From Acidobacteriota bacterium (GTDB lineage Bacteria; Acidobacteriota; Thermoanaerobaculia; UBA5066), in contig DAIOUV010000001.1 of assembly GCA_036759345.1 (NCBI GenBank), positions 29,097 through 93,096 of the forward strand: a stretch of 64,000 nucleotides of DNA. Direction: 5' to 3'. Positions 1 through 64,000 of the stretch are shown here, in pieces. Within the stretch, counting starts at the first letter, position 1; each line of letters opens with the position of its first letter. The notes under the pieces were generated by a model. That model was not told the origin of the DNA. It worked only from the letters and a program-made list of their open reading frames with translations, and did not search any database. Both the position numbers and the translations under genes were made by a program.

Positions 1-413
1 CCTCCGTCCACAAGTTCGTCTGGGACGGCGCGCGCCACGTCTACACGATCGGGTTCCTGACGTTGCTCATCGTCGCGATGAGCCTGCGCCTCGTCCCCGC
101 CTTCACCGGCCGCGCGCTCGCGCGCCCACGGGAAGCGCGATTCGCGCTCGCGCTCGTGGGCGCGACGGCGGTCGTGCGCGCGATGCAGATCCCGGTCGCG
201 CTGGGTTGGGGCGGGCTGCCCCTCTACCGCCTCGTCGGCACGACCGGAATCTTCGCGACCGCGGGGCTCCTGCTCTGGGCCCACGTCCTCCTCGCGACGC
301 TCCGGCCGCGCTCCGCGCCAACCGCATCTCCGCCGCCGCGGCGTTCTATGCTCTCCCCGTGTCCGGAGCCGCCCTCCCCCACTTCGACGCCGTCCCGCTC
401 TTCCAGTGCCTGA
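1..413 (+). CDS. NnrS-like integral membrane protein, 5'-truncated by the window edge
   Basis: The frame is open from base 3 (SVHKFVWDGARHVYTIGFLTLLIVAMSLRLVPAF...). It has several hydrophobic helices and an RH-x-x-T-x-GF-x(7)-M-x-x-R-x-x-P pattern like NnrS-family C-terminal halves. It lies next to a CRP/FNR gene. Confidence 0.5.
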   Translation, partial: SVHKFVWDGARHVYTIGFLTLLIVAMSLRLVPAFTGRALARPREARFALALVGATAVVRAMQIPVALGWGGLPLYRLVGTTGIFATAGLLLWAHVLLATLRPRSAPTASPPPRRSMLSPCPEPPSPTSTPSRSSSA

Positions 414-1042
414 ACGCGGAGGAGCGGAAGCTCCTCGCCCCCGTCTCCCGGGTCGTCGTGTACGAGAAGGGCGAGGAGATTTTCCGCGAGGGGGAGCCCG
501 CGACCGACCTGTGCTTCGTCGTGATCGGCCGCGTGAAGATCGTCAAGACGACGTCGGAGCGCGACGTGATCCTCGGACTCTTCGGCATCGGCGAGCCGAT
601 CGGAGCCGTCGCGCTCTTCGAAGGCAAACGGTTTCCGGCCTCGGCCGTCGCCCTCGAGCCGTCCACGATCCTGCGTATTCCCGAGCGCGAGTTCTTCGCG
701 ACGATCGACGGCCATCCCGAAATGACGCGCCGGCTTCTTCAGGGGCTGATGCTGCGGCAGTTCGAGATCTCCCGGCGGCTCGCGGATCTGACGGGTTCGG
801 TCGAGAAGCGCATTGCGCGACTCCTTCTCATGCTGGCGGCACGCGTGGGCCACCGCGAGGGCGCGGGCGCCACGATTTCGCTCGCACTTTCCCGCCGGGA
901 CATCGCGGATCTCACGGCGACCACGGTCGAGTCCGCTATTCGCGTGATGAGCCGCTGGGGAAAGGAAAACGTCGTAATCACCGGCCCGGAGGGATTCTCG
1001 ATTCCCGACCTTCAGGCTCTCGAGGCCGTGACCAAAGACTGA
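359..1042 (+). CDS. CRP/FNR-family transcriptional regulator (Dnr/NnrR-like, no FNR Cys cluster)
   Basis: cNMP-binding domain (YEKGEEIFREGEPA...GEPIGAVALF) plus C-terminal HTH (LSRRDIADLTATTVESAIRVMSRW). GTG at 359 chosen as start within ORF 206..1042. Confidence 0.9.
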   Translation: MSGAALPHFDAVPLFQCLNAEERKLLAPVSRVVVYEKGEEIFREGEPATDLCFVVIGRVKIVKTTSERDVILGLFGIGEPIGAVALFEGKRFPASAVALEPSTILRIPEREFFATIDGHPEMTRRLLQGLMLRQFEISRRLADLTGSVEKRIARLLLMLAARVGHREGAGATISLALSRRDIADLTATTVESAIRVMSRWGKENVVITGPEGFSIPDLQALEAVTKD

Positions 1043-1076
1043 TCCCAGGTTCCTAAAAGAGGCCGGTCTCCCGCGC

Positions 1077-1508
1077 TTGACGGCGCGACGGGCCTCCCGT
1101 ACCTTGTTTCCGGTGAAGAGTCCCGCGAAAGCCGCTCCTTCGGTCCTCGTCGTCGTGACGTCCGTAGGCACCGAGCAGCAGGCCCTCGACATCGCCCATC
1201 ACCTCGTCGAAAGCCAGCTCGCGGCGTGCGTCAACATCCTGCCGGGCGTGAGGTCGGTCTTCCGATGGAAGGGTAAGGTCCAGCACGAGGGCGAGTTCCT
1301 CCTCATGGCCAAGACTGTTCCCGAGAATTTCGAGCGTGTGCGGGACGTGATGAAGGAGCTCAACGTCTACGAACTGCCCGAAATCCTCGGCTTTCTCGCC
1401 GACCACGCGGATCCCGCCTTCGTGAAATGGGTGGCGGAAAACGCGACGGGAATACGGAATCCGTCGGACGACGAAGAGGATGAACCCGGAGAAGCGACGA
1501 TCGATTGA
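1077..1508 (+). CDS. cutA: Divalent-cation tolerance protein CutA with acidic C-terminal tail
   Basis: LVESQLAACVNILPGVRSVFRWKGKVQHEGE...YELPEI motifs. Confidence 0.9.
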   Translation: MTARRASRTLFPVKSPAKAAPSVLVVVTSVGTEQQALDIAHHLVESQLAACVNILPGVRSVFRWKGKVQHEGEFLLMAKTVPENFERVRDVMKELNVYELPEILGFLADHADPAFVKWVAENATGIRNPSDDEEDEPGEATID

Positions 1509-1541
1509 CACTTCCGTCCGGGCCCGACGAATCGCGGTGAA

Positions 1542-2738
1542 TCACACCGCGGTGAGGGCGTTCGCGAGATCCTGGAGGATGTCCTCGAGGTCCTCGATGC
1601 CGACCGACACCCTGACGAGGCCGGGCGTGATGCCGCGCCGAAGGCGCTCCTCGGGTTCGACGCTCGCGTGCGTCATCGAAGCGGGGTGCGAGATGAGGCT
1701 CTCTACACCGCCCAGCGACTCGCCGAGCGCGCACACGACGACGCGGTCGAGGAAGCGCTTCACGGCCTCGATCGACCCGAGGTCGAACGAAATCATGCCG
1801 CCGAAACCGGACATCTGGCGCGCCGCGACGGCGTGGCCGGGGTGCGAAGACAGGCCCGGATAGAACACCTTTCTCACCTTCGGCTGCTCCGTGAGCCACG
1901 CCGCCACCGCGCGGCCGTTCGCATCGTGGGCGCGCATGCGCACGGGAAGGGTCTTGATGCCCCGCGAGACGAGGAAGGAATCGAACGGCGACAGGATCGC
2001 GCCCGCCGCGTTCTGCGTGAAGCCGATCTTCGCGCCGTCCTCCGCGTCCGCGCAGATCACCGCGCCGCCCACCGAATCCGAGTGGCCGTTCAGGTACTTC
2101 GTCGTGGAGTGCACGACGATGTCGCACCCGAGGGCGAGAGGTTTCTGGAAGTACGGCGTCGCGAACGTGTTGTCGACGACGACGCGGATCTTCGCGCCGA
2201 TCCTCTTTCCTTCGGAGAGTGCGACGCCTGCGAGCGCCCGAAGGTCGGAGATCTCCATCGTGGGATTCGTGGGCGTCTCGACGAACAGCATCCGCGTCGC
2301 GGGAGTCACGGCCGCGCGCACGGTCTCCGGGTCCGTCGTATCGACGTATGCGAACGTGACGCCGAAATTCGCGAGAACCTTCGAGAAGAAGCGATACGTG
2401 CCGCCATACGTGTTGCGGCTCACGAGAACGTGGTCGCCCGCCTTCACGAAGCTCAGCATGAGCGTCGTCTCGGCCGCCATGCCCGACGCGAACGCGTGCG
2501 CGGTGGCCGAACCGCCCGCGCCGCCTTCGAGCGCGGCGAGCTGCTTTTCGAGGGCGAGGCGCGTGGGATTCTTCGTGCGGGCGTATTCGTAACCCTGGCG
2601 CGGCTTTCCGAAGGCCTCCTGGACGAACGTGGAGGTCTGGAAGATCGGGACCGTCACCGCGCCGGTGACGGGCTCGGGCTCCTGCCCCGCGTGGATGCAC
2701 GTCGTCGCGAATCCGGGAGTCTTCGACTTCGTCGTCAT
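1542..2738 (-). CDS. PLP-dependent cystathionine gamma-lyase/synthase family (MetB/MccB-like)
   Basis: YARTKNPT, DNTFATP and HSTTKYLNGHSD (PLP lysine) motifs, plus SLGGVESL. Confidence 0.93.
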   Translation of the reverse strand: MTTKSKTPGFATTCIHAGQEPEPVTGAVTVPIFQTSTFVQEAFGKPRQGYEYARTKNPTRLALEKQLAALEGGAGGSATAHAFASGMAAETTLMLSFVKAGDHVLVSRNTYGGTYRFFSKVLANFGVTFAYVDTTDPETVRAAVTPATRMLFVETPTNPTMEISDLRALAGVALSEGKRIGAKIRVVVDNTFATPYFQKPLALGCDIVVHSTTKYLNGHSDSVGGAVICADAEDGAKIGFTQNAAGAILSPFDSFLVSRGIKTLPVRMRAHDANGRAVAAWLTEQPKVRKVFYPGLSSHPGHAVAARQMSGFGGMISFDLGSIEAVKRFLDRVVVCALGESLGGVESLISHPASMTHASVEPEERLRRGITPGLVRVSVGIEDLEDILQDLANALTAV

Positions 2739-3673
2739 CCCAGAATTCCCTGGCTCATGTAGCGCTCGGCGCCGTCCGGGATGAGGGTCACGACGCGCTT
2801 GCCGGGGCCCAGCCGTCGCGCGAGCTTTCGGGCAGCGGCCACGTTGCAGCCCGCGGAACCGCCTCCGAGAAGGCCCTCAGTCCGCGCGAGCTCGCGCACG
2901 GCCGCGAAAGCCTCCTCGTCGTCGATCGCGATCACCTCGTCGACCAGCCCGGGATCCCAGATCTCCGGAAAAAACGACTGGCCGATGCCTTCGACCTTGT
3001 GCGGACCGGCCTTCCCGCCTCCGAGGATCGAACCCTGCGTCTCGACGACGACCTTGAGGAGGTTCGGCAGGCGCTCTCGGAGAAAGCGCGCGACGCCGAC
3101 GAACGTCCCGGTCGAGCCCGCTCCGATCGCGATCGCATCGAGCCTGCCACCGCATTGCTCGAAGATCTCGGGGCCGGTCGTGTCGTAGTGCACGCGCGGA
3201 TTCGACGGGTTCGAGAACTGCTGGGGGACGTACGCGCCCGGGATCTCCGCCGCGAGGGCGTGCGCCTTTTCGATGGCGCCCTGCATCCCGAGGGCATCGG
3301 GCGTTCTCACGACGGTCCCGCCGAGCGCCGCCATGACCTTCTGTTTCTCGATCGAGAATTTCTCCGGCACGCAGAGGATCACGCGATAGCCGCGCGCGAC
3401 GCCCACGAGCGCGAGAGCGACCCCCGTGTTCCCCGCCGTCGGCTCGATGATGGTTCCTCCCGGTTTCAGGAAGCCCTTCTCTTCCGCGTCGCGGATCATT
3501 CCGACGCCGATGCGGTCCTTCACTGAGCCGCCGGGGTTCAGGAACTCGCACTTGGCGAGGATTTCGGCCGCCCCGCTCCCGGCGAAACGCGTGAGCCGGA
3601 CCATCGGCGTATTTCCGACGAGATCCAGCGCGGAATCGGCGACGACGAGCGGACGGGCAGCGACGACACTCAT
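2735..3673 (-). CDS. Cysteine synthase / O-acetylserine-dependent cystathionine beta-synthase family (CysK/MccA-like)
   Basis: KCEFLNPGGSVKDR, EPTAGNTG and GAGSTGT motifs. 4-nt overlap with the downstream lyase gives an mccAB-like pair. Confidence 0.92.
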   Translation of the reverse strand: MSVVAARPLVVADSALDLVGNTPMVRLTRFAGSGAAEILAKCEFLNPGGSVKDRIGVGMIRDAEEKGFLKPGGTIIEPTAGNTGVALALVGVARGYRVILCVPEKFSIEKQKVMAALGGTVVRTPDALGMQGAIEKAHALAAEIPGAYVPQQFSNPSNPRVHYDTTGPEIFEQCGGRLDAIAIGAGSTGTFVGVARFLRERLPNLLKVVVETQGSILGGGKAGPHKVEGIGQSFFPEIWDPGLVDEVIAIDDEEAFAAVRELARTEGLLGGGSAGCNVAAARKLARRLGPGKRVVTLIPDGAERYMSQGILG

Positions 3674-3754
3674 TTCGGAAAGGACTTTAGCAGCGCGCGC
3701 GGCGCGCGCTGAAATCCGGGGGAAAAGATCCCTGATCTTTCCCCCCGTACCCCG

Positions 3755-4042
3755 CTATCGAGCCGGGCGCCGGTCGCGGTAGCAGTCGCGGCAGTAAACG
3801 GGCTTGCCGTTCGTGGGGTTGAACGGCACCTGCGTCGTCTTGCCGCACGCGTCGCACGTCACGTTGTAGAGCTGGCGCGCGCCGCCGTCGCCGAAGCCGC
3901 CGGTCTTGCGCTTGTCGCGGCAGTTCTTGCAGCGCTTGGGCTCGTTCGAGAAGCCCTTCTGGGCGTAGAACTCCTGCTCGTTCGCCGTGAAGGTGAACGG
4001 AGTGCTGCAGTCGATACAGGGGATGGTCTTGTCCGTATACAT
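3755..4042 (-). CDS. Small double zinc-ribbon protein (CxxC-x17-CxxC family)
   Basis: CIDC..EQEFYAQKGFSNEPKRCKNC and CDAC..VPFNPTNGKPVYCRDC motifs; GGAG RBS upstream. Confidence 0.9.
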   Translation of the reverse strand: MYTDKTIPCIDCSTPFTFTANEQEFYAQKGFSNEPKRCKNCRDKRKTGGFGDGGARQLYNVTCDACGKTTQVPFNPTNGKPVYCRDCYRDRRPAR

Positions 4043-4057
4043 CAGAGCTCCAGAGAA

Positions 4058-4083
4058 GGTTTCCGATTCGGAATCGGAGAACC
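4058..4083 (-). promoter_or_regulatory. Stem-loop in the 5' leader of the zinc-ribbon gene
   Basis: Minus strand GGTT-C-TCCGATT-CCG-AATCGGA-AACC lies just upstream of the RBS. Confidence 0.45.
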
Positions 4084-4224
4084 GTGGGGAAATCGCGGGC
4101 GCAGTTCCAGAGGGAGCGGCGACCGCCGGGTTGGGGTGAGGGAAACCTTTACCGGCTCCGGGACTTCGGGAGGCTTCGGTGGGGCCGTTTCCCAGATGTG
4201 ACCCCTGGGGTTGGAAATAGGGGA

Positions 4225-4260
4225 GAACCTCCTTGACCAGAACCTTCCGGCCATGAACCT
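4225..4260. repeat. Three GAACCT direct repeats with exact 15-bp period
   Basis: GAACCT at 4225, 4240 and 4255. Confidence 0.6.
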
Positions 4261-4319
4261 CAGGGCCGGCGAAGACGTCGGGGAATGGACCACCGAACTC
4301 TCCGAGAGTTTATTCATCA

Positions 4320-4376
4320 ATGAGAAACAAGAACGCCTTCAAAAGCAAGAGGAAAGTTGGAGAGACTGTTTCTCAT
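4320..4376. repeat. Perfect 10-bp inverted repeat ATGAGAAACA-N37-TGTTTCTCAT
   Basis: Arms at 4320-4329 and 4367-4376 in an AT-rich intergenic patch. Confidence 0.55.
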
Positions 4377-4395
4377 CCGAACCGCACGCCGGCCT

Positions 4396-5058
4396 CTACT
4401 TTCGCGAGCTGCGCGGGACGTAGATCTGCGTCCCGCGGAACGGGCGCGTGATCTGCGCGATGAGATCTTCGAGGTCGCCCTTTTTCTCTACGAAATCGAT
4501 GTCGTTCGTCTCCACCACGAGGAGCGGGCAGTCCCGGAAGTGGTAGAAGAAGTAGCTGTAGGCCTCGACGACGGACTTCAGGTACTCGGGCGCGATCGCC
4601 TTCTCGTACGTCCGTCCGCGCTTCCTGATGCGCGAGACACATGTCTCGACGCTCGCGGTCAGGTGCACGACGAGGTCGGGCCGCGGGACGTTCGCGGCGA
4701 GCGTGGCGTAGAGCTTGTCGTAGAGCGCGATCTCGGGGTCGTTCAGCGTGAGGTACGCGAAAATCTTGTCCTTCGCGAACGTGTAGTCCGCGATGACAAG
4801 GTTCCTAAAGAGGTCGATCTGGGCGATCTCCTGCTGCTGGCGGTAGCGCGAGAGCAGGAAATAGATCTGCGCCTGGAACGCGGCGCCCTTCTTCCCCGCG
4901 TAGAAGTCCGCGAGGAACGGGTTCGCGACATCCTCGAGGATCTGCGTGCCGCTGAAGCGCTTCGCGAGGAGACCCACGAGCGAGGTCTTCCCGACGCCGA
5001 TCGGACCCTCGATCGCGATGTGGCGAAGCGGAAATTCCTTCGGGGTGGGCGCCGGCAC
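4396..5058 (-). CDS. Deoxynucleoside kinase (dCK/dGK family)
   Basis: IAIEGPIGVGKTS P-loop, FLADFYA, QIYFLLSRY and RIRKRGR lid. Confidence 0.92.
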   Translation of the reverse strand: MPAPTPKEFPLRHIAIEGPIGVGKTSLVGLLAKRFSGTQILEDVANPFLADFYAGKKGAAFQAQIYFLLSRYRQQQEIAQIDLFRNLVIADYTFAKDKIFAYLTLNDPEIALYDKLYATLAANVPRPDLVVHLTASVETCVSRIRKRGRTYEKAIAPEYLKSVVEAYSYFFYHFRDCPLLVVETNDIDFVEKKGDLEDLIAQITRPFRGTQIYVPRSSRK

Positions 5059-5070
5059 GAGGCGGCGAGT

Positions 5071-5916
5071 TTAGCGCCTGAGGAGAACGTCGAGAGCGCC
5101 GCAGAGGAAGACGGCCACGGACAGCCAGCCGTTCGCGGTGAAGAACGCGCCATTCACACGCGAGAGGTCCTTCGGGGACACGAGGGCGTGCTGCCGCACG
5201 AGGAAGATCCCCGCCAGGACGACGCCCGCGCCGAAGAGCGGCCCGCCTCCCGAAAGGACGAAGACGCCGTACAGGAGCGCGAGCGACACCGCGTGGAAGA
5301 TCGTCGAGAGATCGAGCGCGCGGCGGGCGCCGAGGCGCGCCGGCAGCGAGAAAAGGCCATGCGCGCGGTCGAACGCCTCGTCCTGCAGGCTGTAGATCAC
5401 GTCGAAGCCCGCCACCCAGAACAGGACCGCAACGCCGAGCACGACCGGCGTCGCCGCGAACCGGCCCGTCACCGCGATCCACGCCCCGACGGGCGCGATC
5501 GCGAGGCTCAGTCCGAGCACGAGGTGGGAGAGAGCGCTCAGCCGCTTCGTGAAGGAGTAGCCGAGAACGATCGCGAGCGCGACGGGCGAGAGAGCGAAGC
5601 ACAGCGGATTCAGGAACCACGCCGCGGCGACGAACAGCGCCGCGGAGAGCGCGCAGAACGCGGCCGCCGCCGGCACCGACACGCGACCGGCCGGGATGTC
5701 GCGCGCCTGCGTGCGCGGATTCACGGCGTCGAGCGCGCGGTCGGCGATGCGGTTGAAAGCCATCGCGGCCGAGCGCGCACCGACCATTGCGACGAGGATC
5801 CAAAGGACCTTTCCGGCTTTCGGCACGCCGCCCGCGGCGAGCACCGCGGAGAGGAGGGCAAAGGGCAGCGCGAAGATTGTGTGCGAGAAGGTGACGAGGG
5901 AGAGAAATCGCGTCAC
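5071..5916 (-). CDS. UbiA-family prenyltransferase (MqnP-like)
   Basis: NRIADRALDAVNPRT and FDVIYSLQDEAFD Asp-rich motifs. The GTG start at 5916 overlaps the ubiX stop (GTGA). Confidence 0.88.
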   Translation of the reverse strand: MTRFLSLVTFSHTIFALPFALLSAVLAAGGVPKAGKVLWILVAMVGARSAAMAFNRIADRALDAVNPRTQARDIPAGRVSVPAAAAFCALSAALFVAAAWFLNPLCFALSPVALAIVLGYSFTKRLSALSHLVLGLSLAIAPVGAWIAVTGRFAATPVVLGVAVLFWVAGFDVIYSLQDEAFDRAHGLFSLPARLGARRALDLSTIFHAVSLALLYGVFVLSGGGPLFGAGVVLAGIFLVRQHALVSPKDLSRVNGAFFTANGWLSVAVFLCGALDVLLRR

Positions 5917-6527
5917 GCTCCGCCCTTCCAGCGAAAGTCGTCCGTGTCGACGCGAATGTCGAAGAGGTCCGCGACCCTGAGGAGGTACGCGTCGAGCATC
6001 TGCTCCGCCGTGCGCGCCGCGTAGAACGCCGGAACGGGAGGCGCGACGATCGCGCCGGCGCGCGTCACGAGCGCGATGTTCTCGGCGTGGATCAGGGAAA
6101 GCGGCGTCTCGCGAAGGCCGAGGACGAGCCGGCGCCGCTCCTTCAGGCACACGTCGGCCGCGCGCTGCAGGAGGCCGCGCGACGTGCCATGCGCGATCGC
6201 CGCGAGGGAGCCCGCCGAACACGGCAGGACGGCCATCCCGCGCGTAAGAAACGAGCCCGACGAGATCGGGGCGTCCATCGCGCTCTCGGGGTACAGGGCG
6301 ATCTTCGCGCGCGTCGCCGGGTCGAGGCCCGCGGCGTCCACGAGCGCCGGGGCGGAGGTAATGCTCGCGTCGATCTCCGTGCGCGCCACGAGAAGCGCGC
6401 TCGGCGAGACGACGACGTGAAGACAGCCCACGTCCGGAGAGCCGGCGAAAAGCGAGAGGGCGCGCAGGCCGAGGCGCGCGCCGCTCGCGCCCGAAATGCC
6501 GAGGATGAGATGAGACGAGGGATTCAC
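5913..6527 (-). CDS. ubiX: Flavin prenyltransferase UbiX
   Basis: LGISGASGA, APISSGS, PCSAGSLAAIAHG, RAADVCLKERR and RETPL motifs. Confidence 0.92.
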   Translation of the reverse strand: MNPSSHLILGISGASGARLGLRALSLFAGSPDVGCLHVVVSPSALLVARTEIDASITSAPALVDAAGLDPATRAKIALYPESAMDAPISSGSFLTRGMAVLPCSAGSLAAIAHGTSRGLLQRAADVCLKERRRLVLGLRETPLSLIHAENIALVTRAGAIVAPPVPAFYAARTAEQMLDAYLLRVADLFDIRVDTDDFRWKGGA

Positions 6528-6583
6528 GAAGTCTCCTGCCGCTTTTGATTGTCCTACGGCGGAGGCCGCGGGCGGGATTGGGG

Positions 6584-6692
6584 TGTCAGCGCAGGTTGTC
6601 GGACCCCGACGTATTCGTGCGGAACCGGTAAGTGCTTCACGGGCAGAAAGCTACGACGCCCGAGGCCGGCGCACTGACAGGAGGCCCTGACA
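6584..6692. promoter_or_regulatory. Candidate enhancer sites: two 13-bp-spaced TGTC(A/G)G tandem pairs in inverted orientation
   Basis: TGTCAG at 6584 and TGTCGG at 6597; CTGACA at 6674 and 6687. Confidence 0.4.
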
Positions 6693-6770
6693 GTCCGCCA
6701 GGCGCCTCCCACCCCTCGTCCCTCGTGCAACTCCCGAAGTGCGAGCGGTTTGCGTTCTTTCGCGCGCATG

Positions 6771-6786
6771 GGGCACGAAACCTGCG
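6771..6786 (+). promoter_or_regulatory. Candidate sigma54 (-24/-12) promoter of comEA-fimT
   Basis: GGGCACG-AAAC-CTGC gives GG-N10-GC (GG 6772-6773, GC 6784-6785), close to the TGGCACG-N4-TTGC consensus. Confidence 0.5.
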
Positions 6787-6930
6787 ATGCAGTGCCGCGA
6801 AAGGAGACGAGGCAGACGAAATGAATGGCACGCGCACCCGGGCGCGCCCGGGAAGAAGCGGAAGGAACACACCCGAATCCCGGAATGTCCTGAATTCTCT
6901 CAACAACAACGAACTCGAAAGGAGTTTCCA

Positions 6931-7332
6931 ATGGCTCTGCGTCCGATCGTCCGCGCGCTCATCGTGCCCGTCCTCGGGCTCTCGCTCTCCGGTCTCGCGT
7001 CACACCCCGCCGTCGCCGAGGGCAACGTCGCCGCGCCTCACAAGACCGTCAACATCAACCAGGCGGCCTCGGCCGAGCTCGCGCGCCTGCCGCGCGTCGG
7101 CCCGAAGCTCGCCGACCGGATCGTCGCGCATCGCGCCCAGCACGGTCCGTTCCGCCGTATCGAGGACCTCATGGAGGTCAAAGGCGTGGGCGAGAAGTTC
7201 TTCACGCCCCTGAAGCCCTACCTCACGGTGAGCGGCCCCACGACCCTCGCCGAAAAGGTCTCGTCGAAGGGGACGCGCGGTCCCTCGCGGGCGACGAAGA
7301 AGTCCTCCGGCGCGAAGAAGGCGAAGGCCTGA
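6931..7332 (+). CDS. comEA: ComEA-family helix-hairpin-helix DNA-binding protein
   Basis: Signal peptide, VNINQAASAELARLPRVGPKLADRIVAHR..GPFRRIEDLMEVKGVG (two HhH), Lys-rich tail; AAGGAG RBS. Confidence 0.9.
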   Translation: MALRPIVRALIVPVLGLSLSGLASHPAVAEGNVAAPHKTVNINQAASAELARLPRVGPKLADRIVAHRAQHGPFRRIEDLMEVKGVGEKFFTPLKPYLTVSGPTTLAEKVSSKGTRGPSRATKKSSGAKKAKA

Positions 7333-7410
7333 AGAGGCCTGACGGAGAAGGGCGGCCTCTGGCGGGTCTCCGCCGGGCCGCCCCCTTCGTCCTCGTGGAA
7401 AAAGCCGATC

Positions 7411-7995
7411 ATGCGTGGCACATCCCTTCCCGAACTCCTCGTCGTCCTCCTGATTCTCGGCCTCGTCTTCGCCCTCAGCGTTCCCGCCCTCAGCGACTTG
7501 CTCGCCGAGGAGGGTCTTCAGACGGCCGCCCGCGAGGTCTCCGCCATCCTGACCACGGCGCGCGCGCGCGCCGTCTTCCAGGGCACCGAGGTGGGGGTGA
7601 AGTGGATCTCCTCGGGCGGAGATCTCGTGCTCTCCGTCTATCAGGACGGAAACGGCAACGGCGTCACGACGGCCGACATCAAGAAAGGTGTCGACCGCCT
7701 CGTTGCGGGGCCTTACTGGCTGCGCGGAAAGTACCCCGGCATCTCGTTCTCCTTCGTGCCCGGCTTCGACGACCTCGACCCGGGCGGCGCGCCGATCGGC
7801 CCGCTCACGGATCCGCTCCGCTTCGGCCGTTCGGACATCTGCTCGTTTTCGCCTCTCGGCAAGGCTTCGCCGGGCTCCGTCTATCTCTCGAACAGGAAAC
7901 GCCGCCAGGCGGCCGTCCGCGTCACGCCCGCGAACGCGAAGATCCAGATCTTCACCTGGCACGGCAAGTCCTTGAAGTGGATCAAGAGATGGTGA
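7411..7995 (+). CDS. Type IV pilin-like / pseudopilin (FimT/GspH-like)
   Basis: Prepilin site MRG|TSLPE (Glu at +5) followed by a hydrophobic helix and AAREVSAILTTARARAV. Confidence 0.8.
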   Translation: MRGTSLPELLVVLLILGLVFALSVPALSDLLAEEGLQTAAREVSAILTTARARAVFQGTEVGVKWISSGGDLVLSVYQDGNGNGVTTADIKKGVDRLVAGPYWLRGKYPGISFSFVPGFDDLDPGGAPIGPLTDPLRFGRSDICSFSPLGKASPGSVYLSNRKRRQAAVRVTPANAKIQIFTWHGKSLKWIKRW

Positions 7996-8000
7996 CGGTC

Positions 8001-8723
8001 TCAGTGGGCGGCAAGCGCGGCTTCGGCTGCGGCGAGCCGGTCGCGCGTCCCGAGATCGAACCAGAAGCCGTCAGCGGGCGTCCGGTATGGGACGAGCGCG
8101 AACGCACCGTCCTGAGAGCGGGCGGACGGCGCGAGGACGTCCCTCGCGAGCTCGCTGAAACCCGCGGGAACGCGCAAGGCGAGCGCGGGTGTCGCGGCCT
8201 GGAGCCCCGTGAAGAGCCACGGCCCCGTGGCGTCCTCCCTCGGGCGCTCGCCACCGACGGCGACGAGCCTTCCTTTCGCGTCAGCCCAGAGGGGCGTGTC
8301 GACGGAAGGATTCCCGTTGGGGAGAACGGCGAGCGCCGACACGACGCCGGGCTCGTGGCGCGCCGCGAGGAGGCGCCCGAGAGGGAGCGTCGTCGCGACG
8401 TCGCCGTTCGCGACGAGGAACGCCCCGTTCCCGAGGAGGCCGCGCTCGTGCGCGCGCCGGATGCCGCCCGCCGTTCCCAAAATCTCCTCCTCGACGGACC
8501 ATGCGACGGGGACGCCCGCGTACGACTCCCCGACGGCGCCGCGCAGCTCCTCCGCGAGATGGTGCGCGTTCACGACGAAGGCGTCCGCGCCCTCCCCGAG
8601 GAGATGGTCGAAAACGTGGAAGAGGATTGGCCGGCCGCCGAGCGGGAGGAGGGATTTTGGCCGTGTGAGTGTTTCGGGCCGGAAGCGCGTGCCGAAACCG
8701 GCCGCGAGGACGAAGACGATCAT
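8001..8723 (-). CDS. NDP-sugar synthase / nucleotidyltransferase (MurU/GMPP-like)
   Basis: [33 protein letters not shown] and WFDLGT motifs. Confidence 0.88.
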
Positions 8724-8755
8724 CCGGCCTGAAGGATAGCGTCAGAATACGAGTC

Positions 8756-10423
8756 GTGCCGGGCTCGTTTCGCTACCGTCTCTCCGGCCTCCGTGCCCGG
8801 GCGCCGAAAAGCGTGGACCTCACCGTCGTCGCGCGCGTTCTCGGCGTTTCGCCCGCCGGACTCTCCGATTTCGTCCTCGTGCGCCGGTCTCTGGACGCGC
8901 GCCAGAAGCCCGCGCTCTTCTGGGATCTCAGCGTGGAGTTTTCTTCCGAGGCGCCGCTCGCGCCCCGGCTTTCCCCTCCCCTCCGCCTCGCGGCCGCGCC
9001 GGCTCCTCGCGGCCCCGAGCTTCTCCTCCCCCCGATCGAGCGTGCCGCGAAGACCGCCGTGGTCGGGACGGGGCCCGCGGGCCTCTTCGCGGCGCTCGCG
9101 CTCGTGGACGCGGGAATCGGCGTCACCGTGCTCGAGCGCGGAGATCCGGCCGAAGACCGCTACCGCGCGGTGATGAAGTTCTGGACGTCGGGCGTCTTCG
9201 ACCCCGAGTCGAACGTCCAGTTCGGGGAAGGCGGCGCCGGCACGTTCAGCGACGGGAAGCTGGCCTGCGGCAAGCGCCACGACAAGATCGCGGTCGTCCT
9301 CGAGACGCTGCACCACTTCGGCGCGCCGGCCTCGATCCTCGTCGACGCCAAGCCGCACATCGGCACGGATCGGCTCGTCGTCGTCCTGCGCAACGTCCGC
9401 AAGCACCTTCTCGAGCACGGTGCCACGCTTCGTTACCGCGCCAAGGTCGTGGATCTCGTGACGCGGGGCAAGGACAATCGCCTCCACGGCCTGATCCTGG
9501 CCTCGGGGGAGGAGATCCCGGCGGAGCTCGCGATCTTCGCCCTCGGCCACTCGGCCCGCGACACGATGGAAATGCTCGTCCGGCGCGGCGTCGCGATGAC
9601 CCGCAAGCACTTCGCGATGGGGGTCCGCATCGAGCACCCCCAGGACGCCGTGGACCTCATCCAGTACGCGCAGCTCTCGTCCTCGTGCGGCGTGATGCCC
9701 GCCGACTACAAGCAGGCGCATGTCGCGTCGAACGGGCGCGGCATCTACACGTTCTGCATGTGCCCGGGCGGCGAGGTCATCGCGTGCTCGTCGGAACCCT
9801 CGGGCGTCGTGACGAACGGGATGTCGCGCTACAAGCACTCGTCCGGGTACGCTAATGCAGGGCTGGTCGTCCAGACGCGTGACGAGGACTTCGACGTGAT
9901 GCCGGGCGCGCCGCTGTTCCGGGGGCGCGAGCTTCAGCGCCGCGTCGAGGAGGCGGCGTTTCGAGCCGGAGGCTCGACGTACGCGGCTCCAGCGCTGCGC
10001 GTCACCGATTTCCTGAAGAGCCGCGCGGGGCGCGTCGAGCCGCGCCCGGTCCCCCACACGACGTACGGCCCGGCGATCGTTCCCTGCCTCTTCGACGGCA
10101 TCCTGCCCGAGCCGTATCTCGAGGCTCTCGCCGAAGGGCTGCGGGCGTTCGACAGGAAGATGCCCGGCTTCGTCTCCGACGAAGCGGTCCTTCTCGCTCC
10201 CGAGTCGCGCACGTCCTCGCCCGTGCGCATCGAACGCGACGGGTGGTGCGAGTCGACGACCGTGCCGGGTCTCTTCCCCGCCGGCGAGGGCGCGGGGTTC
10301 GCGGGCGGGATCGTCTCGGCGGCTCTCGACGGCCTCCGCGTCGCGAAGCACGCGCGCGCGAAACTGGCGGGCGAGCCGCTCCCACCCGAGAAGGCGACTA
10401 CCTACACGAGACCGGAGTACTGA
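8756..10423 (+). CDS. Uncharacterised FAD/NAD(P)-dependent oxidoreductase (COG2509-like)
   Basis: [56 protein letters not shown] and [17 protein letters not shown] motifs. The GTG start at 8756 is approximate. Confidence 0.85.
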
Positions 10424-10424
10424 C

Positions 10425-12368
10425 ATGCGCCGCGTCCTCGTCGGCACCGCCGGCCACATCGACCACGGAAAGAGCGCGCTCGTGCGGGCGCTCACGGGGA
10501 CCGACCCCGACCGCCTGCCGGAGGAGAAGGCGCGCGGCATCACGATCGACCTCGGATTCGCCCACGCCGTGTGGGACGACACGATGTTCTCGTTCGTGGA
10601 CGTGCCCGGCCACGAGAAGTTCGTGAGGACGATGGTCGCCGGGGCGCAGGGGGTGGATCTCGTCCTCTTCGCCGTCGCGTCGGACGATTCCGTCATGCCG
10701 CAGACCCGCGAACATCTCGACATCCTGAAGCTCCTGGGGGTCGGGGCGGGCGTGATCGCTCGCACGAAGAGCGACCTCGCGGACGCCGACACTGGCGCTC
10801 TGGTGGAAGACGAGATCCGCGCCCTCGTCAAGGGCTCGTTCCTCGCGAACGCTCCCCTCGTCGCCGTTTCGGCCGTCACCGGCGCCGGTCTCGACGCGCT
10901 GAAGGCAGCCCTGACCCGGGCGGCGCGCGGCGTCGTGCGCGAGGACCGCACGAAACGCGTGCCGCGCCTGTTCCTCGACCGCGCTTTCACGATGAAGGGC
11001 TTCGGGCCCGTCGTCACGGGAACGCTCGACGGCGGCCGTATCGCCGCCCTGGACACGCTCACGCTCTTTCCCGGGCTGCACGACGTGCGCGTGCGGCGAA
11101 TCGAAGTGCACGGCGAGGAGCGCCGGGAGGCGTGGGCCGGGGAACGGACGAGCTTGAACCTCGCCGGGGTCGAACGTTTGACCCTGCACCGGGGCCAGGC
11201 GCTCGCGGCGCGCGGAGGGCTCGAGTCCTCCTCCGTGCTGACGGCCGAGGTCACCTGGCTGCCTTCCGTCAGGAGCCCCCTCACCGACGGCGCGCGCCTG
11301 CGCGTTCATCTCGGGACCGCCGATATCGCCGGGCGCGTTCACCTTCTCGGGGCGAGTCCCGGGGCGGACACTCCCGGCGAACGCGCGTTCGTGCCTGGCT
11401 CGAAAGGCTTCTTTCAGATCACGCTGGAGTCGCCGGTGCCCGCGCGCCCCGGAGATCGCTTCGTCCTCAGGCGGCCTTCGCCCGTCGAGACGGTGGGAGG
11501 CGGGCGCGTGCTCGACGCCGGGCGCCCGCGTCTCAAGCGCCGGAGCGGCGCGGAGGCGAGCCACGCAGCTCACCTCCTCTCCGTCCTCTCCGTGCTCTCC
11601 GGCGGCGACGAAGGGGACCTCGCGGACCTCTTCCTCCTCGAAGCCGGTCCCTCGGGCCTCACCGCGGCCCGCCTCGGGCCGCGCCTCGGCGTGTCGGCTC
11701 CGGCGGCCGCCGCTCTCCTCGACGCGCTCTCCTCCTCCGGCAAGGCCCTGCGCATCGCGCCCGCGCTCTATGCGCATGCCGGGACCGCGTCCTCCCTCGC
11801 GGAACGCGCCGCCGCCGCGTTCGCCGAGCGCCGGAAGAGTGGCGGCGTCTCCGTCTCGTTCGCGAAGAGCGAGTTTGCCGAGCGGCTCGGAAGGGCCCTT
11901 TCACCCGCCGCCGCAGACGGATGGATCGCCGTTCTTCTCGCCTCGAAGAAAATCGCGCTCGACGGTGACCGCATCGTCCCGCCCGGCGCGAAGGCCGCGG
12001 ATCTCGCCGGCGACTCGGCTTCTTTTGCGGCGAAGATCGCGGAGGGGTTTCGCGCGGCGGGGTTCGAGCCGCCTCACCCTCACGAGCTCGCGCGCGTCCT
12101 CGGCACGAAACCGGCCGTCGTCGAGGGTCTCGTGTCGCATCTCGTGAAGTCCGGCACGCTCGTGCGGCTCTCGCCCGACCTCGTCGTTCACCGCGACGTC
12201 GCTCTCGCCGCGGAGCAAAAGCTCGACTCCGCGCGGGGGCAGACGCTGAGCGTCGCTGGCTTCCGGGATCTCCTCGGCCTCACGCGCAAGACGCTAATTC
12301 CGCTGCTCGAGTATTTCGACGCGAAGAAAAAGACCCGGCGCATGGGCGATGTGAGGAAAGTCGAGTAG
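10425..12368 (+). CDS. selB: Selenocysteine-specific elongation factor SelB
   Basis: [25 protein letters not shown] and DVPGHEKFV motifs, plus C-terminal winged helices ending [21 protein letters not shown]. Confidence 0.95.
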
Positions 12369-12374
12369 ATCGAA

Positions 12375-13277
12375 TTATTTCGGCGTGGCGCGCAGGTTCT
12401 TCTTGACCACACGCTCGCTCTTTTTCTTCGCCGAGTCGAGCGTGTAGTCGAGCGTGGCGTCGAGTGCCATCCAGCACGAGACGGGGCGGCCGCCTGAAAC
12501 GGCCGGCGTGAAGCGCCACTTCGCCGCGAACGCCTTCAGCCAGAGCCCGAGGAGAGGTTCCGTTTCGCCCGTCGGAAGAAACCGGTTGACCATGCCCTGC
12601 TCGGAAACCTCGACGAGAGCGGTCACGCGGGCGCGCGCGCGCGACGCGTCGAGGCTCCACGGGGTTTTCTCGGGGGAGGGGAGCACGTCGACGTCCTCGA
12701 TCGAGACCGCCGCCGGGTCCTTCGGGTCGATTTCGCGCGGATAACGCGCCATCCACGCATCGCCGGTCGTGTCCGGAACCGTCGCGACGAGCGGGTCGTC
12801 CTTCCGGATCGGCTCGAGGGTGAAGGCCGTGAAGGCCGCCTTCTCGAGTGAAATCGCGAGATCGATGCCGTACGTCGCCCACGTGAGAACCGGCTGGCCG
12901 CCCTTCTTCGCGGGAGTGAACCGCCAGCGGGGCACAAGCGCGGGAAGGGGCGTCGCGAACGCCTTGAGCGCGGGCTCGACGGGAAAGGCCTCGGCCACGC
13001 GCCCAGTCTCGAGAAGATGCACCGTGAAGAGGAGCGGCTGGCGCGTCGCGAGATCGGGCGGGTTCGTGCGTTCGGCGAGCTTCGGCGCGTCGTCGAGCGC
13101 GCGGGAAAGCGGATGGACGAACGCGACCTCGGCGGGCGTCAGGCGCGCGACGTCGGGCAGCGCCTCGACTGGCCGGAGGGCCGGCGTCTGGGCCTGCGCG
13201 CTTCCCGCGCTTCCCGCAAAGCCCGCGAGGCTCGCGGAAGTGAGCACCGCGGCGGCGACGAGAAAGGCGGGACGCAT
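12375..13277 (-). CDS. Exported protein with two TonB-C-terminal-like repeats
   Basis: Signal peptide at the ATG 13277; two WRFTPA-x2-GG-x-PV motifs. Confidence 0.55.
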   Translation of the reverse strand: MRPAFLVAAAVLTSASLAGFAGSAGSAQAQTPALRPVEALPDVARLTPAEVAFVHPLSRALDDAPKLAERTNPPDLATRQPLLFTVHLLETGRVAEAFPVEPALKAFATPLPALVPRWRFTPAKKGGQPVLTWATYGIDLAISLEKAAFTAFTLEPIRKDDPLVATVPDTTGDAWMARYPREIDPKDPAAVSIEDVDVLPSPEKTPWSLDASRARARVTALVEVSEQGMVNRFLPTGETEPLLGLWLKAFAAKWRFTPAVSGGRPVSCWMALDATLDYTLDSAKKKSERVVKKNLRATPK

Positions 13278-13327
13278 CCGGATGATTCTAGCGGGAGCCG
13301 CCGCGGATTGGCCCCTCCGGCGGCTTT

Positions 13328-16123
13328 TCACTTCGCCTGCGCCCAGTTTCGGCCCTGGCCCACGTGGACGGTGAGCGGCACCGAGAGCGTCGCCGCGCCT
13401 TCCATCGTCGCTTTCGCGAGAGACGCGGTCTTTCCCGCGAGGGCCTCCGGGCACTCGAGAACGAGCTCGTCGTGCACCTGCAGGAGCAGCCGCGCCTCCG
13501 GGATCTCGCGGGTGAGCGCCGCGTCGAGACGGAGCATCGCGATCTTGATGAGATCCGCGGCCGCTCCCTGAAACGGGGCGTTCATCGCCATCCGCTCGGC
13601 GTTCGCGCGCACGTTGTGATTCCGGTCGTGGAGGCCGGGGATGGGCCGCACGCGCCCGAAGATCGTCTCGGTGCCGCCCGTCGCGCGGGCCTTCTCGAGG
13701 ACGGCGTCGAGACACGCGCGGATTCTCGGGAACCGCTCGAAATAGGCGGCGATGAACTCCCTGGCCTCCGCGCGCGGGACGCCGAGCTGCGCCGCCAGCG
13801 CGAACGGACCCATGCCGTAGAGCACGCCGAAGTTGATCGTCTTCGCGCTGCGGCGCTGGTCCGGCGTCACGGCCGCAGGAGAGAGACCGAAGATCTTCGC
13901 AGCCGTGGCCCGGTGGATGTCTTCCCCGCGCCTGAACGTCTCGAGAAGCGCCTCGTCCCCCGACAGGTGCGCGAGGAGGCGAAGCTCGATCTGGGAGTAG
14001 TCCGCGGCCACGAGGACCCGGCCGGGCGGCGCGACGAAGGCCCGGCGAATCGCACGGCCGGCCTCCGTGCGGACGGGGATGTTCTGGAGGTTCGGCGCAT
14101 TCGAGGAGAGGCGCCCCGTCGCCGCAACCGCCTGGTCGTAGCGCGTGTGGATGCGCCCGTCGGCGGCGATGGCCAGGGGAAGCGCATCCACATACGTGCC
14201 CTTCAGCTTCGAGATCTCGCGCCACTCGAGGACGAGCCCCGGCACGGGACCCGTCGACAGCGCGGCCAGCTCCTCGAGCACGTCGGAGTCCGTCGCCCAG
14301 GATTTCGTCTTGGCCGTCTTCTTCACGGCGGGATACGCCAGTTTCTCGAACAGGATCCGCCCGAGCTGCGCGGGCGACCCGATGTTGAAGGGCTCTCCCG
14401 CCGCTTCGATGATCTTCGTTTCGAGCACGGCGAGCCGCCCGTCGAATTCCTTCGACATCTCGGCGAGCACACCTCGGTCGACCGCGACGCCCGCGATCTC
14501 CATGCGCGCGAGGACGGGGATCAGCGGCAGCTCGATGTCGTCAAGGACGCTTCTGAGGGCCGAGCCCTCCGCGAGACGCGGCGCGAGCGTGTCGAGGAGC
14601 GCGAGGGGGAGACGGGCCCGGGGAAGGAGCCACTTCCGCCCGGCTTCCGACGCGAGGAGGTCGAGCGTGACGGGCGCTCCGCCAGTGAGATCCTTCAGGG
14701 GCGGCACCGCCTCCGGCGGGAGGTTCAGGATGCCCCGCGCGTCGCCCGCGAGATCGTGCGCGTGTAGACCCGGCGAGACGACGTAGCTCGCGAGCATGGA
14801 GTCGACAACGTGAGCGGGAGGCGCGATCCCGAGCGCGTCGGCCGCGAGGTAGAGCCGCTTGGCGTCGTGGGCGACGAGGGGCACGTCCCGAAAGAGAGCC
14901 GCGAGCGCTCGTGTTCCGGCCTCGTCGAGAGCGAAGGCCACGGTCTCGCCACCCGGCACCGCCACGACCGCCGCGAGCGGCGGCGCCGGCCAGGGCGCTC
15001 CGGGACCGGACTCCACGTGGACAGCCGCGCGGCCCGCCTTCCGCGCGGACGCGTCGAGCGCCGCGAGGCCCGACGCCGACGATTCCCATCGCGTCCTGTC
15101 CGGCGCGCCCGCCGGCACGGCCTCGTCGTCGAAAAGGGAAAGCGTGGACGGAACCCTCGAGGCCGCAGGAGCCGTCGGAGCCGCTTTCGCGGGACCGCCC
15201 GGGCGCGACTCGAGAAGCTCCTTCCTGAGCCTCGCGAACCCCATCTCCTCGTAGAACGCCGCGAGCTCGGCCACGGCTTCGTCCGGAAGGGGGCGGATGC
15301 GGAAGTGCTCGAGCAGATTCTCCGGGGCCGCCGGCAGCGGCCGGTCGCAGCGCACCGTCGCGAGCGTCCGGGAAAGGAGCGCGTCTTCCCGCCCGTTCGC
15401 GAGCGTCTCCTGGCGTTTGCCTTTCACCTCGTGAAGCCGCGCGTAGATGTCGTCCAGCGACCCGAACGTCGTGACGAGCTCCTTCGCCGTCTTCTCGCCG
15501 ATTCCCCGGACGCCCGGGATGTTGTCCGACGAGTCGCCCATGAGCGCGAGGACGTCGATCACACGGGACGGCGGGACGCCGAAGAACTCCGTGACGCCCG
15601 CCTCGTCCAGGAGACGCTCCTGCACGGGATGCCAGACGACGACGGTCGGGTCCTTCACGAGCTGGAAAAGGTCCTTGTCGGCAGAGGCGATCTCGACGCG
15701 CACCCCCGCGCCCGAGGCCGCGACCGCGATCGAGCCGATGAGGTCGTCCGCCTCGTAGCCCGCTTCCTCGACCACGGCGAGGCCGAGAAGCCGGCAGACT
15801 CTCTTGGCGTCCTCGATCTGCGGCACGAGATCGTCCGGCATCGCCTGCCGATGGGCCTTGTAGCTCGAGTCCATCTCCTCGCGGAACGTCTTCTCGTACC
15901 GGTCGAAGCACACGGCGACCGCTTCGGGCTTCCGCGTCTCGCGATACTTCCGCCACATGTTCAGGAAGCCGTAGACGGCGTTCGTCGGCCGGCCTCCGGG
16001 GCCCGTGAGCCCGCGGATCGCGTAAAACGCGCGATAAAGATAGTTCGAGGCGTCGAGAAGCGCGAGAGTCGGGAGCGGATTCGCCGGCGAATTCGCCGGT
16101 GGATTCACCAGTGGATACTCCAT
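13328..16123 (-). CDS. polA: DNA polymerase I (5'-3' exonuclease, degenerate proofreading domain, polymerase)
   Basis: LLDASNYLYRAFYA, EADDLIGS, GDSSDNIPGV, ATGRLSSNAPNLQNIP, ADYSQIELR, KTINFGVLYG and QVHDELV motifs. Confidence 0.97.
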   Translation of the reverse strand: MEYPLVNPPANSPANPLPTLALLDASNYLYRAFYAIRGLTGPGGRPTNAVYGFLNMWRKYRETRKPEAVAVCFDRYEKTFREEMDSSYKAHRQAMPDDLVPQIEDAKRVCRLLGLAVVEEAGYEADDLIGSIAVAASGAGVRVEIASADKDLFQLVKDPTVVVWHPVQERLLDEAGVTEFFGVPPSRVIDVLALMGDSSDNIPGVRGIGEKTAKELVTTFGSLDDIYARLHEVKGKRQETLANGREDALLSRTLATVRCDRPLPAAPENLLEHFRIRPLPDEAVAELAAFYEEMGFARLRKELLESRPGGPAKAAPTAPAASRVPSTLSLFDDEAVPAGAPDRTRWESSASGLAALDASARKAGRAAVHVESGPGAPWPAPPLAAVVAVPGGETVAFALDEAGTRALAALFRDVPLVAHDAKRLYLAADALGIAPPAHVVDSMLASYVVSPGLHAHDLAGDARGILNLPPEAVPPLKDLTGGAPVTLDLLASEAGRKWLLPRARLPLALLDTLAPRLAEGSALRSVLDDIELPLIPVLARMEIAGVAVDRGVLAEMSKEFDGRLAVLETKIIEAAGEPFNIGSPAQLGRILFEKLAYPAVKKTAKTKSWATDSDVLEELAALSTGPVPGLVLEWREISKLKGTYVDALPLAIAADGRIHTRYDQAVAATGRLSSNAPNLQNIPVRTEAGRAIRRAFVAPPGRVLVAADYSQIELRLLAHLSGDEALLETFRRGEDIHRATAAKIFGLSPAAVTPDQRRSAKTINFGVLYGMGPFALAAQLGVPRAEAREFIAAYFERFPRIRACLDAVLEKARATGGTETIFGRVRPIPGLHDRNHNVRANAERMAMNAPFQGAAADLIKIAMLRLDAALTREIPEARLLLQVHDELVLECPEALAGKTASLAKATMEGAATLSVPLTVHVGQGRNWAQAK

Positions 16124-16154
16124 TGCCCGCGAGTCTATCCGGCGGAGCGCACGC

Positions 16155-17720
16155 TCACGGGCTCACCGCCACGTCCACGTCCACGGGCGCGAGGTCGCGG
16201 CGAGAGAGACGGAGCGCGAGGCGCACAGTGGGCCAGACCGGCGGATCCGCGGAAAGGCGCACGCCGACGCGCCCCCCCGCGGGGGCCCCCGCGATGGCCG
16301 CTTCGATCGCCGCGGTTTCCGCCGCGCCGTATGAGAACCGGTACGCCGCGCGCGCCGCCGTCGTCGCCTGCCAGCGCGTATCGCCGCGGCCCAGGGCGAG
16401 AATCACGGCCGAAGCTGCGAGCGCGGCCTCCCGCCACCATCTTCCCGGCCATGACGCTCCCGCCGCGAGGCCGGAGGCGGCCGCCGCAAAAAGGCCCGGC
16501 GCCAGGCACGCGAGAAAGCGCGGTTCCACGGGGTATGCGCTCAGCGACATGACGGCCACCGGCCAGATCGCGAAGGCCGCGAGCGCGCGGCGCGTCTTGT
16601 TGCCCGGCAGGACGAGCGCAAGGACGACGCCGAGCGCCACGAGGCCGGCGGCTCCCGCGCCGATCGTGTAGTCCTCGCGCAGGAATCCCCAGAAGGCCGA
16701 AAGCTTCGCGAGAGGGTTTCGTTCGGGCGCCTCCGTGGGCAGAAAGATCTGCCGGTACCAGCCGCGCACGTTCGCGGGATCGAGACACCACACGGCACAC
16801 GGCAGAGCGCCGAAGAGAGCGAGGTCGCGAAGGGTCCCCGACGCCCCGTTCCACGCCTCCGCGAGCGACTGCCGCCTCACGGCGCCGAAAAGGACGAGGA
16901 GTAAGAAGGCGCCCCAGGCGACGTTCGACACGCTCGGCACGCGCCGGGCGAGGACGTCTCCCCCGCGCGCTTCGAGGACGAAACGCACGGCCGAAAGAAG
17001 GAAGGCGAGCGCAAGAATTCCGCTGCCCGCGCCCCTCAGCAGGAGCGCGCGCGCCGCCGCGGCGAGGCGGCGCTTCGATCCCGGGCTCTCCTCCCGCCAC
17101 ACGACGAATCCGAGCGTGGCGAGGACGAAGAACCCGAAATGATATTTCAGGAGGAAGAGCAGGGTCCCCGCGAGAAACGCCATTCTTCGCGCCCCGGGCT
17201 CCTCGCGCCTCGCGAAAAACAGGAACGCCACGAGCGCGACGAGACCGCCGAGGCTCTCGAGCATCGGCCACGCGGAGATCTCGAGAAGCATGGGCGAGCG
17301 CAGGAAAAACCCCGCAACGACGAACCCGGTCAGGACGGCCGACACAGGCCCCATCGCAGGGACGAGGCGGCGCGCGAGGAGAAACGCCACGGCGGGCGCG
17401 AGGACGAATGCCACGAGGCTCGGCAGGCTCGCGGCCGCGAGGGACGGTCCGAACGCCGCCTGGAAGGGCGCGCTCACGAGCGCCCACGCGGGTCCCCACC
17501 AATGGCGGCTCACGAGGAGAGAGAACGCGTCCAGCGGACGGCCGAGCCTCATGTCGTCGAAGAGATCGAGGCCTTCCGTCGCGTGCAGCGCCGCGTCCCA
17601 GCCGAGGGAGACGAGGGGTGTGAGGTGGAGCGTCTCCGCCCGGAATGGCAGCGCGACGACGAGTGCCAGGAGCGCGAGGACGGCCGCCACCGCTCCGTCG
17701 ACGACCCTCTCCCGGCTCAT
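16155..17720 (-). CDS. Polytopic membrane protein, probable GT-C fold glycosyltransferase
   Basis: More than 10 hydrophobic segments, LFLLKYHFG and PVEPRFL motifs, soluble C-terminal tail. Confidence 0.5.
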   Translation of the reverse strand: MSRERVVDGAVAAVLALLALVVALPFRAETLHLTPLVSLGWDAALHATEGLDLFDDMRLGRPLDAFSLLVSRHWWGPAWALVSAPFQAAFGPSLAAASLPSLVAFVLAPAVAFLLARRLVPAMGPVSAVLTGFVVAGFFLRSPMLLEISAWPMLESLGGLVALVAFLFFARREEPGARRMAFLAGTLLFLLKYHFGFFVLATLGFVVWREESPGSKRRLAAAARALLLRGAGSGILALAFLLSAVRFVLEARGGDVLARRVPSVSNVAWGAFLLLVLFGAVRRQSLAEAWNGASGTLRDLALFGALPCAVWCLDPANVRGWYRQIFLPTEAPERNPLAKLSAFWGFLREDYTIGAGAAGLVALGVVLALVLPGNKTRRALAAFAIWPVAVMSLSAYPVEPRFLACLAPGLFAAAASGLAAGASWPGRWWREAALAASAVILALGRGDTRWQATTAARAAYRFSYGAAETAAIEAAIAGAPAGGRVGVRLSADPPVWPTVRLALRLSRRDLAPVDVDVAVSP

Positions 17721-17738
17721 CCTCGGGAGTCTATCGGC

Positions 17739-18782
17739 CTAATCGTAGATGATCGACCCGGGGTCGAACCGGTCGCCCGTGTCCGGCCCGTTCCATTTTC
17801 CGTGGTTCAGATCGTAGTGCCAGCCGAAGGACGTGTACGGAAACCGGAAGTAGGTACCCAGCGCCAGCAAGGCCTTTCCCCACCATTTCTTCTCCGGCAC
17901 GCCCGCCGCGAGAAGCACCTCGCGCAGGTTCAGGCCGATCTCGACGCCGACGTTGCGCTCGCGGACGGGCGCGGCCGAGTAGCGGTAGCCCTTCGAGCCG
18001 TACGTCATCGAGAGAAGCAGGAAGCGCGCGGGCCCCGGCTCGAGGCCGAGACGCGGAAGAAAGCCGCTGAGCTTGAGATCGGCCGAGTAGATCTCCGTCG
18101 AGTAGTCGTCGCCGTAGCCGCCGTAGCGGCAGCACGCGTCGGGGATGAGCGTCTTCACGCGTCCGAAACGGAGTCCCACCGTGTCGTGCAGGCCCCACGC
18201 GTCGATCCCCGTCCCGAGGAGAGCGCCGATCGCGTTCGCGGTCTCGTCTTCCCACGAGAAGCCGTACTGCGAGAAGCCGTCTCCGGCCTCAATGAGAAGC
18301 CCCGTCACGACCGTCACGCCGAGGGCGAGGCCGCGGGCCTCGGCGGGCGTCTTGCCGAGCGACCGGTAGATGCCCTGAAGCGTGAGCGTCGAAATGTAGC
18401 CGAGGAAGATGTGCGACGCCTTGTCGGCGCCGCCGGCATACGTGTCCCTCTGGAACCAGCGCTCGTTCGCGAACTCGAAGCTCGAGCGGCTCGACGTACG
18501 CCACCAGGCGAAATAGCCGACCACGGGCGCGCCGAGGACGACGCTCGCCGTCACGATCTTCGTCTTCGTGTCGAAGAGCCGCGGAGGCGGCAGGGGGGCC
18601 GTCGTCGCAGGCGGGCCGACCGTCGCCCCGGCCGTCGCCGGCTCCTCCGCGAAGTAAAAGCCCGGGGCCGGAGAAAACGCGTCGCCCGGCCGCTCGAAGC
18701 CGAGGAGGCGCGCGTCGGCGGGGCGCGAGAGGGCTGCGAGGAGGAGGGCGGCGCCGGCCGCCCGGCGGGCCTGCGGCCTCAC
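17739..18782 (-). CDS. DUF2279/YfiM-like exported protein
   Basis: WFQRDTYAGGADKASH, EAGDGFSQYGFSWED and DDYSTEIY motifs. The GTG start overlaps the upstream stop (GTGA). Confidence 0.75.
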   Translation of the reverse strand: MRPQARRAAGAALLLAALSRPADARLLGFERPGDAFSPAPGFYFAEEPATAGATVGPPATTAPLPPPRLFDTKTKIVTASVVLGAPVVGYFAWWRTSSRSSFEFANERWFQRDTYAGGADKASHIFLGYISTLTLQGIYRSLGKTPAEARGLALGVTVVTGLLIEAGDGFSQYGFSWEDETANAIGALLGTGIDAWGLHDTVGLRFGRVKTLIPDACCRYGGYGDDYSTEIYSADLKLSGFLPRLGLEPGPARFLLLSMTYGSKGYRYSAAPVRERNVGVEIGLNLREVLLAAGVPEKKWWGKALLALGTYFRFPYTSFGWHYDLNHGKWNGPDTGDRFDPGSIIYD

Positions 18783-19414
18783 CCGGCGAGACCGCGGGTA
18801 CGGGCCAGCGCGCGCGTCTTCTCGAGAGCTTCCGAGACCTTCTTCTCGAGATCGTCGGCATCCCCGCGGAAGCTGCGCGAAAGCTCCGGGTCCGACACGC
18901 CCGGGAGATTGATCCGCACGTTCGCGAGCGCGCCGAGCGCGGCGCCGTGAAGGAGCAAGGCCGCGACCCACGCGTCGGACGCCGCATTCGGATTGCCCTT
19001 CTCGAATACGAGGGGCGCGACCTTCAGGCCCTCGTGCGCGAAAAAGGCCGTCTGCATCGGCACGGCGGTCGCGAGGACGTTCGCCGCGTCGATCGCGCGC
19101 TGGCGCGACACCTTGTCCGCATCGGACTCCTTCGGGAGCCGGCGCGCGGCCACGACCGCGTCGAATGCCTTCGTGTCCTCGTCCACGAGCTCCAGAAGCC
19201 TCAGCCGGGCTGCGTGCAGCCGATCGGCAAGCGGTTCGAGGTCTCCCCACGACGCGCGGTATTTCTCTTTTCCGAACGTGAGACCGACAACCATTTCGAG
19301 GAGCGAAGCACCGAACGCGCCGGCCGCCGCCGAAGCCGAGCCGCCGCCGGGAGCGGGGGCGTCGGACGCGAGGGACCCCGCGAATTCCGAGACGGAGAGA
19401 GCGCCGAGCGTCAT
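18779..19414 (-). CDS. Formiminotetrahydrofolate cyclodeaminase/cyclohydrolase family (FTCD_C)
   Basis: LASDAPAPGGGSASA, LVDEDTKAF, GNPNAASDA and NVRINL motifs. ATGA overlap with hutI. Confidence 0.9.
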   Translation of the reverse strand: MTLGALSVSEFAGSLASDAPAPGGGSASAAAGAFGASLLEMVVGLTFGKEKYRASWGDLEPLADRLHAARLRLLELVDEDTKAFDAVVAARRLPKESDADKVSRQRAIDAANVLATAVPMQTAFFAHEGLKVAPLVFEKGNPNAASDAWVAALLLHGAALGALANVRINLPGVSDPELSRSFRGDADDLEKKVSEALEKTRALARTRGLAG

Positions 19415-20703
19415 GATGCGCGCGAGCCTAGCAGGTCGCCGTGGGCGACCACGGGCTCTCCCGCAACGAGCACGTCGGAGACCAGGTTGACGCCCCAGTG
19501 GTAGACGAGGTGCTCGAGAGAGGGCGCGTCGAGGAGGACCACGTCGGCGCGCTTGCCCGGTTCGAGCGTGCCGCGGGTCCCGGCTTCCCGGACCGACGCG
19601 GCGGCGTTCAGCGTCATCGCCGTCAGCGTCTCCTCCACCGTGAGACCCATGCCTAAGGACGCCAGGAAGGCCACAGCCGGCAACGACTCGGTGTATGAGG
19701 AGCCGGGATTGCAGTCCGTCCCGAGCGCCACGGCGACGCCAGCGGACACCATTTTCCGCGCGGGGGCGTAACGGTTCATCCGCAGGAACACGGACGTGCC
19801 CGGAAGGAGCGTCGCCACGACGCCCGCCCTCGCCATATCCTCGATGCCCTCGTCCGTCGCGTAGAGGAGGTGGTCCGCCGAAGCGGCTCCCATTCGCGCC
19901 GCGAGCGAGGCGCCGCCGAGCGGTGTGAGCTCGTCGGCGTGGACGCGCGGGACAAGGCCGAGGACCTTGCCGGCCTCGAGGATCGCGGCCGATTCCTCGA
20001 GCGAGAAGACGCCTTCCTCGCAGAAGACGTCGACGAACCGCGCGCCGAGCGCCGCCAGCGCGGGAAGGATCTCGGCCCGACACTCGTCCACGTAACGCTG
20101 TTTGAGGGCGGCGGACCCGCGCCGCTCGGGCGGCACTTCGTGCGCGGGGAGCGCCGTCGGCGCGACGCCGACCGGATGCCCCTTCGCGCCCGCGAGGAGC
20201 GCGCGCAGCTGCTTGCTTTCGTTCGGGAGGTCGAGCCCGTAGCCTGTCTTCGCCTCACAGAACGTGGTGCCCGCGCGGAGCATGCGGTCGAGCCGCTTCC
20301 GCACGTTCCGCGCGAGCGTCTCCTCCGAGGCGGCCCGCGTCGCGGCGACGGTCGCGACGATCCCGCCTCCCAACGCCGCGATGCCCGTGTAGGTCTCCCC
20401 TTTCAGACGCCGGTTGAACTCGTCCTCGCGGAAGCCGTCCCATGGCAGATGCGTGTGCGCATCGACGAATCCGGGAACGGCCGTCCTGCCCCTGCCATCG
20501 AGGACCGACTCCTCGCGCGCCGGGGCCTCGCCGTAAAGCCGGACGAATTCCGCGTCGGACCCCGCGAAGACGATCAGCCCGTCCTCGGCGAGGAGCGCGG
20601 CGTCCCGGATCCGGCGCAGGACGCCCTGGGCGGCGCCGGCGCGGGCCGAGGCGCCCTCCGGCGTCGCCAGCTCGGCGAGATGCCGGATGGACAGCCGCTT
20701 CAG
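19411..20703 (-). CDS. hutI: Imidazolonepropionase; start inferred as CTG at 20703
   Basis: PGFVDAHTHL metal motif, GGGIVATV, EAKTGYGL, DVFCEEG, HADEL, SADHL and GTDCNPGS. The conserved N-terminus lies upstream of the first ATG/GTG/TTG (20373). Confidence 0.92.
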   Translation of the reverse strand: MKRLSIRHLAELATPEGASARAGAAQGVLRRIRDAALLAEDGLIVFAGSDAEFVRLYGEAPAREESVLDGRGRTAVPGFVDAHTHLPWDGFREDEFNRRLKGETYTGIAALGGGIVATVAATRAASEETLARNVRKRLDRMLRAGTTFCEAKTGYGLDLPNESKQLRALLAGAKGHPVGVAPTALPAHEVPPERRGSAALKQRYVDECRAEILPALAALGARFVDVFCEEGVFSLEESAAILEAGKVLGLVPRVHADELTPLGGASLAARMGAASADHLLYATDEGIEDMARAGVVATLLPGTSVFLRMNRYAPARKMVSAGVAVALGTDCNPGSSYTESLPAVAFLASLGMGLTVEETLTAMTLNAAASVREAGTRGTLEPGKRADVVLLDAPSLEHLVYHWGVNLVSDVLVAGEPVVAHGDLLGSRAS

Positions 20704-21215
20704 GCCGTCTCTCCCTCGCGCTTCTTCGGGCGGTGAATCGAGAGGGAGCTGTCCATCTCGTCCTCTTCCTTGTCGAAGTTGAGGACCTGCTGGAACAGGT
20801 CGATCGTGCTCTGGAGCTTCAGCTGGAAGTTCCGGCGCTCCATCCGGAGCTCGCGGATCTTCTTCTCCGTTTCGGCCATCCGTTCGAAGCCCTGCTGCAC
20901 CATGCGCTCGGCCTTCGTCTCGGCCTCCTTCACGATGCGACTCGCGTCCTTTTCGCTCGTCTCGCGGAGACTGTCGGCCGAGCGCTGGGCGAGGAGAAGC
21001 GTCTCTTTGAGCGTGGCCTCCGTGTCGCGGTGACGGGCGTTCTCTTCCCTTAGCCGCGCGTTCTCGCGCTCCAGCTCGTCGAGCTCGCGGGACATCTCTT
21101 CGAGGTCCTCGGCAAAAGCATCGAGGAAGTTCGTCACTTCGGCCGGGTCGAAGCCGCGAAAGCGCTTCGGGAACTGCCTCTTACGGATCTCGAGCGCGCT
21201 TATGGAGGGTCTCAT
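20700..21215 (-). CDS. divIVA: DivIVA-domain protein
   Basis: ISALEIRKRQFPKRFRGFDPAEVTNFLD N-terminus followed by a coiled coil. Confidence 0.88.
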   Translation of the reverse strand: MRPSISALEIRKRQFPKRFRGFDPAEVTNFLDAFAEDLEEMSRELDELERENARLREENARHRDTEATLKETLLLAQRSADSLRETSEKDASRIVKEAETKAERMVQQGFERMAETEKKIRELRMERRNFQLKLQSTIDLFQQVLNFDKEEDEMDSSLSIHRPKKREGETA

Positions 21216-21245
21216 GCGCTTGATTATGAACCCTTTGGGCTCAAT

Positions 21246-21920
21246 TCAATGGACGCGAAAGTCGCGCCCCGTATCGACGACCGTGAAGCGCCGACGCCGA
21301 AACGGGTTCCGGAGGCGCGGGAAGCGCGGCCCGCCGCCGCGGACGCCGCGAACGAAGAGCCACGACACCGGCAGGCCCCCGAGGACGAAGAGGAGACGCG
21401 GGAGCGAGCGGCTGCCTTCCAGCTCGCTGAACACGACGAAGACAAGGGCGAGGATGGCAAAACCCAACCGCGTCATGGGAAAGACACCGAAGAGAGAAAG
21501 AGTCTGAGAAGGTCCCTCGAGCATCCACGCGAAGATCAGCGCGAGAAGTGCCGGCGCAAAACCCGCGCCTCCTCCGACGACGAGACCGAGGAGGCCTGCG
21601 ACGACCGTAGCGAGTCCGAGGAAGATCGTGAATCGGCGCGATCCCCAGCGCGGTTCGATTTCGCTGCCGAGGCTCCAGATCATCAAGAGAGTGAAGAGAA
21701 CTCCCGTAATCGAGCCGTTGACGAAGGCATAGGTGACGAGCCGCCAGATCTGCCAAACGAACTCGGCGCCCGACAACAGAGCGAGCCAGAATACCGCCGG
21801 CGGCCACGCGAGCGTCAGGACGTAGCCGGCCGCGACGAGGACGAGCAGCGCACGCGTCACGGGGGGAATGCGCCGCCAGCCGGGAGGGCCCGCCCACCGC
21901 AGCCTGTACGCCGGCCTCAT
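21246..21920 (-). CDS. Rhomboid-fold membrane protein lacking recognisable catalytic residues
   Basis: PPVTRALL and QIWRLVTYAF (WR motif), LGSEIEPRWGSRRF. The expected GxSG and H/N positions are not conserved. Confidence 0.65.
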   Translation of the reverse strand: MRPAYRLRWAGPPGWRRIPPVTRALLVLVAAGYVLTLAWPPAVFWLALLSGAEFVWQIWRLVTYAFVNGSITGVLFTLLMIWSLGSEIEPRWGSRRFTIFLGLATVVAGLLGLVVGGGAGFAPALLALIFAWMLEGPSQTLSLFGVFPMTRLGFAILALVFVVFSELEGSRSLPRLLFVLGGLPVSWLFVRGVRGGGPRFPRLRNPFRRRRFTVVDTGRDFRVH

Positions 21921-22621
21921 CGCGCGGAGGGTAGCACCGGGAGCCGCGCCCCGAAGATCGCGCTGCCGACGCGCACGAAGGTCGCGCCCTCTTCGACGGC
22001 CGCCTCGAAGTCGTCGCTCATGCCCATCGAGAGCTCCGAAAGGCCGAGCGTCTCGCCGAGTTTCCGGAGCGCCGCAAAGTGCGGACGCGTCTCTCCCGGC
22101 GGAGGAATCGTCATGAGTCCCCTGAGGTCGAGCGCGGGCAGCGCCCGGACGGTCTCCACGAGTGCGGCGGCGCCCGCCGGTTCAACGCCCGACTTCGTGG
22201 CTTCCCCCCCGAGGCGCACCTGGACGAACACGGCGAGGCGCTTTTCGGAGGCCGCCGCGGCGCGGTCGAGGCGCCGGGCGAGGTCCTCGGAGTCGACCGT
22301 CTCGACGACGGAGGCGACTTTCACGGCGCGACTCGCCTTGTTCGACTGGATCGGGCCGATGAGATGGCCAGTGGCATCGGGTGGCAGCCGCGGAAACTTC
22401 TCCTCCGCTTCCTGGACGCGGTTCTCGCCGAACGCGCGGGCCCCGGCCGCGTAGGCGAGGAGGAGGTCGGAGAGGGGATACGTCTTCCCCACCGCGACAA
22501 GCAGGACGCTCGCAGGCTCGCGCCCGCTGCGCGCCGCCGCGGCGGCGATCCGCCCCTTTACGTCGGCGAGGCGCGCGGCGATCTCCCCGGCACGTGTCAC
22601 CGTCGCGTCACCTTCGGACAT
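21917..22621 (-). CDS. yggS: PLP homeostasis protein YggS
   Basis: LVAVGKT, FGENRVQE, HLIGPIQSNK, KSGV, GLMTIPP, LSMGMSDDFE and VRVGSAIFG motifs. Confidence 0.95.
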   Translation of the reverse strand: MSEGDATVTRAGEIAARLADVKGRIAAAAARSGREPASVLLVAVGKTYPLSDLLLAYAAGARAFGENRVQEAEEKFPRLPPDATGHLIGPIQSNKASRAVKVASVVETVDSEDLARRLDRAAAASEKRLAVFVQVRLGGEATKSGVEPAGAAALVETVRALPALDLRGLMTIPPPGETRPHFAALRKLGETLGLSELSMGMSDDFEAAVEEGATFVRVGSAIFGARLPVLPSAR

Positions 22622-23015
22622 GCGCGGCGTCGAGTGCGCTGTTCGCGAGGGCGTCGGCCTCGTGATTTTCTTCGCGCGGCACGTGGACGACCCTGAGGCG
22701 CTCGATTCTGCGCGCTTTCAGGCGGGCCTCCGCGAGGAAGCCCGCGAGATGCGGTGCCTTCGTGCGGTACTCGCCGGAGAACTGCCGGAGGACGAGCTGG
22801 CTGTCGGCCCGGATCTCGACGTCCCGCGCGCCCGCTGCGAGAGCGAGGTCGAGGGCCGCGAGAAAACCGCGCCACTCGGCCACGTTGTTCGTGGTGGAAC
22901 CGAGCGTCTTCGCGTCCTTGAGCCCCACGGGCGACCACACGCCGTACGACGAAGGGCCGGGATTCCCGCGCGAAGCCCCGTCGAAATAGAGAACGAGCGT
23001 TCCCGCGCGCCTCAC
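22608..23015 (-). CDS. rnhA: Ribonuclease HI family
   Basis: YFDGASRGNPG, NNVAEW, ADSQLV and NHEADALAN motifs. The GTG start overlaps the upstream stop. Confidence 0.9.
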   Translation of the reverse strand: MRRAGTLVLYFDGASRGNPGPSSYGVWSPVGLKDAKTLGSTTNNVAEWRGFLAALDLALAAGARDVEIRADSQLVLRQFSGEYRTKAPHLAGFLAEARLKARRIERLRVVHVPREENHEADALANSALDAAHVRR

Positions 23016-23743
23016 GGAATCCAGTAGAGGATCCTCTTGCAGCTCTCGCAGAAGACCGTCTCCTTGGAGAGCCGGAGATCGGAGAGGAGCTGTGGGCGCA
23101 GGCGCACGTGACAGGCCGAACAGGCGGCCGTCTGCGGCCCCACCATGTCGATCCGGGTCACGGCCACCCCGGCCCTCTTGTTCCGGATCTGCTCGAACGT
23201 TTTCAGGAGGCGCGGTTCGAGCTCGGCCCTCAGCCTCTTCACCCGCTTGTTCGCCTCGGCGATCTCGGCGTCGAGGACGGCCTGCTCGGCCCGCCACTCC
23301 TTCATCTGCTCTTCATAGCCGGCCTCTTCGGCCGGGAACGCCTCGTCCCGTCGGTCCAGCTCCGTCGAGGAACCGGCCATCGTTTCGTCGAGGGCGAGGA
23401 GCTCGTCCTCGCGGGTTCTCACTTCGCGTTTGAGACCGTCGATCTCGTTCAGGAGCGCGCTGTATTCGCGGCTCGTTTTCACGGACTGCAACTGCTGCTG
23501 GTACTTCTTCAGGTGCTCGTTGAAATCCTGGATTTCGCCGTCGAGCTCTTTCTTGCGCTCCCCGACCTGCGACAGGACCGCCCCAGCGGCGTCGCGCTGC
23601 CGCCGGGCGTCGAGATAGGCGGCCTCGATATGAACGAGGTGGTCGGGCGTCTTGCCCCGGCGCTGGGTCTTCTGGTCGACCTCGAGAAGAACTTCCTGGA
23701 GAAGGAAAAGTCTGTCGAGCGGACTTGTCATCGTCACGCTCAC
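23012..23743 (-). CDS. Coiled-coil protein with C-terminal C4 zinc ribbon (zf-RING_7 family)
   Basis: Long coiled coil (KTSREYSALLNEI), then CSACHVRL...CESCKRILY. Confidence 0.88.
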   Translation of the reverse strand: MSVTMTSPLDRLFLLQEVLLEVDQKTQRRGKTPDHLVHIEAAYLDARRQRDAAGAVLSQVGERKKELDGEIQDFNEHLKKYQQQLQSVKTSREYSALLNEIDGLKREVRTREDELLALDETMAGSSTELDRRDEAFPAEEAGYEEQMKEWRAEQAVLDAEIAEANKRVKRLRAELEPRLLKTFEQIRNKRAGVAVTRIDMVGPQTAACSACHVRLRPQLLSDLRLSKETVFCESCKRILYWIP

Positions 23744-23782
23744 CTGGTCGTCCCGGTTTTCATTTTGAACCCCCTGAAAAGC

Positions 23783-23808
23783 AAAAACGGGCGCTATGCA
23801 GCGCCCGT
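23783..23808 (-). terminator. Rho-independent terminator downstream of rpoD-tRNA
   Basis: Minus strand ACGGGCGCT-GCAT-AGCGCCCGT followed by TTTT. Confidence 0.75.
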
Positions 23809-23912
23809 CTGGACGGAGCCCCGGCGCTCGAATGCGCTTAAGGGATCGGAAGTGTTTCTGCGCGCCCGGATGTCGAATCTCCCTCTTTCATTTCGCCATC
23901 GAAACCGTCCGG

Positions 23913-23985
23913 TGGGTCCGCCTGGATTCGAACCAGGGACCCGCCGGTTATGAGCCGGTGGCTCTGACCGCTGAGCTACGGACCC
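23913..23985 (-). tRNA. tRNA with CAT anticodon, most likely tRNA-Ile2 (lysidine-modified)
   Basis: GGGTCCG/CGGACCC acceptor stem, TAGCTCAG D-arm, CT-CAT-AA loop, GGTTCGAATCC T-arm. G1-C72 pairing argues against initiator tRNA. The 3' end reads ACCG, so CCA is not fully encoded. Confidence 0.93.
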
Positions 23986-24012
23986 TTACGGCCGAAGAAG
24001 GAATATAACACC

Positions 24013-25761
<1,749 letters not shown>

Positions 25762-25804
25762 CGACTTCTCGCTTCCCTACGCGTCCGGGAGTCCCCGGCG
25801 CGCT

Positions 25805-27640
25805 TCAAATTCGTCTCGCAGTTTCCGCTTTTAGTTCCGCTTTCAGTCGGCGGATCTCTTCGACCAAGTCTTGTTTCTTTCGTGTCGCCGGAAGGTCTCC
25901 GGTTGAGGAGGCATTCAGAATCTCCGGCTGGAGGTTTTCCGCGGTCTCCTCCAGAAGGCGTATCTTCAACTGCATCAATGGGATCTGGATGCGGCTGAGC
26001 CCCTCCGAGCCCTCCTTGACCGCGCCTTCCGCCCTCAGGCTGTCCTCTTTCGATAGAAGCTGAGCGGCGACAAGCCCCGCATCCGCCCCAAGATGGGTCG
26101 AAAGTGCCGAAAAATCAAGGGTTCCCGATTGAGACCCATACTCTCTAAGAGCAACAAGTATCTCCTTTGCAATCGGATGCGTAAAAAGCTCGATGTCAAT
26201 AACCTCGACTAGAGGAGCGAGCCTTCCTTCGCCAGATTTCGCGTTGACGAGGTCGTCCAGGAAAGCCGCCAGGACCTTCGCCTCTTGCCCCGGCAGCTCC
26301 TGTTGTGCCGCCACCGGTGTCTTTCTAACCGCTTGACCGGCCTGTTTCTTCCCTTCGGCCGCGGCCTCCCCTTTGGAAAGGACCGAAAGGGGAACGCCGG
26401 CTCCCCGCGCGAGGCCGGAAAGCAGCTCGTGACGGAGGACCGGATCCGGCGCCACGGTGAGGATGTCCACCGCCTCGCGCAGCTTCGCGGCACGCTCCGT
26501 CGGGTCCTGTCCGGCGGCCGCGGGGATCCGTACGAGGAGCGCCGGGAGGAGTGGCAACGCCCCCGCGATCGCTGCGCGCAAGGCTTCGGGACCGTGCGCC
26601 GCGAGATACGAGTCGGGGTCGTGTTCCTCGGGCAGCGCGAGATGCCGCACGTGAACTCCCCTAGCCAGGAGGAGCGGGAACGCCTTGTACGCTGCTGCGA
26701 CACCGGGCGCGTCGCCGTCATACGCCACGACGACCGTCGCGGCCTGCCGCGCGAGGAGGTCCACCTGGGCGGACGTGAGGGCCGTGCCCATCGAGGCAAC
26801 GGCGTTCGCGGCGCCCGCGCGCTCGCAGGCAATCCGGTCGAAGTAACCTTCGACGAGGAGGACCTCGTCTTCCCTCCGGATCGCCTCTTTCGCTCGGTCG
26901 AGGCCATAGAGAAGCTTTCCCTTCGAGAAACGTGCGGTTTCCGGCGAGTTGAGATACTTCGGCTGGTCGTCCCCGAACGCGCGCGCGCCGAAGCCCAGGA
27001 TCTCGCCGCGCCCGTCGCGGATCTCGATCGTCAGCCGGTTACGGAAGCGGTCGTACACGCGCCCCGTCTCCGGGTTCTTCTGAAGAAGTCCCGCCTCGAC
27101 CAGCGTGTCTTCCTGGACACGCGGCGCGAGCGAGGTCCTGAGGGCGTCCCAGGCATCGAGGGCCGCTCCGAAGCCGTAGGCGTGCCCTTCCTCCAGCGTG
27201 AGCCCCCGCTTCTCGAGGAACGCTCGCGCGGCCGGATGCCTGTCGAGACTCGCGCGGAAGAACGCCGCCGCGAGGCTGAGCGCCTCCGCCGCACGCGTCT
27301 CTTTTCCGCGATCCACGCGTGTGCCGCTCCGCCGCATAGGAAGCGTGACGCCCCCGAGCCGGGCGAGATACGCCACCGCGTCAGGAAACTCGAGGCGCTC
27401 GGTCTCGCGCACGAACGTGATCGCGTCACCCTTCGCCCCGCAGCCGAAACAGTAATAGAAACCCTTGTCGGGATGCACGTGGAACGACGCGCTCTTTTCG
27501 GTGTGGAACGGGCACAGGCCCTTCCACGAGCGGCCCGCTTTCTTGAGCGAGGTCGTGGCGCCGATCAGCTGGACGAGATCCGTGGCCGCGAGGACCTCGC
27601 GCTTGGCGTCGTCCGTGATGTCGTAGACGGGCTCAGACAT
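25805..27640 (-). CDS. dnaG: DNA primase
   Basis: CPFH..CFGC zinc finger, YDRFRNR, KYLNSPET, VEGYFD and YDGD..G toprim motifs. Confidence 0.96.
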   Translation of the reverse strand: MSEPVYDITDDAKREVLAATDLVQLIGATTSLKKAGRSWKGLCPFHTEKSASFHVHPDKGFYYCFGCGAKGDAITFVRETERLEFPDAVAYLARLGGVTLPMRRSGTRVDRGKETRAAEALSLAAAFFRASLDRHPAARAFLEKRGLTLEEGHAYGFGAALDAWDALRTSLAPRVQEDTLVEAGLLQKNPETGRVYDRFRNRLTIEIRDGRGEILGFGARAFGDDQPKYLNSPETARFSKGKLLYGLDRAKEAIRREDEVLLVEGYFDRIACERAGAANAVASMGTALTSAQVDLLARQAATVVVAYDGDAPGVAAAYKAFPLLLARGVHVRHLALPEEHDPDSYLAAHGPEALRAAIAGALPLLPALLVRIPAAAGQDPTERAAKLREAVDILTVAPDPVLRHELLSGLARGAGVPLSVLSKGEAAAEGKKQAGQAVRKTPVAAQQELPGQEAKVLAAFLDDLVNAKSGEGRLAPLVEVIDIELFTHPIAKEILVALREYGSQSGTLDFSALSTHLGADAGLVAAQLLSKEDSLRAEGAVKEGSEGLSRIQIPLMQLKIRLLEETAENLQPEILNASSTGDLPATRKKQDLVEEIRRLKAELKAETARRI

Positions 27641-30059
27641 CCAGCCTCGCGATCGTGACGGCCTGACCGCCCTCCTCTGCGTCGCCCCAGCGGTAGGACG
27701 CGATCCCGGGATGCGTCTTCAGGAACTCCCGCACCGCGGCCGCGAGGCGGCCCGTCCCGTGGCCGTGGACGAGGCGGAGCGCCGCCTTGCCGGAGAGAAG
27801 CGCGTCGTTGATGGCTTTCTCGACCACGGGAAGGGCATCGTCGACCCGCTGCCCGACGAGCACGACCTCAACAGTAGCCATCGTAGCCACGACTCCCGAC
27901 GAGGACGACGGGGAAGTCTGCGGCCGACTCGAAGCGGGGGCCAGGGTCTTGATCGGAATCGCACGGCCCGCCAGAGGAACAGATGAAGCAGGGGAGAGAG
28001 CCGCAAGCGATACCCTCACGCGCTTCCCCTTGACTTCGACGTCGGCCTCGCCGCGTCCCGCCGCGAGCGCGAGGAGCCGGCCCGTCGCGCCGAGGCCCGC
28101 GATGCGCACCTCCATGCCGACCGATACGGGCCCGGCCAGCGGGGGAGGCTCGTCGTCCCCGCCGAAGAGGCCCAGCGCGGCCTCGCGCGCCGACTGCGTG
28201 ACGGTCATCAGCGCGCCCCGCGAGACCCCGCGACCCGCCTTCAGGTCCTCGCGCATGCGCTCGAGCTCCTGCCGCGTCTTCTCGCGCAGCGTCGCGAGCG
28301 CCTTGTCAACTTGTTCCTTCGCCTTTTCCTTCACCTTCGCCCGCTCGGCGGCGAGCGCGGCGCGTTCCCTCTCGAGATCGAGGAGGCGGGCGGCGGACTT
28401 CTCCGCCGCCGCCTTCGCCTTGTCCGCTTCCTCGCGGGCGCGGCGCGTTTCGGTTTCGAGGCGCGTCAAGGCCGCGTCCGCGGCCTCCCACTTCTCGCCG
28501 AGCCGCTTCTTCGCGGAGGCGAGAACGCGCGCCGGCAGGCCCGCCTTCTCCGCGACCGCGAGCGCGCGCGATCGCCCGCTGGCGCCGGCCCGCACGCGGA
28601 ACGTGGGCCGGCCCGCCTTTTCATCGAACTCCATCGCCGCCGAGAGCACGTGAGGGCGGTCCTGCGCCCACTCCTTCACGGCGGAGAGGTGCGTCGTCGC
28701 GATAGTGACCCCGCCGCGCGCGAGATCCTCGTCCAGGACGGCGATCGCGAGCGCCGCTCCCTCGTCCGGATCGGTGCCGCTGCCGAGCTCGTCGAGGAGG
28801 ACGAGGCTCCGCGGCGTGGCTTCCGCAAGGACCCGAGCCGTGCGCGTCATGGCGGCCGCAAACGAAGAAAGGTCTCCGAGAAGGTCCTGCGCGTCGCCCG
28901 CGACGACGAGCACCTTGTCGAACACGGGAAGCGTGGAGCCCGGTCCGCACGGAATCGCGAAGCCCGACTGCGCGAGCAGCGCGAAGAGGCCGGCGGTCTT
29001 CATGGCGACGCTCTTGCCGCCCGCGTTCGGGCCCGAGAGGAGCAGGAGCCGCGAGCCCTCGGGCAATTCGAGGTCCAGGGGCACGGCGTCCGAATGACGT
29101 TCCTCGAGCTCTCCGAAGACGTCCGCCCGGAGATCGGCGAGGCGCCGGTCCAGAAGGGGATGGCGCGCGGCCCTGAGGACGAGCCGATTCGAGAAGTCGG
29201 GGAATACGCCCGCGACGCGCGACGAAAACTCCGCGCGCGCCTGGAACGCGTCGAGCTCCGTGAGCACCTCCACCGCGGCCACGAGGTCCCCGCGCCGCGC
29301 CGAAAAGCGGCCCGTCAGCGCCACGAGGATGCGGTGCACTTCCTCGCGCTCTTCTTCGACGGCTTCGGCGAGCGCGTTGTTGTCCTCGACGACGAGGAGC
29401 GGCTCGACGAAGACGGTCTGGCCCGAGCCCGACCGCTCGTGCAGGAGGCCGCCCACCTGGTCGCGCCGATCCGCGCGCACGGGCAGGCAGTAGCGGCCGC
29501 CCTTTTCCGTCACGTAGCCGCCCGACAGTGCGTCCGGATGCGTCCGCGCGACCTCCTCGAGCTTCCGGACGACTTCCTTCCTCAGCCGCTGGATCGACGA
29601 GCGGATCGCGTAGAGGCGCGCGGACGCCGTGTCCTTGACACGCCCGTCGGGCTCGAACGTGGGCTCGCGCTCTGCGAGCAGGTCTTCGAAGGACGCGAGA
29701 GGAAAGAGCAGGTCGGAAAGAGCGGTGAGCGGGAGGTCGGGAACCGGCACGGCGACGCGCGCGCCCTCCGCGCGCTCGACGAGGAGGAAGAGGTCGAGGA
29801 GATCCTCCGGCGGAAGCGCGCGCCCCTGCGGGCCGAGGCGTGAGACGAGGGGAGCCCCCTCGTCGAGCCCCCCGAGAGCGACCGGAGGGCGAAGCGCGCG
29901 GCGCGCGAGGAGATCCCGGGTGACGCCGAGGCGACGCACGACCTCGAACGTATCCGGCGAAGGCATGGCGCCATGGACCCGGTCCCGGCCGCGCTCCGTG
30001 GAACAAAAACGCCCGGCGAGCCGAAGCGCGCCGGGCCAGTCGAGTTCGGGATGACTCAC
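27633..30059 (-). CDS. mutS2: Endonuclease MutS2 with Smr domain
   Basis: SGQTVFVEP, GPNAGGKS, LLDELGSGTDP, TTHL and C-terminal HGHGTGRL. GTG start at 30059. Confidence 0.93.
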   Translation of the reverse strand: MSHPELDWPGALRLAGRFCSTERGRDRVHGAMPSPDTFEVVRRLGVTRDLLARRALRPPVALGGLDEGAPLVSRLGPQGRALPPEDLLDLFLLVERAEGARVAVPVPDLPLTALSDLLFPLASFEDLLAEREPTFEPDGRVKDTASARLYAIRSSIQRLRKEVVRKLEEVARTHPDALSGGYVTEKGGRYCLPVRADRRDQVGGLLHERSGSGQTVFVEPLLVVEDNNALAEAVEEEREEVHRILVALTGRFSARRGDLVAAVEVLTELDAFQARAEFSSRVAGVFPDFSNRLVLRAARHPLLDRRLADLRADVFGELEERHSDAVPLDLELPEGSRLLLLSGPNAGGKSVAMKTAGLFALLAQSGFAIPCGPGSTLPVFDKVLVVAGDAQDLLGDLSSFAAAMTRTARVLAEATPRSLVLLDELGSGTDPDEGAALAIAVLDEDLARGGVTIATTHLSAVKEWAQDRPHVLSAAMEFDEKAGRPTFRVRAGASGRSRALAVAEKAGLPARVLASAKKRLGEKWEAADAALTRLETETRRAREEADKAKAAAEKSAARLLDLERERAALAAERAKVKEKAKEQVDKALATLREKTRQELERMREDLKAGRGVSRGALMTVTQSAREAALGLFGGDDEPPPLAGPVSVGMEVRIAGLGATGRLLALAAGRGEADVEVKGKRVRVSLAALSPASSVPLAGRAIPIKTLAPASSRPQTSPSSSSGVVATMATVEVVLVGQRVDDALPVVEKAINDALLSGKAALRLVHGHGTGRLAAAVREFLKTHPGIASYRWGDAEEGGQAVTIARLDV

Positions 30060-30070
30060 GGAACGGGAAT

Positions 30071-30277
30071 CTACATCCCCGTGCGGCGCTCTTCCGCCAG
30101 CTTGCGGAGCATTTTCTTGCGGGCGGCGATGGCCTTGCGTTTCCGCTTGGTCGAGGGCTTCTCGTAGTGCTGACGCTTCTTGAGCTCGGAGAGGATTCCG
30201 GATTTCTCGCACTTGCGCTTGAAGCGGCGCAGGGCGTTCTCGAATGATTCGTCTTCCTTGACGTGGATCAGTGGCAC
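30071..30277 (-). CDS. rpsU: 30S ribosomal protein S21
   Basis: [33 protein letters not shown]. Confidence 0.97.
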
Positions 30278-30350
30278 TTAAGATCTCCCTCCTCTCCGGC
30301 CCCGAGTGCCCCGAACCCTAAGAGGTTCAGAGGGCGCGGGCGAACCCCGC

Positions 30351-30379
30351 ATGCTAAAGCGGGTTCGCCCGGGCGTCAA
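30351..30379 (-). promoter_or_regulatory. sigma70-type promoter of the rpsU-mutS2-dnaG-rpoD operon
   Basis: TTGACG (30379-30374), 17-bp spacer, TAGCAT (30356-30351). Confidence 0.7.
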
Positions 30380-30475
30380 TCCACCCGACCGGAGTCCCGC
30401 TAAGGTGCGCTGTCCGAATATAATGCCGAGAACACGACGCCGAAGGCCCCGCCAGAAGGCGCCGTCAGGAGACGT

Positions 30476-32173
30476 ATGTCGGTCGACCCCGCAGCGACAC
30501 GCCGCTTGATCGAATCGCTGTCCACGCATCTCGAGGATCACCTCGCGACGTGGAAATCGTCGCTCGTGGACGCACGGAGAGACATCGAGGTCCTCCTCAC
30601 CACGTTGGCGGACAAGATCCCGGCGCACGCAAAGCCGCTGCTCCCGGAGGACCTCGTCGCGCTGATGCTCGAGGACGCGGCGCCCGCGCCCCCGGCCCCC
30701 GCGGCGGCCCCTGCCTCGGGCGCGCCCCAAGCCGATTGGACCGTCGTGCGCGGTTCGCTCGCCGCCATCGAGTCCGCACGCACGCAGGTCGACGTCCTCT
30801 CGCGATTTCTCACGCGCGTCAACGCGCATGCGTCGCGGGTCGCGCTTCTCGTCCTTCGGAACGACCGGCTCACCGGCTGGAAGGCCCTCGGATTCGACGC
30901 ATCCGGAGGACGCGACGAAGCCGTGCGCTCCCTCGACCTCGGCGGCGAGGACGACCCGTTCGTCGCCGCCGTGCTCAAGTCGCAGCACTCCGTGCTCGCC
31001 GAGCCGCCCAGCGAATCCGGGCCGCTCCGCCGCGCCCTCGGCGGGCAGGCGCCCGCGCGCACCCTCCTCGTTCCGATGATCATCCGCGACCGGCTCGCCG
31101 GCGTCGTCTGCGCCGACGAGCTTCCGGGCGAGGAGGGCCGGCTGAACGAGGCCGCCGTCGAGGTCCTCACGTTCGTGACCGGGCTCGCAGTGGATCTCCT
31201 GGCCGCGCGCAAGAAGATTCCGTCCCCCTCCCTCACGCCCACGGGGGAGGCGATCGCCCGCTTCGAGGCCTCGATCGCTTCGCCGCCGCCGGCTGTCACC
31301 GACTTCGAGTTCGAGGCCTCTCCCGCGCAGCTGTCCGCGCCGGCTCCCGTTCCGCCGGCTCTCGTTCCGCCGCCTTCCCAGCGCTCGCGGTCCACCGACG
31401 CCGGCGAAGCCCTGCGCGCGATCGAAGAGTCCGCGAAGACCCGGACCCCGTCGGGCCTCCGCTCCTTCTCGTCCGATCCCGGGCTCACGAGCGCGATTCC
31501 CACGATGGGCGCCGCTTCGGCTCCGCCGGCGCCCTCCTACCCTTCGTTCCCGCCGTCGCCTTCGTTCCCAGCGTCGCCTTCGTTCCCAGCGTCGCTTTCG
31601 TTCCCGGCAGCTCCCTCCTTTGCGGCTGCGCCCGCGGCTGCCCCCACACCGGCCTCCGCCCCCCCGCTCTCCGCTTCGCTTCCCTCCTCTCCGGCCTCGC
31701 CACTCTCCAATGCGTCCACCGGCGATTTCACCGGTGCTTTCGAGGCCCTGCGCGCGTCCGCACGCGTGACGTCGCCCACGGAAGGCGACGTCACCGTGCA
31801 GAAGCCCGCCCGCGCGTCGACGTCCGCCGTGACGCCCCCGCGCGACATCGCGAGTGCGGTGCGACCGATCTCGGGCTTCGTTCCGCGGGGTCGCGCGGCG
31901 GCCGCCGACAGCCCGCAACGCGCGCACGACGACGCCCGGCGGCTGGCCCGCCTGCTCATTTCGGAGATCAAGCTCTACAACGAGAAGAAAGTGGAAGAGG
32001 GTCGCACCCTGAACGACCTCTACGAGCGTCTCAAGGACGACATCGAGAGGAGCCGCCATGTGTACGACGAAAGGACGTCCGCCGCCGTCCGCCAGGACAC
32101 GGACTTCTTCCACGATGAGCTCGTGCGCATCCTCGCCGACGGTCGGGCCGAGGCGCTCGGCTCAGTGAGCTGA
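30476..32173 (+). CDS. GAF-domain protein with Pro/Ser/Ala-rich linker and conserved-looking helical C-terminal domain
   Basis: GAF-like LLVPMIIRDRLAGVVCAD; C-terminal ARRLARLLISEIKLYN...DIERSR..Y. A perfect TATAAT lies at 30419-30424. Confidence 0.75.
   Translation: MSVDPAATRRLIESLSTHLEDHLATWKSSLVDARRDIEVLLTTLADKIPAHAKPLLPEDLVALMLEDAAPAPPAPAAAPASGAPQADWTVVRGSLAAIESARTQVDVLSRFLTRVNAHASRVALLVLRNDRLTGWKALGFDASGGRDEAVRSLDLGGEDDPFVAAVLKSQHSVLAEPPSESGPLRRALGGQAPARTLLVPMIIRDRLAGVVCADELPGEEGRLNEAAVEVLTFVTGLAVDLLAARKKIPSPSLTPTGEAIARFEASIASPPPAVTDFEFEASPAQLSAPAPVPPALVPPPSQRSRSTDAGEALRAIEESAKTRTPSGLRSFSSDPGLTSAIPTMGAASAPPAPSYPSFPPSPSFPASPSFPASLSFPAAPSFAAAPAAAPTPASAPPLSASLPSSPASPLSNASTGDFTGAFEALRASARVTSPTEGDVTVQKPARASTSAVTPPRDIASAVRPISGFVPRGRAAAADSPQRAHDDARRLARLLISEIKLYNEKKVEEGRTLNDLYERLKDDIERSRHVYDERTSAAVRQDTDFFHDELVRILADGRAEALGSVS
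31541..31612 (+). repeat. Four 18-bp tandem units encoding (P/L)SFPxS/A
   Basis: CCTTCGTTCCC(G/A)(C/G)CGTCG-type units start at 31541, 31559, 31577 and 31595. Confidence 0.8.
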
Positions 32174-32177
32174 GCAG

Positions 32178-34322
32178 CTGACTCTCCGGGTTTTCCTTCT
32201 CGCGGGCTCGCTTTCCGCGGGAAGCCTCGCCCGGGCGTCGGCGGCACCCGATACGCCGCCGGCCTCCTCCGAAGCCGCGGCCTTGAGGACGCGCCTCCTC
32301 GCCGCGTCCCTCGCACTCGCGAAGGGCGACGGCTCCGCCGCTGCCCTCGTCGCCGGACTCGACGCATCGCCTCTCGGCCTCCCGGGCCTGCCCGCGTGGA
32401 TCGGACTCTCGGCAGGAACCGGCGTGCGGGCGAATCGCGTGCCCGCTCTCCTCGCCTTCGCGGCGGGCGAACAGTCTCTCGCTCTCGCGCGCGCCGCCCT
32501 CTCGCGCGCCGCGCGTCTCGCCGCAACCAAGGAAGAACGCGAGGCGGTGCGCGCCGCCCTCGGCGCGCGCCCCGCGCCGGAGAGGGCGCAGCCCCGCGCC
32601 TTCATCGCGCAGGCGCTCGCCGAGTCGCGCGTCGCCTCCGGCGACGAGGCGCGCGACAGCCTCGTCCGGCTCGCGACGATCTTCCCCGACGCTCCCTCCC
32701 GCGCCGCGGACCTCTTCGACGACGACGACCGGGATGCGTTCGAGGCCGCCATTCGCCAGTCGCCCGTCGCGACTCGCGTGGCACGGGCCCGGGTCATCGC
32801 GGGCCGCGATTCCAAGGGGGCGTCCGCGCTCCTGCGCTCGCTCGGACCGGACGTGCCGGCTCGTTCCCGCGCCGAGGCCGCCGATGCGTGGCTTCTCGCG
32901 GGGAGCCCGCGCGACGCGAAACGCCTTCTCGCCCTCGGACCCGCCGACCCTTCGGACGAAACCGAGGCGCTTCACCGGGCCGCGCTCTCGTGGCTCGTCG
33001 AGACGCGTCTCCTGGGCGTCCCCGAACCCCGCCGGGCGCGCCGCGGCCGTCGCGCGCCCGCCGCCCGGCCCACCAAGCCGGGCCCCTTCTCCGAAAAGGA
33101 GAAGGCCGCCGCCGGCGTCAGGCTGGCCGCCCTCGGCGCGCTCCTCGACCGACCGCTCTCCGAAGAGGACCGGCGCCGGCTCCTCGAGGGCGGGGTCCGT
33201 CTCGCCTGGAAGGCCGCGCGCGGGGACGACGCCCGCCGCCTCCTCGCGCCGCTCCTCGCGCTCGACCCGACGACGGACGCGGGCTCTGCGGAATGGTTCG
33301 CCGACACGTGGGCGCGCTATGCGGCCGGCGATTTCGCCGGAGCGGCGCGCCTCTTCGACGAGCAGATTCCCGCGTATCGCGGGGCGTTCCTGCGCCGGCG
33401 CGCGACCTATTGGTCGGCGCGGGCGCACGAGAAGGCCGGCGACACGACCACGGCGAGAGCGCTTTACGCCGGGCTCGTGCCGGGCACCGTTCCCGATCTC
33501 TACGGGCGTTGGGCGGCCGCCGCGCTCGGCGTGACGCTTCCGGCCGCGCCGCCGGCGCTCGCCGCTCACGAAAGGGACGAGGCTCCGGGGGAAGTCGCCC
33601 TGCCCTCGCGCGAGCTTCTCCGCTGCGGATTCCCCGGACTCGCCGAGGACGCCGCCGAGAGCGAAGGCTCGCTCGATCCACTTTTCGCGGGCCGCGCGGC
33701 CTCTGCCCGGGGCGACCATCGCCGCGCCGCGGCGGTGCTGAAACGGCGCTATCCGGAGCTCGGAACTCCCGAGGAAGGCGCGGTCCCCGCCGAGGCGCGC
33801 GCCGCCTATTACCCGCTGGCGCATGCGGACCGGATCGCCGAGGCCGCGCGTGCCGCGGGGGTGCCCGCCTCGCTCCTCTTCGGCCTCATCCGGCAGGAGA
33901 GCGTCTTCACCGAGGACGCGAAATCGCACGCGGGCGCGCTCGGCCTCATGCAGGTGATGCCTTCGACGGGCCGCCTCCTCTACCGGAAGGAGAATGGCAA
34001 GGGGCGTCCCGACCTCAGGGACCCGGACGCGAACCTGCGCCTCGGCGCGCGCTACCTGAGGCAGCTCCTCGACACCTTCTCGGGCGACACCGCCGCGGCG
34101 CTGGCCGCATACAACGCCGGACCGGGGCGGGTGCGCGCATGGAAAAGGGCATTCCACCTCGCGCCCGAGGACGAGTTCCTGGAGTCGATCCCGTTCTCGG
34201 AGACGCGCCTCTACGTCAAGCGCGTGTTGTTTTTCCAGAGCGTCTACTCGTCGCTCTACGGGCTCCCGCTCGACGCCGCCTCGCCAGTCGCGTCCCTGCC
34301 GGCGGCGGAACCGAGACCCTGA
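32178..34322 (+). CDS. Soluble lytic transglycosylase (Slt70-like) with superhelical N-terminus; start inferred as CTG at 32178
   Basis: LIRQES catalytic Glu, GALGLMQVMP, NLRLGARYL, AAYNAGPG and ETRLYV motifs. A signal peptide is encoded only if translation starts upstream of TTG 32283. Confidence 0.88.
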   Translation: MTLRVFLLAGSLSAGSLARASAAPDTPPASSEAAALRTRLLAASLALAKGDGSAAALVAGLDASPLGLPGLPAWIGLSAGTGVRANRVPALLAFAAGEQSLALARAALSRAARLAATKEEREAVRAALGARPAPERAQPRAFIAQALAESRVASGDEARDSLVRLATIFPDAPSRAADLFDDDDRDAFEAAIRQSPVATRVARARVIAGRDSKGASALLRSLGPDVPARSRAEAADAWLLAGSPRDAKRLLALGPADPSDETEALHRAALSWLVETRLLGVPEPRRARRGRRAPAARPTKPGPFSEKEKAAAGVRLAALGALLDRPLSEEDRRRLLEGGVRLAWKAARGDDARRLLAPLLALDPTTDAGSAEWFADTWARYAAGDFAGAARLFDEQIPAYRGAFLRRRATYWSARAHEKAGDTTTARALYAGLVPGTVPDLYGRWAAAALGVTLPAAPPALAAHERDEAPGEVALPSRELLRCGFPGLAEDAAESEGSLDPLFAGRAASARGDHRRAAAVLKRRYPELGTPEEGAVPAEARAAYYPLAHADRIAEAARAAGVPASLLFGLIRQESVFTEDAKSHAGALGLMQVMPSTGRLLYRKENGKGRPDLRDPDANLRLGARYLRQLLDTFSGDTAAALAAYNAGPGRVRAWKRAFHLAPEDEFLESIPFSETRLYVKRVLFFQSVYSSLYGLPLDAASPVASLPAAEPRP

Positions 34323-34332
34323 CCGGCGCCCT

Positions 34333-34809
34333 TCAGACGACGCCGGCAACCCTCGCGGAGGATTTCGCGGTCGACTTGCGGCACGCCGAGCAGAGGCCCC
34401 GGATCTGGTGGGAGTGCGACGTGGCGGCGAAGTCGTATTCCTTGCAGACGGCTTCCTGGCGCTTCTCGATGGCCGAGTCGATGAACTCGATGACTTTTCC
34501 GCAGTTCGAGCACACGAGGTGATCGTGGTGCTCGCCCTTGCGCAGCCGCTCGTAGCGGTACTTCTCCTCGTTCAGCCGCACGCGCCCCACGAGGCCGCAT
34601 TCGTGCAGAAGCTCCAGCGTGCGGTAAATCGTCGCGCGGCTCACCTTGGTGCCGCGGTCGCGCATGCGGATGACGAGATCCTCCGCGTCGAAGTGCCGGT
34701 GGGTCGAGAAGATTTCGTCGAAGAGGGCCGTCCGCTCGCGCGTGACTTTCAAGCCCTTCTTTCTCAGGAAGTCATCGAAGACCCGCCGTTCGTCTGCGTT
34801 TTGATTCAC
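34333..34809 (-). CDS. fur: Fur-family transcriptional regulator
   Basis: GLKVTRER, HFDAED, SRATIYRTL, HHDHLVCSNCGKVIEF and GLCSAC motifs. Confidence 0.92.
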   Translation of the reverse strand: MNQNADERRVFDDFLRKKGLKVTRERTALFDEIFSTHRHFDAEDLVIRMRDRGTKVSRATIYRTLELLHECGLVGRVRLNEEKYRYERLRKGEHHDHLVCSNCGKVIEFIDSAIEKRQEAVCKEYDFAATSHSHQIRGLCSACRKSTAKSSARVAGVV

Positions 34810-34821
34810 CCTGTAAACATA

Positions 34822-35730
34822 TCAGTCTGCTCGCCGGACGGGAATCCCCAACCGGAAGAGCGCCCGGAGATCCAAGGCCGGGGGTTGGCCGGGGATTCGC
34901 CTGGCGGCGCCCGTGAACAGGACGAGAACGCCTTCGCGGTCGAGTCGTGGATCCTTGCTCACGAGCGCGAGGGCAGCGCCGGCCACGAGGGAAGCCGCGA
35001 ACGAAGTCCCCCCCGCCTTCTCCTGATGCCGCCCGTCCATGGACGGCACGACGAGCGGCACCGCCGGAGCGAGGAGATCCGGCTTCAGGACCCCGCCGAC
35101 TACGCCCACCCGCGGCCCCCGGGCCGGGCGCTTCGCCTCGACGTCCCAGCCGCCGACCCCGATGGCATGAGGCGATGAGGCGGGCGACACGCACGCCCCC
35201 TCGGGATCCCAACCCGCGGCCGCGACAACCACGATGCGCCGTTCGTCCAGGGCCCGGACGAGGGACGGGATCTCGCTGCGCTCACCCCGCCGCTCGGGAT
35301 CGTCCCCGAACGGGCAGAGGACGACGCGGATCCCGTACGCGGCCCCCCGCGCAAGCACCCAGCGGAAGGCCCGCACGATCGCCTGCCTCGGGACGCGGTG
35401 TCCCTGACCCACCTTCACGAGCACGACCCGGCCGCGCGGGGAAGGCGAGACGAGGCCGCTTCCGTGGCCGTCCCCGGCCGCGAGCAGCATCGTGCGCGTC
35501 CCGTGCTCGGCGAAGGACCTCGGGTCGCCGTAGCGGAACGGCACGACGCGGCGGCCCGTCACGTCGCGGCACGCGATCACGCGGCGGGCGGGCAGGTCGG
35601 GATGCTTGACGAAGCCGACGTCGAGAACGGCTATTGCAGGGTGCGAAGACAACCACCGGAGTCTACCGGCGGGTAAGATTCGGAAAACAATGCCTTCCGA
35701 GGCGGGTTCGTCGCGGATGCCAGAGCGCAT
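34822..35730 (-). CDS. Compact S8 (subtilisin-like) serine peptidase; start uncertain (alternative TTG 35652)
   Basis: Catalytic triad motifs IAVLDVG (D), EHGT (H) and GTSFAAS (S), plus KPDLLAP. No signal peptide. Confidence 0.75.
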   Translation of the reverse strand: MRSGIRDEPASEGIVFRILPAGRLRWLSSHPAIAVLDVGFVKHPDLPARRVIACRDVTGRRVVPFRYGDPRSFAEHGTRTMLLAAGDGHGSGLVSPSPRGRVVLVKVGQGHRVPRQAIVRAFRWVLARGAAYGIRVVLCPFGDDPERRGERSEIPSLVRALDERRIVVVAAAGWDPEGACVSPASSPHAIGVGGWDVEAKRPARGPRVGVVGGVLKPDLLAPAVPLVVPSMDGRHQEKAGGTSFAASLVAGAALALVSKDPRLDREGVLVLFTGAARRIPGQPPALDLRALFRLGIPVRRAD

Positions 35731-37843
35731 CGACCATTACCGCATCGTTCGCCGGATCGCGCTCGGGGGCATGGCTGAGATCTTCGAGGCCGTGGATGAG
35801 AAGTCCGGCCGCACGGTGGCGCTCAAGAAGATCCTGCCGCACATCGCGACGGATCCCGACTTCCTCGACCGCTTCTTCCACGAGATAAGGATCCAGATCT
35901 CCCTCAAGCACCCGAACGTCGTCGAGCTCCTGGACTGCAGCCCCACTCCCCAGCAGGCCTACATCGTCATGGAGTTCGTGGACGGCGGCGAGCTGCATGG
36001 CCTGAGGAAACAGTGCGGCCGTTTCCCGTGGGAGATCGCGCTCTTTGTCACCCGGGAGGCCCTCTCTGGCCTCGAGGCTGCCCACGCGAAGGGTGTCATC
36101 CACCGTGACATCAAGCCGCAAAACATCATGTGGACGCGGGATGGCTGCGTGAAGATCGGCGACTTCGGCATCAGCCACGCCGCGCACCTGACGCGCCTCA
36201 CGCACACGGGCACCGTCGTGGGAACCCCCGCGCACATGTCGCCGGAACAGGCGCGCGGCGAGGAGCTGGACGCACGCACCGACCTGTTCTCGATGGGGAC
36301 GGTCCTCTACGAGCTCCTCTGCGGTTACAACCCCTTCACGGCCGACTCCATCGCCGCTTCCCTCCACCGCGTGGCCGAGGTCGAGCCGGATCTGCCCTCG
36401 CTTCTCGACCCGTCGATTCCCTCCTCCGTCGACACGTTTCTGCGGATGCTGCACGCCAAGGACAGGTCGCGACGCTTCGCGAGCGCGGCGGCGGCGTGCG
36501 ACGCCCTGGATGCCCTCTACGAGAAGGAGGGCGTCACGCGGCCCGGAGTTCTCTTCCGGACGTTCCTCGAGAATCCCGCCTCCTTCGTCGCCGAGCGCAA
36601 CCGGCGGCTCGCCAAAGAGTCCACCACCGCCGCCGAACGCCTGCTCTCGGACGCTAACGCGCGCCCCGAGGAGGCGCTCTGGGCGGCCTACCAAACGGTC
36701 GCCTGCACGCCGGACGACCCCGCCGCGCAGACGCTCCTGCACACGGCCGCGCTGCGCGCCGGACAGCGCGAGAAGCCCCTCGACAACGCCCGCATCCGCG
36801 AGCTCGAGGAATCCCTGAAAAGAGATCCCGACAACCTCGCGCTCCTTCTCCAGCTCGCCAAGCTCTACCGCCTCGAACACGACTTCCTGAATCTCATGCG
36901 CTTCTTCCGGAAGCTGCAGTCGCTCGGGCCGTCCGACGCGTACACGCGGGGACAGATCGCGTCTCTGCTCTCGAGGGGCGAGCCGACGCCCGCCTTCGCG
37001 ACGCGCGCCGTGCCCCTCGGGGCGGACGGCACGCCGCGCACCGTGCCGGTCATCCCGCGCAAGGAGTCCAGTCGCGCGGGCCTCCTCGCGGCGGCCGGCA
37101 TCTTCATCGTGCTCGCCTCCCTAGGGGTGTGGTGGGCGAAGCGGGCTCCGAGCATTCCCTCGGGAGAACGCCGCTCCGGGCCGGCGAGCACGCCGACGCC
37201 CGTCGTCGTGCCCGTCCGCGGCGGGGATGCCGCGCTCGAGCACGTCCGCGAACGCGGGGCGCTCGTCGAACGCGAGAACGGGGCGGCCTCCGCACTCGGC
37301 TTTTACGAAGAAGCTCTTGAGGCGACGGCGCGACCCGAGTCGCGCGCCATCCTCCTCTCTCTCATCGCCGATCTCGCCGTCAAGGCGCAGGACAGACCGC
37401 GCGCGACGAAGGCGTTCGACGCGCTCCTCCAGATCCCCACGGCGCGCCCGGAAGCGCTCCTCAGGCAAGGAGACTTCCTCGCTTCGCTCGGGCAGGGCGA
37501 CGCCGCCGACCGCCTGTTCGAGGAGGCGGCGCGGGCAAACGACCCCGCCGTCAGCGTGCCGGCGACGCTCCGGCTCGCGCGGGACGCCGAAAGATCCCAG
37601 AATACCGTTCGCGCGATGAGCCTGTACGAGGAGATTCTGCTCAAGGCGCCCGGCTCGACTCACGCCGACGAGGCGCGCCTCGGCCTCGCGGCTCTTTACA
37701 AGGCCGAGGGGCGGCTCTCGGACGCCAGGCGGCAGTATGAGGACGTCCTGAAGAACGAGATGCCGGCGAGCGACGAGAGGAAGGCCGCCGAGGCGGGACT
37801 GAAGGCGCTCGAGGGCGCTCCCGCGGAGGAGGCCCGGCCATGA
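35690..37843 (+). CDS. Hanks-type Ser/Thr protein kinase with TPRs and one TM helix (start 35690 or 35717)
   Basis: [23 protein letters not shown] and [10 protein letters not shown] motifs; [21 protein letters not shown]; C-terminal TPR-like repeats. Confidence 0.92.
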
Positions 37844-38259
37844 AATCGCATCGCAAGGTTTTGACGCTTCATCTCCCCGGCAGAATCGGATTCGTGAACA
37901 TCACCGGCGAAGTCCAGGCCGCGATCGACGAGAGCGGGGTTCGGGAAGGACTCTGCCTCGTCAACCCGATGCACATCACGGCCTCGGTCTTCATCAACGA
38001 CGACGAGGCCGGCCTTCACCGCGATTACGAGCGCTTCTTCGAAACGCTGGTCCCCCACGAGCCGGTCCGGCAGTGGCGTCACAACGATACGGGCGAGGAC
38101 AACGCCGACGCGCACATCAAGCGGCAGCTCATGGGCCGCGAGGTCGTCGTCGCGATCACGAAGGGGCGGCTCGACTTCGGCACGTGGGAGCGGATTTTCT
38201 ACGGCGAGTGGGACGGCCGCCGCGACAAGCGCGTCCTCATCAAGATTCTCGGGGAGTAG
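37840..38259 (+). CDS. YjbQ/UPF0047 family protein
   Basis: [24 protein letters not shown] and [18 protein letters not shown] motifs. Confidence 0.9.
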
Positions 38260-38283
38260 CCGCCACCCCTCGCAAAGATCATG

Positions 38284-40179
38284 TCAATCTGTCGGCGGGT
38301 CTCCCCGGCGTTCGGCCTCCAAGGCGAGGTCGATGAGCGCGTCGGCGAGGCGGGTGGCTCCTAAGGAATCCTCGCCGAGAGCCTCCGCGAAACGCGCGCG
38401 CACGCTCGCCTCGCGGGCCTCGTCGCGGATCGGGCGGCCCGAGGATTTCTTCACGGCGCCCACGAGGCGCGCGAGGTCGAGTCTGCGCGCGGCGAGCCGC
38501 GCGATGTCGCTGTCCACGCCGTCGATCGCGCGCCGGATCCTCTCCACCGAACCGCTCGCGCCGGGCAGGATTCCGAACTCGTCGAGGAGCTCCTCGAGGT
38601 CCTCGGGCAGAAGCGCCTGAGGCCCGTCGGAGAGCGCGGATTCGGGGGCATCGTGGACTTCGATCATGAGCCCGTCCACGCCCGCGCCCCACGCCGCGCG
38701 CGCGAGGCCCGGCACGAGATCGCGACGGCCCGCGGCGTGCGACGGATCCGCGAAGAGCGGGAGATGCGTGAGGGAGCGCGCGACCAGGAGGCCTCCGAGA
38801 TCGAGGGTGCCACGCGTCGCCTTCTCGAACGTGCGGATGCCGCGCTCGCACAGGATCACGTTCTTACAGCCCGCGTCGAGGAGGTACTCGGCCGAGGAAA
38901 GCCACTCTTCGACGGTCGTACCGAACCCGCGCTTCAGGAAGACGGGCCGCCCGCTCGCGCCCGCTTCCTTCAAGAGGTCGTAGTTCTGACAATTCCGGGC
39001 GCCGATCTGCAGCACGTCCGCGCGCGCGCCGACCGGACCGACCTGCGCGGGCGCCATGACCTCGGTCACGATGGGAAGACCGACCGCGTCGCCCGCCTCC
39101 TTCAGCCAGCCGAGGGCATCGAGGCCGTGTCCCTGAAACGAGTACGGCGACGTGCGGGGCTTGAAGACGCCGCCACGGAGAGCCGTGGCGCCCGCACGTG
39201 CGACGGCCCGCGCGAGGCGAAGGATCTGCTCGGGCGATTCGACGGCGCACGGGCCCGCGATCACGGCGCGCCGGCCGCCGCCGACGACGAAAGGCCCTAC
39301 GGCGACGACGCTCGGCTCGCGCACCTCGGTCACCTTCGGGATTTCCTTCATCCGCGGCGGGCGCACGAGCTCCGGGGCGGGCCCGAGCCACCGCACGCGC
39401 TCGCCCGCGGCGAGGCGTGCCGTTCCCGCGACCGCCCGGGCGACGCTTTTCTCGGGCACGACGGCGAACCCGCGCACCGGTTCCGCCGGCGTGCCCGGCA
39501 GCGAGAGCAGTTCCGCTTCGGCCTCGGCCAGAGCCGACGAAGCCCGGACTCCCGCGTAGAAGACCACGCGCGGCGCGAGGGACTCGGGCTCGGCCGCCCG
39601 GTCGAGCCGCCAGAAACGTGTCGCATTCGGGCGCACGTCCGAGACGTCCTCTTCGAGGATCAGGAGGCCCGCCTCGAGCGCCGCCTCCTCCGAGCACACA
39701 GCCGCCCGCGCCCCGCCGGCTTCCTTCACGCGGAACGCCGCATAGGCGGTGTCGTGCGTCTCGATCGGAATCGCGTCCAGGCGCGCGAGGAGATCGCGGC
39801 ACTGTCTAAGCGCCGCGGCCTGCGAGTGGACCTCACGTACGTCTTCGAGCGCAAGGCCCGGGGGAGCCGCGAGAACGAGCCTCACGGGCACCTCGATCTC
39901 CGCCCCGACGGTGACCCGTGACTCGGGTTGGGCGAGCGACCGGGCGAGCGCGTCGAGCGACTCGAGGATCGGCCCCTCGACGCGGTTCACCGCCGGCAGC
40001 ACCGCGCAGGCGATCTCTCCGGCGAGGAGCGCGCGCAGCATGCGCTCGAAGGTGGGGAAGGCGACCGGGCGGCCGCACCGCGCCGCCGCGCGGGCTCCGA
40101 ACGATCCCGGCTGCCCCTGATAGCCCGCGAGGACCGGCTCGTGCGTCGTCCCCCGTTCTTCCTCTTCGATCTCCGGCAT
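38284..40179 (-). CDS. Triple fusion: prephenate dehydratase-like / class I-beta DAHP synthase / chorismate mutase (AroQ)
   Basis: N-terminal GYQGQPGSF...NATRFW; middle [38 protein letters not shown]; C-terminal [27 protein letters not shown]. Confidence 0.88.
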
Positions 40180-40195
40180 GTCGTTCCGAAGCCCC

Positions 40196-41044
40196 CTACG
40201 GCCGCGAGGCGTCTGCCCGCGTCGAGGTCGGCTGTTTCGTGACCTTGGCGTCTTCCAGGACGACGGGGTACTGATAGCCCGCGCCGAAGTCCTTGTCGAC
40301 GTGAACGACGCCCTTCACGACCACGACGTCGCCGACGGCCGCCGGATCGCCGGTCGTCACCGTCAGGTCGTCGTCCTTCTTCTCGCGCGAGCCCGAACCG
40401 TCACGGATGTGGTACCAGTTCCGGCCCATGATCCCCGTGTTCGCCTTCACGACCTTGCCGCGCACCGTCACGGTCTTGTCTTTCAGTTGGGCGCGCTCGG
40501 CGAAGACCTGCGCCACCGTGCGCGCGTCCTTCCCTTCGGCCTTCGGGACCTTGACGTCTCCGGCGTCCGCCGGCCCGCCCGCTGCTGCGGCGTGCGGCGC
40601 GGCCATCGGCGCGCCCTTCGCTGCTTCGGCCGCGGCGCCGTGCGCCGAGATGGGCGCCGGAGGCGCGCCCGCCTTTCCGTCCCCGAGGCTGCCGAACACG
40701 ATGCGGTCGAACTTCCGGTTCAGCGTCTTGCTTTCGAAGCCGTCCATCGACATCGCGTTCACGACCGTGACGCTGTCGCCCTTCTTGACGTTCGCCTTCG
40801 TGATGGCGGCCCACGTTTCGCCGCCGCCTTCCGTCCTGAGGCGCATGTACGTGTAGTCGGAGGCGTCGAGCGTCTCCTCCACGATGCCCGCGACGCTCGT
40901 GAGGGCCGGCTGGGGCGCCTGAGGAACGGCGGCAGCCGCGGAAGCCGAGGACGTGGGAGCGGACGGGGCCGCGGCGGGAGCCGCGGGCTTCTGGCCGCAT
41001 GCGGCGGTGAGGGCGAGCGCGAGGACGAGAACGGTTCGGCGCAT
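40196..41044 (-). CDS. Lipoprotein with two OB-fold-like domains (NrfJ-like)
   Basis: Lipobox LTAA|C, then YTYMRL..ETWAA and [29 protein letters not shown] motifs. Confidence 0.65.
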
Positions 41045-41091
41045 GGATGAGGTTCTCCTTCTTTCGAGCCCCCAATCTTGACAGAAGAACG

Positions 41092-41119
41092 AAAAAAGGC
41101 CGCCCGGGGAGGGCGGCCT
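41092..41119 (-). terminator. Rho-independent terminator ending the redox/GcvH-like operon
   Basis: Minus strand GGCCGCCC-TCCC-GGGCGGCC followed by TTTTTT. Confidence 0.8.
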
Positions 41120-41148
41120 TCGGATTCCGCGCCGCGGACCATCGGGGC

Positions 41149-41862
41149 TCAGGTCTCGAGGAAGGACGAAACGGCCAGTCGCCACTTTTCCTCGGACAGG
41201 AGAACCGACGGCGGCAGGATGAGTTCGCCGCCGTCCGCCGCGGCGAGCCCGAGCTCGCCCTCGAAAAAGCGCGAGAGACGCGCCTCCTCGCCGCGGAACC
41301 ACGCGTGTGCCTTGGGGCCGATCGGGAAGCTGCGATACGCCTCCGACGCCGGACGTACCGTGAACAGCCACCCCTTTTCGTACGGAGACGAACGGAGGAG
41401 TGTCGGGTGATTCCCGACGCGCGCGTTCACGGCCACGATCGTCCCGGTCACTGGAGCCGGAATGACGGCCGTGCGGGCGCCGCAGGCGATCGTCACGACG
41501 GGACGGCCGGCGGCGACCGTGCTGCCGGGCAGCGGCAGGGCGACGGCCGTGACGCCGTGCATGAGGTGCCCGGCGAGATCGTCGAGGCCCACGCGCAGGC
41601 GGCCGCCGCGCTCTTCGTCGAGCCACGTGTGCGCGGGCGCGTAGCGCCGGTTCTCGGCCAGGAGGAGCCCCTCGACTTCCACGAGTCCGAGGCGGCGCGC
41701 CCTCAGCCACCTGAAGGTGAGCTCCGCCGCGTGGTAGATCCCCCAGGCCGCGAGGACCGGCACGAGGGCGACGGCAACGAAGGCAACGAGAAGGAGGAGC
41801 CGGACGAGGAGGCCGACCATGAAGATGGCGGCTCCCGTAAGCAGCGCGAGGAGGGTTTCCAT
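41149..41862 (-). CDS. Membrane-anchored GcvH-like protein B, lipoyl lysine absent
   Basis: Long N-terminal hydrophobic segment; YAPAHTW, VGLDD, PAPVTGTIVAVN and PYEKGWLF motifs. The ESVK position reads ACGA. Confidence 0.85.
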   Translation of the reverse strand: METLLALLTGAAIFMVGLLVRLLLLVAFVAVALVPVLAAWGIYHAAELTFRWLRARRLGLVEVEGLLLAENRRYAPAHTWLDEERGGRLRVGLDDLAGHLMHGVTAVALPLPGSTVAAGRPVVTIACGARTAVIPAPVTGTIVAVNARVGNHPTLLRSSPYEKGWLFTVRPASEAYRSFPIGPKAHAWFRGEEARLSRFFEGELGLAAADGGELILPPSVLLSEEKWRLAVSSFLET

Positions 41863-41867
41863 GATGC

Positions 41868-42218
41868 TCACCTTTCTTTCGGTACCGCGTGACACGTCGC
41901 GCAGTCCTCGAATCCGTGGGCGCTCTTGCCGTCGTGGCATTTCCCGCACGCGGCGCCCTTTTCCATGTCGGCGTGCTTGAGCGTGCGGGCCGCGCGGGCC
42001 GCGGACGGAGGCAGGATGGAGAAGAGCGCCGGATGGCACGGCGTGCAGTCCGGCTTCGTCCCGTCGACGTGGGCCAGGTGGCGGAAGGTCACGACGCCCG
42101 GGCTGCCGTCTCCCTGAGGAAGAGGACGGTCCTTCGGAAGGCGGGGGAGACCGGTCGCGAGAACCGTGGCGGTCAACCCGAGCGTCAGGAGAAGGGCCGA
42201 CAGGTGGAGGTGTTTCAT
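41868..42218 (-). CDS. Triheme cytochrome c7-type protein
   Basis: Sec signal peptide; VTFRHLAH, CTPCH, LKHADM, CGKCH and CATCH motifs. Confidence 0.9.
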   Translation of the reverse strand: MKHLHLSALLLTLGLTATVLATGLPRLPKDRPLPQGDGSPGVVTFRHLAHVDGTKPDCTPCHPALFSILPPSAARAARTLKHADMEKGAACGKCHDGKSAHGFEDCATCHAVPKER

Positions 42219-42228
42219 GACGGCCGCC

Positions 42229-42894
42229 TCACTCTCCGCCCAGGAATCGGCGGGCCAGTTCGTCCCAGTGGTCCGGGTCGAGGGCTCGGGCGATGCCGTG
42301 GACCGGGGTGCCGCCATCTTGCAGGACCACTCCGAGTTGAGGCGTGAGGCGCTGGGCGAGCTTCCCCGCCGCGGCGTCCAGGAATCGGCGGGCGGCCTCG
42401 CCCGTGAAGAGGTTCTTGAGGTTGCCGGTCAGCCAGCGGGGCTCGACTTTCATGAGCCAGCCGGCGCCGTACGGGTCGCGGAGCGCATCGGCGGGATGCG
42501 CCCGCGCCGCTTCGTTCACCGCGACGACGTGGCCGTCGATCGGCGAGAGCACGTCGAGCCGCTGGCCTCCGGCCACGAGGGAGAAGGCCTTCTGTCCCTG
42601 CCGCACCGGCGCTCCGATCGGGGGCAGAAGGAGCTGGTCCAGGGGTCCCACGAGCTTGTGCGCGAAGTCGTCGAGGCCGACTTCCACCGTTCCCCCCTCG
42701 GGCCGCGCCCACGCGTGGCCGGCGTGCAGGTGGACGCCGTTCGGAACCTGGAACCAGCCGAAGCCGAAGGCGTGGACGGGCGCCTCCCCCTGGACGAAGC
42801 GCCAGAAAGGAATGAAGAGGAGCAGGTAGGAGATCGCGAGGCCGTACTCGAGGGCCCTCGCGGTATAGGGACTCAGGAGGGTGTGTTCGTTCAT
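42229..42894 (-). CDS. Membrane-anchored GcvH-like protein A, lipoyl lysine absent
   Basis: TM LEYGLAISYLLLFIPFWRF; HAGHAWA, VGLDDFA, SPIDGHVVAVN and DPYGAGWL motifs. The ESVK position reads VAGG. Confidence 0.85.
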   Translation of the reverse strand: MNEHTLLSPYTARALEYGLAISYLLLFIPFWRFVQGEAPVHAFGFGWFQVPNGVHLHAGHAWARPEGGTVEVGLDDFAHKLVGPLDQLLLPPIGAPVRQGQKAFSLVAGGQRLDVLSPIDGHVVAVNEAARAHPADALRDPYGAGWLMKVEPRWLTGNLKNLFTGEAARRFLDAAAGKLAQRLTPQLGVVLQDGGTPVHGIARALDPDHWDELARRFLGGE

Positions 42895-42922
42895 GGCTGT
42901 CTCTCTTCCTTCTCTCTACTTC

Positions 42923-44152
42923 TCAATGCGCGCCGCGCCAGTCGGGGTGCTCGTGGACCACGGGCATGCGGTTCACGATCCAGCGGAAGATCAGGACGCC
43001 GATCGTCACGATCGTGAGCGACGTGACGACCTCACCCATGCTCGGGACGTAGCGGTCTTGGACGTTCCAGTTGAACGCGATGAGCGAGACGTTGAAGCGG
43101 TTGAGGACGACGCCGAGGACCGTGAGGAGACCGGCGAGCCGGGCCAGCCGCGCGTTCTGACGCCGCGCCGCGAATGCGAAGAGGAGCGACGGCAGGAGGA
43201 TGAAGCCCAGCATCTCGAGGAGGTACCAGGCCCCCCAACCGGTCGCGAGGAGGTCGAAACGGCCGCTCGCGACGAGGCCCTGCAGCCGGATGAAGAAGTA
43301 CGCGAAGAGGACGACCGCGCCGCCCTTCGCGAGCCCGAGCGTGATCTTGTCGAGATCGACCGGGGCCAGAGGGTCCAGCCGGTCATGGAAAGCGCGATGC
43401 GAAAGCGCGCTCTCGACGATCACCATGCCGATGCCCGCCGAAATGCTCGAGACGAAGAAGAAGATCGGGAGGAATGGCGAGTACCAGAGAGGGTGGAGCT
43501 TGCCCGGCGTCATCAGGAAGAAGGCGCCGAGGGAGGACTGGTGGAGCGTCGAGAGCGTGACGCCGAGGACGATGATGCCGATCGTCAAAGAGCCGAGGAG
43601 ACGGCGCACTTTCACGAGGCCGAGCCATTCGAGCGCGGCCGGCGCGAACTCGAGAGCGAGGACCATCAGGTACAGGAAGACGCACCAGCCGACCTCGTAC
43701 ATGACGGCGGTCGTGCCGGGCGTCAGGAAGAACTGATAGGGGAGGCGCCACGGCTGGCCAAGGTCCACGATGAGCCCGAACAGGACGAGGGCGTAGCCGA
43801 GGAAGCCGGTCAGGATCGCGGGGCGCAGGATCGGCCGGTAGGCCTTCTGGCCGAAGATGTAGACGGCGCAGGCGACCGTGTAGCCGCCCGCCGCGAGCGC
43901 GACGCCGCAGATGACGTCGAAGGCGACCCAGATGCCCCATGCGTTCGTCTGGGACAGGTTCGTCGCCGCGCCGAGCCCTTTCCAGAAGCGGAAAGCCATC
44001 GTCGGGATTCCGGCGAGGAGGATCGCCGCCGCGATCGCGTTGGCCGGCGTCAGGAGGCTTTTCGCGTATTCGCGGAAGGACATCCCGAGGAAGACGTTCT
44101 CCCTCATCCAGGGGCCCCCGAGGAACGCGGGTTTCAGCGCCTGCTCAGACAT
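42923..44152 (-). CDS. NrfD/PsrC-family polytopic membrane protein (HybB/HmcC-like)
   Basis: WGIWVAFDVICGVALAAGG, RPAILTGFLGY, DLGQPWR, YEVGWC, STLHQSSLG, KLHPLW and NRFNV motifs. Confidence 0.9.
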   Translation of the reverse strand: MSEQALKPAFLGGPWMRENVFLGMSFREYAKSLLTPANAIAAAILLAGIPTMAFRFWKGLGAATNLSQTNAWGIWVAFDVICGVALAAGGYTVACAVYIFGQKAYRPILRPAILTGFLGYALVLFGLIVDLGQPWRLPYQFFLTPGTTAVMYEVGWCVFLYLMVLALEFAPAALEWLGLVKVRRLLGSLTIGIIVLGVTLSTLHQSSLGAFFLMTPGKLHPLWYSPFLPIFFFVSSISAGIGMVIVESALSHRAFHDRLDPLAPVDLDKITLGLAKGGAVVLFAYFFIRLQGLVASGRFDLLATGWGAWYLLEMLGFILLPSLLFAFAARRQNARLARLAGLLTVLGVVLNRFNVSLIAFNWNVQDRYVPSMGEVVTSLTIVTIGVLIFRWIVNRMPVVHEHPDWRGAH

Positions 44153-45056
44153 GGCCTTCCTCCTGCTTTCCGTTGCCTTCCGCCGCCGCGACTTCGTCGC
44201 GGCGCTTGCTGAAGGTGTACATGCCCATCAGGAGCGGCGGCCAGAGGGTGATGATGAAGGGCACCGCCGAGAGCGCACCGTCGGCGAGCTCCGGATACGA
44301 CTTCTTCTCGATGCCGGCGGGAAGCGCGAGCGACTCGAACGGCACGTCGGAGATGTAGAGCCAGCTCGTGCCTCCGGCTTCGTTTTCTCCGTAGATCTCG
44401 TGGACGTACTTGTCGGGGTTCGTGTAGATCCGCGTCCTGGCCTCCTCGAGGAGGTCGGCGCGTCTGCCGAACTTAAGAGCGCCCGACGGGCAGACCTCGG
44501 TGCAGGCCGGCGCGAGACCCTTGCCCTGGCGCTCCGCGCAGAAGGTGCACTTCTTGACGAGCGGCGTCGCGCTCGAGAACTCGTACTTCGGAACTCCGAA
44601 GGGGCACACGATCATGCAGTAGCGGCAGCCAAGACAGCGGTCCGCGTGGTACACGACCGGCCCTTCGGGCGTCTTCTCGAGGGCCTTGACGACGCAGCCC
44701 GAAGCGCAGGCCGGCGTCACGCAGTGCATGCACTGCGTCTTGGCATAGCGGTCGTCGCCGCTCGCGCTCTTGCGTTCGCCCTTCTGGACGACCGTGTAGG
44801 CCGTGGGGCTCGTCGTGCGCTTCGACGCGAACACGGAGTCGTCCCCGGGTTTCTCGGGGCCCAGGAGCGCGTTCGCCTCGGCGCAGGCGGCCTCGCAGCC
44901 GCGGCAACCGACGCAGCGCGTCGTGTCCACGAGGACGCCCCGGGCGTCCTTCGACGCGGGCAGGACCGAGGCCCGCGACGTCGCCGCCGCGCCGGCTACT
45001 CCGGCGGTTCCGGCGGCGGCGGCGAGCTTGAAGAGAGACCGGCGATTCAGCTTCAT
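44145..45056 (-). CDS. Tat-exported 4x[4Fe-4S] protein with C-terminal membrane anchor (HybA/HmcB-like)
   Basis: NRRSLFK twin-arginine signal; CVGCRGCEAAC, CMHCVTPACASGC, CLGCRYCMIVC and CTFC..PACTEVC; C-terminal hydrophobic helix. Confidence 0.92.
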   Translation of the reverse strand: MKLNRRSLFKLAAAAGTAGVAGAAATSRASVLPASKDARGVLVDTTRCVGCRGCEAACAEANALLGPEKPGDDSVFASKRTTSPTAYTVVQKGERKSASGDDRYAKTQCMHCVTPACASGCVVKALEKTPEGPVVYHADRCLGCRYCMIVCPFGVPKYEFSSATPLVKKCTFCAERQGKGLAPACTEVCPSGALKFGRRADLLEEARTRIYTNPDKYVHEIYGENEAGGTSWLYISDVPFESLALPAGIEKKSYPELADGALSAVPFIITLWPPLLMGMYTFSKRRDEVAAAEGNGKQEEGHV

Positions 45057-45067
45057 CGCGGCCTCTC

Positions 45068-45154
45068 TCAGGCCCGGGCCGCGCGGCCGAGCGCGCGGTC
45101 GTTGAGGAGGAGGAGAAGAACGAAGAGGAGCGCGAGGGGAACCGTGGCGATCAT
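45068..45154 (-). CDS. 28-aa single-pass membrane peptide MIATVPLALLFVLLLLLNDRALGRAARA
   Basis: GGAGG RBS, ATGA overlap with the upstream stop, hydrophobic core with basic tail; ends 11 nt before the Fe-S gene start. Confidence 0.6.
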   Translation of the reverse strand: MIATVPLALLFVLLLLLNDRALGRAARA

Positions 45155-45390
45155 GGGGCCTCCCTCCCGGAGCCGTTCGCCGCCACGGCGGGCGGCTCCG
45201 TGTACGCGGCGCCCGTCCCGAGCCTCTTCACGGCCTCCTGATAGAGGGGGCAGTCCCCGTACCGGTTCGCCTGGCAGGGCCGGACCGACACGAGGTGGTC
45301 AAGAGGCAGCATCTTTTTCGTCGGGCAGGCGTCGCAATAAAGCATCACGACTTCTTTGAGCAGCGGGCAGGTGGTCGAGGTCTCTCGCAT
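45151..45390 (-). CDS. 79-aa Cys-rich protein
   Basis: MRETSTTCPLLKEVVMLYCDACPTKKMLP...PCQANRYGDCPLY has 5 Cys. It is the first ORF after the sigma54 promoter. Confidence 0.7.
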   Translation of the reverse strand: MRETSTTCPLLKEVVMLYCDACPTKKMLPLDHLVSVRPCQANRYGDCPLYQEAVKRLGTGAAYTEPPAVAANGSGREAP

Positions 45391-45406
45391 GGCGACTCGT
45401 CTAAGC

Positions 45407-45421
45407 GCAAGGCCCGCGCCA
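45407..45421 (-). promoter_or_regulatory. sigma54 (-24/-12) promoter
   Basis: Minus strand TGGCGCG-GGCC-TTGC, one mismatch from TGGCACG-N4-TTGC. It lies directly downstream of a sigma54 activator gene. Confidence 0.85.
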
Positions 45422-45449
45422 TCCGCCGGCGGTTCGGCGAACAAGGTGT

Positions 45450-45534
45450 CAACTGCTTGTTGCGAGGAGACTTGGGCCGCTTCCGTTCCGCCGCCCGCGC
45501 GGCCGGGAGCGTTCAGATCCTCAACGGAGTGTTG
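45450..45534. promoter_or_regulatory. Two CAAC-N5-GTTG palindromes, candidate upstream activator sites
   Basis: CAACTGCTTGTTG at 45450-45462 and CAACGGAGTGTTG at 45522-45534, 72 bp apart. Confidence 0.55.
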
Positions 45535-45550
45535 TCTTTCTCACCGCTCC

Positions 45551-46921
45551 CTAGTCGGGCTCGAAAACGCCGTCGTCCGCGCGTTTCAGCCCGAATTTGT
45601 GGATCTTGCTGTAGAGGGTCACGCGGTCGATGTCGAGGATCCGCGCCGCCTGCGAGACGTTTCCACCCGTGTTCCTAAGCACCGCGGCGATGTGCTGCCG
45701 TTCGATCTCGGCGAGCGAGGCGGGATGCGACGGGATTTCCTCCCCGCGAAGGGTGAGGCCCAGATCGCCCGGCAGGAGGAGCGGCCCCGTCGAAACGACG
45801 ACGCCTCGCTCGAGGACGTTGCGCAGTTCGCGCACGTTGCCCGGCCACGAGTGGGCGAGGAGAAGCGCCATGCCCTCGGGCGACACGCCCTCGACCGGCT
45901 TCTTCATTTCCACGGCGAGCTGCTCGAGCAGGATGTCGACGAGAAGGGGGATGTCCTCCTTGCGGTCGCGGAGCGGAGCGAGCGTGAGCGTGATGACGTT
46001 CAGCCGATAGAAGAGATCCTCCCGGAAGCGGCCCTCGGCAATGGCCTTCTGAAGGTCCCGGTTCGTCGCCGCGATGATGCGGACGTCCACCGGTATCGAT
46101 TCCGTCCCGCCAACGCGCGTCACCCGGCGCTCCTCGAGGACGCGCAGGAGGTCGAGCTGCAGCTTCGGGCTGATGTCGCCGATCTCGTCGAGGAAGAGGG
46201 TGCCGCCGCTCGCCGCCACGAACTTGCCCTCGCGGCGCCCGTTGGCGCCCGTGAAGGAGCCCTTTTCGTAGCCGAAGAGCTCGGATTCGAGAAGCGTCTC
46301 GGTGAGGGACGCGCACGACATCGCCACGAAGGGTTTGTCGTGGCGCGGGCTCTCGGCATGGATGGCGCGGGCGAGAAGCTCCTTGCCCGTGCCGCTCTCG
46401 CCGAGGACGAGGATCGTCGAGGGGCTGCGCGCGGCGGTCCGCGCGAGCTCGAGCGTGCCCTGCATGGCCGACGACTTCGTGACGAGGTCGTGGAACCGGT
46501 ACTCGCGTTTGAGCGCCTTGCGGAGGATCACGTTCTCCCTCACGAGCGCCTGCTGCGCCACGATCTTCTCCACCAGGAGGCTGACCTCCTCCGGGTCGAA
46601 GGGCTTCACGATGTAGTCGAACGCCCCGAGCTTCATGGCGTTCACCGCGGTGTCGACGGTGGCGTACGCCGTCATGATCACGACGGCGGTCTCGGGGCTC
46701 TTCTCCTTGACGCGCTTGAGCACTTCGAGGCCGTCGATGCCCGGCATCTTGAGGTCGACGAGGAGGATCGACCAGCGCCCCTCCTCCACGGCCTTCACGC
46801 CCGCGAGGCCGTCCGGCGCCGTGCCGATCGTGTAGCCGTCCTTCTCGAGCCAGCCCGAGAGGGACTCCCGCACGATCTCCTCGTCATCGACCAGCAGGAT
46901 CCGCGTGTTCTTCTTGCTCAT
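45551..46921 (-). CDS. sigma54-dependent response regulator (NtrC/AtoC type)
   Basis: Receiver (LLVDD, VDLKMP), GESGTGKE, GSFTGA, LFLDEI, WPGNVREL and Fis-type HTH. Confidence 0.96.
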   Translation of the reverse strand: MSKKNTRILLVDDEEIVRESLSGWLEKDGYTIGTAPDGLAGVKAVEEGRWSILLVDLKMPGIDGLEVLKRVKEKSPETAVVIMTAYATVDTAVNAMKLGAFDYIVKPFDPEEVSLLVEKIVAQQALVRENVILRKALKREYRFHDLVTKSSAMQGTLELARTAARSPSTILVLGESGTGKELLARAIHAESPRHDKPFVAMSCASLTETLLESELFGYEKGSFTGANGRREGKFVAASGGTLFLDEIGDISPKLQLDLLRVLEERRVTRVGGTESIPVDVRIIAATNRDLQKAIAEGRFREDLFYRLNVITLTLAPLRDRKEDIPLLVDILLEQLAVEMKKPVEGVSPEGMALLLAHSWPGNVRELRNVLERGVVVSTGPLLLPGDLGLTLRGEEIPSHPASLAEIERQHIAAVLRNTGGNVSQAARILDIDRVTLYSKIHKFGLKRADDGVFEPD

Positions 46922-47468
46922 GGGGTTCTCCGATCTCGTCGACGTTCTCGAGGAAGAGGGCCCGGCACGTCTCGCAGAGGTCCGGCTGCTTGGCGTCCAC
47001 GTCCCGAAGGCTCGCCGAGCGCGCCATCGCGCAGCGGGGGCGGAGGCAGTGAAGGAGCCCGAACGTGTGCCCGAGCTCGTGGATGACTTCGGTCCGGAGG
47101 CGGATCGGGAGCCGGGCCGCCTCGCCGGGAAGCCCCGCGCCGACAAGGCGCGCGGTCGACACGACGGCGGCAGGGCCCTTGAGCTGCGCCTCGCCAAAGA
47201 CGAACGTCAAGACCGGGATGAAGAGGTCCGCGTCCGTCAGGCCGATCAGGCGCGCGGCGCCGCGCGGCCGGTTCGCCGCGAGCCACAGGAGGATGCGACG
47301 GGAGGAATGCTGTTTGCGCCGCGCGTCGTACGCCTCGTCCGGCCGGGTCGCGGGGACGTCGAGGCGCACCGGCAAGCGGAAGACTTTCTGCACGTGAGCG
47401 CGCACGCCTGCGAGAAGCTCCGGGTCGATGTTTCCCGTCCCGATCCACCACAGGGCGACCTCGCTCAC
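46884..47468 (-). CDS. Archaemetzincin-family Zn metalloprotease
   Basis: LFIPVLTFVFGEAQL, VVSTARL and HELGHTFGLLHC-x4-C-x-M...CETC motifs. The GTG start overlaps the kinase stop. Confidence 0.9.
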   Translation of the reverse strand: MSEVALWWIGTGNIDPELLAGVRAHVQKVFRLPVRLDVPATRPDEAYDARRKQHSSRRILLWLAANRPRGAARLIGLTDADLFIPVLTFVFGEAQLKGPAAVVSTARLVGAGLPGEAARLPIRLRTEVIHELGHTFGLLHCLRPRCAMARSASLRDVDAKQPDLCETCRALFLENVDEIGEPHEQEEHADPAGR

Positions 47469-49147
47469 GTGCCCGCGGTCGGCCCGGCGACCGCGGGGGC
47501 CGCCGAGGCCGCGCCGCCCTCGGCGGCGAGGGGGAGCCGGAGCGTCATCGTCGTACCCTGCCCGGCGCTGCTCGTAACCCGCATCGAGCCGCCGTGCTTT
47601 TCCACGATGCCGTAGACGACGGAGAGCCCGAGCCCGGTGCCTTTCTCCTTCGTCGTGAAGAACGGGTCGAAGATGCGCGAGAGAAGATCGGGCGCAATTC
47701 CGGCGCCCGTGTCGGTGACACCGATGTCGACCTCGCGACTGCCGGAGAAGAAGTGGGAGGTGAGCGTCAGGGTGCCGCCGGCGGGCATCGCGTCGCACGC
47801 GTTCAAGAGGATGTTCATGAACGCCTGCCGGAGCTGCCCGAAATCGGCGTTCACCTGACCCGTGCCCTCGAATCTCCTGACGACCGTGATGCCCTGGATC
47901 TGCATCTTGTGCGCCGCGAGCGAGAGCGCCTCCTCGAGCGCGCGCACCGGGTCGAAGACTTTCAGCTCCAGCGGCCTGACCCGCGCGAAGTCGAGGAGGT
48001 TCCTCACGATGACGGTGCAGCGCTCGGACTCCCTCTGGATGAGCGACAGGTTCTTGAGGCACGCCGCGCGCGTCGCGTCGTCCGGCGGGCCGGTCTCCAG
48101 CATCCGGATCATGAGCCGCGCGAACGTGAGGATCCCCGCGAGGGGATTGTTGATCTCGTGCGCGATGGAGGCCGAGAGCTGGCCGAGCGAGGCCAGCTTC
48201 TCGCTGCGGGCGAGGACCTCGTGAGCGCTTCGGAGCGCCGCCGTGCGGTCCTCCACCTGACGTTCGAGATCGTTCGTGAGGTGCTCGAGGTCGCGGCGCG
48301 TCCGGGCGAGCGACGCGTTCATCTCGTTGAACGAGTTCGCCAGGATTCCGAGCTCGTCCGACGAGCGGACGGCGAGCGTCGCCGACAGGTCGCCGTGGCC
48401 GACGCGCTGCGTGGCCTCCACGAGCTCCGCCACGGGGCGAAAGACGATGCGGCGCGCCGCGGCACTGACGAGAGCGGCGAGAACGATCACCGCGCCGAGC
48501 GCGCCGCCCGCCATGCGCAGGGACTGCCTGTGCAGGCTCGCGTCGATCTCCTTCAGCGAAATGCCGATGTCGACGACGCCGAGGACGTGCTTTTCGGGCG
48601 GGTGAGCGTGGCAGGCGGCCGTCGAGCAGGCAGGCTCGTTGTAGATGGGCGTCACCATGCCCAGCACGCGGTGGCCGTTCGTGCGGAACAGGCGGCTGCG
48701 CGCGGACGTCGTGGGCGCCACGATCGGCTGGCCCGCCGCGTGGCACGCCGTGCAGGCCTCGGCATCCTTGTCGACCGACGCGCCGATGTCGCGCGCGTTC
48801 GTCGAGAACATGATGCGGCCTTCCTTGTTCAGGACGCGGACCTTCTCGATGCCCTCGAGGCGGCCGATGCTCTCCATGATCCGGTACGCGTCGTGCCGCT
48901 GGTCCTCGAGCATGAGATCCCGCGTGCTGCTCGCGATCGTGCTCGAGAAAAGCGCGGCCCCGCGGATGACCTCTCCGATGGAATGCTCCCTCTGGGAGCG
49001 GATCGAGAGAAACGCGAACAGCGCAATCGTCGCGAGCGAGACCGCCGCCGCGGCGCCCGTCAGCTTGAAACCCAGATGCCGGTGGAACGGGATGCCGAAC
49101 ACGGCTTCCTCCAGCCTGAGCATCCGGCAACCCGGGGGACAGTCCAT
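47465..49147 (-). CDS. Sensor histidine kinase with periplasmic heme-c-motif sensor, HAMP, HisKA and HATPase domains (start 49147 or 49123)
   Basis: Two TMs flanking CTACH (48740-48754) and CSTAACH (48608-48628); AHEINNPL H-box; DTGAGI, FDPFFTTK and GTGLGL boxes. Confidence 0.93.
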   Translation of the reverse strand: MDCPPGCRMLRLEEAVFGIPFHRHLGFKLTGAAAAVSLATIALFAFLSIRSQREHSIGEVIRGAALFSSTIASSTRDLMLEDQRHDAYRIMESIGRLEGIEKVRVLNKEGRIMFSTNARDIGASVDKDAEACTACHAAGQPIVAPTTSARSRLFRTNGHRVLGMVTPIYNEPACSTAACHAHPPEKHVLGVVDIGISLKEIDASLHRQSLRMAGGALGAVIVLAALVSAAARRIVFRPVAELVEATQRVGHGDLSATLAVRSSDELGILANSFNEMNASLARTRRDLEHLTNDLERQVEDRTAALRSAHEVLARSEKLASLGQLSASIAHEINNPLAGILTFARLMIRMLETGPPDDATRAACLKNLSLIQRESERCTVIVRNLLDFARVRPLELKVFDPVRALEEALSLAAHKMQIQGITVVRRFEGTGQVNADFGQLRQAFMNILLNACDAMPAGGTLTLTSHFFSGSREVDIGVTDTGAGIAPDLLSRIFDPFFTTKEKGTGLGLSVVYGIVEKHGGSMRVTSSAGQGTTMTLRLPLAAEGGAASAAPAVAGPTAGT

Positions 49148-49208
49148 CCCCCATTTGAACTAGTGCGTCGCGGGAGGTCCGGAGTCCGATCCGGCCCGGT
49201 TTCGGGCC

Positions 49209-49571
49209 CTAGCCGTCGCTCCTGGAGATCAGGATCCACGAGAGAAGCGTCGACACGACCGAAATGATGAGCGCGCCGAGGAATGCCGGCACGAATCCGT
49301 CGACCGTGAATTCGATGCCGAGCCCGCGCCCCAGCCAGGCCGCCAGCATGAGCATCAGGGCGTTCACGACGAGCGTGAACAAACCCAGCGTGAGCAGTAT
49401 GATCGGGCAGCTCACGAGCTTCAGGAAAGGACGCACGAAGGCGTTCACCAAGCCGAAGACGAGCGCGAGCGCCAGGATGGAGCCGATCCCGCCCGCATGA
49501 ATGCCGGGCACGAACGAAGCCGCGACCCAGAGCGCGGCGGCGTTGATGAGAATACGCAGGATGATCTTCAT
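49209..49571 (-). CDS. Four-TM YvlD / 'phage holin family' membrane protein
   Basis: FGLVNAFVRPFLKLVSCPIILLTLGLFTLVVNA...GFVPAFLGALIIS. Confidence 0.85.
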   Translation of the reverse strand: MKIILRILINAAALWVAASFVPGIHAGGIGSILALALVFGLVNAFVRPFLKLVSCPIILLTLGLFTLVVNALMLMLAAWLGRGLGIEFTVDGFVPAFLGALIISVVSTLLSWILISRSDG

Positions 49572-49645
49572 GTCGCGAACCTCGGCAAGCATTCTAGTTT
49601 GAGGACGGTGCGGGTGCGACGCGCCGAAGACGGGAAAAAGGACAG

Positions 49646-50077
49646 ATGACCGAACAGAAGTACCGCCAGCGCGGATACAAGGACGCGGAACGGTCCGGGA
49701 GCGGGAGCGGCTTCGGCCCTTCGGGCCCCCCTCGAGGCGAGAGGATCGGTCCGAAGGGCCGCGGCGCCGACCGCAACCGGGCCGAGGTCTTCCGGTGCAA
49801 GACCTGCAGCGAGAAGAACGACCCGGAGGTCGGACCCGAGTCCGTCTGCAAGAAGTGCGGCGCCGCGCTCCACGCGTGCGCGCAGTGCCGGTACTTCGAC
49901 GGCGCCGCGCCCATGCAGTGCCGGCAGGAGATTCCCGCGCTCATCCCCGCGAAATCGAAGGCGAACGCCTGCACGTTCTACGCACCCACCGTGTCGCTCG
50001 ATCTCACCGGCGCGAAAGCCGCCGACTCGCCGGACGGCGCCCGCTCGGCGTTCGACCAGCTCTTCGGAAAGCGCTGA
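49646..50077 (+). CDS. Hypothetical Cys-rich (probable multi-Zn) protein
   Basis: KYRQRGY N-terminus, CKTC, CKKC, CAQC, plus C..ANACTFY; ends FDQLFGK. Confidence 0.7.
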   Translation: MTEQKYRQRGYKDAERSGSGSGFGPSGPPRGERIGPKGRGADRNRAEVFRCKTCSEKNDPEVGPESVCKKCGAALHACAQCRYFDGAAPMQCRQEIPALIPAKSKANACTFYAPTVSLDLTGAKAADSPDGARSAFDQLFGKR

Positions 50078-50082
50078 GGGGC

Positions 50083-51681
50083 GTGCCGGCCGCGCCGCCT
50101 GGACCCGCCTCCGCCCGCGGCGCCGCACCTTTTGGCGCCGTTCTCGGCCTCGGCGCCGCGGCCTATCTCGGCCTGCACGCCCTTGCGGCCGGACGCGTGC
50201 CGCCGGGCGTCGCCGCGGATCCCGTGATCGAGGCGTTGCGCGGACTCCGCCTCGTCCTTCTCCGCCGCTTCGAGGTCCTCACCGTCGCAATCGGCCCCTC
50301 GGCCGAGACGCTCTGGCTCTACGTGACGGGCGCCTCCGTGGCCGCTCTCGGCCCCACGCGGACCGCCTTGCTCGTCCCGAGCATCCTCGCGGCGACCGCC
50401 ACGCTCGTCCTCGTCGCGGCCCTCCTCCGGCGCATCCGGCCGGAGCTACCGATCGGCATCGCGCTCCTCGTTCCCGCCTCGTCCCTCTGGCTCTTCCATT
50501 CCGGCGAGGTCGGGCTCCGCGCGAGCGCGGCCCCTCTCGTTCTCCTCGGCGCGTGTTTCCTGCTCGACGACCGTGCCGAGCGGGGCGTCGCGGACCGGCC
50601 TCTCGCGGCCGGCGCCCTCCTCGGACTGGGCGTCTATGCGTACTCGGCCTGCCGCCTCCTCCCGATCGTCTGGGTGCTGCATTTCGCACTACGCTGGCGC
50701 CGCACGCCTGCCGCGCGGCCCGCGCTGCGCCGCGAGGCCAAGCGCCTGCTCCTCGGCTTCACGCTCGTCTCGATCCCGAATCTCCTCTTCCTCCTCCGCG
50801 CGCCCGGCCTGCTTCTCGACCGCGGCTACTACGTGTCGCGCGGCACGCTTCTCGACAAGCTCGGGAACGTCCTCGCGACGTTCCTCCTTCCGTTCATCTA
50901 CCCCGACCGCTATCGCGTCTGGATCGGTCCGGGTCACGTCTTCGACGCGACGGGCGTCGCGCTGACGGCGAGCGGTCTCGATCCGTTCGACCTCGTCGCC
51001 GGGCCGCTCGCCGTCCTCGGCCTCCTCGCGTGGCGGCGCGGAAAGGAACCCGCATCCCTGTCCTTTCTCTTCGTGACGTGGGCCGCCGGCGGCGTGCTCC
51101 TCGGCCTCTACGGCCCCAGCCTCACGCGACTTCTCATCCTGCTGCCCGCGTGGCTCGTCTTCGCCGCTCTCGGGTGCGACGCCCTTCTCGCGCGCGCGCC
51201 GCGGCTCAAGGTGCCGCTCGCCGCCCTCCTCGTTCTCTCGCTCTGTCTTCAGGCCCGCGCGTGGGTCTATACGTTCGGGCGGTCCGAGAGCGCGGTCTCG
51301 TACTTCCACGAAGCGGCCACTGCGATGGCCGAGCGAGCGCGGGATCTGACGAGAGACGGCAAGCGCGTGATCGTCGTGTCGCGCAACGGGCGAGACGTTT
51401 TCAAGTACTTCTGCTGGCAGCGCATCGAGCAGGTCTTCCACGCCGCGATGCCGAAGGGGACGCCGCGTGGCGACGACGTTCCGGTCGCCGGATTCGCGGC
51501 TGACGTCGTCCTCGTGGAGCACACGCCCGCGCTCGACGGGTGGGGCGCCGCGCTGGGGCTGCCCTCGCGCTCCTCACGGCCGTCACTCTTCGCGGAATAT
51601 GCGATCCGCCGCGCGAAGGGTGCGCCGCCTCCGTCCGTCCGAAGCAACCTCTGGCGCCTCTGGTCCCCGATGTCGCTCTAG
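50083..51681 (+). CDS. ArnT/PMT-like GT-C membrane glycosyltransferase
   Basis: Polytopic N-terminal half, LLGLGVYAYSACR motif, periplasmic C-terminal domain. The GTG start is approximate. Confidence 0.6.
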   Translation: MPAAPPGPASARGAAPFGAVLGLGAAAYLGLHALAAGRVPPGVAADPVIEALRGLRLVLLRRFEVLTVAIGPSAETLWLYVTGASVAALGPTRTALLVPSILAATATLVLVAALLRRIRPELPIGIALLVPASSLWLFHSGEVGLRASAAPLVLLGACFLLDDRAERGVADRPLAAGALLGLGVYAYSACRLLPIVWVLHFALRWRRTPAARPALRREAKRLLLGFTLVSIPNLLFLLRAPGLLLDRGYYVSRGTLLDKLGNVLATFLLPFIYPDRYRVWIGPGHVFDATGVALTASGLDPFDLVAGPLAVLGLLAWRRGKEPASLSFLFVTWAAGGVLLGLYGPSLTRLLILLPAWLVFAALGCDALLARAPRLKVPLAALLVLSLCLQARAWVYTFGRSESAVSYFHEAATAMAERARDLTRDGKRVIVVSRNGRDVFKYFCWQRIEQVFHAAMPKGTPRGDDVPVAGFAADVVLVEHTPALDGWGAALGLPSRSSRPSLFAEYAIRRAKGAPPPSVRSNLWRLWSPMSL

Positions 51682-51690
51682 TATTCCCCG

Positions 51691-53340
51691 ATGACGCTGC
51701 GGCGCGCTGGCCCGTATGGCCTTCTCCTCGTGGCGAGCCTGCTCGCCTGCTCCCGGATCCTCGTCCTCCCCGGTTGGCCCGAAAACCACGACGGCGTGGC
51801 CTGCTTTCAGAAGGTCGAGATCTTCCGGCGCGCTTTCGCGGACGGAAATCTCCTGCCTCTCTGGACGCCCCTCGCCGAGAACGGCTACGGTTCGCCTTTC
51901 CCCTTCTTCTACCACCGCCTCTTCAACACGCTCGCAGGGGCCGTCGCGCTCGCCACGGGCTCCGCCTACACGGCCGTGAAGGTCGTGATCCCGCTGCTCC
52001 TCTTCACGGGCGCGCTCGGGATGCGCCAGGCGCTATTCGCCATGGGGCTCGGAGAGTTCCACGCGGTGAGCGGGGCCCTGCTCCTCGTGTTTTCCAACTA
52101 TGCCTACACGGACTGGTACGTGAGAGGAGCGTTCGGGGAGTTCGCGGCCTTCATGCTCGTGCCGTGGCTCACCTTCACCGCGCTCGGCGTCGTGGAGGGA
52201 AAGCCCCGCGCGGGATGGGGTCTCGGCGCCGTCCTGTCGCTGATCTTCTTCGCGCAGTCGACCATCTTCGTCTTCGCTTTCGCACTCGTCCTCGTCGCCT
52301 TCGCGGGTGCGCTCGTTCTCTCGAAGGACCGGCGGCGGGCGCTCCTCAACCTCGGCCAGGCAGCCCTCGTGGTCTTCCCCGTGACGGGTCCGTTCATCTT
52401 CGGAATCTGGCTTTTCGGCAAGGACCTCGACCTGAACCGTCTTCGGACGGGAATGTTCAGCGTCTTCCGGAACTTCGTGCCGCTCGAAGAGTATTTCTAC
52501 GACCGGGTTGGCGGCTGGACGTCGAGCACGGCCGGGTACTCCGTGGAGATCGGGCGCGGCTTCAACACGCTTGCCGTCCTCTCCGTCGCCGCTACCGCGG
52601 CGTTCCTCATCCTCGGCCGCCTTCCAACGGCCCGGGCCCGCGAGAAGCTTCCGGCCTGGGTTCTCGTCGTCGGGTCGGCCGTCTGCTACCTCCTGCTTCA
52701 GACCCCTCTCACGGCGCCGCTCTACCGCCTCGCACCTCCAATCCAGTTCATCCAGTTTCCCTGGCGCCTCCTCTCTTTCTCGACCATCGCCTCGATATCC
52801 CTGCTGTGCCTCTCGCTCGATCTCCTGGCGGCGAGCAGTCCGCGCCCGAGCGTTCGCCGCTCTCTCCGCGGCGCGCTGCTTCTCGCCGTTCTCTTCCAGG
52901 TCTTCTACGGCGTGGGGAGATCGCCGACCGACCGGATCTTCTCCGTGAAGGAAATCGAGGCGGGCCTGACGACGGAAGGGCTCGCGAGAACGTCCGTCTT
53001 CAGCGGCGCGTTTCGCCCGCGCGGGATTTCACTCCCGCCGCCGCGGCCCTTTCTCGAGGCGACCGGTTGCGTCGTGGAAAACGCGCCTTCCCCCGCCACG
53101 CTCTCGGGAGGCGTGAACGTTCCGGAGTTCCGCCTCACCGTGGACACCGCTCCCGGCGGCGCCCTCGTGATCAACCAGTTCGCGAATCCCTTCCTCGCCG
53201 TGAGTGCGGGAGAAGGAGGTCGTGTCGGGACGACGGCCTCGGGCACGATCCTCGTCCGGCCGGCGCCCGGCCGCAGCGAGATCGTGCTCCGGCGCCGCGG
53301 CCTCCTCGCGGCCCTCAGGGAGCGGCTCCTGGGAACCTGA
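51691..53340 (+). CDS. GT-C-like membrane protein (PTPS-related/YfhO-like)
   Basis: HDG..., PLWTP..NGYGSPFPFFY, YAYTDWYVRGAFGEF and IQFPWRLL motifs. Confidence 0.65.
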   Translation: MTLRRAGPYGLLLVASLLACSRILVLPGWPENHDGVACFQKVEIFRRAFADGNLLPLWTPLAENGYGSPFPFFYHRLFNTLAGAVALATGSAYTAVKVVIPLLLFTGALGMRQALFAMGLGEFHAVSGALLLVFSNYAYTDWYVRGAFGEFAAFMLVPWLTFTALGVVEGKPRAGWGLGAVLSLIFFAQSTIFVFAFALVLVAFAGALVLSKDRRRALLNLGQAALVVFPVTGPFIFGIWLFGKDLDLNRLRTGMFSVFRNFVPLEEYFYDRVGGWTSSTAGYSVEIGRGFNTLAVLSVAATAAFLILGRLPTARAREKLPAWVLVVGSAVCYLLLQTPLTAPLYRLAPPIQFIQFPWRLLSFSTIASISLLCLSLDLLAASSPRPSVRRSLRGALLLAVLFQVFYGVGRSPTDRIFSVKEIEAGLTTEGLARTSVFSGAFRPRGISLPPPRPFLEATGCVVENAPSPATLSGGVNVPEFRLTVDTAPGGALVINQFANPFLAVSAGEGGRVGTTASGTILVRPAPGRSEIVLRRRGLLAALRERLLGT

Positions 53341-55163
53341 ACAGCGCTCTCAGCGCGGGCGTGCGCGACGCGCGCGAGGAAGATGCCGGAGGCGTTCCCG
53401 GCGGGCGCAATCCCGCGACCGCACTTGAACCCGCCGGCCGCCAGCTCCGCGAGGCCGCGACGCGACGCAAGGAACCAGAAGGGGCCCGCGGGCGGCGCGG
53501 CACCGAGCTCGGCCGGCGTCTTTCGCGCGTAGGCGTTCAGCGGAATGCGGCGGTCCGCCCCGTGAGCCACCGCTTCGACGACGACGGGGAAAGGGACCGC
53601 GCCTCTCTCGAGGACGACGGGTGCGTCCGCGAGACGCGCAAGAGCCCGTCCGGCCTCCGTTTCGGCCGCGCAGAGCCGGGCCGCGACACCCGGTCGCCCG
53701 GGGAAGTCCACGAGCGCCGGCAATGTCTCGGAGGCGAGGAGCGACGCCGCGACGCCCGCGAGGAGCACGCCCCGCGAGGCCGCGCCCTTCCGCACGGCAC
53801 ATCCGATCCCGGCCTCGAGCACGGCCGCAGCCAGGACGATCGCGGGTGCGAGGAGCGCCGAAACGCGCATGGTGTTCGGAGCGCCACCGGGATTCGAGAG
53901 GATGCCCGCGAGAAGGCTTCCCGCCGCAAGGAGAAGGAGAAGCACGTCCGCCGGCCGGCGTCTCGAGGCGGCGAGGCCGATTCCGAGGAGCGCGAGGGCC
54001 CCCACGGCCGGCGTCATCACGGCGCGTCGCCCCGCGTGCCTTTCTTCCGGGTCGATTGTCCACAGGAGAACGCCCGTGTACTTCACCGCGTTCCACCCGA
54101 GTGCGACGGGGATGCGGAAGGCGCCTTTGGCGTGCGGCGCGTCCAGCTCCGTCGTCTCCCTCCCGATGTGGACGTCGCGCAGGTGGCCTCCCAGGCGGCC
54201 CTCGCCCGAGATGAAGGCCCATGCGAGGGGCGCGAAGACCAGCAGGGCCGCCACGACCGCCGCCAGGACGAGCCGTCGTGTTCGCGTGTCACGCGCCTCG
54301 AGAAACGCGAACGCCGCGAAGGCCGGCGCGACCGCGAAGGCCGCCGCGTACGTGTGGAGCGCGAGACCGACACAAGCGCCCGCGAGCGCGGCGAGCGCGT
54401 AGCTCCCCGAGCGCCGGGCGCGCAGCGTCGCTGCGGCTGCCAGGAGGACGAGGGCGAGGAGGAGCGAAATGATCGACGTCCAGCGCGCTAGAAGAAGCGG
54501 CCAGCCGACGAGCGCACCGAGAAGAACCGCGACGCCCGCCGTCCGCGGCCCGAACGCCTCTCGCGCGAGCCACCAGAACGCCGGAAGCGCGAGGCAGCCC
54601 GGCAGCGCCGAAACGGCGAAGAAGCCGGTCTCACCACTTCCGAACAGCGCGAAAACGATGCGCACGAACGCGACGTAGAGGTTGGAGAGAACTTCGTAAC
54701 TCGCTGGGTTCTCCCCGAAGTGCGACGCGCCCCAAAAGGGCACAGCCGCGCCACCGAAGAGCGGACGCGTCACGTAGACGACGTCGACCCAGAGACCCGG
54801 TGGGTTCCACGCACGGAAGGCCCACCGCAGGGCGACTCCGAGGGCGAGCACGGACAGAACCCACGAGGCCTCGACAAGAAGTCGCGGGGGCGTCGGCGGT
54901 TCCGACTCCTCCCGCGCCGCCGCGTTCGTCACGAGCGCTAGGACGCGCACCGCGAGAAACCCCGCGGCCGCCGCGAGCGCGAAGTCCTTGATCCAGAGCA
55001 GGAGGACGTACAGCCACATCTCCCCCGTCCACCAGAAGAGGACCTCGAAACGGTCCCCCCGCGCGAGCCAGAAGAAAGTCTGCAAGGCGACGAAACCGCC
55101 GAAGAGCGCCCGGACCATGCGTGCGGTCAGTGTCGCATGCATGGAGGGTAGGGGAACCCACAT
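52905..55163 (-). CDS. ArnT-like GT-C membrane glycosyltransferase; protein-like sequence fades near 53350, but the ORF runs on to 52905
   Basis: PPGLWVD, LALHTYAAA, NPGGAPNTMR and multiple TMs. The last ~145 codons overlap the opposite-strand gene. Confidence 0.55.
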   Translation of the reverse strand: MWVPLPSMHATLTARMVRALFGGFVALQTFFWLARGDRFEVLFWWTGEMWLYVLLLWIKDFALAAAAGFLAVRVLALVTNAAAREESEPPTPPRLLVEASWVLSVLALGVALRWAFRAWNPPGLWVDVVYVTRPLFGGAAVPFWGASHFGENPASYEVLSNLYVAFVRIVFALFGSGETGFFAVSALPGCLALPAFWWLAREAFGPRTAGVAVLLGALVGWPLLLARWTSIISLLLALVLLAAAATLRARRSGSYALAALAGACVGLALHTYAAAFAVAPAFAAFAFLEARDTRTRRLVLAAVVAALLVFAPLAWAFISGEGRLGGHLRDVHIGRETTELDAPHAKGAFRIPVALGWNAVKYTGVLLWTIDPEERHAGRRAVMTPAVGALALLGIGLAASRRRPADVLLLLLAAGSLLAGILSNPGGAPNTMRVSALLAPAIVLAAAVLEAGIGCAVRKGAASRGVLLAGVAASLLASETLPALVDFPGRPGVAARLCAAETEAGRALARLADAPVVLERGAVPFPVVVEAVAHGADRRIPLNAYARKTPAELGAAPPAGPFWFLASRRGLAELAAGGFKCGRGIAPAGNASGIFLARVAHARAESAVQVPRSRSLRAARRPRRRSTISLRPGAGRTRIVPEAVVPTRPPSPALTARKGFANWLITRAPPGAVSTVRRNSGTFTPPESVAGEGAFSTTQPVASRKGRGGGSEIPRGRNAPLKTDVLASPSVVRPASISFTEKIRSVGDLPTP

Positions 55164-55182
55164 GACGGGTTCCCCGAACGGA

Positions 55183-58146
55183 TCAGCTGCAGCCGCTCGT
55201 CGCGCCGCAGTTCAGGCACTTGTAGCAGGCACCGCCGCGCACCATGAGGCTGCCGCACTCGTGGCAGCTCGGCGCGTCGGCGCTGTTCTCGAACGCGAGC
55301 CTGCTCCCGTACGAAGGCGCCGGAACCGCGAACCCGATGGCCCGCGCTTCCGCTCCGCCCTCGGCCGCGGGCGGTTCCGGCCTGGCGCTGGCGCTCGCAG
55401 TCGCCTGGAAGGCGGCGGCGATGGGGCCAGCCGCGGCGTCTGCGACCGGCGTCAGCGTTCCGAGGTTCTTGAACCCTTTCGGCGTCGTCGCGGGACCAGG
55501 CTCCTCGCGGGAGATGACCCCGGCCTTTTCCTTGAGATCCGCCGTCAGAAACTTCGATGCGAGCCAGCGGAAGAGGTAGTCGACGAGGCTCTTCGCGATC
55601 GGGATCTCGGGATTCTTCGTGTAGCCCGCGGGCTCGAAGCGCATGTGGCTGAACTTCTCGACGAGCGCTTCCAGCGGCACGCCGTACTGCAGCGTCAGCG
55701 AAATCGCCGTCGCGAACGAATCCATGAGACCCGAGATCGTGGAGCCTTCCTTCGCCATCGTGAGGAAGATCTCGCCGGGCGTACCGTCCTCGTACAGGCC
55801 CACGGTGATGTAGCCCTCGTGGCCGGCGACGGAGAATTTGTGCGTGATCGCGCGCCGCTCGTCGGGAAGCTTGTGGCGGCGGGGGCTCAGCGTGTTCGCG
55901 GCGGGCGCGGAGGGGGACGGGGGGAACCCGGCCGTCGGGTTCCCCCGGGAATCTCTGCCGCCCTTCACCGCGTCGTCGTTGCGGCTCGCCGCGGTGTTCA
56001 GGGGCTGCGTGCGCTTGCAGCCGTCGCGATAGATCGCGATCGCCTTGAGGCCCAGCTTCCAGCCCTGCATGTAGACGTCCGCGATCTCCTCGACCGTGGC
56101 GTCGTTCGGCATGTTCACGGTCTTGCTGATCGCGCCCGAGAGGAACGGCTGGACGGCGGACATCATCCGCACGTGGCCCATCGGGGCGATCGACCGGGTT
56201 CCGCCGAGCGCCTTGAACGCGCAGTCGAAGACCGGCAGGTGCTCACTTCTCAGCCCCGGCGCCCCCTCGATCGTGCCCTTTTCGTCGATGTACTGGACGA
56301 TCGCGTGCATCGCGTCATCCGCGTAGCCGAGCCGTGTGAGCGCGTTCGGCACGGTCTGGTTGATGATCTTGATCGTGCCGCCGCCGACGAGCTTCTTGTA
56401 CTTGACGAGCGCGAGGTCGGGCTCCACGCCCGTCGTGTCGCAGTCCATCATGAAACCGATCGTGCCCGTGGGCGCGAGGACCGTGGCCTGCGCGTTTCTG
56501 AATCCGTGCTGCCGGCCGGACTCGAGCGTCAGATCCCACACGGCGCGCTGCGCCTCGTACAGGTCCTTCGGAACGCCGTTCTTCTCGACGGTGTACGCGG
56601 CGTCCCGGTGCATGGAAATGACCTCGAGGAACACGTCGCGGTTCGGCGCGTAGCCCGCGAAGGGCTCCATCTCGGCGGCGATCCTCGAGGACATGAGGTA
56701 GGCCTGCCCGTGCATGAGGCTCGTGATGGCGGCGGCGTAGTGGCGGCCCTCGTCGCTGTCGTAGGGGATGCCGTTGAACATGAGAAGCGCGCCGAGGTTC
56801 GCGTACCCGAGGCCGATCGGGCGAAACGCATGCGAGTTCTTCTCGATGGCGGGCGTGGGATACGACGCCTCCCCGACGAGCATCTCCTGGGCCGCGAAGA
56901 CGACGTCGACCGCATGACGGAATTTCTCGATCTCGAAACCGCCGTCCTCCCGCGCGAACTTCATGAGGTTCAGAGACGCGAGGTTGCAGGCGGAGTCGTC
57001 GATGAACATGTACTCCGAGCAGGGGTTCGACGCGTTAATGCGATGCGTCGACTTGCAGGGGTTCCACTTGTTGATGAGCGTGTCGTACTGCATGCCGGGA
57101 TCGCCGCAGACCCAGGCCGACTCGGCCATCTTCAGGAGGAGCGCCTTCGCGTCGTACGTGCCGATGGGCTCGCCCGACGTGACGGCCTTCGTCGTATGCG
57201 TGCCTCCCGTCTCGACGGCGCGCATGAACTCGTCCGTGACGCGCACCGAGTGGTTCGCGTTCTGGAAGGCGATGTTGCTGTAGACCTCGCCGTTGAACGA
57301 GCCGTCCCAGCCGGAGTCGATGAGGTCCCAGGCCTTTTTCTCTTCGCGCTCCTTGCAGAGGATGAACTCCTCGATGTCCGGGTGGTCGACGTTCAGGATG
57401 ACCATCTTCGCGGCGCGGCGCGTCTTGCCGCCCGACTTGATGGCGCCCGCGAAGCTGTCGAAGCCCTTCATGAAGGAGACGGGGCCGGACGCGATGCCCC
57501 CGGAGGAGAGCGACTCGGTGGACGAGCGGAGCGAGGAGAGATTCGTGCCCGTGCCCGAGCCGAACTTGAAGAGCATGCCTTCCGTCTTGGCCAGCTCGAG
57601 GATGGACTGCATGGAGTCGCCCACCGAGTTGATGAAACACGCGGAGGCCTGGGGCTTCGCCTCGACGCCGACGTTGAACCACACGGGCGAGTTGAAGCTC
57701 GCGGCCTGGTTCACGAGGATGTGCGCGAGCTCGTCCGAGAACGTGTCACGGTCGGCCGCGGTGCGGAAGTAGCCGTTCTTCTGCCCGAAGCCCGTGATGG
57801 TGTCCACGACGCGCCCGATGAGCTGCTTGACCGAGCGCTCGCGCTGCGCCGTCCCCGGCTTCCCGTGGAAATACTTCTGGGCGACGATGTTCGTCGCCGT
57901 CATCGACCACGTTTTCGGGACCTCGACGTCCTTCTGTTCGAAGAACACCTCCCCCTTCTCGTTCGTGATCGCCGCGGTGCGAAGCTCCCACTCGAGGGAG
58001 TCGAAGGGGTGCGTGACCCCATCCGTGAAAAGCCTTCGGAAGGTGAGGCCGCTGAGTCCGCTTCGGGTTCTCTCTCCGGCCGCCGCTTTCTCCGTCTGCG
58101 TTTCGGGCGCCGTTTCGCGGGCCTCTCGTCCGTTCGAGGTGCTCAT
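55183..58146 (-). CDS. nrdJ: Adenosylcobalamin-dependent class II ribonucleotide reductase
   Basis: FNSPVWFN, QASACFI, GGKTRRAAKM, ASNPCSEY, CNLASLNL and APTGTIGFMMDCDTTG motifs; TSCPD-like domain; C-terminal CHEC/CLNC zinc ribbon. Confidence 0.96.
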   Translation of the reverse strand: MSTSNGREARETAPETQTEKAAAGERTRSGLSGLTFRRLFTDGVTHPFDSLEWELRTAAITNEKGEVFFEQKDVEVPKTWSMTATNIVAQKYFHGKPGTAQRERSVKQLIGRVVDTITGFGQKNGYFRTAADRDTFSDELAHILVNQAASFNSPVWFNVGVEAKPQASACFINSVGDSMQSILELAKTEGMLFKFGSGTGTNLSSLRSSTESLSSGGIASGPVSFMKGFDSFAGAIKSGGKTRRAAKMVILNVDHPDIEEFILCKEREEKKAWDLIDSGWDGSFNGEVYSNIAFQNANHSVRVTDEFMRAVETGGTHTTKAVTSGEPIGTYDAKALLLKMAESAWVCGDPGMQYDTLINKWNPCKSTHRINASNPCSEYMFIDDSACNLASLNLMKFAREDGGFEIEKFRHAVDVVFAAQEMLVGEASYPTPAIEKNSHAFRPIGLGYANLGALLMFNGIPYDSDEGRHYAAAITSLMHGQAYLMSSRIAAEMEPFAGYAPNRDVFLEVISMHRDAAYTVEKNGVPKDLYEAQRAVWDLTLESGRQHGFRNAQATVLAPTGTIGFMMDCDTTGVEPDLALVKYKKLVGGGTIKIINQTVPNALTRLGYADDAMHAIVQYIDEKGTIEGAPGLRSEHLPVFDCAFKALGGTRSIAPMGHVRMMSAVQPFLSGAISKTVNMPNDATVEEIADVYMQGWKLGLKAIAIYRDGCKRTQPLNTAASRNDDAVKGGRDSRGNPTAGFPPSPSAPAANTLSPRRHKLPDERRAITHKFSVAGHEGYITVGLYEDGTPGEIFLTMAKEGSTISGLMDSFATAISLTLQYGVPLEALVEKFSHMRFEPAGYTKNPEIPIAKSLVDYLFRWLASKFLTADLKEKAGVISREEPGPATTPKGFKNLGTLTPVADAAAGPIAAAFQATASASARPEPPAAEGGAEARAIGFAVPAPSYGSRLAFENSADAPSCHECGSLMVRGGACYKCLNCGATSGCS

Positions 58147-58286
58147 GGGTGAGAAAGCCTCCCTTTTTTCGTCTTCCTTCCGCCCGAAGACGAAACAACC
58201 CCTCAGCCAGCTGCCTGGTCCGTTTTGTCGCGCTCAATCCGCGCCCTATCCGCGTGCCTCGCGTCCGGCGTGTGGGGCTGTCTCAC

Positions 58287-58315
58287 AAGGTAATTCCGGC
58301 CTCTTCCTTTTTCAA
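58287..58315 (-). promoter_or_regulatory. Candidate sigma70 promoter of nrdJ
   Basis: TTGAAA (58315-58310), 17-bp spacer, TACCTT (58292-58287). Confidence 0.55.
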
Positions 58316-58323
58316 GGGAAAAA

Positions 58324-58368
58324 CGCTACCGCTAGTGTTTTTGCGTCCGCCGCCCACTAGATAGTGGG
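58324..58368. promoter_or_regulatory. Tandem NrdR-box-like sites
   Basis: CGCTA-CCGC-TAGTG (58324-58337) and CACTA-GATA-GTGGG (58355-58368) versus consensus CACWA-TATA-TWGTG. Their 31-bp spacing is typical of NrdR box pairs. Confidence 0.6.
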
Positions 58369-58481
58369 GTTGAGTCGTCAGGAAGGGAATATCGGGAGGC
58401 CCGATCCGTTTGACTTTTGACGGCTTGACGCCCCAAGATTCGGTCTCAACAGCGGCGCATCGCCGCGGGAGGAAGCCCTCA

Positions 58482-58859
58482 ATGTCCAGCGTTACCGAGC
58501 CCGCCACGATCCAGGCGACGTCGCCTTCCGTTTTCGTCCTCAACGTCACAGACCGCGCGGTCGACAAGGTCAAGGACTTCGCCTCCAAAATGCCGGACGC
58601 GGCCGGCAAGGCCCTGCGCGTCTTCATCCAGGGCGGCGGCTGCTCCGGTTTCCAGTACGGCTTCACGTTCGACGAGAAGCGCCCCACCGATCACGTCCTC
58701 GCGGTGCGCGAGATCGAGGTCATCGTCGACCCGCAGAGCGCGCTGAAGCTGCACGGCGCGACGGTGGACTTCATCGAAGACATGCGCGGTGCGGGCTTCT
58801 CGGTCGAGAATCCGAACGCCACCGGCGGAAGCTGCGGCTGCGGAAAGAGCTTTAGCTGA
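58482..58859 (+). CDS. erpA: A-type Fe-S cluster carrier (ErpA/IscA/HesB family)
   Basis: LRVFIQGGGCSGFQYGF, VDPQS and NPNATGGSCGCGKSF motifs; GGAGG RBS. Confidence 0.9.
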   Translation: MSSVTEPATIQATSPSVFVLNVTDRAVDKVKDFASKMPDAAGKALRVFIQGGGCSGFQYGFTFDEKRPTDHVLAVREIEVIVDPQSALKLHGATVDFIEDMRGAGFSVENPNATGGSCGCGKSFS

Positions 58860-60061
58860 CCGCTCAGCGCTCGATCCTCAAGATCGTCTTTTTGACGGTC
58901 TTCATCGACCTCCTCGGCTTCGGCATCGTGATCCCGCTGCTGCCGCTCTACGCCGAGAAGTACCACCCGTCGCCGCTCGCGTTCGGACTCCTCATGTCGA
59001 GCTATTCGGCGATGCAGTTCCTCTTCGCGCCGATCCTCGGACGCCTTTCGGACCGCTTCGGACGGCGCCCCGTGATCCTCTTCTCGCTGGCGGGGACGGT
59101 GATCGGCTATCTCCTCTTCGCCTTCGCGCACTCGCTCACACTGCTCTTCGCGTCGCGCCTCCTCGACGGCGCCACGGGCGGAAACATCGGCACCGCGCAG
59201 GCGATCATCGCCGACACGACGAGCCGGGAAGATCGCGCGCGCGGCATGGGCCTCGTCGGGATGGCATTCGCCCTCGGGTTCATCTTCGGACCGGCGATCG
59301 GCGGGTTCACGGTCGCAATCGACCAGACGGCGCCGGGCCTCGCGGCCGCGTCGCTCTCGTTCGCCGCGCTCGTCTGGGCCTTCCTCAAACTGCCCGAGAC
59401 GCGCCCCGAAGGCGGCCCCGGCAAACGGTTCTCGGTCTTCTCGTTCGCGACGCTCGCGCGCGCATTCCGCCGGCCCGAGATCGGCGCCCTCATGCTGCTC
59501 TCCCTCGTCACGACGACCGCCTTCGCCATGTTCGAGTCCACGTTCGCGCAGTTCGTGTCGCTGCGGCTCTCCGCCGGCCCTTCCACCGTCGCCTGGTTCT
59601 TCGTCTTCGTGGGCGTATGCTCGGCCATCGTGCAGGGCGTCCTCGTGCGGCGCCTCGTGAAACGCTTCGGTGAGGGGCGGCTCGTCGCCCTTGGAGGCGC
59701 GCTCCTCATCGCGGGGTTCCTGGGCCTCAAGCTCGCGGATTCGGTCCCCATTTTCCTCCTCATGATCGCCACGATCGCCCTCGGGATCGGCATCACCACG
59801 CCGACGCTGTCGTCGCTCGTCAGCAAGCGGTCGGCCGCGTCCGAGCAGGGCGAAATCCTGGGCGCGTACCAGTCGATGGGCTCCCTCGGCCGCGTGTTCG
59901 GGCCGTTCGGAAGCGAGAACCTGTATTTCCGCCTCGGGCCCGACTGGCCGCACGTGGCCGCCGCCGCGCTCGAGGCCGGCGTGCTCGCGCTTTCCGCGAC
60001 CTCTCTTCTGAGAGAGAATGACCGCACCGCGGGCTCCGCGGACGCGGAGAAAATCTCATGA
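58856..60061 (+). CDS. MFS transporter (TetA/DHA1-like); start inferred as CTG at 58856
   Basis: LTVFIDLLGFGIVIP, GRLSDRFGRRPV (motif A), SRLLDGATGG and GFIFGPAIGG motifs. Confidence 0.9.
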   Translation: MTAQRSILKIVFLTVFIDLLGFGIVIPLLPLYAEKYHPSPLAFGLLMSSYSAMQFLFAPILGRLSDRFGRRPVILFSLAGTVIGYLLFAFAHSLTLLFASRLLDGATGGNIGTAQAIIADTTSREDRARGMGLVGMAFALGFIFGPAIGGFTVAIDQTAPGLAAASLSFAALVWAFLKLPETRPEGGPGKRFSVFSFATLARAFRRPEIGALMLLSLVTTTAFAMFESTFAQFVSLRLSAGPSTVAWFFVFVGVCSAIVQGVLVRRLVKRFGEGRLVALGGALLIAGFLGLKLADSVPIFLLMIATIALGIGITTPTLSSLVSKRSAASEQGEILGAYQSMGSLGRVFGPFGSENLYFRLGPDWPHVAAAALEAGVLALSATSLLRENDRTAGSADAEKIS

Positions 60062-60639
60062 CGCCCCAGACCCCGACCGCCCATACCCTCTCCCGCGACT
60101 GCGCCGCCATCCGCATCCCGAGCGGCGAGCCCATCAACCTGCCCGCGGGCACCCCCGTCTACCTCACGCAGTCGCTGGGCGGCACGTTCACCGTGCAGGC
60201 AGCCTCGCTCGGCGGCCTCTTCCGCGTCGCCGGAAGCGACGCGGACGCGCTGGGGCTGCCAGTGCCGGCGGGCGGCGGGTCAGCCGCGGCGGTGGGACGG
60301 CTCCAGGCGGCGGGTCTCTCCGGCCCCGTGAACGAAACGGCCGTCTGGGACCGTCTTCGCACCGTCTACGACCCCGAGATCCCCGTGAACATCGTGGACC
60401 TCGGCCTCGTGTACGACCTCCGCATCCTGCCGGCGTCCGCAGCCGGCGAGCGTGTCGAGGTGAAGATGACGCTCACGGCGCCGGGCTGCGGCATGGGCGG
60501 CGCGATCGCCGCCGACGCGCAATCCAAGATCGCGGCGGTGCCGGGCGTCGCCGAGGCCGAAGTGCAGATCGTGTGGGATCCGCCCTGGAGCGCCGAAATG
60601 ATGACGCCCGAGGGAAAAAAGATCCTCGGGATCACCTGA
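60058..60639 (+). CDS. sufT: Fe-S maturation factor SufT (DUF59)
   Basis: ITQSLGG-like N-terminal part, VYDPEIPVNIVDLGLVY, MTLTAPGCGMG and VWDPPW motifs. Confidence 0.85.
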   Translation: MTPQTPTAHTLSRDCAAIRIPSGEPINLPAGTPVYLTQSLGGTFTVQAASLGGLFRVAGSDADALGLPVPAGGGSAAAVGRLQAAGLSGPVNETAVWDRLRTVYDPEIPVNIVDLGLVYDLRILPASAAGERVEVKMTLTAPGCGMGGAIAADAQSKIAAVPGVAEAEVQIVWDPPWSAEMMTPEGKKILGIT

Positions 60640-60677
60640 CGGGATCGAGGGAAACGGAAGGCGCGCGCGCCAGGCCT

Positions 60678-61019
60678 CTATTGAAGCCTGATCCTTCCCG
60701 CGAAGCCCTCCTGATAGCCGTGGAAGAACGACAGGGACTCCTCAGGCCACTTCCAGCAGTAGTAACCCGCGCCCGAGTCGAAGTCCACGAGCCACGGCCC
60801 CTTCACCTCGATGCCGAGCTCTTCGATCTCGCTCGCCCATGACGCCAGCGTTTGGGCCACGGCTTTCTCGGCCTTCTCCCCGACGGCTTCCCGCCCGTCG
60901 TCTCCCGGCACGGTGAGGTTCGAAAGCGCCTCGACCGCACGCCGCGTCCGCTCGCGCACCTCGGGAAGGAGGACACGCGCTTCCTCGAACGTGAAGGTCT
61001 TCTTTCGGGGCTCTTGCAC
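60678..61019 (-). CDS. DUF2203-family protein
   Basis: FTFEEARVLLPEV, GIEVKG..LVDFD and YYCWKWPEE..FFHGYQEGFAGR motifs. Confidence 0.85.
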   Translation of the reverse strand: MQEPRKKTFTFEEARVLLPEVRERTRRAVEALSNLTVPGDDGREAVGEKAEKAVAQTLASWASEIEELGIEVKGPWLVDFDSGAGYYCWKWPEESLSFFHGYQEGFAGRIRLQ

Positions 61020-61057
61020 GCGAGGAGGATAGCGCGGCTTGGTCCTATGATCCCCTC

Positions 61058-62224
61058 GTGAGGCCGCTCGCGACCGGCGCGGAAGACGTCGAGGCCGGGG
61101 CCGTCCGCCTCCGCCGCGAGATCCACGCCCACCCGGAGACCGCGTTCGAAGAGGTCGAGACGGCCCGCGCCGTCGCCGATCGCATGCGCGCCCGCGGACT
61201 GGCCGTGCGGACGGACGTCGGAAAAACAGGCGTCGTGGCCGTCCTCGACACGGGGCGAGCCGGAAGGACCGTTCTCCTTCGCGCCGATCTGGATGCGCTT
61301 CCACTCAACGAGAAAACGGGCCTGCCCTTCGCCGCCACGAACGGCAGGATGCACGCGTGCGGCCACGACGGCCACGTCGCCGCTCTCGACGCGGCCGCGG
61401 ACCTCCTCCTTCTCGATCCCCCGGCGCGCGGGCGCGTCGTCTTCGCGTTTCAACCGGGCGAGGAAGGCGCCGGCGGCGCGAAGGCCATGATCGCGGACGG
61501 GGTCCTGGACGATCCCCGGCCCGACGCGGTTTTCGGCATGCACCTGTGGACGGCCCTGCCTCTCTCTTCCGTCGGCGTCGCGCGCGGCGCCATGATGGCG
61601 GCCGTCGACGAGTTCCGAATCGACGTGACGAGCCCCGGCGGGCACGCCGCTTCGCCCCACGAGACGCGCGACACGATCGTCGCGGCCGCCCAAGTCGTCA
61701 CGGCGCTCCAGACCATCGTCTCGCGGCGGTTGTCACCTCTCCTGCCGGCGGTCGTTTCCGTCACCTCGATGCACGGCGGCTCGGCGTTCAACATCCTGCC
61801 CGACTGCGTCACGCTGCGCGGCACGTGCCGCTCGTTCGACGCGGAGGTCGAAGACCGCCTGCCCTCTCTCGTCACCGAAATCGCGGAGCGCGCCGCGCAG
61901 TCCCTCGGGTGCGTCGCCAAGACGGTCTACCGCCGGATAACTCCGGCGGTCGTGAACCATCCGGCCGAGGCCGCTCGCGCGCTCCGGGTCGCCACGTCGC
62001 TCACGGCGAAAGGGAGCGTCACGGAGGCCTGCCGGACGATGGGCGGGGAGGACTTCTCAGAGTTTCTGACGCGGATCCCCGGAGCGTTCGCGTTCGTCGG
62101 CGCGTCGCGAACGGCGGGACCGCGCGGCCCGCATCACGCGCCCGACTTCGACTTCGACGAGCGCGCCCTGCTCAACGCCGCCCGTCTTCTCGCCGGCTTC
62201 GCGCGCGACGTGCTCGCGGACTGA
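61058..62224 (+). CDS. M20D-family amidohydrolase
   Basis: HAHPETAFEE, LRADLDALP, MHACGHDGH, FQPGEEG, GGEDFS and HHAPDFDFDE motifs. Confidence 0.92.
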   Translation: MRPLATGAEDVEAGAVRLRREIHAHPETAFEEVETARAVADRMRARGLAVRTDVGKTGVVAVLDTGRAGRTVLLRADLDALPLNEKTGLPFAATNGRMHACGHDGHVAALDAAADLLLLDPPARGRVVFAFQPGEEGAGGAKAMIADGVLDDPRPDAVFGMHLWTALPLSSVGVARGAMMAAVDEFRIDVTSPGGHAASPHETRDTIVAAAQVVTALQTIVSRRLSPLLPAVVSVTSMHGGSAFNILPDCVTLRGTCRSFDAEVEDRLPSLVTEIAERAAQSLGCVAKTVYRRITPAVVNHPAEAARALRVATSLTAKGSVTEACRTMGGEDFSEFLTRIPGAFAFVGASRTAGPRGPHHAPDFDFDERALLNAARLLAGFARDVLAD

Positions 62225-62243
62225 GACGCCGAGGCGCCGAAGT

Positions 62244-63581
62244 TTGGCCGCCGCTCTCGTCCTCTACGGAGTCGCCGTGCTCCTCGTCGGCCTCTTCGCG
62301 GCGCGGGATGCGTCGCGTTCGGCCGACGCGTTTCTCGTCGGTGACCGCGGTTTCGGCGCGTTCACAACGTGGGCCGCGCTTTCCTCCACCGTGATCGGCG
62401 GGTCCACAACCCTCGTCCTCGCCGCCTTCGTGGCCGCGAAGGGGCTCCCCGCGCTGTGGCTCGATCTCGCGGGAGCCCTCGGCCTCCTCGCGCTCGGCCT
62501 CTTTCTCGCGGCCCGCGTGCGCGCTACGGGCGCGACGACGATCGCGGAGGTGATCGGAAGGACGTACGGGCCCGGCGTGCGGAAGATCGCGGCGTTTCTC
62601 GTCGTCCTCGCCGAGATCGTCTGGTTCGCACTCCTGACCGAAGCCACCCAGATCGTCATCGTCGCCACGACGCCCTGGGAGCCCACGCGCGTCCTCGTCC
62701 TCACGGCGGCCCTCTTCGTGGCGTATACGGCGCTCGGCGGCCAGCGCGCGGTCGTGCGGACCGATCTCCTGCAGTTCGGTCTCATGGTGACGGGGCTGCT
62801 CGCCGTCGCGCTGCCGCTCGCCGTGCGCTCCCTCGCCGCCAACCCCGCGCCCGCGGCGCTCCTATCCTTTCCCACGGGCCCGCGCTTCTCCTGGGGCGAC
62901 GCCTTCGCGCTTCTCGTCCTCGTGGGACTTCCCCATGCCGTCGGAAGCGACGTGTGGGCCAAGCTCCTCTCGGCGCGCGACACGCGCGCCGCGCGCCGCG
63001 CCGCCCTCGGCGCCTCCCTGTCCAAGCTCGCCTTCGGGCTCGCGACCGCCACCATCGCCCTCGCGGGAGTGGCCCGCGGCGTCGGCGGGCCAGCGGCGGA
63101 GCTCTTTCCCCGCACCGTGCTTCTCCTCGCGGGGCCGGCGCTCGCCCCGCTTCTCCTCGTGGCGCTCGTCGCGACGATGCAGTCCTCGGCCGACTCCGTC
63201 CTCCTGTCGGCCGCGGCCGCCACGTCGAACGATCTCCTCGGGCCAAAGGCCGGCGTCCGCGCGTCGCGCCTCGCCGTCGTGGCGTATGGCGGGCTCGGCC
63301 TCGTCGTGGCCCTCCTTCTGCGGGACCTCGTCGAGACGTTCCGCCTCGGTTACACGCTCTTTGCGTCCGGGCTCATCCTGCCCGCTCTCATCGCGTTTCT
63401 ACCGCGGGTACGCGTGGACCGGCGTTTCGCTGGTGCGGCGATGCTTCTCGGCGGGGGCGCCGCCATGCTCGAGCGCTTCCTCCACCCGTTGGGCATCGAT
63501 CCCGTCCTCGCGGGCACGGGCGTGAACGCTCTCGTCCTGGTTTTAGGCTTGAGGAAGCCGAGAGACGCCGCGAACGCCTAA
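62244..63581 (+). CDS. Sodium:solute symporter family protein
   Basis: FLVGDRG, STVIGGST, GGQRAVVRTDLLQF and ATMQSSADS motifs; about 13 hydrophobic segments. Confidence 0.88.
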   Translation: MAAALVLYGVAVLLVGLFAARDASRSADAFLVGDRGFGAFTTWAALSSTVIGGSTTLVLAAFVAAKGLPALWLDLAGALGLLALGLFLAARVRATGATTIAEVIGRTYGPGVRKIAAFLVVLAEIVWFALLTEATQIVIVATTPWEPTRVLVLTAALFVAYTALGGQRAVVRTDLLQFGLMVTGLLAVALPLAVRSLAANPAPAALLSFPTGPRFSWGDAFALLVLVGLPHAVGSDVWAKLLSARDTRAARRAALGASLSKLAFGLATATIALAGVARGVGGPAAELFPRTVLLLAGPALAPLLLVALVATMQSSADSVLLSAAAATSNDLLGPKAGVRASRLAVVAYGGLGLVVALLLRDLVETFRLGYTLFASGLILPALIAFLPRVRVDRRFAGAAMLLGGGAAMLERFLHPLGIDPVLAGTGVNALVLVLGLRKPRDAANA

Positions 63582-63593
63582 ACGCTCAAGCGC

Positions 63594-63998
63594 CTAAGCC
63601 AGGCCCGACACGCGCAGCGCCGCCGCGACGACGCCCGAACGCGATGCGGCCGACGCGGCCGACACAACTGACGCCGACGCCGGCTGGCCGGCCTCGGAAT
63701 CGCTTCCGTCCTGCGAGGCGACCAGGGCGCTGTCGAGAAACGCGAGGATGACGCGCGCCGCATCGCCCGGGGGATACGGCGGCTTCGCGCCCGTCTCCGC
63801 GAGCGTGCGCGTCAGGAGCGCGACGCGGGGATCCTGGGGCTCCTCGGTCGGCGAGGCTGGGCCCGCGAGCCGGTGCAGAAGGCTCAGCCGCGGCAGCGAA
63901 GGATGCGCGGCCCCGAAGTCCCAGAGCGCCTCGACGACCGCCGCCAGCCGCTCCGCCGGGGCCTTGCCGCCGCCGGGAACGGTGAGCTCGGCGCCCGA
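63594..63998 (-). CDS. C-terminal part of a helical protein, possibly TetR-family; 5'-truncated by the window edge
   Basis: Open frame ...PAERLAAVVEALWDFGAAHPSLPRL...GDAARVILAFLDS...SGLA*. Confidence 0.4.
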   Translation of the reverse strand, partial: SGAELTVPGGGKAPAERLAAVVEALWDFGAAHPSLPRLSLLHRLAGPASPTEEPQDPRVALLTRTLAETGAKPPYPPGDAARVILAFLDSALVASQDGSDSEAGQPASASVVSAASAASRSGVVAAALRVSGLA

Positions 63999-64000
63999 GG

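Follow-up and report, generated by a model that had tools for sequence, protein, structure and literature searches.

What does a cluster of ten genes do that sets a sensor kinase, a protease and a sigma-54 regulator beside a few small membrane and electron-transfer proteins? All ten open reading frames lie on the minus strand of the window (the whole 64-kb stretch of DNA that was analysed), as do the other features discussed below, and the original prediction had the positions of the genes, the sigma-54 promoter and the terminator right. Our leading reading, drawn from the sequences and held with middling confidence, is that the cluster encodes a haem-based sensor and a regulator under whose control a small membrane complex would be made, joining a periplasmic cytochrome to the quinone pool. 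The novelty of the cluster is its accessory set: two GcvH-fold proteins free of the lipoyl lysine, a Cys-rich protein (here Cys4), a membrane peptide and an archaemetzincin. The system had been called undescribed, and searches of the literature and databases turned up no paper describing the ten-gene set and no characterised complex matching it.

Conservation of the cluster

The genes stay clustered in at least four bacterial phyla. Identical genes in identical order are found in Acidobacteriota (three classes), Anaeromyxobacter and Methylomirabilota/Rokubacteria, the order being common to Thermoanaerobaculia, Holophagales, Vicinamibacterales, Anaeromyxobacter and Methylomirabilota, and Syntrophobacterales have the cluster in a rearranged form. 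Every partner is present in 39 of the 58 loci with enough flanking sequence, and the synteny check thus bears out the gene set as a unit conserved across phyla. Chance falls far short of explaining the arrangement, given that phyla so distant share its order. Within the window, the overlaps and gaps of the structural block are at most 28 nt as predicted, but in the regulatory block the archaemetzincin and regulator genes overlap by 38 nt, a figure that depends on the start codons chosen.

It had also been claimed that no catalytic subunit or large multihaem protein is encoded with these genes. This is true of the window, where no hydrogenase, molybdoenzyme or large multihaem protein gene was found in the whole 64 kb, and of most loci, which have none nearby; it does not extend to the Myxococcota, where the cluster is always followed by genes for a 9-haem cytochrome and a cytochrome b.

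The predicted electron-transfer core

The Tat-exported periplasmic 4x[4Fe-4S] protein (44145..45056; PF13247, NF045715, NF008134) has an RRSLFK twin-arginine motif, four Cys motifs and a C-terminal membrane helix. It is HmcB/HybA-like, its scores of 349.8 bits against the HmcB model NF045715 (cut-off 420) and 242.6 bits against the HybA model NF008134 both falling just below the cut-off. The NrfD-family integral membrane, quinone-interacting subunit (42923..44152; NF045714, PF03916) is HmcC/HybB-like, with 512.9 bits against a cut-off of 550 for the HmcC model NF045714. It keeps the HybB residues D58, Y84, R89, Y99, D109, Y141, E148, E155, H184, S186, H200, E291 and R329, which are listed as quinone-site or ion-pathway residues in PMC8076601. 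The periplasmic triheme cytochrome c7 (41868..42218; PF14522, E=2e-12; TIGR04257, 61 bits against a cut-off of 40) has a signal peptide and three CxxCH motifs.

Together, the Fe-S/NrfD pair and the triheme c7 make up a predicted quinone:cytochrome c module without a catalytic subunit. Modules of that kind are already known in Nhc, Qrc and Geobacter Cbc4; a NrfD/Fe-S pair with only a small cytochrome had been put forward as unusual, which does not hold in view of these precedents and that of alternative complex III. As we picture it, the operon would build a small membrane complex of the HmcBC/NhcBC type, in which the c7 exchanges electrons with the Fe-S protein, and the Fe-S protein sits on the cofactor-less NrfD subunit, which would bind menaquinone or menaquinol near the periplasmic face. 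By analogy to Qrc, HybB and HmcC, the NrfD subunit may move the quinone protons via a channel open to the cytoplasm; electrogenic activity has been shown for Qrc, and a like mechanism has been proposed for HybB and HmcC (PMC6303296). The arrangement has no substrate-converting subunit, and we therefore propose that it would act as a reversible quinone:cytochrome c7 oxidoreductase.

A different use of the same pair is conceivable, namely that it anchors a catalytic enzyme encoded elsewhere, such as a Hyb-type periplasmic [NiFe] hydrogenase or a molybdoenzyme. The near-threshold similarity to HybA and HybB fits such a role, as do a few genomic contexts: two c7-less loci (L033 and L075) adjoin [NiFe] hydrogenase and HycI genes, another locus (L053) is near a hydrogenase, and in L087 a molybdopterin oxidoreductase gene is immediately upstream. 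However, a hydrogenase lies within 10 kb in only 3 of about 90 loci, the hydrogenase of L033 has its own cytochrome b, and the molybdoenzyme of L087 has no Tat signal and is therefore cytoplasmic. The operon, moreover, has a periplasmic electron partner of its own in the c7, which is found at the equivalent position in 44 of 58 loci (it is absent from L030, L033 and L049). We regard the anchoring role as unlikely, and the self-contained quinone:cytochrome c7 module as the better description.

Among the closest known systems are the Hmc (HmcABCDEF) and Nhc (NhcABCD) complexes of Desulfovibrio. The Fe-S and NrfD proteins of the window narrowly miss the equivalog cut-offs for HmcB and HmcC, the electron partner is in each case a periplasmic c-type cytochrome of c3/c7-type units, the membrane peptide has tiny counterparts in HmcD and NhcD, and Nhc, too, has no substrate-converting subunit. 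Among the differences, a triheme c7 takes the place of the 16- or 9-haem cytochrome; the HmcE cytochrome b and the HmcF CCG protein of Hmc are missing; Hmc and Nhc have nothing that corresponds to the two GcvH-like proteins, Cys4 or the archaemetzincin; the regulation is by a sigma-54 two-component system; and the hosts are Acidobacteriota, Myxococcota and Methylomirabilota, not sulfate reducers. Cbc4 (CbcSTU) of Geobacter sulfurreducens, proposed to be a quinol:cytochrome c oxidoreductase feeding triheme cytochromes of the PpcA family (bioRxiv 10.1101/2025.04.14.648717), likewise combines a small cytochrome c, a 4x[4Fe-4S] protein and a NrfD-type subunit, with CbcT and CbcU likened to ours by description. 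CbcS, in contrast, is a membrane-anchored tetrahaem protein of the NrfH/CymA type, not a c7, and genes for GcvH-like proteins, Cys4 or a protease are not described in that report. Like its counterparts in Qrc (QrcABCD) and E. coli hydrogenase-2 (HybA/HybB), the NrfD subunit of the window falls in the 10-helix clade, and it keeps the residues of the quinone pocket and of the cytoplasm-side proton channel, and the c7 has a weak QrcA match; the cluster has neither the molybdopterin-like QrcB nor hydrogenase subunits, and its accessory module is new.

The sensor, the regulator and the promoter

The sensor histidine kinase (47465..49147) has a periplasmic domain between two membrane helices, followed by HAMP, HisKA and HATPase domains (Pfam). 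Its periplasmic loop contains two haem-c motifs, CTACH (CxxCH) and CSTAACH (Cx4CH), and about 40 orthologues, drawn from several phyla, have both in the equivalent places; the pattern across phyla is CxxCH plus Cx4CH, with Cx3CH in two loci, and both motifs are also kept in the low-GC loci L088 and L091. The term heme-sensing used in the original prediction needs correction, as these motifs point to covalently bound haem as the sensor and not to haem as the ligand sensed. No solved homologue of the sensor domain was found. The kinase and the archaemetzincin are adjoined in conserved loci by an NtrC/AtoC-type sigma-54-dependent response regulator (45551..46921; Pfam and NCBIfam) with receiver, AAA+ sigma-54 activator and Fis-type HTH domains.

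Seventeen nucleotides before the annotated ATG of the Cys4 gene is a sigma-54 -24/-12 promoter element, TGGCGCGGGCCTTGC (TGGCGC-N5-TTGC; 45407..45421), the only match in the 64 kb. Of 54 loci, 39 have an equivalent element ahead of the Cys4 gene, Anaeromyxobacter sp. K among them, where chance would give 0.016 per stretch, and the predicted promoter is conserved. The two palindromes predicted upstream fared unequally. The first, CAAC-N5-GTTG (45522..45534), about 107 nt upstream of the -24 element, is a candidate activator-binding site: footprinting over 18 Thermoanaerobaculia-type intergenic regions found the block TGAGAAA.ACAAC.....GTTGAG nearly invariant. The second, AACAAG-N10-CTTGTT (45440..45461), is real in the window but only partly conserved, the footprinting detecting just the block ACAAGCAGTTGACACC (45445-45460) and only among close relatives, which makes it a weak candidate. 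At the other end of the operon, the intrinsic terminator (41095..41121), an 11-bp GC-rich stem followed by a T-run, begins 28 nt past the stop codon of GcvH-like B.

With these parts, the periplasmic di-haem kinase would phosphorylate the NtrC-type activator, which would bind upstream, probably at the conserved CAAC-N5-GTTG, and open the sigma-54 promoter ahead of the seven-gene operon. There is a parallel in the BccR-dependent cbcBA operon of Geobacter, where a sigma-54 response regulator also drives a quinone oxidoreductase operon starting with two small hypothetical genes. The multihaem cytochrome and cytochrome b that follow the cluster in Myxococcota belong to a kind that the authors of the BccR paper describe, near BccR-like regulators in Anaeromyxobacter, as CbcBA homologues. 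The output of cbcBA differs, being a cytochrome bc and not NrfD/Fe-S/c7; BccR is likened to the regulator here, and two small Geobacter proteins, GSU0597 and GSU3489, are likened to Cys4 and the micropeptide, by description only.

The accessory module

GcvH-like A (42229..42894; PF01597) begins with a membrane helix bearing EY..A..YLLLFIPFWR and ends in a C-terminal helical extension with a QDGG loop, both invariant among 16 sequences. Its AF2 model (pLDDT 81) matches the Thermus thermophilus H-protein 1onl with a TM-score of 0.90. Its paralogue GcvH-like B (41149..41862; PF01597) has a longer hydrophobic N-terminus, followed by RWLRARR, and an ADGG loop. The position of the lipoyl lysine is taken by Gly in A and Ala in B, and the lysine is likewise replaced in the Anaeromyxobacter orthologues of both, in keeping with their prediction as lipoyl-less GcvH proteins. 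Compared with the glycine cleavage H-protein, GcvH-L and LbpA, the fold is the same (TM-score about 0.9, rmsd 1.5 Å), whereas the lipoyl lysine is lost, an N-terminal membrane anchor is present, and the C-terminal extension of about 50 aa carries the invariant DGG loop; the genes are in a respiratory operon and not, as for the H-protein, beside gcvT and gcvP. The GcvH-like domains had been predicted to face the cytoplasm, and this is most likely so, judging from the charge flanking the helix of A (mean K+R 1.06 before, 2.5 after) and from the existence of soluble and receiver-fused homologues.

The genuine GcvH fold, and one context that adjoins Hdr-like genes, bring to mind swinging-arm carriers of the LbpA kind, with lipoate or another group on a different residue, shuttling reducing equivalents or sulfur at the membrane. 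We find this very improbable: Gly, Ala, Glu or Gln occupies the lipoyl lysine position, the 16 GcvH-like A sequences share no invariant lysine or cysteine, whether in the hairpin or in the rest of the protein, and neither do 26 fusions outside their Cys4 domains, and the cluster has no lipoate ligase or synthase gene.

The 79-aa Cys4 protein (45151..45390) has no signal peptide and no match to a known family in Pfam or NCBIfam. Its cysteines C8, C19, C39 and C47 are invariant (C-x10-C-x19-C-x7-C), the family comprises 281 clusters at 50% identity, and a metal or an Fe-S cluster is its probable ligand. Other lineages have Cys4 and a GcvH-like domain joined directly in one protein; many such proteins have no membrane helices, some carry an extra receiver or NUDIX domain, and the fusions adjoin archaemetzincin, sigma-54 regulators and Fe-S/NrfD genes. 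The Cys-rich and GcvH-like proteins, listed as separate parts in the original prediction, are both present, but the fusions mark them as one conserved module. The 28-aa single-helix membrane peptide (45068..45154) starts in an overlap with the Cys4 stop codon (ATGA), and a hydrophobic ORF of 22-30 aa starts at this same overlapping position in nearly all loci. Its N-terminus is conserved as MIATVPLALL in Acidobacteriota and reads MMFAF...NLVAA in Anaeromyxobacter.

Thus arranged, the two membrane-anchored GcvH-fold proteins and Cys4 would lie on the cytoplasmic face, with the micropeptide probably packing in the membrane. The existence, conservation and fusion pattern of the module are seen in the sequences; beyond that, we propose that it may dock on the NrfD subunit, where it would either gate or sense the activity of the complex, or tether a cytoplasmic partner. 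A redox role for a module on the inner face would have no obvious wire, because NrfD has no cofactor to carry electrons to the Cys4 centre.

The archaemetzincin and the case for signalling

The archaemetzincin (peptidase M54; 46884..47468; NF033823, PF07998) scores 148.6 bits against the NF033823 cut-off of 145, has no signal peptide in its sequence, and has an intact HExxHxxGxxxCx4CxM...CxxC signature (HELGH...C..C); the full motif is found in 53 of 55 orthologues. It resembles AmzA, AMZ1/2 and AMZ-tk in having the full zinc-binding and Cys4 structural motif and in passing the NCBIfam subfamily cut-off. The notion of a protease-containing circuit stands insofar as the enzyme is intact and co-encoded with the regulators, but in distant loci its gene is part of the structural operon and neighbours that for Cys4-GcvH, and it stays with the module despite differing gene order in L066, L087, L090 and L091. 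We know of no physiological substrate for the archaemetzincin family. What sets this type apart from AmzA, AMZ1/2 and AMZ-tk is its fixed genomic partnership with the Cys4/GcvH-like proteins, which suggests a substrate, by guilt by association. A probable target would be the invariant, flexible DGG loop, cut for maturation or turnover: the loop recurs in all GcvH-like members with low pLDDT and is found only in module proteins, LGLAAADGG of GcvH-like B being one of only two motif matches in the window.

A rival reading takes the archaemetzincin and the Cys4/GcvH-like proteins out of the membrane complex and sees in them a module that works in the cytoplasm, in signalling or feedback for the sigma-54 two-component system. 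They might, for instance, provide a redox-sensitive protein that partners the activator and whose amount the protease sets, and Fe-S/NrfD/c7 would then be one output among several. Cys4-GcvH genes occur with regulators but without Fe-S/NrfD in L090, L086/L032 and L048. In L090, archaemetzincin, sigma-54 regulator, Cys4-GcvH and a PAS kinase stand beside Hdr/Mvh-like genes; in L086, Cys4 and two GcvH-like genes adjoin a sensory-type [FeFe]-hydrogenase-like gene and NuoE/NuoF genes. The Cys4-GcvH gene of L088 directly precedes the kinase and regulator, though farther along, where the contig stops, this locus also has genes for a c3 cytochrome and an HmcB-like Fe-S protein. There are also a receiver-Cys4-GcvH fusion (P0451) and solo GcvH-like A paralogues in Anaeromyxobacter. 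The loci without Fe-S/NrfD and the receiver fusion agree with signalling no less well than with a structural role. Against it, the genes in the window and most loci are embedded in the structural operon with overlapping or near-abutting ORFs, the fusions of L087 and L091 stay within Fe-S/NrfD operons, and the invariant membrane helix of GcvH-like A is what one expects of a helix packed against a fixed membrane partner. All considered, we take the signalling role as a serious possibility, though a less probable one than a haem-controlled membrane complex with its own accessory subunits, which in these bacteria would connect the quinone pool to the periplasmic cytochromes.

Organization and Conservation of the Gene Cluster

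The cluster consists of two blocks on the minus strand (41095-49147) separated by a spacer of 160 nt. The regulatory block encodes a histidine kinase of 560 aa (47465-49147), an archaemetzincin of 194 aa (46884-47468) and a sigma-54-dependent response regulator of 456 aa (45551-46921). The structural block opens with a cysteine-rich protein of 79 aa, hereafter Cys4 (45151-45390), whose stop codon is overlapped by the ATG of a hydrophobic micropeptide of 28 aa (45068-45154). These are followed by a Tat-signal Fe-S protein of 303 aa that carries four [4Fe-4S] motifs and, C-terminally, a membrane helix (44145-45056), an NrfD-family membrane protein of 409 aa (42923-44152), the H-protein-like GcvH-like A of 221 aa (42229-42894), a triheme cytochrome c7 of 116 aa (41868-42218) and GcvH-like B of 237 aa (41149-41862), and the block closes with a hairpin and T-run (41121-41095). 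The neighbouring genes are unrelated, and include a prephenate dehydratase/DAHP synthase/chorismate mutase fusion, a UPF0047 protein and a holin-family membrane protein. The fusion, a 631-aa frame on the minus strand (38284-40179), joins the three activities in one trifunctional protein of aromatic amino-acid biosynthesis. Two further neighbours have no Pfam match: the first, just past the terminator (40196-41044, minus strand), is lipoprotein-like, 282 aa long and has an Ala/Pro-rich linker; the second is a 143-aa protein with several zinc-ribbon-like CxxC pairs (49646-50077, plus strand), divergent from the holin-family gene (49209-49592).

The closest relatives of the window belong to the Thermoanaerobaculia (Acidobacteriota), and the cluster itself reaches much further. 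A search with GcvH-like A returned 828 clusters at 90% identity; scanning one genome per species gave 158 loci, 80 of which were retrieved. Gene order was read from tblastn with all ten window proteins together with precomputed gene calls, as GC3-based calls placed some loci on the wrong strand. The order kinase, archaemetzincin, regulator, Cys4, Fe-S protein, NrfD, GcvH-like A, c7 and GcvH-like B recurs in Thermoanaerobaculia, Holophagales, Vicinamibacterales, Anaeromyxobacter and other Myxococcota. It is also kept in Methylomirabilis and Rokubacteria, except that the GcvH-like B gene precedes that of the Fe-S protein, and one Syntrophobacterales locus (L066) has its three regulatory genes in inverted orientation. 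All partners are present in 39 of the 58 loci with enough flank, and independent gene calls with Pfam marks confirmed the set in Anaeromyxobacter sp. K, A. oryzae and A. oryzisoli. The gene set was originally predicted to be conserved together, and this synteny across phyla bears the prediction out and rules out chance adjacency.

Even the smallest gene takes part in this conservation. Almost every locus has a hydrophobic frame of 22-30 aa starting from an ATGA overlap, with conserved N-termini that are lineage-specific; the micropeptide is thus, on comparative grounds, a real gene product. The conserved ...GREV... C-terminus of Cys4 overlaps a GGGAGG ribosome-binding site of the micropeptide.

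A Probable Minimal Quinone:Cytochrome c Core

The Fe-S and NrfD proteins lie close to the Hmc complex without belonging to it. Against the NCBIfam equivalog models, the Fe-S protein scores 349.8 bits for HmcB (cut-off 420) and the NrfD protein 512.9 bits for HmcC (cut-off 550), with HybA and HybB as the respective next-best models. By these scores the two are close relatives of HmcB and HmcC, not equivalogs. Subunit content sets the cluster apart from Hmc and Hyb as well: neither the 16-haem HmcA, the cytochrome b HmcE nor the CCG protein HmcF is encoded with the Fe-S/NrfD pair in the window, and the HybOABC test found no [NiFe] hydrogenase small or large subunit there.

The NrfD protein matches PF03916 (E=2.8e-19), HybB (276.9 bits) and QrcD (100 bits), which places it by profile in the NrfD/PsrC family, within the 10-helix QrcD/HybB/HmcC clade. 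When it was aligned with E. coli HybB and three orthologues from related clusters, two of them from low-GC loci, 13 residues were invariant: D58, Y84, R89, Y99, D109, Y141, E148, E155, H184, S186, H200, E291 and R329. The same residues appear as quinone-site or ion-pathway residues in a review, according to which replacement of R89, Y99, E148 or H184 lowers hydrogen oxidation (PMC8076601). In Qrc, the protons for menaquinone reduction come from the cytoplasm, and the same has been proposed for HybB and HmcC (PMC6303296). The NrfD subunit of the window thus looks functional, as judged from its residues. The c7 protein has three CxxCH motifs and scores above the cut-offs of both PF14522 (47.2 bits against 24.8) and TIGR04257 (61 bits against 40), and is by these models a PpcA-type triheme cytochrome c7.

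The original prediction held that the complex has no catalytic subunit, and that pairs of this kind are normally encoded with one. The first part stands for the Acidobacteriota lineage, where neither hydrogenase nor 9-haem cytochrome accompanies the cluster; in the whole 64-kb window, c7 is the sole plausible frame with two or more CxxCH motifs. The premise, however, was too strong. The same Fe-S/NrfD dimer underlies other quinone:cytochrome c modules, namely Nhc, Qrc and alternative complex III (PMC8076601; PMC6303296), as well as Cbc4 of Geobacter (bioRxiv 10.1101/2025.04.14.648717). We consider it improbable that a hidden catalytic partner is encoded elsewhere in the source genome. Among complexes of the Hmc/Nhc/Qrc/Cbc4 kind, the core is a new and minimal one.

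Outside the Acidobacteriota, some loci do have larger redox proteins nearby. A general link to hydrogenase, raised by the similarity to HybAB and by locus L033, was dismissed, since hydrogenase genes lie within 10 kb of the cluster in just 3 of about 90 related loci (L033, L053 and L075). In L033 (11449-17894) and L075, both lacking c7, the cluster leads into genes for a HycI-type maturation protease, a sigma-54 activator lacking a receiver, the small and large subunits of a [NiFe] hydrogenase, and a cytochrome b. Twenty loci, all from Myxococcota, have a 9-haem cytochrome and a cytochrome b downstream; like hydrogenase, this pair is absent from the Acidobacteriota loci. In these Anaeromyxobacter-type loci (L001, 12442-15174; L084 and L085, 12304-15053; and 17 more), a 9-haem cytochrome c of about 350 aa and a PhsC/Ni_hydr_CYTB cytochrome b lie directly downstream, followed by a 190-aa protein and a HisKA_3 kinase/GerE regulator pair, with an M48/M56 peptidase in 18 of the 20. 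The pair resembles the CbcBA homologues that Joshi et al. reported near BccR-like regulators in Anaeromyxobacter (bioRxiv 10.1101/2021.04.15.440034), and in that genus it may be their "CbcBA homologue near a BccR-like regulator".

The likeness to Cbc4 (GSU0068-0070) and BccR-CbcBA (GSU0596-0599) of Geobacter is drawn from published descriptions alone. Also by description, a sigma-54 promoter precedes the cbcBA operon, whose first two genes, like those of the structural block here, are small and hypothetical. GSU0597 and GSU3489 were sought as counterparts of Cys4 and the micropeptide, and the best 120 matches of a profile search were all close relatives.

A Predicted Di-Haem Kinase and a Sigma-54 Promoter

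The promoter of the structural block, TGGCGCGGGCCTTGC (45407-45421), is the sole match to TGGCRC-N5-TTGC on both strands of the window; a stricter pattern with a trailing W gave zero matches, and the site was recovered once the last base was relaxed. When an element was scored as present at nine or more of the ten consensus positions, 39 of 54 related loci, Anaeromyxobacter sp. K among them, had one within 250 nt upstream of the Cys4 gene; from the background rate of these sequences, 0.016 would be expected per stretch. Across 18 intergenic regions, footprinting revealed a nearly invariant block that contains a CAAC-N5-GTTG palindrome (45522-45534); upstream of the -24 element by about 107 nt, it is at a spacing typical of enhancer-binding proteins. 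The conservation of a second upstream block (45445-45460) is limited to close relatives.

The kinase carries HisKA and HATPase domains, the regulator a receiver, a sigma-54 AAA+ domain and HTH_8, and their target has a -24/-12 promoter. Together they are a two-component system dependent on sigma-54, of the NtrBC/AtoSC/ZraSR type, although they score far under the cut-offs for AtoSC and ZraSR equivalogs. What distinguishes the kinase is its periplasmic loop, in which a CxxCH motif is followed 42 residues on by Cx4CH. Cytochromes c3 are known to attach haem c through the Cx4CH spacing as well. Both predicted haem-c sites, which would put the kinase among haem-c-based periplasmic sensors of the kind of Geobacter GSU0582/GSU0935, are conserved in position in about 40 orthologues and in the low-GC relatives L088 and L091, with Cx3CH in place of Cx4CH in two loci. 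The sensor domain scores 17.5 bits against PF21563, below the cut-off of 27, and a PDB sequence search returned no solved relative, just chance-level matches to cytochrome c6. The sigma-54 regulome paper on D. vulgaris does not mention these genes.

Anchored H-Protein Folds without the Lipoyl Lysine

GcvH-like A and B carry the database label "glycine cleavage system H protein", and both match PF01597. The AF2 model of GcvH-like A (pLDDT 81) superposes on 1onl with a TM-score of 0.90 and an rmsd of 1.6 Å, and both proteins have the H-protein fold. They score 53.8 (A) and 58.6 bits (B) against the model of functional H-proteins, TIGR00527, for which the cut-off is 115.85. At the position of the lipoyl lysine (ESVKAAS in E. 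coli), the alignment shows Gly for A and Ala for B, the Anaeromyxobacter proteins have Glu, Gln or Gly, and no lysine or cysteine is invariant among the aligned GcvH-like sequences or the GcvH-like domains of fusion proteins. A role as lipoyl carrier or swinging arm was therefore dismissed.

Two other features are conserved instead. The N-terminal helix of GcvH-like A carries an invariant EY..A..YLLLFIPFWR; such conservation is unusual for a simple anchor, and suggests that the helix packs against a fixed membrane partner. The residues flanking it average 1.06 K+R before and 2.5 after, with acidic residues mostly before; these charges favour a cytoplasmic H-domain. In GcvH-like B, RWLRARR follows the hydrophobic stretch. 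The second feature is a 50-aa C-terminal extension in both proteins with an invariant (Q/A)DGG loop, modelled with pLDDT <50. Fold searches with the GcvH-like A model and with that of a Cys4-GcvH fusion (below) matched H-proteins alone and nothing for the extension.

GcvH-like A also occurs in extra solo copies, its invariant helix retained, in unrelated contexts in Anaeromyxobacteraceae (L046, L053, L059, L068, L070, L074, L081, L082 and L083). One lies near a [NiFe] hydrogenase, two adjoin molybdopterin oxidoreductases, and A. oryzae has at least three loci.

The Cys4 Family, Its Fusions and the Archaemetzincin

Cys4 has four invariant cysteines (C-x10-C-x19-C-x7-C) and no Pfam or NCBIfam match. 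Searching 1.84 billion representatives with a profile gave 281 clusters at 50% identity (E ≤ 0.001); at 90% identity the family has over 1000, and all are labelled "hypothetical". Many of the matches are fusions of 240-370 aa that join one or two Cys4 domains to a GcvH-like domain with the DGG extension, and have no membrane helix. One such family adds an N-terminal receiver domain and another a NUDIX domain. None of the eight cysteines varies among 26 two-domain fusions, and DGG is at least 90% conserved; in the AF2 model of one fusion (pLDDT 85), the Cys4 domains are small and compact, with no fold match in the PDB. Natural fusions are classical evidence that the separate proteins probably work together in the window, and the receiver-bearing fusion indicates that they would do so in the cytoplasm. 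Some fusion proteins (P0430, P0441, P0457 and P0398) have between the Cys4 and GcvH-like domains an extra conserved Cys-rich insert without a family, C.W.K...YR.C..DYDC..CEF ... RKCRY.L.G...YK.C.N.YEC..C.

The contexts of these genes in distant loci are varied. L087 encodes a molybdopterin oxidoreductase without a Tat signal, an archaemetzincin, Cys4x2-GcvH, an 81-aa membrane protein, an HmcB-like Fe-S protein, NrfD and an anchored GcvH-like A orthologue. L091 has a di-haem kinase, a sigma-54 regulator, a 59-aa membrane protein, Fe-S protein, NrfD, archaemetzincin and receiver-Cys4-GcvH, and L088 has Cys4x2-GcvH, a 72-aa membrane protein, a di-haem kinase, a regulator, an 8-haem c3-type cytochrome, an 87-aa membrane protein and an HmcB-like Fe-S protein. 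The single-helix membrane proteins of distant loci (60-88 aa) end in LG.T.ADGG, the motif of the GcvH-like tails (L087, 4420-4665; L091, 3327-3506; L088, 9890-10108 and 14046-14309; L048, 6103-6360; L066, about 7616). They occupy the position of the window's 28-aa peptide, itself without the motif, which within the window is confined to the two GcvH-like proteins.

The window archaemetzincin is a peptidase M54 by motif and model score (NF033823, 148.6 bits, cut-off 145). HExxHxxGxxxCx4CxM...CxxC, the motif with its catalytic and structural parts, is present in this copy and in 53 of 55 orthologues, and the intact motif, together with the contexts of the fusions, indicates that the protein accompanies the Cys4/GcvH module and not the regulators alone.

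NrfD is absent from L090 and L086. L090 has archaemetzincin, regulator, Cys4-GcvH and a PAS kinase, adjoining Hdr/Mvh-like genes. L086 (=L032; 10001-19568) has Cys4 and GcvH-like A and B, then an [FeFe]-hydrogenase-like protein (Fe_hyd_lg_C), NuoE, NuoF, a GltD/Nqo3-like flavoprotein and a molybdopterin protein; it is a second, partial copy in one Acidobacteriota genome, with DRTGG and HATPase genes upstream and no Fe-S/NrfD pair. Both loci, and the receiver fusion, favour the main rival account, in which Cys4, the GcvH-like proteins and the archaemetzincin are a signalling module of the two-component system and not subunits of the complex. The genes are, however, embedded in the operon of the complex and the membrane helix of GcvH-like A is invariant, and we find this account rather unlikely. 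The most far-reaching reading is possible, though less likely than not. In it, the archaemetzincin would join the Cys4 domain and the lipoyl-less, DGG-bearing GcvH-like domain in a previously unrecognised cytoplasmic module, fused or split by lineage, which bacteria of several phyla would couple to NrfD complexes that interact with quinone and also to redox enzymes of other kinds (Hdr/Mvh-like, NuoEF/hydrogenase-like). Controlled by sigma-54, the module would gate or report on the activity of these complexes and enzymes, and the metalloprotease would process the DGG loop.

Proposed Mechanism and Implications

The mechanism we propose starts from what the sequences show, namely which genes are present and how they are conserved, the promoter and haem motifs, the folds with their missing lipoyl lysine, the conserved NrfD residues and the fusions. 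By analogy with the families concerned, the predicted di-haem kinase would sense the periplasmic redox state or a haem ligand and activate the regulator, which would open the sigma-54 promoter. Electrons would pass by way of the c7, Fe-S and NrfD proteins between menaquinone and the cytochromes of the periplasm, and the protons of the quinone would travel through a cytoplasm-side channel. More speculatively, the pair of anchored H-fold proteins may sit with Cys4 and the micropeptide as a module on the inner face of NrfD, where they could gate or sense the complex or tether a partner, and the archaemetzincin may process the DGG loops.

Full-text searches of the literature found no description of the accessory set of GcvH-like proteins, Cys4 and archaemetzincin with NrfD and c7; a match in D. 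desulfuricans turned out to be an ordinary gcv operon. It is a realistic possibility that the accessory module represents, by itself, a type of device not described before.

Few devices that couple to quinone in anaerobic respiration are as widespread as NrfD/Fe-S modules, and to our knowledge every characterised one is bare on its cytoplasmic side. A conserved inner-face module, if true, would be a new control or coupling layer for this enzyme class. The hosts, Thermoanaerobaculia, Vicinamibacterales, Anaeromyxobacter and Methylomirabilota, are abundant in soils, peat and sediments, where periplasmic and extracellular electron transfer affects the cycling of iron, nitrogen and carbon. Cys4 is an unannotated domain family, and the lipoyl-less anchored H-proteins are at present mis-annotated as glycine cleavage proteins. 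Archaemetzincins occur from archaea to humans, and we know of no physiological substrate for any of them; the cluster supplies a specific, testable candidate. If the far-reaching reading of the module is true, this would be the first physiological substrate of the archaemetzincins, and the H-protein fold would have a non-cofactor use in respiration.

Follow-up and report, generated by a model that had tools for sequence, protein, structure and literature searches.

GcvH, the H-protein of glycine cleavage, is a soluble protein of ~130 aa that carries a lipoyl lysine and works with the P, T and L proteins. Proteins with the GcvH fold have also been recruited outside glycine cleavage, as exemplified by LbpA in sHdr sulfur oxidation and by GcvH-L, which is linked to SirTM and a macrodomain (PMC6067878). 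Both are soluble and depend on a lipoylated lysine. Barrel-sandwich domains that lack the lysine are found in the N-terminal domains of RnfC and NqrA and in membrane-fusion proteins, where they act as structural or docking elements without a cofactor; efflux adaptors employ them in a periplasmic adaptor role. NrfD-type complexes, which are central to anaerobic respiration, include the Hmc complex, with its 16-haem cytochrome HmcA, and the HybA/HybB pair of Hyd-2. A review of NrfD-type complexes lists no cytoplasmic GcvH-like subunit (PMC8076601). In this study, we analyzed two GcvH-like proteins, designated A and B, encoded beside an NrfD-family gene in a 64,000-nucleotide stretch of DNA from an acidobacterial genome, referred to in its entirety as the window.

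The span 41149-42894 comprises three genes, since a triheme cytochrome gene lies between those of A and B:

42229..42894, minus strand: GcvH-like protein A, 221 aa (ORF, Pfam match, family alignment)
41868..42218, minus strand: triheme c7-type cytochrome, 116 aa; Sec-type signal peptide; CxxCH motifs CTPCH, CGKCH and CATCH
41149..41862, minus strand: GcvH-like protein B, 237 aa (ORF, Pfam, alignment, model)

The open reading frame of B covers 41149-42039; its start was placed at the ATG at 41862, which is preceded by a Shine-Dalgarno sequence and agrees with the family alignment, giving 237 aa. Protein A consists of a short N-tail, a conserved membrane helix at approximately residues 14-34 with invariant E16, Y17, F27, P29, F30, W31 and R32, a GcvH core at approximately 47-165, and a tail bearing QDGG (192-195), W210 and F217-L218. 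Protein B begins with a long hydrophobic helix (helix 2-58 in the model) and a basic stretch, RWLRARR, followed by a GcvH core (60-171) and a helical tail (182-235) that bears W227, F234-L235 and, in an exposed loop, AAADGG (D210-G212). Both proteins match Pfam GCV_H (PF01597) well over its threshold of 22.2 bits, with E-values of 8.3e-17 for A and 5.5e-20 for B. Against the GcvH equivalog TIGR00527 they score 53.8 and 58.6 bits, respectively, far under the cut-off of 115.85; their scores are likewise under the cut-offs of NF045810 (GcvH_rel_desulf; 31.6 and 41.8 bits, cut-off 150) and TIGR03077 (not_gcvH; 30.2 and 27.7 bits, cut-off 144). A and B are real paralogous genes, and a decayed or pseudogene GcvH was ruled out because both families are conserved across phyla.

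Each protein retains the complete GcvH fold. Both families keep the structural motifs HxW, G-D-D, PV-G-V-N and PY-GW, and the AlphaFold2 model of B (pLDDT 96.2) superposes on the E. coli and Thermus thermophilus H-proteins in Foldseek with target TM-scores of 0.88-0.91 and an rmsd of 1.2-1.7 A over ~123 columns, with 32% identity to the E. coli protein; 5a35 is one of its fold matches. For A, the single-sequence model (pLDDT 38) was useless, and the fold assignment rests on sequence. Profile matches were confined to GcvH and weakly scoring lipoyl/biotinyl domains, and no similarity to the RnfC, NqrA or membrane-fusion domains was detected. Those domains are of the short biotinyl/lipoyl type and lack the C-terminal tail described below, whereas A and B are full GcvH folds.

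The C-terminal extension that the sequence-only reading had noticed in both proteins (DGG...W..FL) proved to be homologous. An hhalign comparison of the two family profiles gave a probability of 99.96 across 179 columns, including the shared tail of ~55 residues. DGG is invariant in 84/84 sequences, the tail Trp is invariant in both family alignments and the Phe is nearly so; in the wider superfamily, DGG is replaced by DGA or DGR. In the model of B, DGG occupies the sole lower-confidence loop, and the ~25 residues after it form well-packed helices. The tail has no sequence match in the PDB.

The same reading had reported that the lipoyl lysine is replaced by Gly in A and by Ala in B, and that observation holds. 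In gapless phmmer alignments to solved H-proteins, the lysine faces Gly110 of A (VAGGQRLD) and Ala129 of B (ACGARTAV), no Lys occurs anywhere in either hairpin, and none is present in the lipoyl hairpin of the superposed model of B. Among 79 A-family sequences, the column contains G (41), S (12), D (8), A (6), E (5), H (3) and no K. In the 53 B-family sequences, drawn from 80 genome loci and a search of representatives, G (20), A (14), K (5) and D (3) were counted; among 84 cluster representatives, G (35), D (13), A (7) and R (7) prevail and K falls outside the seven commonest residues. These alignments show the loss to be a family-level property rather than a local accident, and A and B are best read as non-lipoylated proteins.

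Conventional swinging arms that carry lipoate or biotin on a non-canonical lysine would accord with the public records, which name relatives of A and B "glycine cleavage system H / lipoate-binding protein". They would also accord with a Lys at +1 from the canonical site in 30/79 A-family members, a count that speaks against the non-lipoylated reading, and with the canonical Lys in 5/53 of the B family. We nevertheless consider such an arm extremely improbable, as relatives mostly carry Gly, Ala, Asp or Ser at the site and the hairpins of A and B themselves offer no acceptor. A shift of the lysine by a single position reportedly abolishes lipoylation, according to the lipoyl-domain mutagenesis of Wallis and Perham in 1994, which weighs against the +1 residue. 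The operon also contains no lipoate ligase, gcvT or gcvP. Likewise, no sHdr genes, SirTM, macrodomain or LplA2 were found in the operon or related loci, and A and B differ from LbpA and GcvH-L in being membrane-anchored and devoid of the lysine.

Hydrophobic N-terminal helices followed by basic stretches were confirmed in both proteins. The K+R counts on the C-side and the N-side of the helix are 3.9 and 0 in B (51/51 sequences) and 2.2 and 0.15 in A, where 29/33 sequences obey the positive-inside rule. A and B are thus predicted to be single-pass proteins whose N-terminus is outside and whose GcvH part lies in the cytoplasm. Natural fusions of the GcvH-like/DGG-tail module support this topology, as the module is joined to a receiver domain plus a four-cysteine (Cys4) protein (P0250), to Cys4 alone (L079), to an acetyl-CoA-synthetase-like (ACS-like) enzyme (L069), and to cytoplasmic Fer2/Fer4 Fe-S domains in a NuoE/F-like operon (L092). 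A link to acetate activation was dropped, the ACS-like fusion occurring in just 1/80 loci. These observations bear on the alternative that the GcvH-like domains are periplasmic, like the lipoyl domains of membrane-fusion proteins, and bridge the cytochrome and the Fe-S protein. Every recognizable redox partner in the operon is indeed periplasmic, and efflux adaptors provide a precedent for lysine-less barrel-sandwich domains. The charge distribution is the opposite of what such a placement requires in all 51 B sequences and 29 of 33 A sequences, the fusion partners (receiver, ACS-like and Fe-S domains) are cytoplasmic, and the Cys4 partner has no signal peptide; we therefore regard a periplasmic location as very improbable.

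A and B belong to one sigma-54 operon, running from the Cys4 gene to that of B, that is conserved across several bacterial phyla; the genes for the regulator, the archaemetzincin and the kinase lie upstream of it. The remaining features of the locus, from the terminator to the sensor kinase, are as follows:

41095..41121, minus strand: terminator-like hairpin, 11 bp with 8 G-C pairs, then a T-run
42923..44152, minus strand: HmcC/HybB-type NrfD-family membrane subunit, 409 aa (Pfam NrfD, NCBIfam)
44145..45056, minus strand: HmcB/HybA-type Fe-S protein, 303 aa (Pfam Fer4_11)
45068..45154, minus strand: unannotated 28-codon ORF, MIATVPLALLFVLLLLLNDRALGRAARA, a single hydrophobic helix
45151..45390, minus strand: Cys4 mini-protein with an invariant C-x10-C-x19-C-x7-C motif
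45406..45421, minus strand: sigma-54 type -24/-12 promoter element, TGGCGCGGGCCTTGCG
45551..46921, minus strand: NtrC-type response regulator (REC, sigma-54 activator AAA+, HTH_8)
46884..47468, minus strand: archaemetzincin (Peptidase_M54), HELGHTFGLLHC...C..C
47465..49147, minus strand: sensor histidine kinase with CxxCH and Cx4CH motifs

Most of 80 loci, from Acidobacteriota, Anaeromyxobacter, Methylomirabilis, Nitrospinota and other groups, share the order kinase, sigma-54 regulator, Cys4, HmcB, HmcC, A, c7, B; the cytochrome is missing from variants in Syntrophus and in Deferrimicrobia MAGs. As a single match within the window, the -24/-12 element is not above chance, and the case for it rests on its presence at the same place in 42/48 related loci. 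The hairpin lies 28 nt past the stop codon of B and marks the operon end. The downstream lipoprotein gene (40196-41044) was excluded, since it lies beyond this terminator and only close relatives have it. The ATG of the micro-ORF overlaps the Cys4 stop codon (ATGA), and a comparable hydrophobic micro-ORF occurs in 36/47 loci. Searches of Pfam, NCBIfam and the PDB gave no match for the Cys4 protein. The archaemetzincin gene has a GTG start overlapping the kinase stop codon, and its product has no signal peptide by eye. In the kinase, the CxxCH and Cx4CH motifs lie 42 residues apart in a loop between two membrane helices, a putative haem-c sensor. The Cys4 protein, the micro-peptide, the archaemetzincin and the haem-motif kinase are conserved partners beyond those in the sequence-only reading. 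A defence role was dropped after a PADLOC scan found nothing.

The closest described counterparts of the redox genes are those of the Hmc complex. The Fe-S protein matches HmcB best (349.8 bits, below the cut-off of 420), with HybA next, and the NrfD subunit matches HmcC best (512.9 bits, below the cut-off of 550), with HybB next. The HybB proton-path residues R89, Y99, E148 and H184, taken from PMC8076601, are conserved in the NrfD subunit. As in other NrfD-type quinone-reactive modules, a four-cluster ferredoxin-type subunit adjoins the NrfD-family subunit; its twin-arginine signal (NRRSLFK) and C-terminal membrane helix, both identified by eye, indicate that it should be periplasmic. In contrast to the Hmc complex, the triheme c7 stands in the place of HmcA, and, compared with Hmc and Hyd-2, the locus lacks the HmcE cytochrome b, the HdrD-like HmcF and hydrogenase genes. 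From promoter to terminator, no cytochrome-b-type, CCG-domain or HdrD-like gene was found. Relative to Hmc and the HybA/HybB pair, the operon adds two GcvH-like proteins, the Cys4 protein and the micro-peptide. GcvH, by comparison, is not membrane-anchored, has neither the extra tail nor the DGG loop, and is not set in a respiratory-type operon of Fe-S, NrfD and cytochrome genes without gcvT or gcvP neighbours. A literature search on GcvH-like proteins with NrfD/HmcC-type genes or membranes returned no description of this arrangement; the operon is widespread and, as far as the literature found goes, previously undescribed.

The suggestion that A and B form a heterodimer gains support from natural tandem GcvH-like fusions (P0211 and P0184), the former lying directly behind Fer4 and NrfD genes. 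A and B therefore probably form a pair, and an adaptor function is a reasonable inference. Four-cysteine motifs precede or accompany the GcvH-like module in every context seen. Together with the Fer2/Fer4 fusions in the NuoE/F-like operon, this recurrence would suit a different role, in which the GcvH cavity or hairpin and a metal or Fe-S centre on Cys4 bind another prosthetic group or ligand and shuttle sulfur or electrons in the manner of LbpA. A conserved Arg in B (R130) and a basic residue in A, directly after the former lysine site, fit the same idea. Such a carrier appears quite improbable, however, given that the operon contains no haem b or other transmembrane path for electrons from the periplasmic Fe-S protein to the cytoplasm, and that no known Fe-S or zinc protein is detectably related to Cys4. 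The former lipoyl hairpin is moreover the least conserved part of A (0.43, against 0.69 for the membrane helix, the highest). The Cys two residues before the site in B, once proposed as redox-active, is not a conserved family feature, being present in 28/53 B orthologues and 20/84 representatives.

The reading toward which we lean, with modest confidence, assigns A and B, as accessory subunits without lipoate on the cytoplasmic side, to a cytochrome/quinone module that faces the periplasm. The sigma-54-controlled membrane complex would have a redox core composed of the triheme c7, the Tat-exported HmcB-type Fe-S protein and the HmcC/HybB-type NrfD subunit, the last of which would react with quinone and move protons. 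The strongly conserved membrane helices may hold A and B against the NrfD subunit, and A, B and the Cys4 mini-protein, whose binding to A and B is suggested by the gene fusions, would probably cap the cytoplasmic face in a pseudo-symmetric arrangement. The H-protein fold would thereby serve as a protein-interaction or regulatory scaffold rather than a swinging-arm carrier, possibly controlling the cytoplasmic proton half-channel or coupling the complex to the kinase, regulator and archaemetzincin. Because NrfD subunits carry no cofactor, it is not obvious what redox task such a cap would perform. Copies of the module are also found outside NrfD contexts, solo in Anaeromyxobacter and in soluble NuoE/F-like operons, which points to a function broader than that of an NrfD accessory.

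A purely structural role leaves the recurrent archaemetzincin linkage unexplained. Peptidase_M54 lies between kinase and regulator in 53 loci and also beside GcvH-like proteins with the tail in other contexts (L081, L084/L085, L088, L092, L029). These pairings, along with the invariance of DGG, its location in the one lower-confidence loop of B and the existence of the receiver-Cys4-GcvH-like fusion, point to an alternative in which A and B are substrates or partners of the protease within a signalling or proteolysis module, with the exposed loop as the site that the protease recognizes or processes. Cutting there, or in the receiver-fused variants a binding step controlled by phosphorylation, would then act back on the sigma-54 regulator or turn the complex on and off. 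We consider this unlikely, although not negligible: the conserved, well-packed residues after DGG do not resemble a propeptide that is thrown away, DGA or DGR takes the place of DGG in the wider superfamily, and cleavage of A or B is hypothetical, the archaemetzincin papers found naming no substrates. A broader proposal, which we hold to be rather unlikely, is that the GcvH-like/DGG proteins, the four-cysteine partner and the archaemetzincin make up an unrecognized cytoplasmic control module under a haem-sensing sigma-54 two-component system. Such a module would plug into different Fe-S machines, membrane-bound and of HmcBC type here and soluble and of NuoE/F type elsewhere; the exposed DGG loop would be the target of the protease or would gate the NrfD proton channel.

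On the favoured reading, that of non-lipoylated accessory subunits, hundreds of database entries bearing the H-protein/lipoate-binding label cannot be lipoate carriers, and metabolic reconstructions that count them as GcvH would be wrong at these points in Acidobacteriota, Anaeromyxobacter and other soil and sediment anaerobes. Since the review cited above lists none, A and B would represent a new subunit class for NrfD-type complexes, and where they sit could matter for the use or control of the cytoplasmic proton half-channel. Cultivated Anaeromyxobacter species offer experimental access. The biological role of the archaemetzincin family is described as little known (PMC3427221), and its recurrent pairing with these proteins provides a concrete starting point, open to testing, for working out what this protease family does; if the control-module proposal were true, A and B would be the first physiological substrate or partner for archaemetzincins.

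The span 41149-42894 carries three minus-strand genes, where the sequence-only reading had counted two: those of A and B, two membrane-anchored GcvH-like paralogues, and that of c7, a triheme cytochrome. They belong to a transcription unit in the order -24/-12 element, Cys4 (a four-cysteine mini-protein), 28-codon ORF, Fe-S protein (HmcB/HybA-like), NrfD subunit (HmcC/HybB-like), A, c7, B and terminator-like hairpin. Upstream lie three regulatory genes, encoding a histidine kinase, an archaemetzincin and an NtrC-type regulator.

Features of the transcription unit and its upstream genes
47465-49147, minus: histidine kinase; sensor loop with CxxCH and Cx4CH motifs, 42 residues apart
46884-47468, minus: archaemetzincin (Peptidase_M54), between the kinase and regulator genes and overlapping both
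45406-45421, minus: sigma-54 type -24/-12 element, by sequence match and conserved position
45151-45390, minus: Cys4, the operon's first gene; C-x10-C-x19-C-x7-C, four cysteines invariant
45068-45154, minus: unannotated 28-codon ORF; single hydrophobic helix, translationally coupled to the Cys4 gene (ATGA)
42229-42894, minus: GcvH-like A, 221 aa; Shine-Dalgarno-like sequence present
41868-42218, minus: triheme c7 cytochrome; Shine-Dalgarno-like sequence present
41149-41862, minus: GcvH-like B, 237 aa
41095-41121, minus: strong terminator-like hairpin closing the unit after B

The window has a G+C content of about 69%, and the genomes most closely related to it belong to Thermoanaerobaculia (Acidobacteriota), where the protein identity of A is 94%. 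The start of B was assigned to the ATG at 41862, which is preceded by AAGGTGA and at which orthologues begin; the mechanical ORF reaches 42039. Within the window, a lone match to the -24/-12 element does not exceed chance expectation, and the position of the element is kept in 42 of 48 loci. Pfam, NCBIfam and PDB contain no relatives of Cys4, and a hydrophobic micro-ORF comparable to that at 45068-45154 occurs in 36/47 loci, across phyla. Past the terminator, a lipoprotein gene (40196-41044, minus), kept in close relatives only, weakly matches an OB-fold stress-protein family, and a 631-aa ORF (38284-40179, minus) resembles, by eye, fused prephenate dehydratase, DAHP synthase and chorismate mutase segments.

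A genome scan with A yielded 347 relatives, from which 80 loci were kept, representing Thermoanaerobaculia, Holophagales, Vicinamibacterales, Anaeromyxobacter (several copies per genome), Methylomirabilis, Nitrospinota, Syntrophus, Syntrophorhabdus, Deferrimicrobia and Eisenbacteria. In the majority of these loci, the genes run kinase, regulator, small protein, HmcB-like, HmcC-like, A, c7, B. Some variant loci lack the cytochrome, some place a GcvH-like gene ahead of the Fe-S gene, and others encode two GcvH-like domains in one protein immediately after the Fer4 and NrfD genes. Anaeromyxobacter also carries solo A-type genes outside any Fe-S/NrfD operon (loci L029, L034, L039, L047, L050, L051, L056, L066, L068 and L076), L029 having two such copies and an M54-like gene.

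A and B comfortably exceed the Pfam GCV_H threshold and lie far under the NCBI GcvH equivalog cut-off. In gapless alignments, the lipoyl lysine of solved H-proteins falls on Gly110 of A and Ala129 of B, bearing out the earlier claim that this residue is missing. Lysine occupies the column in none of 79 A-type sequences and in 5 of 53 B-type sequences (34 others have Gly or Ala), and Gly or Asp predominates there in 84 sequences that represent 50%-identity clusters. Judged from these alignments, absence of the lipoyl lysine is a property of the family, and residual lipoylation of A or B is unlikely. Within A, conservation is lowest in the hairpin (0.43) and highest in the membrane helix (0.69). 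The superposition rests on B, modeled with very high confidence from 83 cluster representatives (pLDDT 96.2), since the single-sequence model of A was unusable. Superposition of the B domain on the H-proteins of E. coli and T. thermophilus gives a target TM-score of 0.88–0.91 and an rmsd of 1.2–1.7 Å; the GcvH fold is therefore intact, with the lysine alone lost.

The C-terminal extension absent from GcvH, proposed earlier to be common to both proteins, is indeed homologous in the two (hhalign probability 99.96 across 179 columns), with its DGG invariant in 84/84 sequences and no PDB counterpart by sequence or fold. In the B model, it forms helices at 182-204, 218-221 and 224-235; the AAADGG stretch is a connecting loop and the sole region with lowered confidence.

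The GcvH-like domains very probably face the cytoplasm, as first proposed, because basic residues follow the helix and natural fusions, an independent line of support, join such domains to cytoplasmic ones. The helix has 3.9 lysines plus arginines on its C-side against 0 on its N-side in B (51/51 sequences), the corresponding counts for A being 2.2 and 0.15; a periplasmic adaptor role, on the side that the redox parts would face, is unlikely. The module of GcvH-like domain and DGG tail is fused to a receiver domain and a Cys4 motif in the related protein P0250, to a Cys4 motif only at L079:3246-4022, and to 2Fe-2S/4Fe-4S domains in a NuoE/F-like operon. In a single locus, inside a variant operon (L069:8581-11058, 825 aa), a GcvH-like domain whose tail reads QDGR is joined to an entire acetyl-CoA-synthetase-like enzyme (ACAS_N, AMP-binding, AMP-binding_C).

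The Fe-S protein has, as read by eye, a twin-arginine signal and a C-terminal helix, and the NrfD subunit retains HybB residues reported to be important for proton transfer (PMC8076601). The recognizable redox parts most likely constitute a periplasm-facing cytochrome c:quinone module of the Hmc/Hyb/Qrc type. NrfD subunits lack cofactors, which leaves electrons no route to the cytoplasm through the operon's gene set and makes a redox-carrier role for A, B and Cys4 unlikely here. The proposed redox-active Cys before the site in B finds no support as a trait of the family, the residue being present in only 28/53 orthologues. The sensor loop of the kinase resembles a haem-c redox sensor on the periplasmic side; its CxxCH/Cx4CH pair is kept in 40/46 orthologues, and it weakly matches the Mcp40H-20_sensor family.

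The archaemetzincin gene is kept in 53 related loci and also adjoins GcvH-like proteins with the tail in unrelated contexts (L081, L084/L085, L088, L092 and L029). In L092, a soluble operon (16190-21265, minus) contains the gene for a fusion between a Fer2/Fer4 protein and a lysine-less GcvH-like domain with an SDGG tail, along with genes for another GcvH-like protein, which has two C-x13-C-x5-C-x2-C motifs, and for NuoE-like and NuoF-like proteins, followed by kinase, regulator and archaemetzincin genes; a 611-aa alpha-domain and GcvH-like protein (L092:10001-11836) is convergent with this array. An accessory role in the NrfD complex does not account for the archaemetzincin genes that accompany these proteins in places with no NrfD gene in the vicinity, nor for the presence of the module on soluble NuoE/F-type Fe-S operons. 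Both observations point to a broader function, perhaps regulated proteolysis, or recognition, at the invariant loop, which we rank as the main rival to the accessory role.

Public records label A/B-type proteins as glycine cleavage H or lipoate-binding proteins. They use the GcvH scaffold, yet the tests that define GcvH, LbpA, GcvH-L and two curated GcvH-related families exclude them. Hmc and Hyb are the systems closest to the window operon, which falls outside Hmc by its membership tests. Neither full-text literature searches nor a dedicated NrfD review (PMC8076601) yielded a description of GcvH-like subunits in NrfD-type complexes. The DGG module together with archaemetzincin may, with modest probability, represent something novel in itself.

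The evidence best supports A and B as accessory subunits that carry no lipoate. Specific helix packing would anchor them to the NrfD subunit; tandem fusions suggest that they pair with each other, and the Cys4 fusions that they bind Cys4. The three would cap the complex on its cytoplasmic side, in a structural or regulatory capacity. As the receiver-fused variant suggests, phosphorylation may control the attachment or activity of the module in some lineages.

Follow-up and report, generated by a model that had tools for sequence, protein, structure and literature searches.

The window (the whole stretch of 64,000 nucleotides analysed here) contains a two-component system with a third gene placed between its two members. 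All features described below lie on the minus strand. The sensor histidine kinase (47465..49147, 560 aa) consists of a first transmembrane helix, a periplasmic domain of ~160 aa, a second transmembrane helix, and HAMP, HisKA and HATPase_c domains (49.4, 47.7 and 93.4 bits against Pfam). Its nearest NCBIfam models are AtoS/ZraS, both under cut-off. The response regulator (45551..46921, 456 aa) is of the NtrC/AtoC type and sigma-54-dependent. It is composed of REC (Response_reg, 107 bits), AAA+ (Sigma54_activat, 235 bits), AAA lid (AAA_lid_14) and Fis-type HTH (HTH_8, 51 bits) domains, and its GAFTGA-type loop reads GSFTGA. By domain content, the two proteins make up a sigma-54 (NtrC-class) two-component system; on grounds of adjacency alone, we would expect phosphotransfer from the kinase to the regulator. 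The gene between them (46884..47468), which we call AMZ, encodes 194 aa from a GTG start and belongs to the archaemetzincins (peptidase M54).

The periplasmic domain of the kinase carries two c-type haem-binding motifs (48608..48754), C132-x2-C135-H136 and C174-x4-C179-H180. Both were found in 64 of 66 aligned kinases of AMZ-linked loci, the remaining two being gapped there. Such motifs suggest that the domain binds haem, and the kinase is probably a redox or ligand sensor.

The catalytic and second metal sites of AMZ (46965..47081) have the form HELGHTFGLLH-C-x4-C-x-M-x16-C-x2-C, in the translation H130-E-L-G-H134-T-F-G137-L-L-H140-C141-x4-C146-A-M148-x16-C165-x2-C168. The HExxHxxGxxH zinc motif with its catalytic glutamate (E131), the Met-turn (M148) and the four cysteines (C141, C146, C165, C168, the Cys4 site) are all those expected of an archaemetzincin. 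In an alignment of 50 AMZ sequences (A1), no variation occurs at H130, E131, H134, H140, C141, C146, M148, C165 or C168. The protein scores 62.2 bits against Pfam PF07998 (cut-off 24.4, E 8e-17) and 148.6 bits against NCBIfam NF033823 "archmetzin" (E 1.6e-43), which is barely over the cut-off of 145. It matches AmzA (2X7M) in sequence with E 5e-24, and the alignment gives the two the same M-x16-C spacing. An AlphaFold model (pLDDT 87, pTM 0.85) has the three-layer alpha/beta/alpha fold of archaemetzincins and superposes on 2X7M with TM 0.79/0.84; its top PDB matches are 2X7M, 3ZVS, 3LMC and 4AXQ (E 1e-14 to 1e-16, TM 0.72-0.89). Because residues 3-8 form the first core beta-strand, there is no apparent signal peptide, as judged by inspection and from the model. 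Going by sequence and predicted fold, AMZ is a genuine archaemetzincin with an intact active site, and it is predicted to be cytoplasmic. The core of the gene is under purifying selection (dN/dS 0.28-0.37), and AMZ diverges faster than the regulator (identity of 92% against 97%, and 61% against 82%). We presume that the protein is proteolytically active in vivo.

The fold is shared (TM 0.79-0.89) with AmzA of Methanopyrus kandleri (2X7M) and Archaeoglobus fulgidus (3ZVS/4AXQ), with AMZ-tk of Thermococcus and with human AMZ1/AMZ2. Common to AMZ and the known archaemetzincins are the HExxHxxGxxH zinc site, the Met-turn, the Cys4 site, a length of ~160-195 aa, a cytoplasmic location and the lack of a propeptide. 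Identity to the characterised enzymes is nevertheless only 28-35%, and the bacterial subclade has the motif P-[IV]-L-[TS]-[FY]-V-[FY]-G-E-A-Q where archaeal-like proteins have L-N-F-V-F-G-E-A. We also considered membership in NF033824, an archaemetzincin-like family of Myxococcota regarded as non-proteolytic. It was rejected, since AMZ has an intact catalytic motif and reaches 94.8 bits against a cut-off of 250.

The three genes are tightly packed. The kinase stop (TGA, 47467..47465) and the AMZ start (GTG, 47468..47466) share the 4-nt GTGA overlap at 47465..47468, an arrangement that indicates translational coupling. At its other end, AMZ (stop at 46886..46884) overlaps the regulator (ATG at 46921..46919) by 38 nt (46884..46921), and the Shine-Dalgarno sequence of the regulator, GGAGAA (46926..46931), lies within the AMZ coding sequence. 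The AMZ start codon is backed by homologues that share both the position of the first residue and the 4-nt overlap. This -4 overlap recurs in L001, L002 and L004 and in 19 of the 44 genome loci with the order kinase-AMZ-regulator. In this order, spacing between kinase and AMZ is typically -4; between AMZ and regulator it is -38, -35, -8 or -4, and nearly all loci stay within +23 nt. No promoter or terminator is predicted between kinase, AMZ and regulator at the window locus, and together with the gene overlaps this suggests that the three are co-transcribed.

A first-pass annotation of this DNA had described the HELGHTFGLLH motif with the Cys4 site, both overlaps and the lack of a signal peptide. 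Motif and overlaps are present on the minus strand where it placed them, and inspection and model agree with it on the signal peptide. Several other open frames and motifs proved to be spurious. The AMZ tail HEQEEHADPAGR, which appears conserved, is the regulator N-terminus MSKKNTRILLVDD read out of frame, and the model shows it as disordered (pLDDT <50); the tail/regulator overlap is 100% identical in nucleotides in L005 and L007. We therefore rejected the tail as a functional motif. The 756-aa ORF at 46884..49154 is an open alternative frame in GC-rich DNA and no real protein, and the same holds for "AMZ" ORFs of 631 and 664 aa in L013 and L019.

Downstream of the regulator lies a predicted sigma-54 promoter, TGGCGCGGGCCTTGCG (45406..45421), with the -24 GG and -12 GC elements in correct spacing and 15 nt before the next ATG. 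In a rough consensus scan of both strands between positions 40000 and 50500 of the window, it is the sole site at threshold (a score within 2.8 of the maximum of 19.9). Equivalent sites are predicted at the matching position in related loci. The first gene behind the promoter encodes a mini-protein of 79 aa (45151..45390) with four cysteines (C8, C19, C39, C47) in the motif CP-x-LKE..x..C..P.KK..P.D...C...C; it belongs to no family in Pfam or NCBIfam. We call it the Cys4 mini-protein. In L040, L052, L059, L069 and L070, the same module forms the N-terminal part of a GcvH-like fusion protein. Next comes a periplasmic 4Fe-4S protein with a Tat-type N-terminus (44145..45056; Pfam Fer4_11), which resembles HmcB (349.8 bits, cut-off 420) and HybA (242.6 bits). 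It is followed by an integral membrane, quinone-interacting subunit of the HmcC/NrfD family (42923..44152; Pfam NrfD; NCBIfam HmcC 512.9 bits, cut-off 550). By these scores, the two proteins are related to Hmc subunits and are not their equivalogs. A periplasmic trihaem protein of the cytochrome c7 type (41868..42218; Pfam Cytochrome_C7; TIGR04257 59.3 bits, cut-off 40) and two GcvH-like proteins complete the operon, and an intrinsic terminator with an 11-bp stem and a T-run (41095..41121) closes it. We suggest that the regulator acts at TGGCGCGGGCCTTGCG and thereby drives this operon.

Both GcvH-like proteins match Pfam GCV_H. Protein a (42229..42894) has an N-terminal transmembrane helix and an H-protein barrel that lacks the lipoyl lysine; the helical extension at its C-terminus carries an invariant DGG. 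Its model (pLDDT 86) has the helix at residues 9-34 and an H-protein domain at TM 0.91, with GG and not K at the hairpin tip. Protein b (41149..41862) starts with two hydrophobic helices followed by RWLRARR, so that by the positive-inside rule its H-like domain is predicted to be cytoplasmic. The hairpin tips of the pair are A-G-G-Q and A-C-G-A, neither with the lysine of a true H-protein, and the scores of 67 and 72 bits stay under the GcvH cut-off of 117. Databases currently mis-name such proteins "glycine cleavage system protein H". Among the invariant residues of the family (alignment A3) are Q192-D193-G194-G195, the DGG lying ~30 residues before the C-terminus.

Composition of the operon recalls the Hmc, Qrc and HybAB modules of sulfate reducers and enterobacteria, which likewise combine a Tat-exported 4Fe-4S protein, an NrfD-family subunit and a small periplasmic multihaem cytochrome. 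The large cytochrome HmcA and the cytoplasmic HmcEF are both missing from it; it has instead two non-lipoylated, membrane-anchored GcvH-like proteins and the Cys4 mini-protein. Its predicted control has a counterpart in Geobacter sulfurreducens, where the sigma-54 response regulator BccR induces the inner-membrane quinone oxidoreductase CbcBA at low redox potential. Both cases join an NtrC-type regulator and a -24/-12 promoter to a membrane cytochrome/quinone module of anaerobic respiration. The comparison is one of function. Target genes in the window are HmcB/HmcC-like, c7 and GcvH-like, not CbcBA, and the paper on BccR-CbcBA mentions neither a protease nor a kinase. In Anaeromyxobacter sp. 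K, a pair of multihaem and b-type cytochromes of the CbcBA kind directly follows the AMZ module.

How far the arrangement is conserved was examined in bacterial genomes, one per species, from which we took the best 80 of 591 confirmed AMZ relatives (36-92% identity). AMZ directly adjoins a sigma-54 regulator in 75 of these 80, in at least seven phyla: the taxa include Acidobacteriota, Myxococcota (Anaeromyxobacter), Gemmatimonadota, Bacteroidota, Ignavibacteriota, Zixibacteria and Desulfobacterota/Thermodesulfobacteriota. Of the 80 loci, 75 have a kinase as well as a regulator. The order is kinase-AMZ-regulator in 44 and (kinase)-regulator-AMZ, nearly as frequent, in 31; AMZ-kinase-regulator has zero cases among the 80. 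AMZ thus adjoins the regulator in both orders. In two further loci (L033, L040), AMZ lies in the same cluster with the regulator not adjacent, and three genes are unlinked, with no kinase or regulator nearby. Look-ups from the side of the GcvH-like proteins returned the same triplet in three cases of three, in the same lineages, the cultured Anaeromyxobacter sp. K among them. In the AMZ tree, the unlinked genes branch as the outgroup and each gene order has a subclade of its own, with some phyla represented in both subclades; this suggests that AMZ entered the operon once and was long retained there. Four proteins in which AMZ appears fused to the kinase or regulator (P0022, P0127, P0182, P0166) have junctions of out-of-frame-looking filler or single indels. 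Since these look like frameshifts or read-through, we did not count them as fusion evidence.

In the loci examined, the bacterial AMZ subclade is therefore encoded almost exclusively inside one particular two-component operon. The first-pass annotation had proposed AMZ as a third component of the two-component system, active for instance in proteolytic reset of the kinase or regulator, and had named a non-conserved placement as evidence against this. The placement is conserved. As linkage holds across at least seven phyla with reading frames overlapping or nearly abutting, AMZ is very probably functionally coupled to the kinase/regulator module; it has the marks of an accessory component, namely a shared operon, translational coupling and co-occurrence across distant taxa. 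This part of the claim stands, and a proteolytic role of AMZ in signalling is a proposal. The further idea of a Cys4-Zn redox switch gained no specific support. The Cys4 site is family-wide and present also in archaeal enzymes without two-component link, so it is uninformative on this operon context. New relative to that annotation are the probable haem sensing by the kinase, the sigma-54 dependence of the regulator with its predicted promoter, and the second gene order.

One could object that AMZ has no specific partner in the module and serves the cytoplasm as a general peptidase or aminopeptidase, its position being a historical accident that operon inertia and horizontal transfer of the whole block have preserved. 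Characterised archaemetzincins do degrade casein as well as synthetic or small peptides, and no specificity is known for them. Moreover, the three unlinked bacterial genes have housekeeping neighbours (TldD and FBPase; LiaF-like and UvrD; phosphoribosyltransferase and TatC), and a dN/dS of ~0.3 is not especially low. Accidental neighbours are, however, not normally kept at such evolutionary depth. Linkage persists down to 36% identity in at least seven phyla, while genes outside the module all differ between the linked loci; one internal rearrangement survived with AMZ still beside the regulator, and overlapping reading frames are maintained. We consider a partnerless peptidase very improbable.

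Where, then, within the module does AMZ act? The sigma-54 promoter follows the triplet and precedes the Cys4, HmcBC and GcvH-like genes; it never lies between regulator and AMZ. AMZ would thus be made together with the sensors, and the promoter would not induce it. In kinase-regulator-AMZ loci with gaps of 65-336 nt, no sigma-54 promoter before AMZ reached the threshold, and we rejected AMZ as a sigma-54 target gene.

It might still serve the induced genes. AMZ could mature or turn over proteins that the regulated operon supplies to the cytoplasm, such as the Cys4 mini-protein or, of the membrane-anchored GcvH-like proteins, the cytoplasmic domains; it could, for example, trim ends or remove unassembled subunits of the HmcBC-like complex. 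Being encoded with the sensors, it would already be present when the operon is induced. A GcvH-like gene occurs near AMZ in 58 of the 80 loci, including most of the untruncated ones, and its presence is nearly as constant as that of the kinase and regulator; this fact fits such a role equally well. At least one of the GcvH-like, HmcB, HmcC and Cys4 genes is found in 65 of 80 loci, and of the 15 without any, 8 are on truncated contigs and 3 belong to the outgroup of unlinked genes. In the gemmatimonadotal locus L030, two GcvH-like genes, kinase, regulator and AMZ follow one another on the same strand, without HmcBC within 6 kb. By prediction, the GcvH-like domains and the Cys4 module share the cytoplasm with AMZ, and the invariant DGG near the C-terminus of the GcvH-like family would offer a possible site. 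Cleavage there, exposing a Gly-Gly end, is of low probability, because the segment that follows DGG is conserved and forms packed helices in the model, which a propeptide due to be discarded would not be expected to do. Against the role as a whole, AMZ never lies within the sigma-54-driven transcription unit and its position tracks the regulator, not the target genes. In addition, the triplet occurs without any GcvH-like, HmcC or Cys4 gene within 6 kb in four full-length loci (L033, L037, L056, L074). On balance, we hold processing of operon products to be unlikely, yet it is the strongest of the competing readings.

We suggest instead that AMZ acts on the signalling proteins themselves, the regulator or the kinase, and give this a probability of roughly 0.4. 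In our model, the kinase with its two periplasmic c-haem motifs would perceive a redox or ligand signal, and the NtrC-type activator would switch on the sigma-54 promoter at 45421..45406. Transcription from it would yield the Cys4 mini-protein, the HmcB/HmcC-like quinone-linked module, the trihaem c7 protein and the two membrane-anchored, non-lipoylated GcvH-like proteins. AMZ would be translated along with kinase and regulator through the 4-nt and 38-nt overlaps, not with the induced genes, and would work as a dedicated proteolytic modulator of the pathway. Its target may be the sigma-54 regulator or, with lower probability, the cytoplasmic portion of the kinase, and such cleavage would set the threshold of the response or end it. 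The reason for proposing a dedicated modulator is that AMZ is co-translated with kinase and regulator and adjoins the regulator wherever the target genes sit, be it upstream, downstream or on the other strand. Gene order conserved at such divergence is reportedly typical of physically interacting proteins (Dandekar et al. 1998). Dedicated partners are often encoded beside sigma-54 activators, as in NifL-NifA and PspA-PspF. The kinase carries the usual H-E-x-x-N phosphatase-type motif, so a protease would be unnecessary merely to switch the regulator off.

The same co-translation with both signalling proteins would suit a protein that acts chiefly by binding. AMZ might be a zinc- or thiol-redox-sensitive partner, through its Cys4 site, that restrains the sigma-54 activator or the kinase; such an anti-activator, comparable to NifL or PspA, would let an input from the cytoplasm join the haem signal from the periplasm. 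Non-catalytic descendants of the archaemetzincin fold do exist, as the non-proteolytic NCBIfam family of Myxococcota demonstrates, and AMZ is homologous to this family across its full length, as the 94.8 bits indicate. One homologue (P0207) has HQLGH in place of HELGH. This protein and one truncated fragment are, however, the only exceptions among 270 AMZ proteins compared, HExxH...H being kept in 268, and the catalytic and Cys4 residues are kept in all 84 homologues derived from loci. AMZ also stays far under the cut-off of the non-proteolytic family, and its cysteines, universal among archaemetzincins, are regarded as structural. All this makes action by binding quite improbable.

The proposed proteolytic modulator has only partial precedents. 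Third proteins of signalling operons are well known, for instance NifL with NifA, PspA with PspF, LiaF with LiaSR and the metallo-hydrolase WalJ/YycJ in the walRK operon. Like them, AMZ is encoded, often coupled and conserved with its signalling pair, and a tuning role would be expected; unlike AMZ, none of them is a metzincin protease. Proteolysis of response regulators, e.g. of CtrA by ClpXP with adaptors, terminates or gates phosphorelay output. There the work is done by general AAA+ proteases encoded elsewhere, whereas AMZ is a small ATP-independent metalloprotease inside the operon. A literature search returned no zinc endopeptidase as conserved third gene of a kinase/sigma-54-regulator operon, and no such context is reported for the characterised archaemetzincins, unlike the AMZ subclade. 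Likewise, searches for archaemetzincin/M54 with two-component systems or sigma-54, for GcvH/NrfD/Hmc and for sigma-54 regulons gave no description of the module. We tentatively put forward that the kinase, AMZ, the regulator and the GcvH-like and Cys4 proteins form an undescribed mobile redox module, with the regulator, the kinase or a GcvH-like/Cys4 protein as the AMZ substrate.

Archaemetzincins occur in archaea, bacteria and vertebrates (AMZ1 and AMZ2 in human), and several crystal structures have been available since 2010. Known members behave in vitro as unspecific peptidases or aminopeptidases, and no natural substrate is known; the first-pass annotation had summarized the family in the same sense, in agreement with the literature. 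Linkage to the operon is the first concrete functional context for this family. With the AMZ subclade locked into one signalling operon, the search for a substrate narrows to a handful of co-encoded proteins, and since Anaeromyxobacter sp. K and A. oryzae, both in culture, carry it, the question is directly testable. The analysis also delineates an uncharacterised, widespread regulatory and respiratory module, with a probable haem-sensing kinase, a sigma-54 activator and HmcBC-like, c7 and GcvH-like proteins. Its hosts (Acidobacteriota, Myxococcota, Gemmatimonadota, Bacteroidota, Ignavibacteriota, Desulfobacterota) are important for anaerobic respiration and metal cycling in soils and sediments. 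If our assumptions are true, the module would represent horizontally mobile redox signalling in anaerobic and soil bacteria. It would also be a new wiring of two-component systems, in which an operon-encoded, ATP-independent metalloprotease is an obligatory signalling step, and it would give the first natural substrate and biological role for any archaemetzincin.

The archaemetzincin gene (194 aa, GTG start; 47468..46884, minus strand) is wedged between those of a sensor histidine kinase (560 aa; 49147..47465, minus strand) and a response regulator (456 aa; 46921..45551, minus strand). As read from the window sequence, the kinase stop and the archaemetzincin start have GTGA in common, the first 38 nt of the regulator are also the final 38 nt of the archaemetzincin ORF, and the ribosome-binding site of the regulator, GGAGAA, is placed within that ORF. 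The protein scores 62.2 bits against Pfam PF07998 and 148.6 bits against NCBIfam NF033823 (cut-off 145), and its match to the structure of M. kandleri AmzA has E 5e-24. Its AlphaFold model (pLDDT 87) can be superposed on each of the four archaemetzincin-type structures that are solved, at TM 0.72-0.89, and the motif HELGHTFGLLH-C-x4-C-x-M-x16-C-x2-C is complete. The core sheet takes up residues 3-8 as its first strand, which leaves no space for a signal peptide. The final 14 residues are disordered and correspond to the regulator N-terminus in another reading frame; among close relatives, dN/dS of the core is 0.28-0.37. Taken together, the overlaps, profile scores, model, motif, N-terminal strand and dN/dS bear out every detail of the first-pass annotation, which had noted the motif, the Cys4 site, both overlaps and the lack of a signal peptide. 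By all sequence and fold criteria the protein is a bona fide archaemetzincin and a predicted cytoplasmic zinc peptidase. Membership in the non-proteolytic Myxococcota archaemetzincin-like family was rejected by NCBIfam profile search.

Several peculiarities of the region deserve mention. The archaemetzincin frame stays open for 756 codons across the whole kinase gene (window 46884-49154, minus strand), which is an artefact of very GC-rich sequence; the same effect is seen in pseudo-ORFs of 631 aa and 664 aa that lack the archaemetzincin stop codon in two related loci, L013 and L019. In four database proteins (P0022, P0127, P0182 and P0166) the C-terminus of a kinase or regulator is joined in frame to an archaemetzincin. 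Most likely they reflect frameshifts or read-through where the two genes overlap; any real one among them would be a natural fusion. One archaemetzincin representative, P0207, carries HQLGH in place of HELGH, with loss of the catalytic Glu, and may be a non-proteolytic variant. Immediately upstream of the kinase gene lies one for a Phage_holin_4_2 (PF04020) membrane protein (window 49209-49592, minus strand), followed by a GGCCCG-AAAC-CGGGCC hairpin. Among relatives, only the closest (Thermoanaerobaculia) have it next to the module; in L002 and L004 it occupies another position within the cluster.

Two transmembrane segments of the kinase enclose a periplasmic domain of ~160 residues, and HAMP, HisKA and HATPase_c domains come after them. 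For the periplasmic domain Pfam gave nothing significant, only Cache-like and MCP-sensor hits below threshold. This domain contains the motifs C132-x2-C135-H136 and C174-x4-C179-H180 (residues 132-180; window 48608-48754, minus strand), present in 64 of 66 aligned kinases from archaemetzincin-linked loci; the other two have gaps there. These CxxCH and Cx4CH motifs have the form of c-type haem attachment motifs and would bind haem. The kinase therefore probably senses redox state or a ligand through periplasmic haem. The regulator is, according to profile searches, a classical sigma-54 activator of NtrC/AtoC type.

A predicted sigma-54 promoter, TGGCGCGGGCCTTGCG (45421..45406, minus strand), stands 15 nt ahead of the next ATG and is the only site at the threshold of the -24/-12 scan within 10.5 kb around the genes. 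Six genes follow, up to a strong terminator at 41121..41095. The product of the first is 79 aa long and has four conserved cysteines (window 45151-45390, minus strand); the others encode, in order, a Tat-exported HmcB/HybA-like Fe-S protein, a membrane protein of HmcC/NrfD type, a membrane-anchored GcvH-like protein (window 42229-42894), a periplasmic trihaem c7 and a second membrane-anchored GcvH-like protein (window 41149-41862). Promoter matches likewise precede the Cys4/HmcB genes in the group of Acidobacteriota and Anaeromyxobacter, and GcvH-like genes in more distant loci; none was found between regulator and archaemetzincin in the scanned loci. In an Ignavibacteriales genome (L043:5406-10062) a perfect sigma-54 promoter match, TGGCACGGCGCTTGCT, directly follows the archaemetzincin gene, and behind it lie genes for a hemerythrin-like protein, a GltD-like Fe-S oxidoreductase, a Rieske protein and cytochrome b. 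One kinase/regulator/archaemetzincin unit may therefore control differing respiratory modules.

Both GcvH-like proteins are predicted to fold like H-proteins (TM 0.91 against solved examples), carry Gly/Gln or Cys/Gly in place of Lys at the tip of the lipoyl-lysine hairpin, and possess a helical C-terminal extension with an invariant DGG. They are a distinct family with the H-protein fold, the DGG extension and no lipoyl-lysine, and their database label, "glycine cleavage system protein H", is probably wrong. At the N-terminus they have either a transmembrane anchor or a Cys-rich module, of which there are at least three kinds (L030:1932-2801 and L047:6613-7473, among others). The 79-aa protein (CP-x-LKE...C..P.KK..P.D...C...C), for which no database family was found, belongs to an undescribed family. 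Some lineages encode its Cys4 module on its own; in L040, L052, L059, L069 and L070 it precedes a GcvH-like protein as an N-terminal fusion, sometimes in duplicate (L059:8297-9007, L069:8302-9012, L040:6683-7666, L070:1072-2034). A second Cys4 motif, CVWM..G..SYKLC....CE.C.FD, takes its place in many kinase-regulator-archaemetzincin loci.

The key test of the association is whether the placement is conserved. Close relatives at 77%, 61% and 59% archaemetzincin identity carry an identical nine-gene cluster with the same overlaps of 4 and 38 nt. A scan of bacterial and archaeal genomes, in which each species is represented once, took an alignment of diverse archaemetzincins as query and confirmed 591 relatives; our counts rest on the best 80 of these (36-92% identity), whose loci were searched with the window's proteins for kinase and regulator. 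These 80 come from several classes of Acidobacteriota, Anaeromyxobacter (Myxococcota), Gemmatimonadota, Bacteroidota, Ignavibacteriota, Zixibacteria and several Desulfobacterota/Thermodesulfobacteriota orders, including Geobacteraceae and Syntrophales. The archaemetzincin gene adjoins the regulator in 75 of the 80 loci, in the order kinase-archaemetzincin-regulator (44) or (kinase)-regulator-archaemetzincin (31). It is within the cluster without being adjacent in two more (L033, L040), and neither kinase nor regulator was found within 6 kb in the last three. Spacing is mostly -4 between kinase and archaemetzincin and -38 to +23 nt between archaemetzincin and regulator. These three unlinked genes are surrounded by housekeeping genes, have the archaeal-type motif LNFVFGEA and form the outgroup of a neighbour-joining tree, in which all linked genes are monophyletic and each gene order is a separate subclade. 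Genes outside the module differ between lineages. We suggest a single ancient capture into the operon, followed by long retention and by transfer of the whole block between phyla, with one internal rearrangement that would have left the archaemetzincin still beside the regulator. A housekeeping peptidase that merely hitch-hikes is hard to square with this depth of conservation and seems highly improbable. The genomic association with kinase and regulator is robust.

The catalytic motif and cysteines are kept in all 84 locus-derived archaemetzincins, with only minor substitutions at Gly or Met positions. Action by binding alone, as anti-activator or redox switch, is made improbable by this universal retention of catalytic residues, and also by the Cys4 site being a structural feature of the whole family.

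Profiles built from the best 80 of 591 loci detect a GcvH-like gene in 58 of them, HmcC in 49, HmcB in 47 and the Cys4 module in 27; 65 loci have one or more of the four. Of the 15 loci with none, eight are truncated contigs and three are the unlinked outgroup. A Gemmatimonadota chromosome has a minimal block of two GcvH-like genes, kinase, regulator and archaemetzincin, and searches begun from the GcvH-like protein lead back to the triplet of kinase, regulator and archaemetzincin, in the cultured Anaeromyxobacter sp. K among others. The GcvH-like and Cys4 genes are nearly as faithful neighbours of the archaemetzincin as kinase and regulator. In the main rival explanation, which we regard as somewhat unlikely, the enzyme would mature or clear the cytoplasmic GcvH-like or Cys4 proteins.

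Comparative genomics has established that genes remaining neighbours at such depth are functionally, and usually physically, linked. We tentatively favour, at about four chances in ten, a role of the archaemetzincin in signalling itself, because it is predicted to be expressed with the sensors and stays with the regulator whatever the location of the targets. Made together with the haem-motif kinase and the sigma-54 activator, and not with the induced genes, it would cleave the regulator or the cytoplasmic part of the kinase and so set the threshold of the response or terminate it. As for the first-pass proposal of a third component of the two-component system, its coupling to the signalling module is strongly supported by the conserved placement, and the interpretation as a whole is partly supported.

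The cultured Anaeromyxobacter sp. K carries the whole module (L085, CP001131.1, 2128278-2149000). Directly behind it come genes for a multihaem cytochrome like MtrC/MtrF, a b-type cytochrome (Ni_hydr_CYTB), a peptidase of M48/M56 type and another two-component system, this one of NarL type; the arrangement recalls the CbcBA clusters that lie close to BccR-like regulators. Flanking regions were also inspected in other carriers (L086:11423-13692, L087:12831-20699). Some flanks encode a [FeFe]-hydrogenase-like protein together with a thioredoxin-like 2Fe-2S protein. Others hold FeoAB, another set of NrfCD/cytochrome genes and a porin of MtrB/PioB type, and these link the module to iron or extracellular electron transfer. 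Because of its cytochrome, hydrogenase-like, MtrB/PioB and FeoAB neighbours, we conclude that the module belongs to anaerobic membrane electron transfer.

The system is comparable to two-component or sigma-54 systems in which a dedicated modulator is co-encoded, among them NifL-NifA, PspA-PspF and LiaF-LiaSR, and to the sigma-54 control of a respiratory membrane complex seen in BccR-CbcBA of Geobacter. The literature searched holds no report that joins archaemetzincins to two-component systems or describes this gene cluster, and it treats the physiological role of the family as unknown; the first-pass annotation had likewise noted no clear physiological substrate. An operon-encoded metzincin that joins a two-component system as its third member is apparently unreported. 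Archaemetzincins are a structurally well-studied protease family, and the question of their role, standing since the first structures in 2010, becomes directly testable in cultured bacteria.
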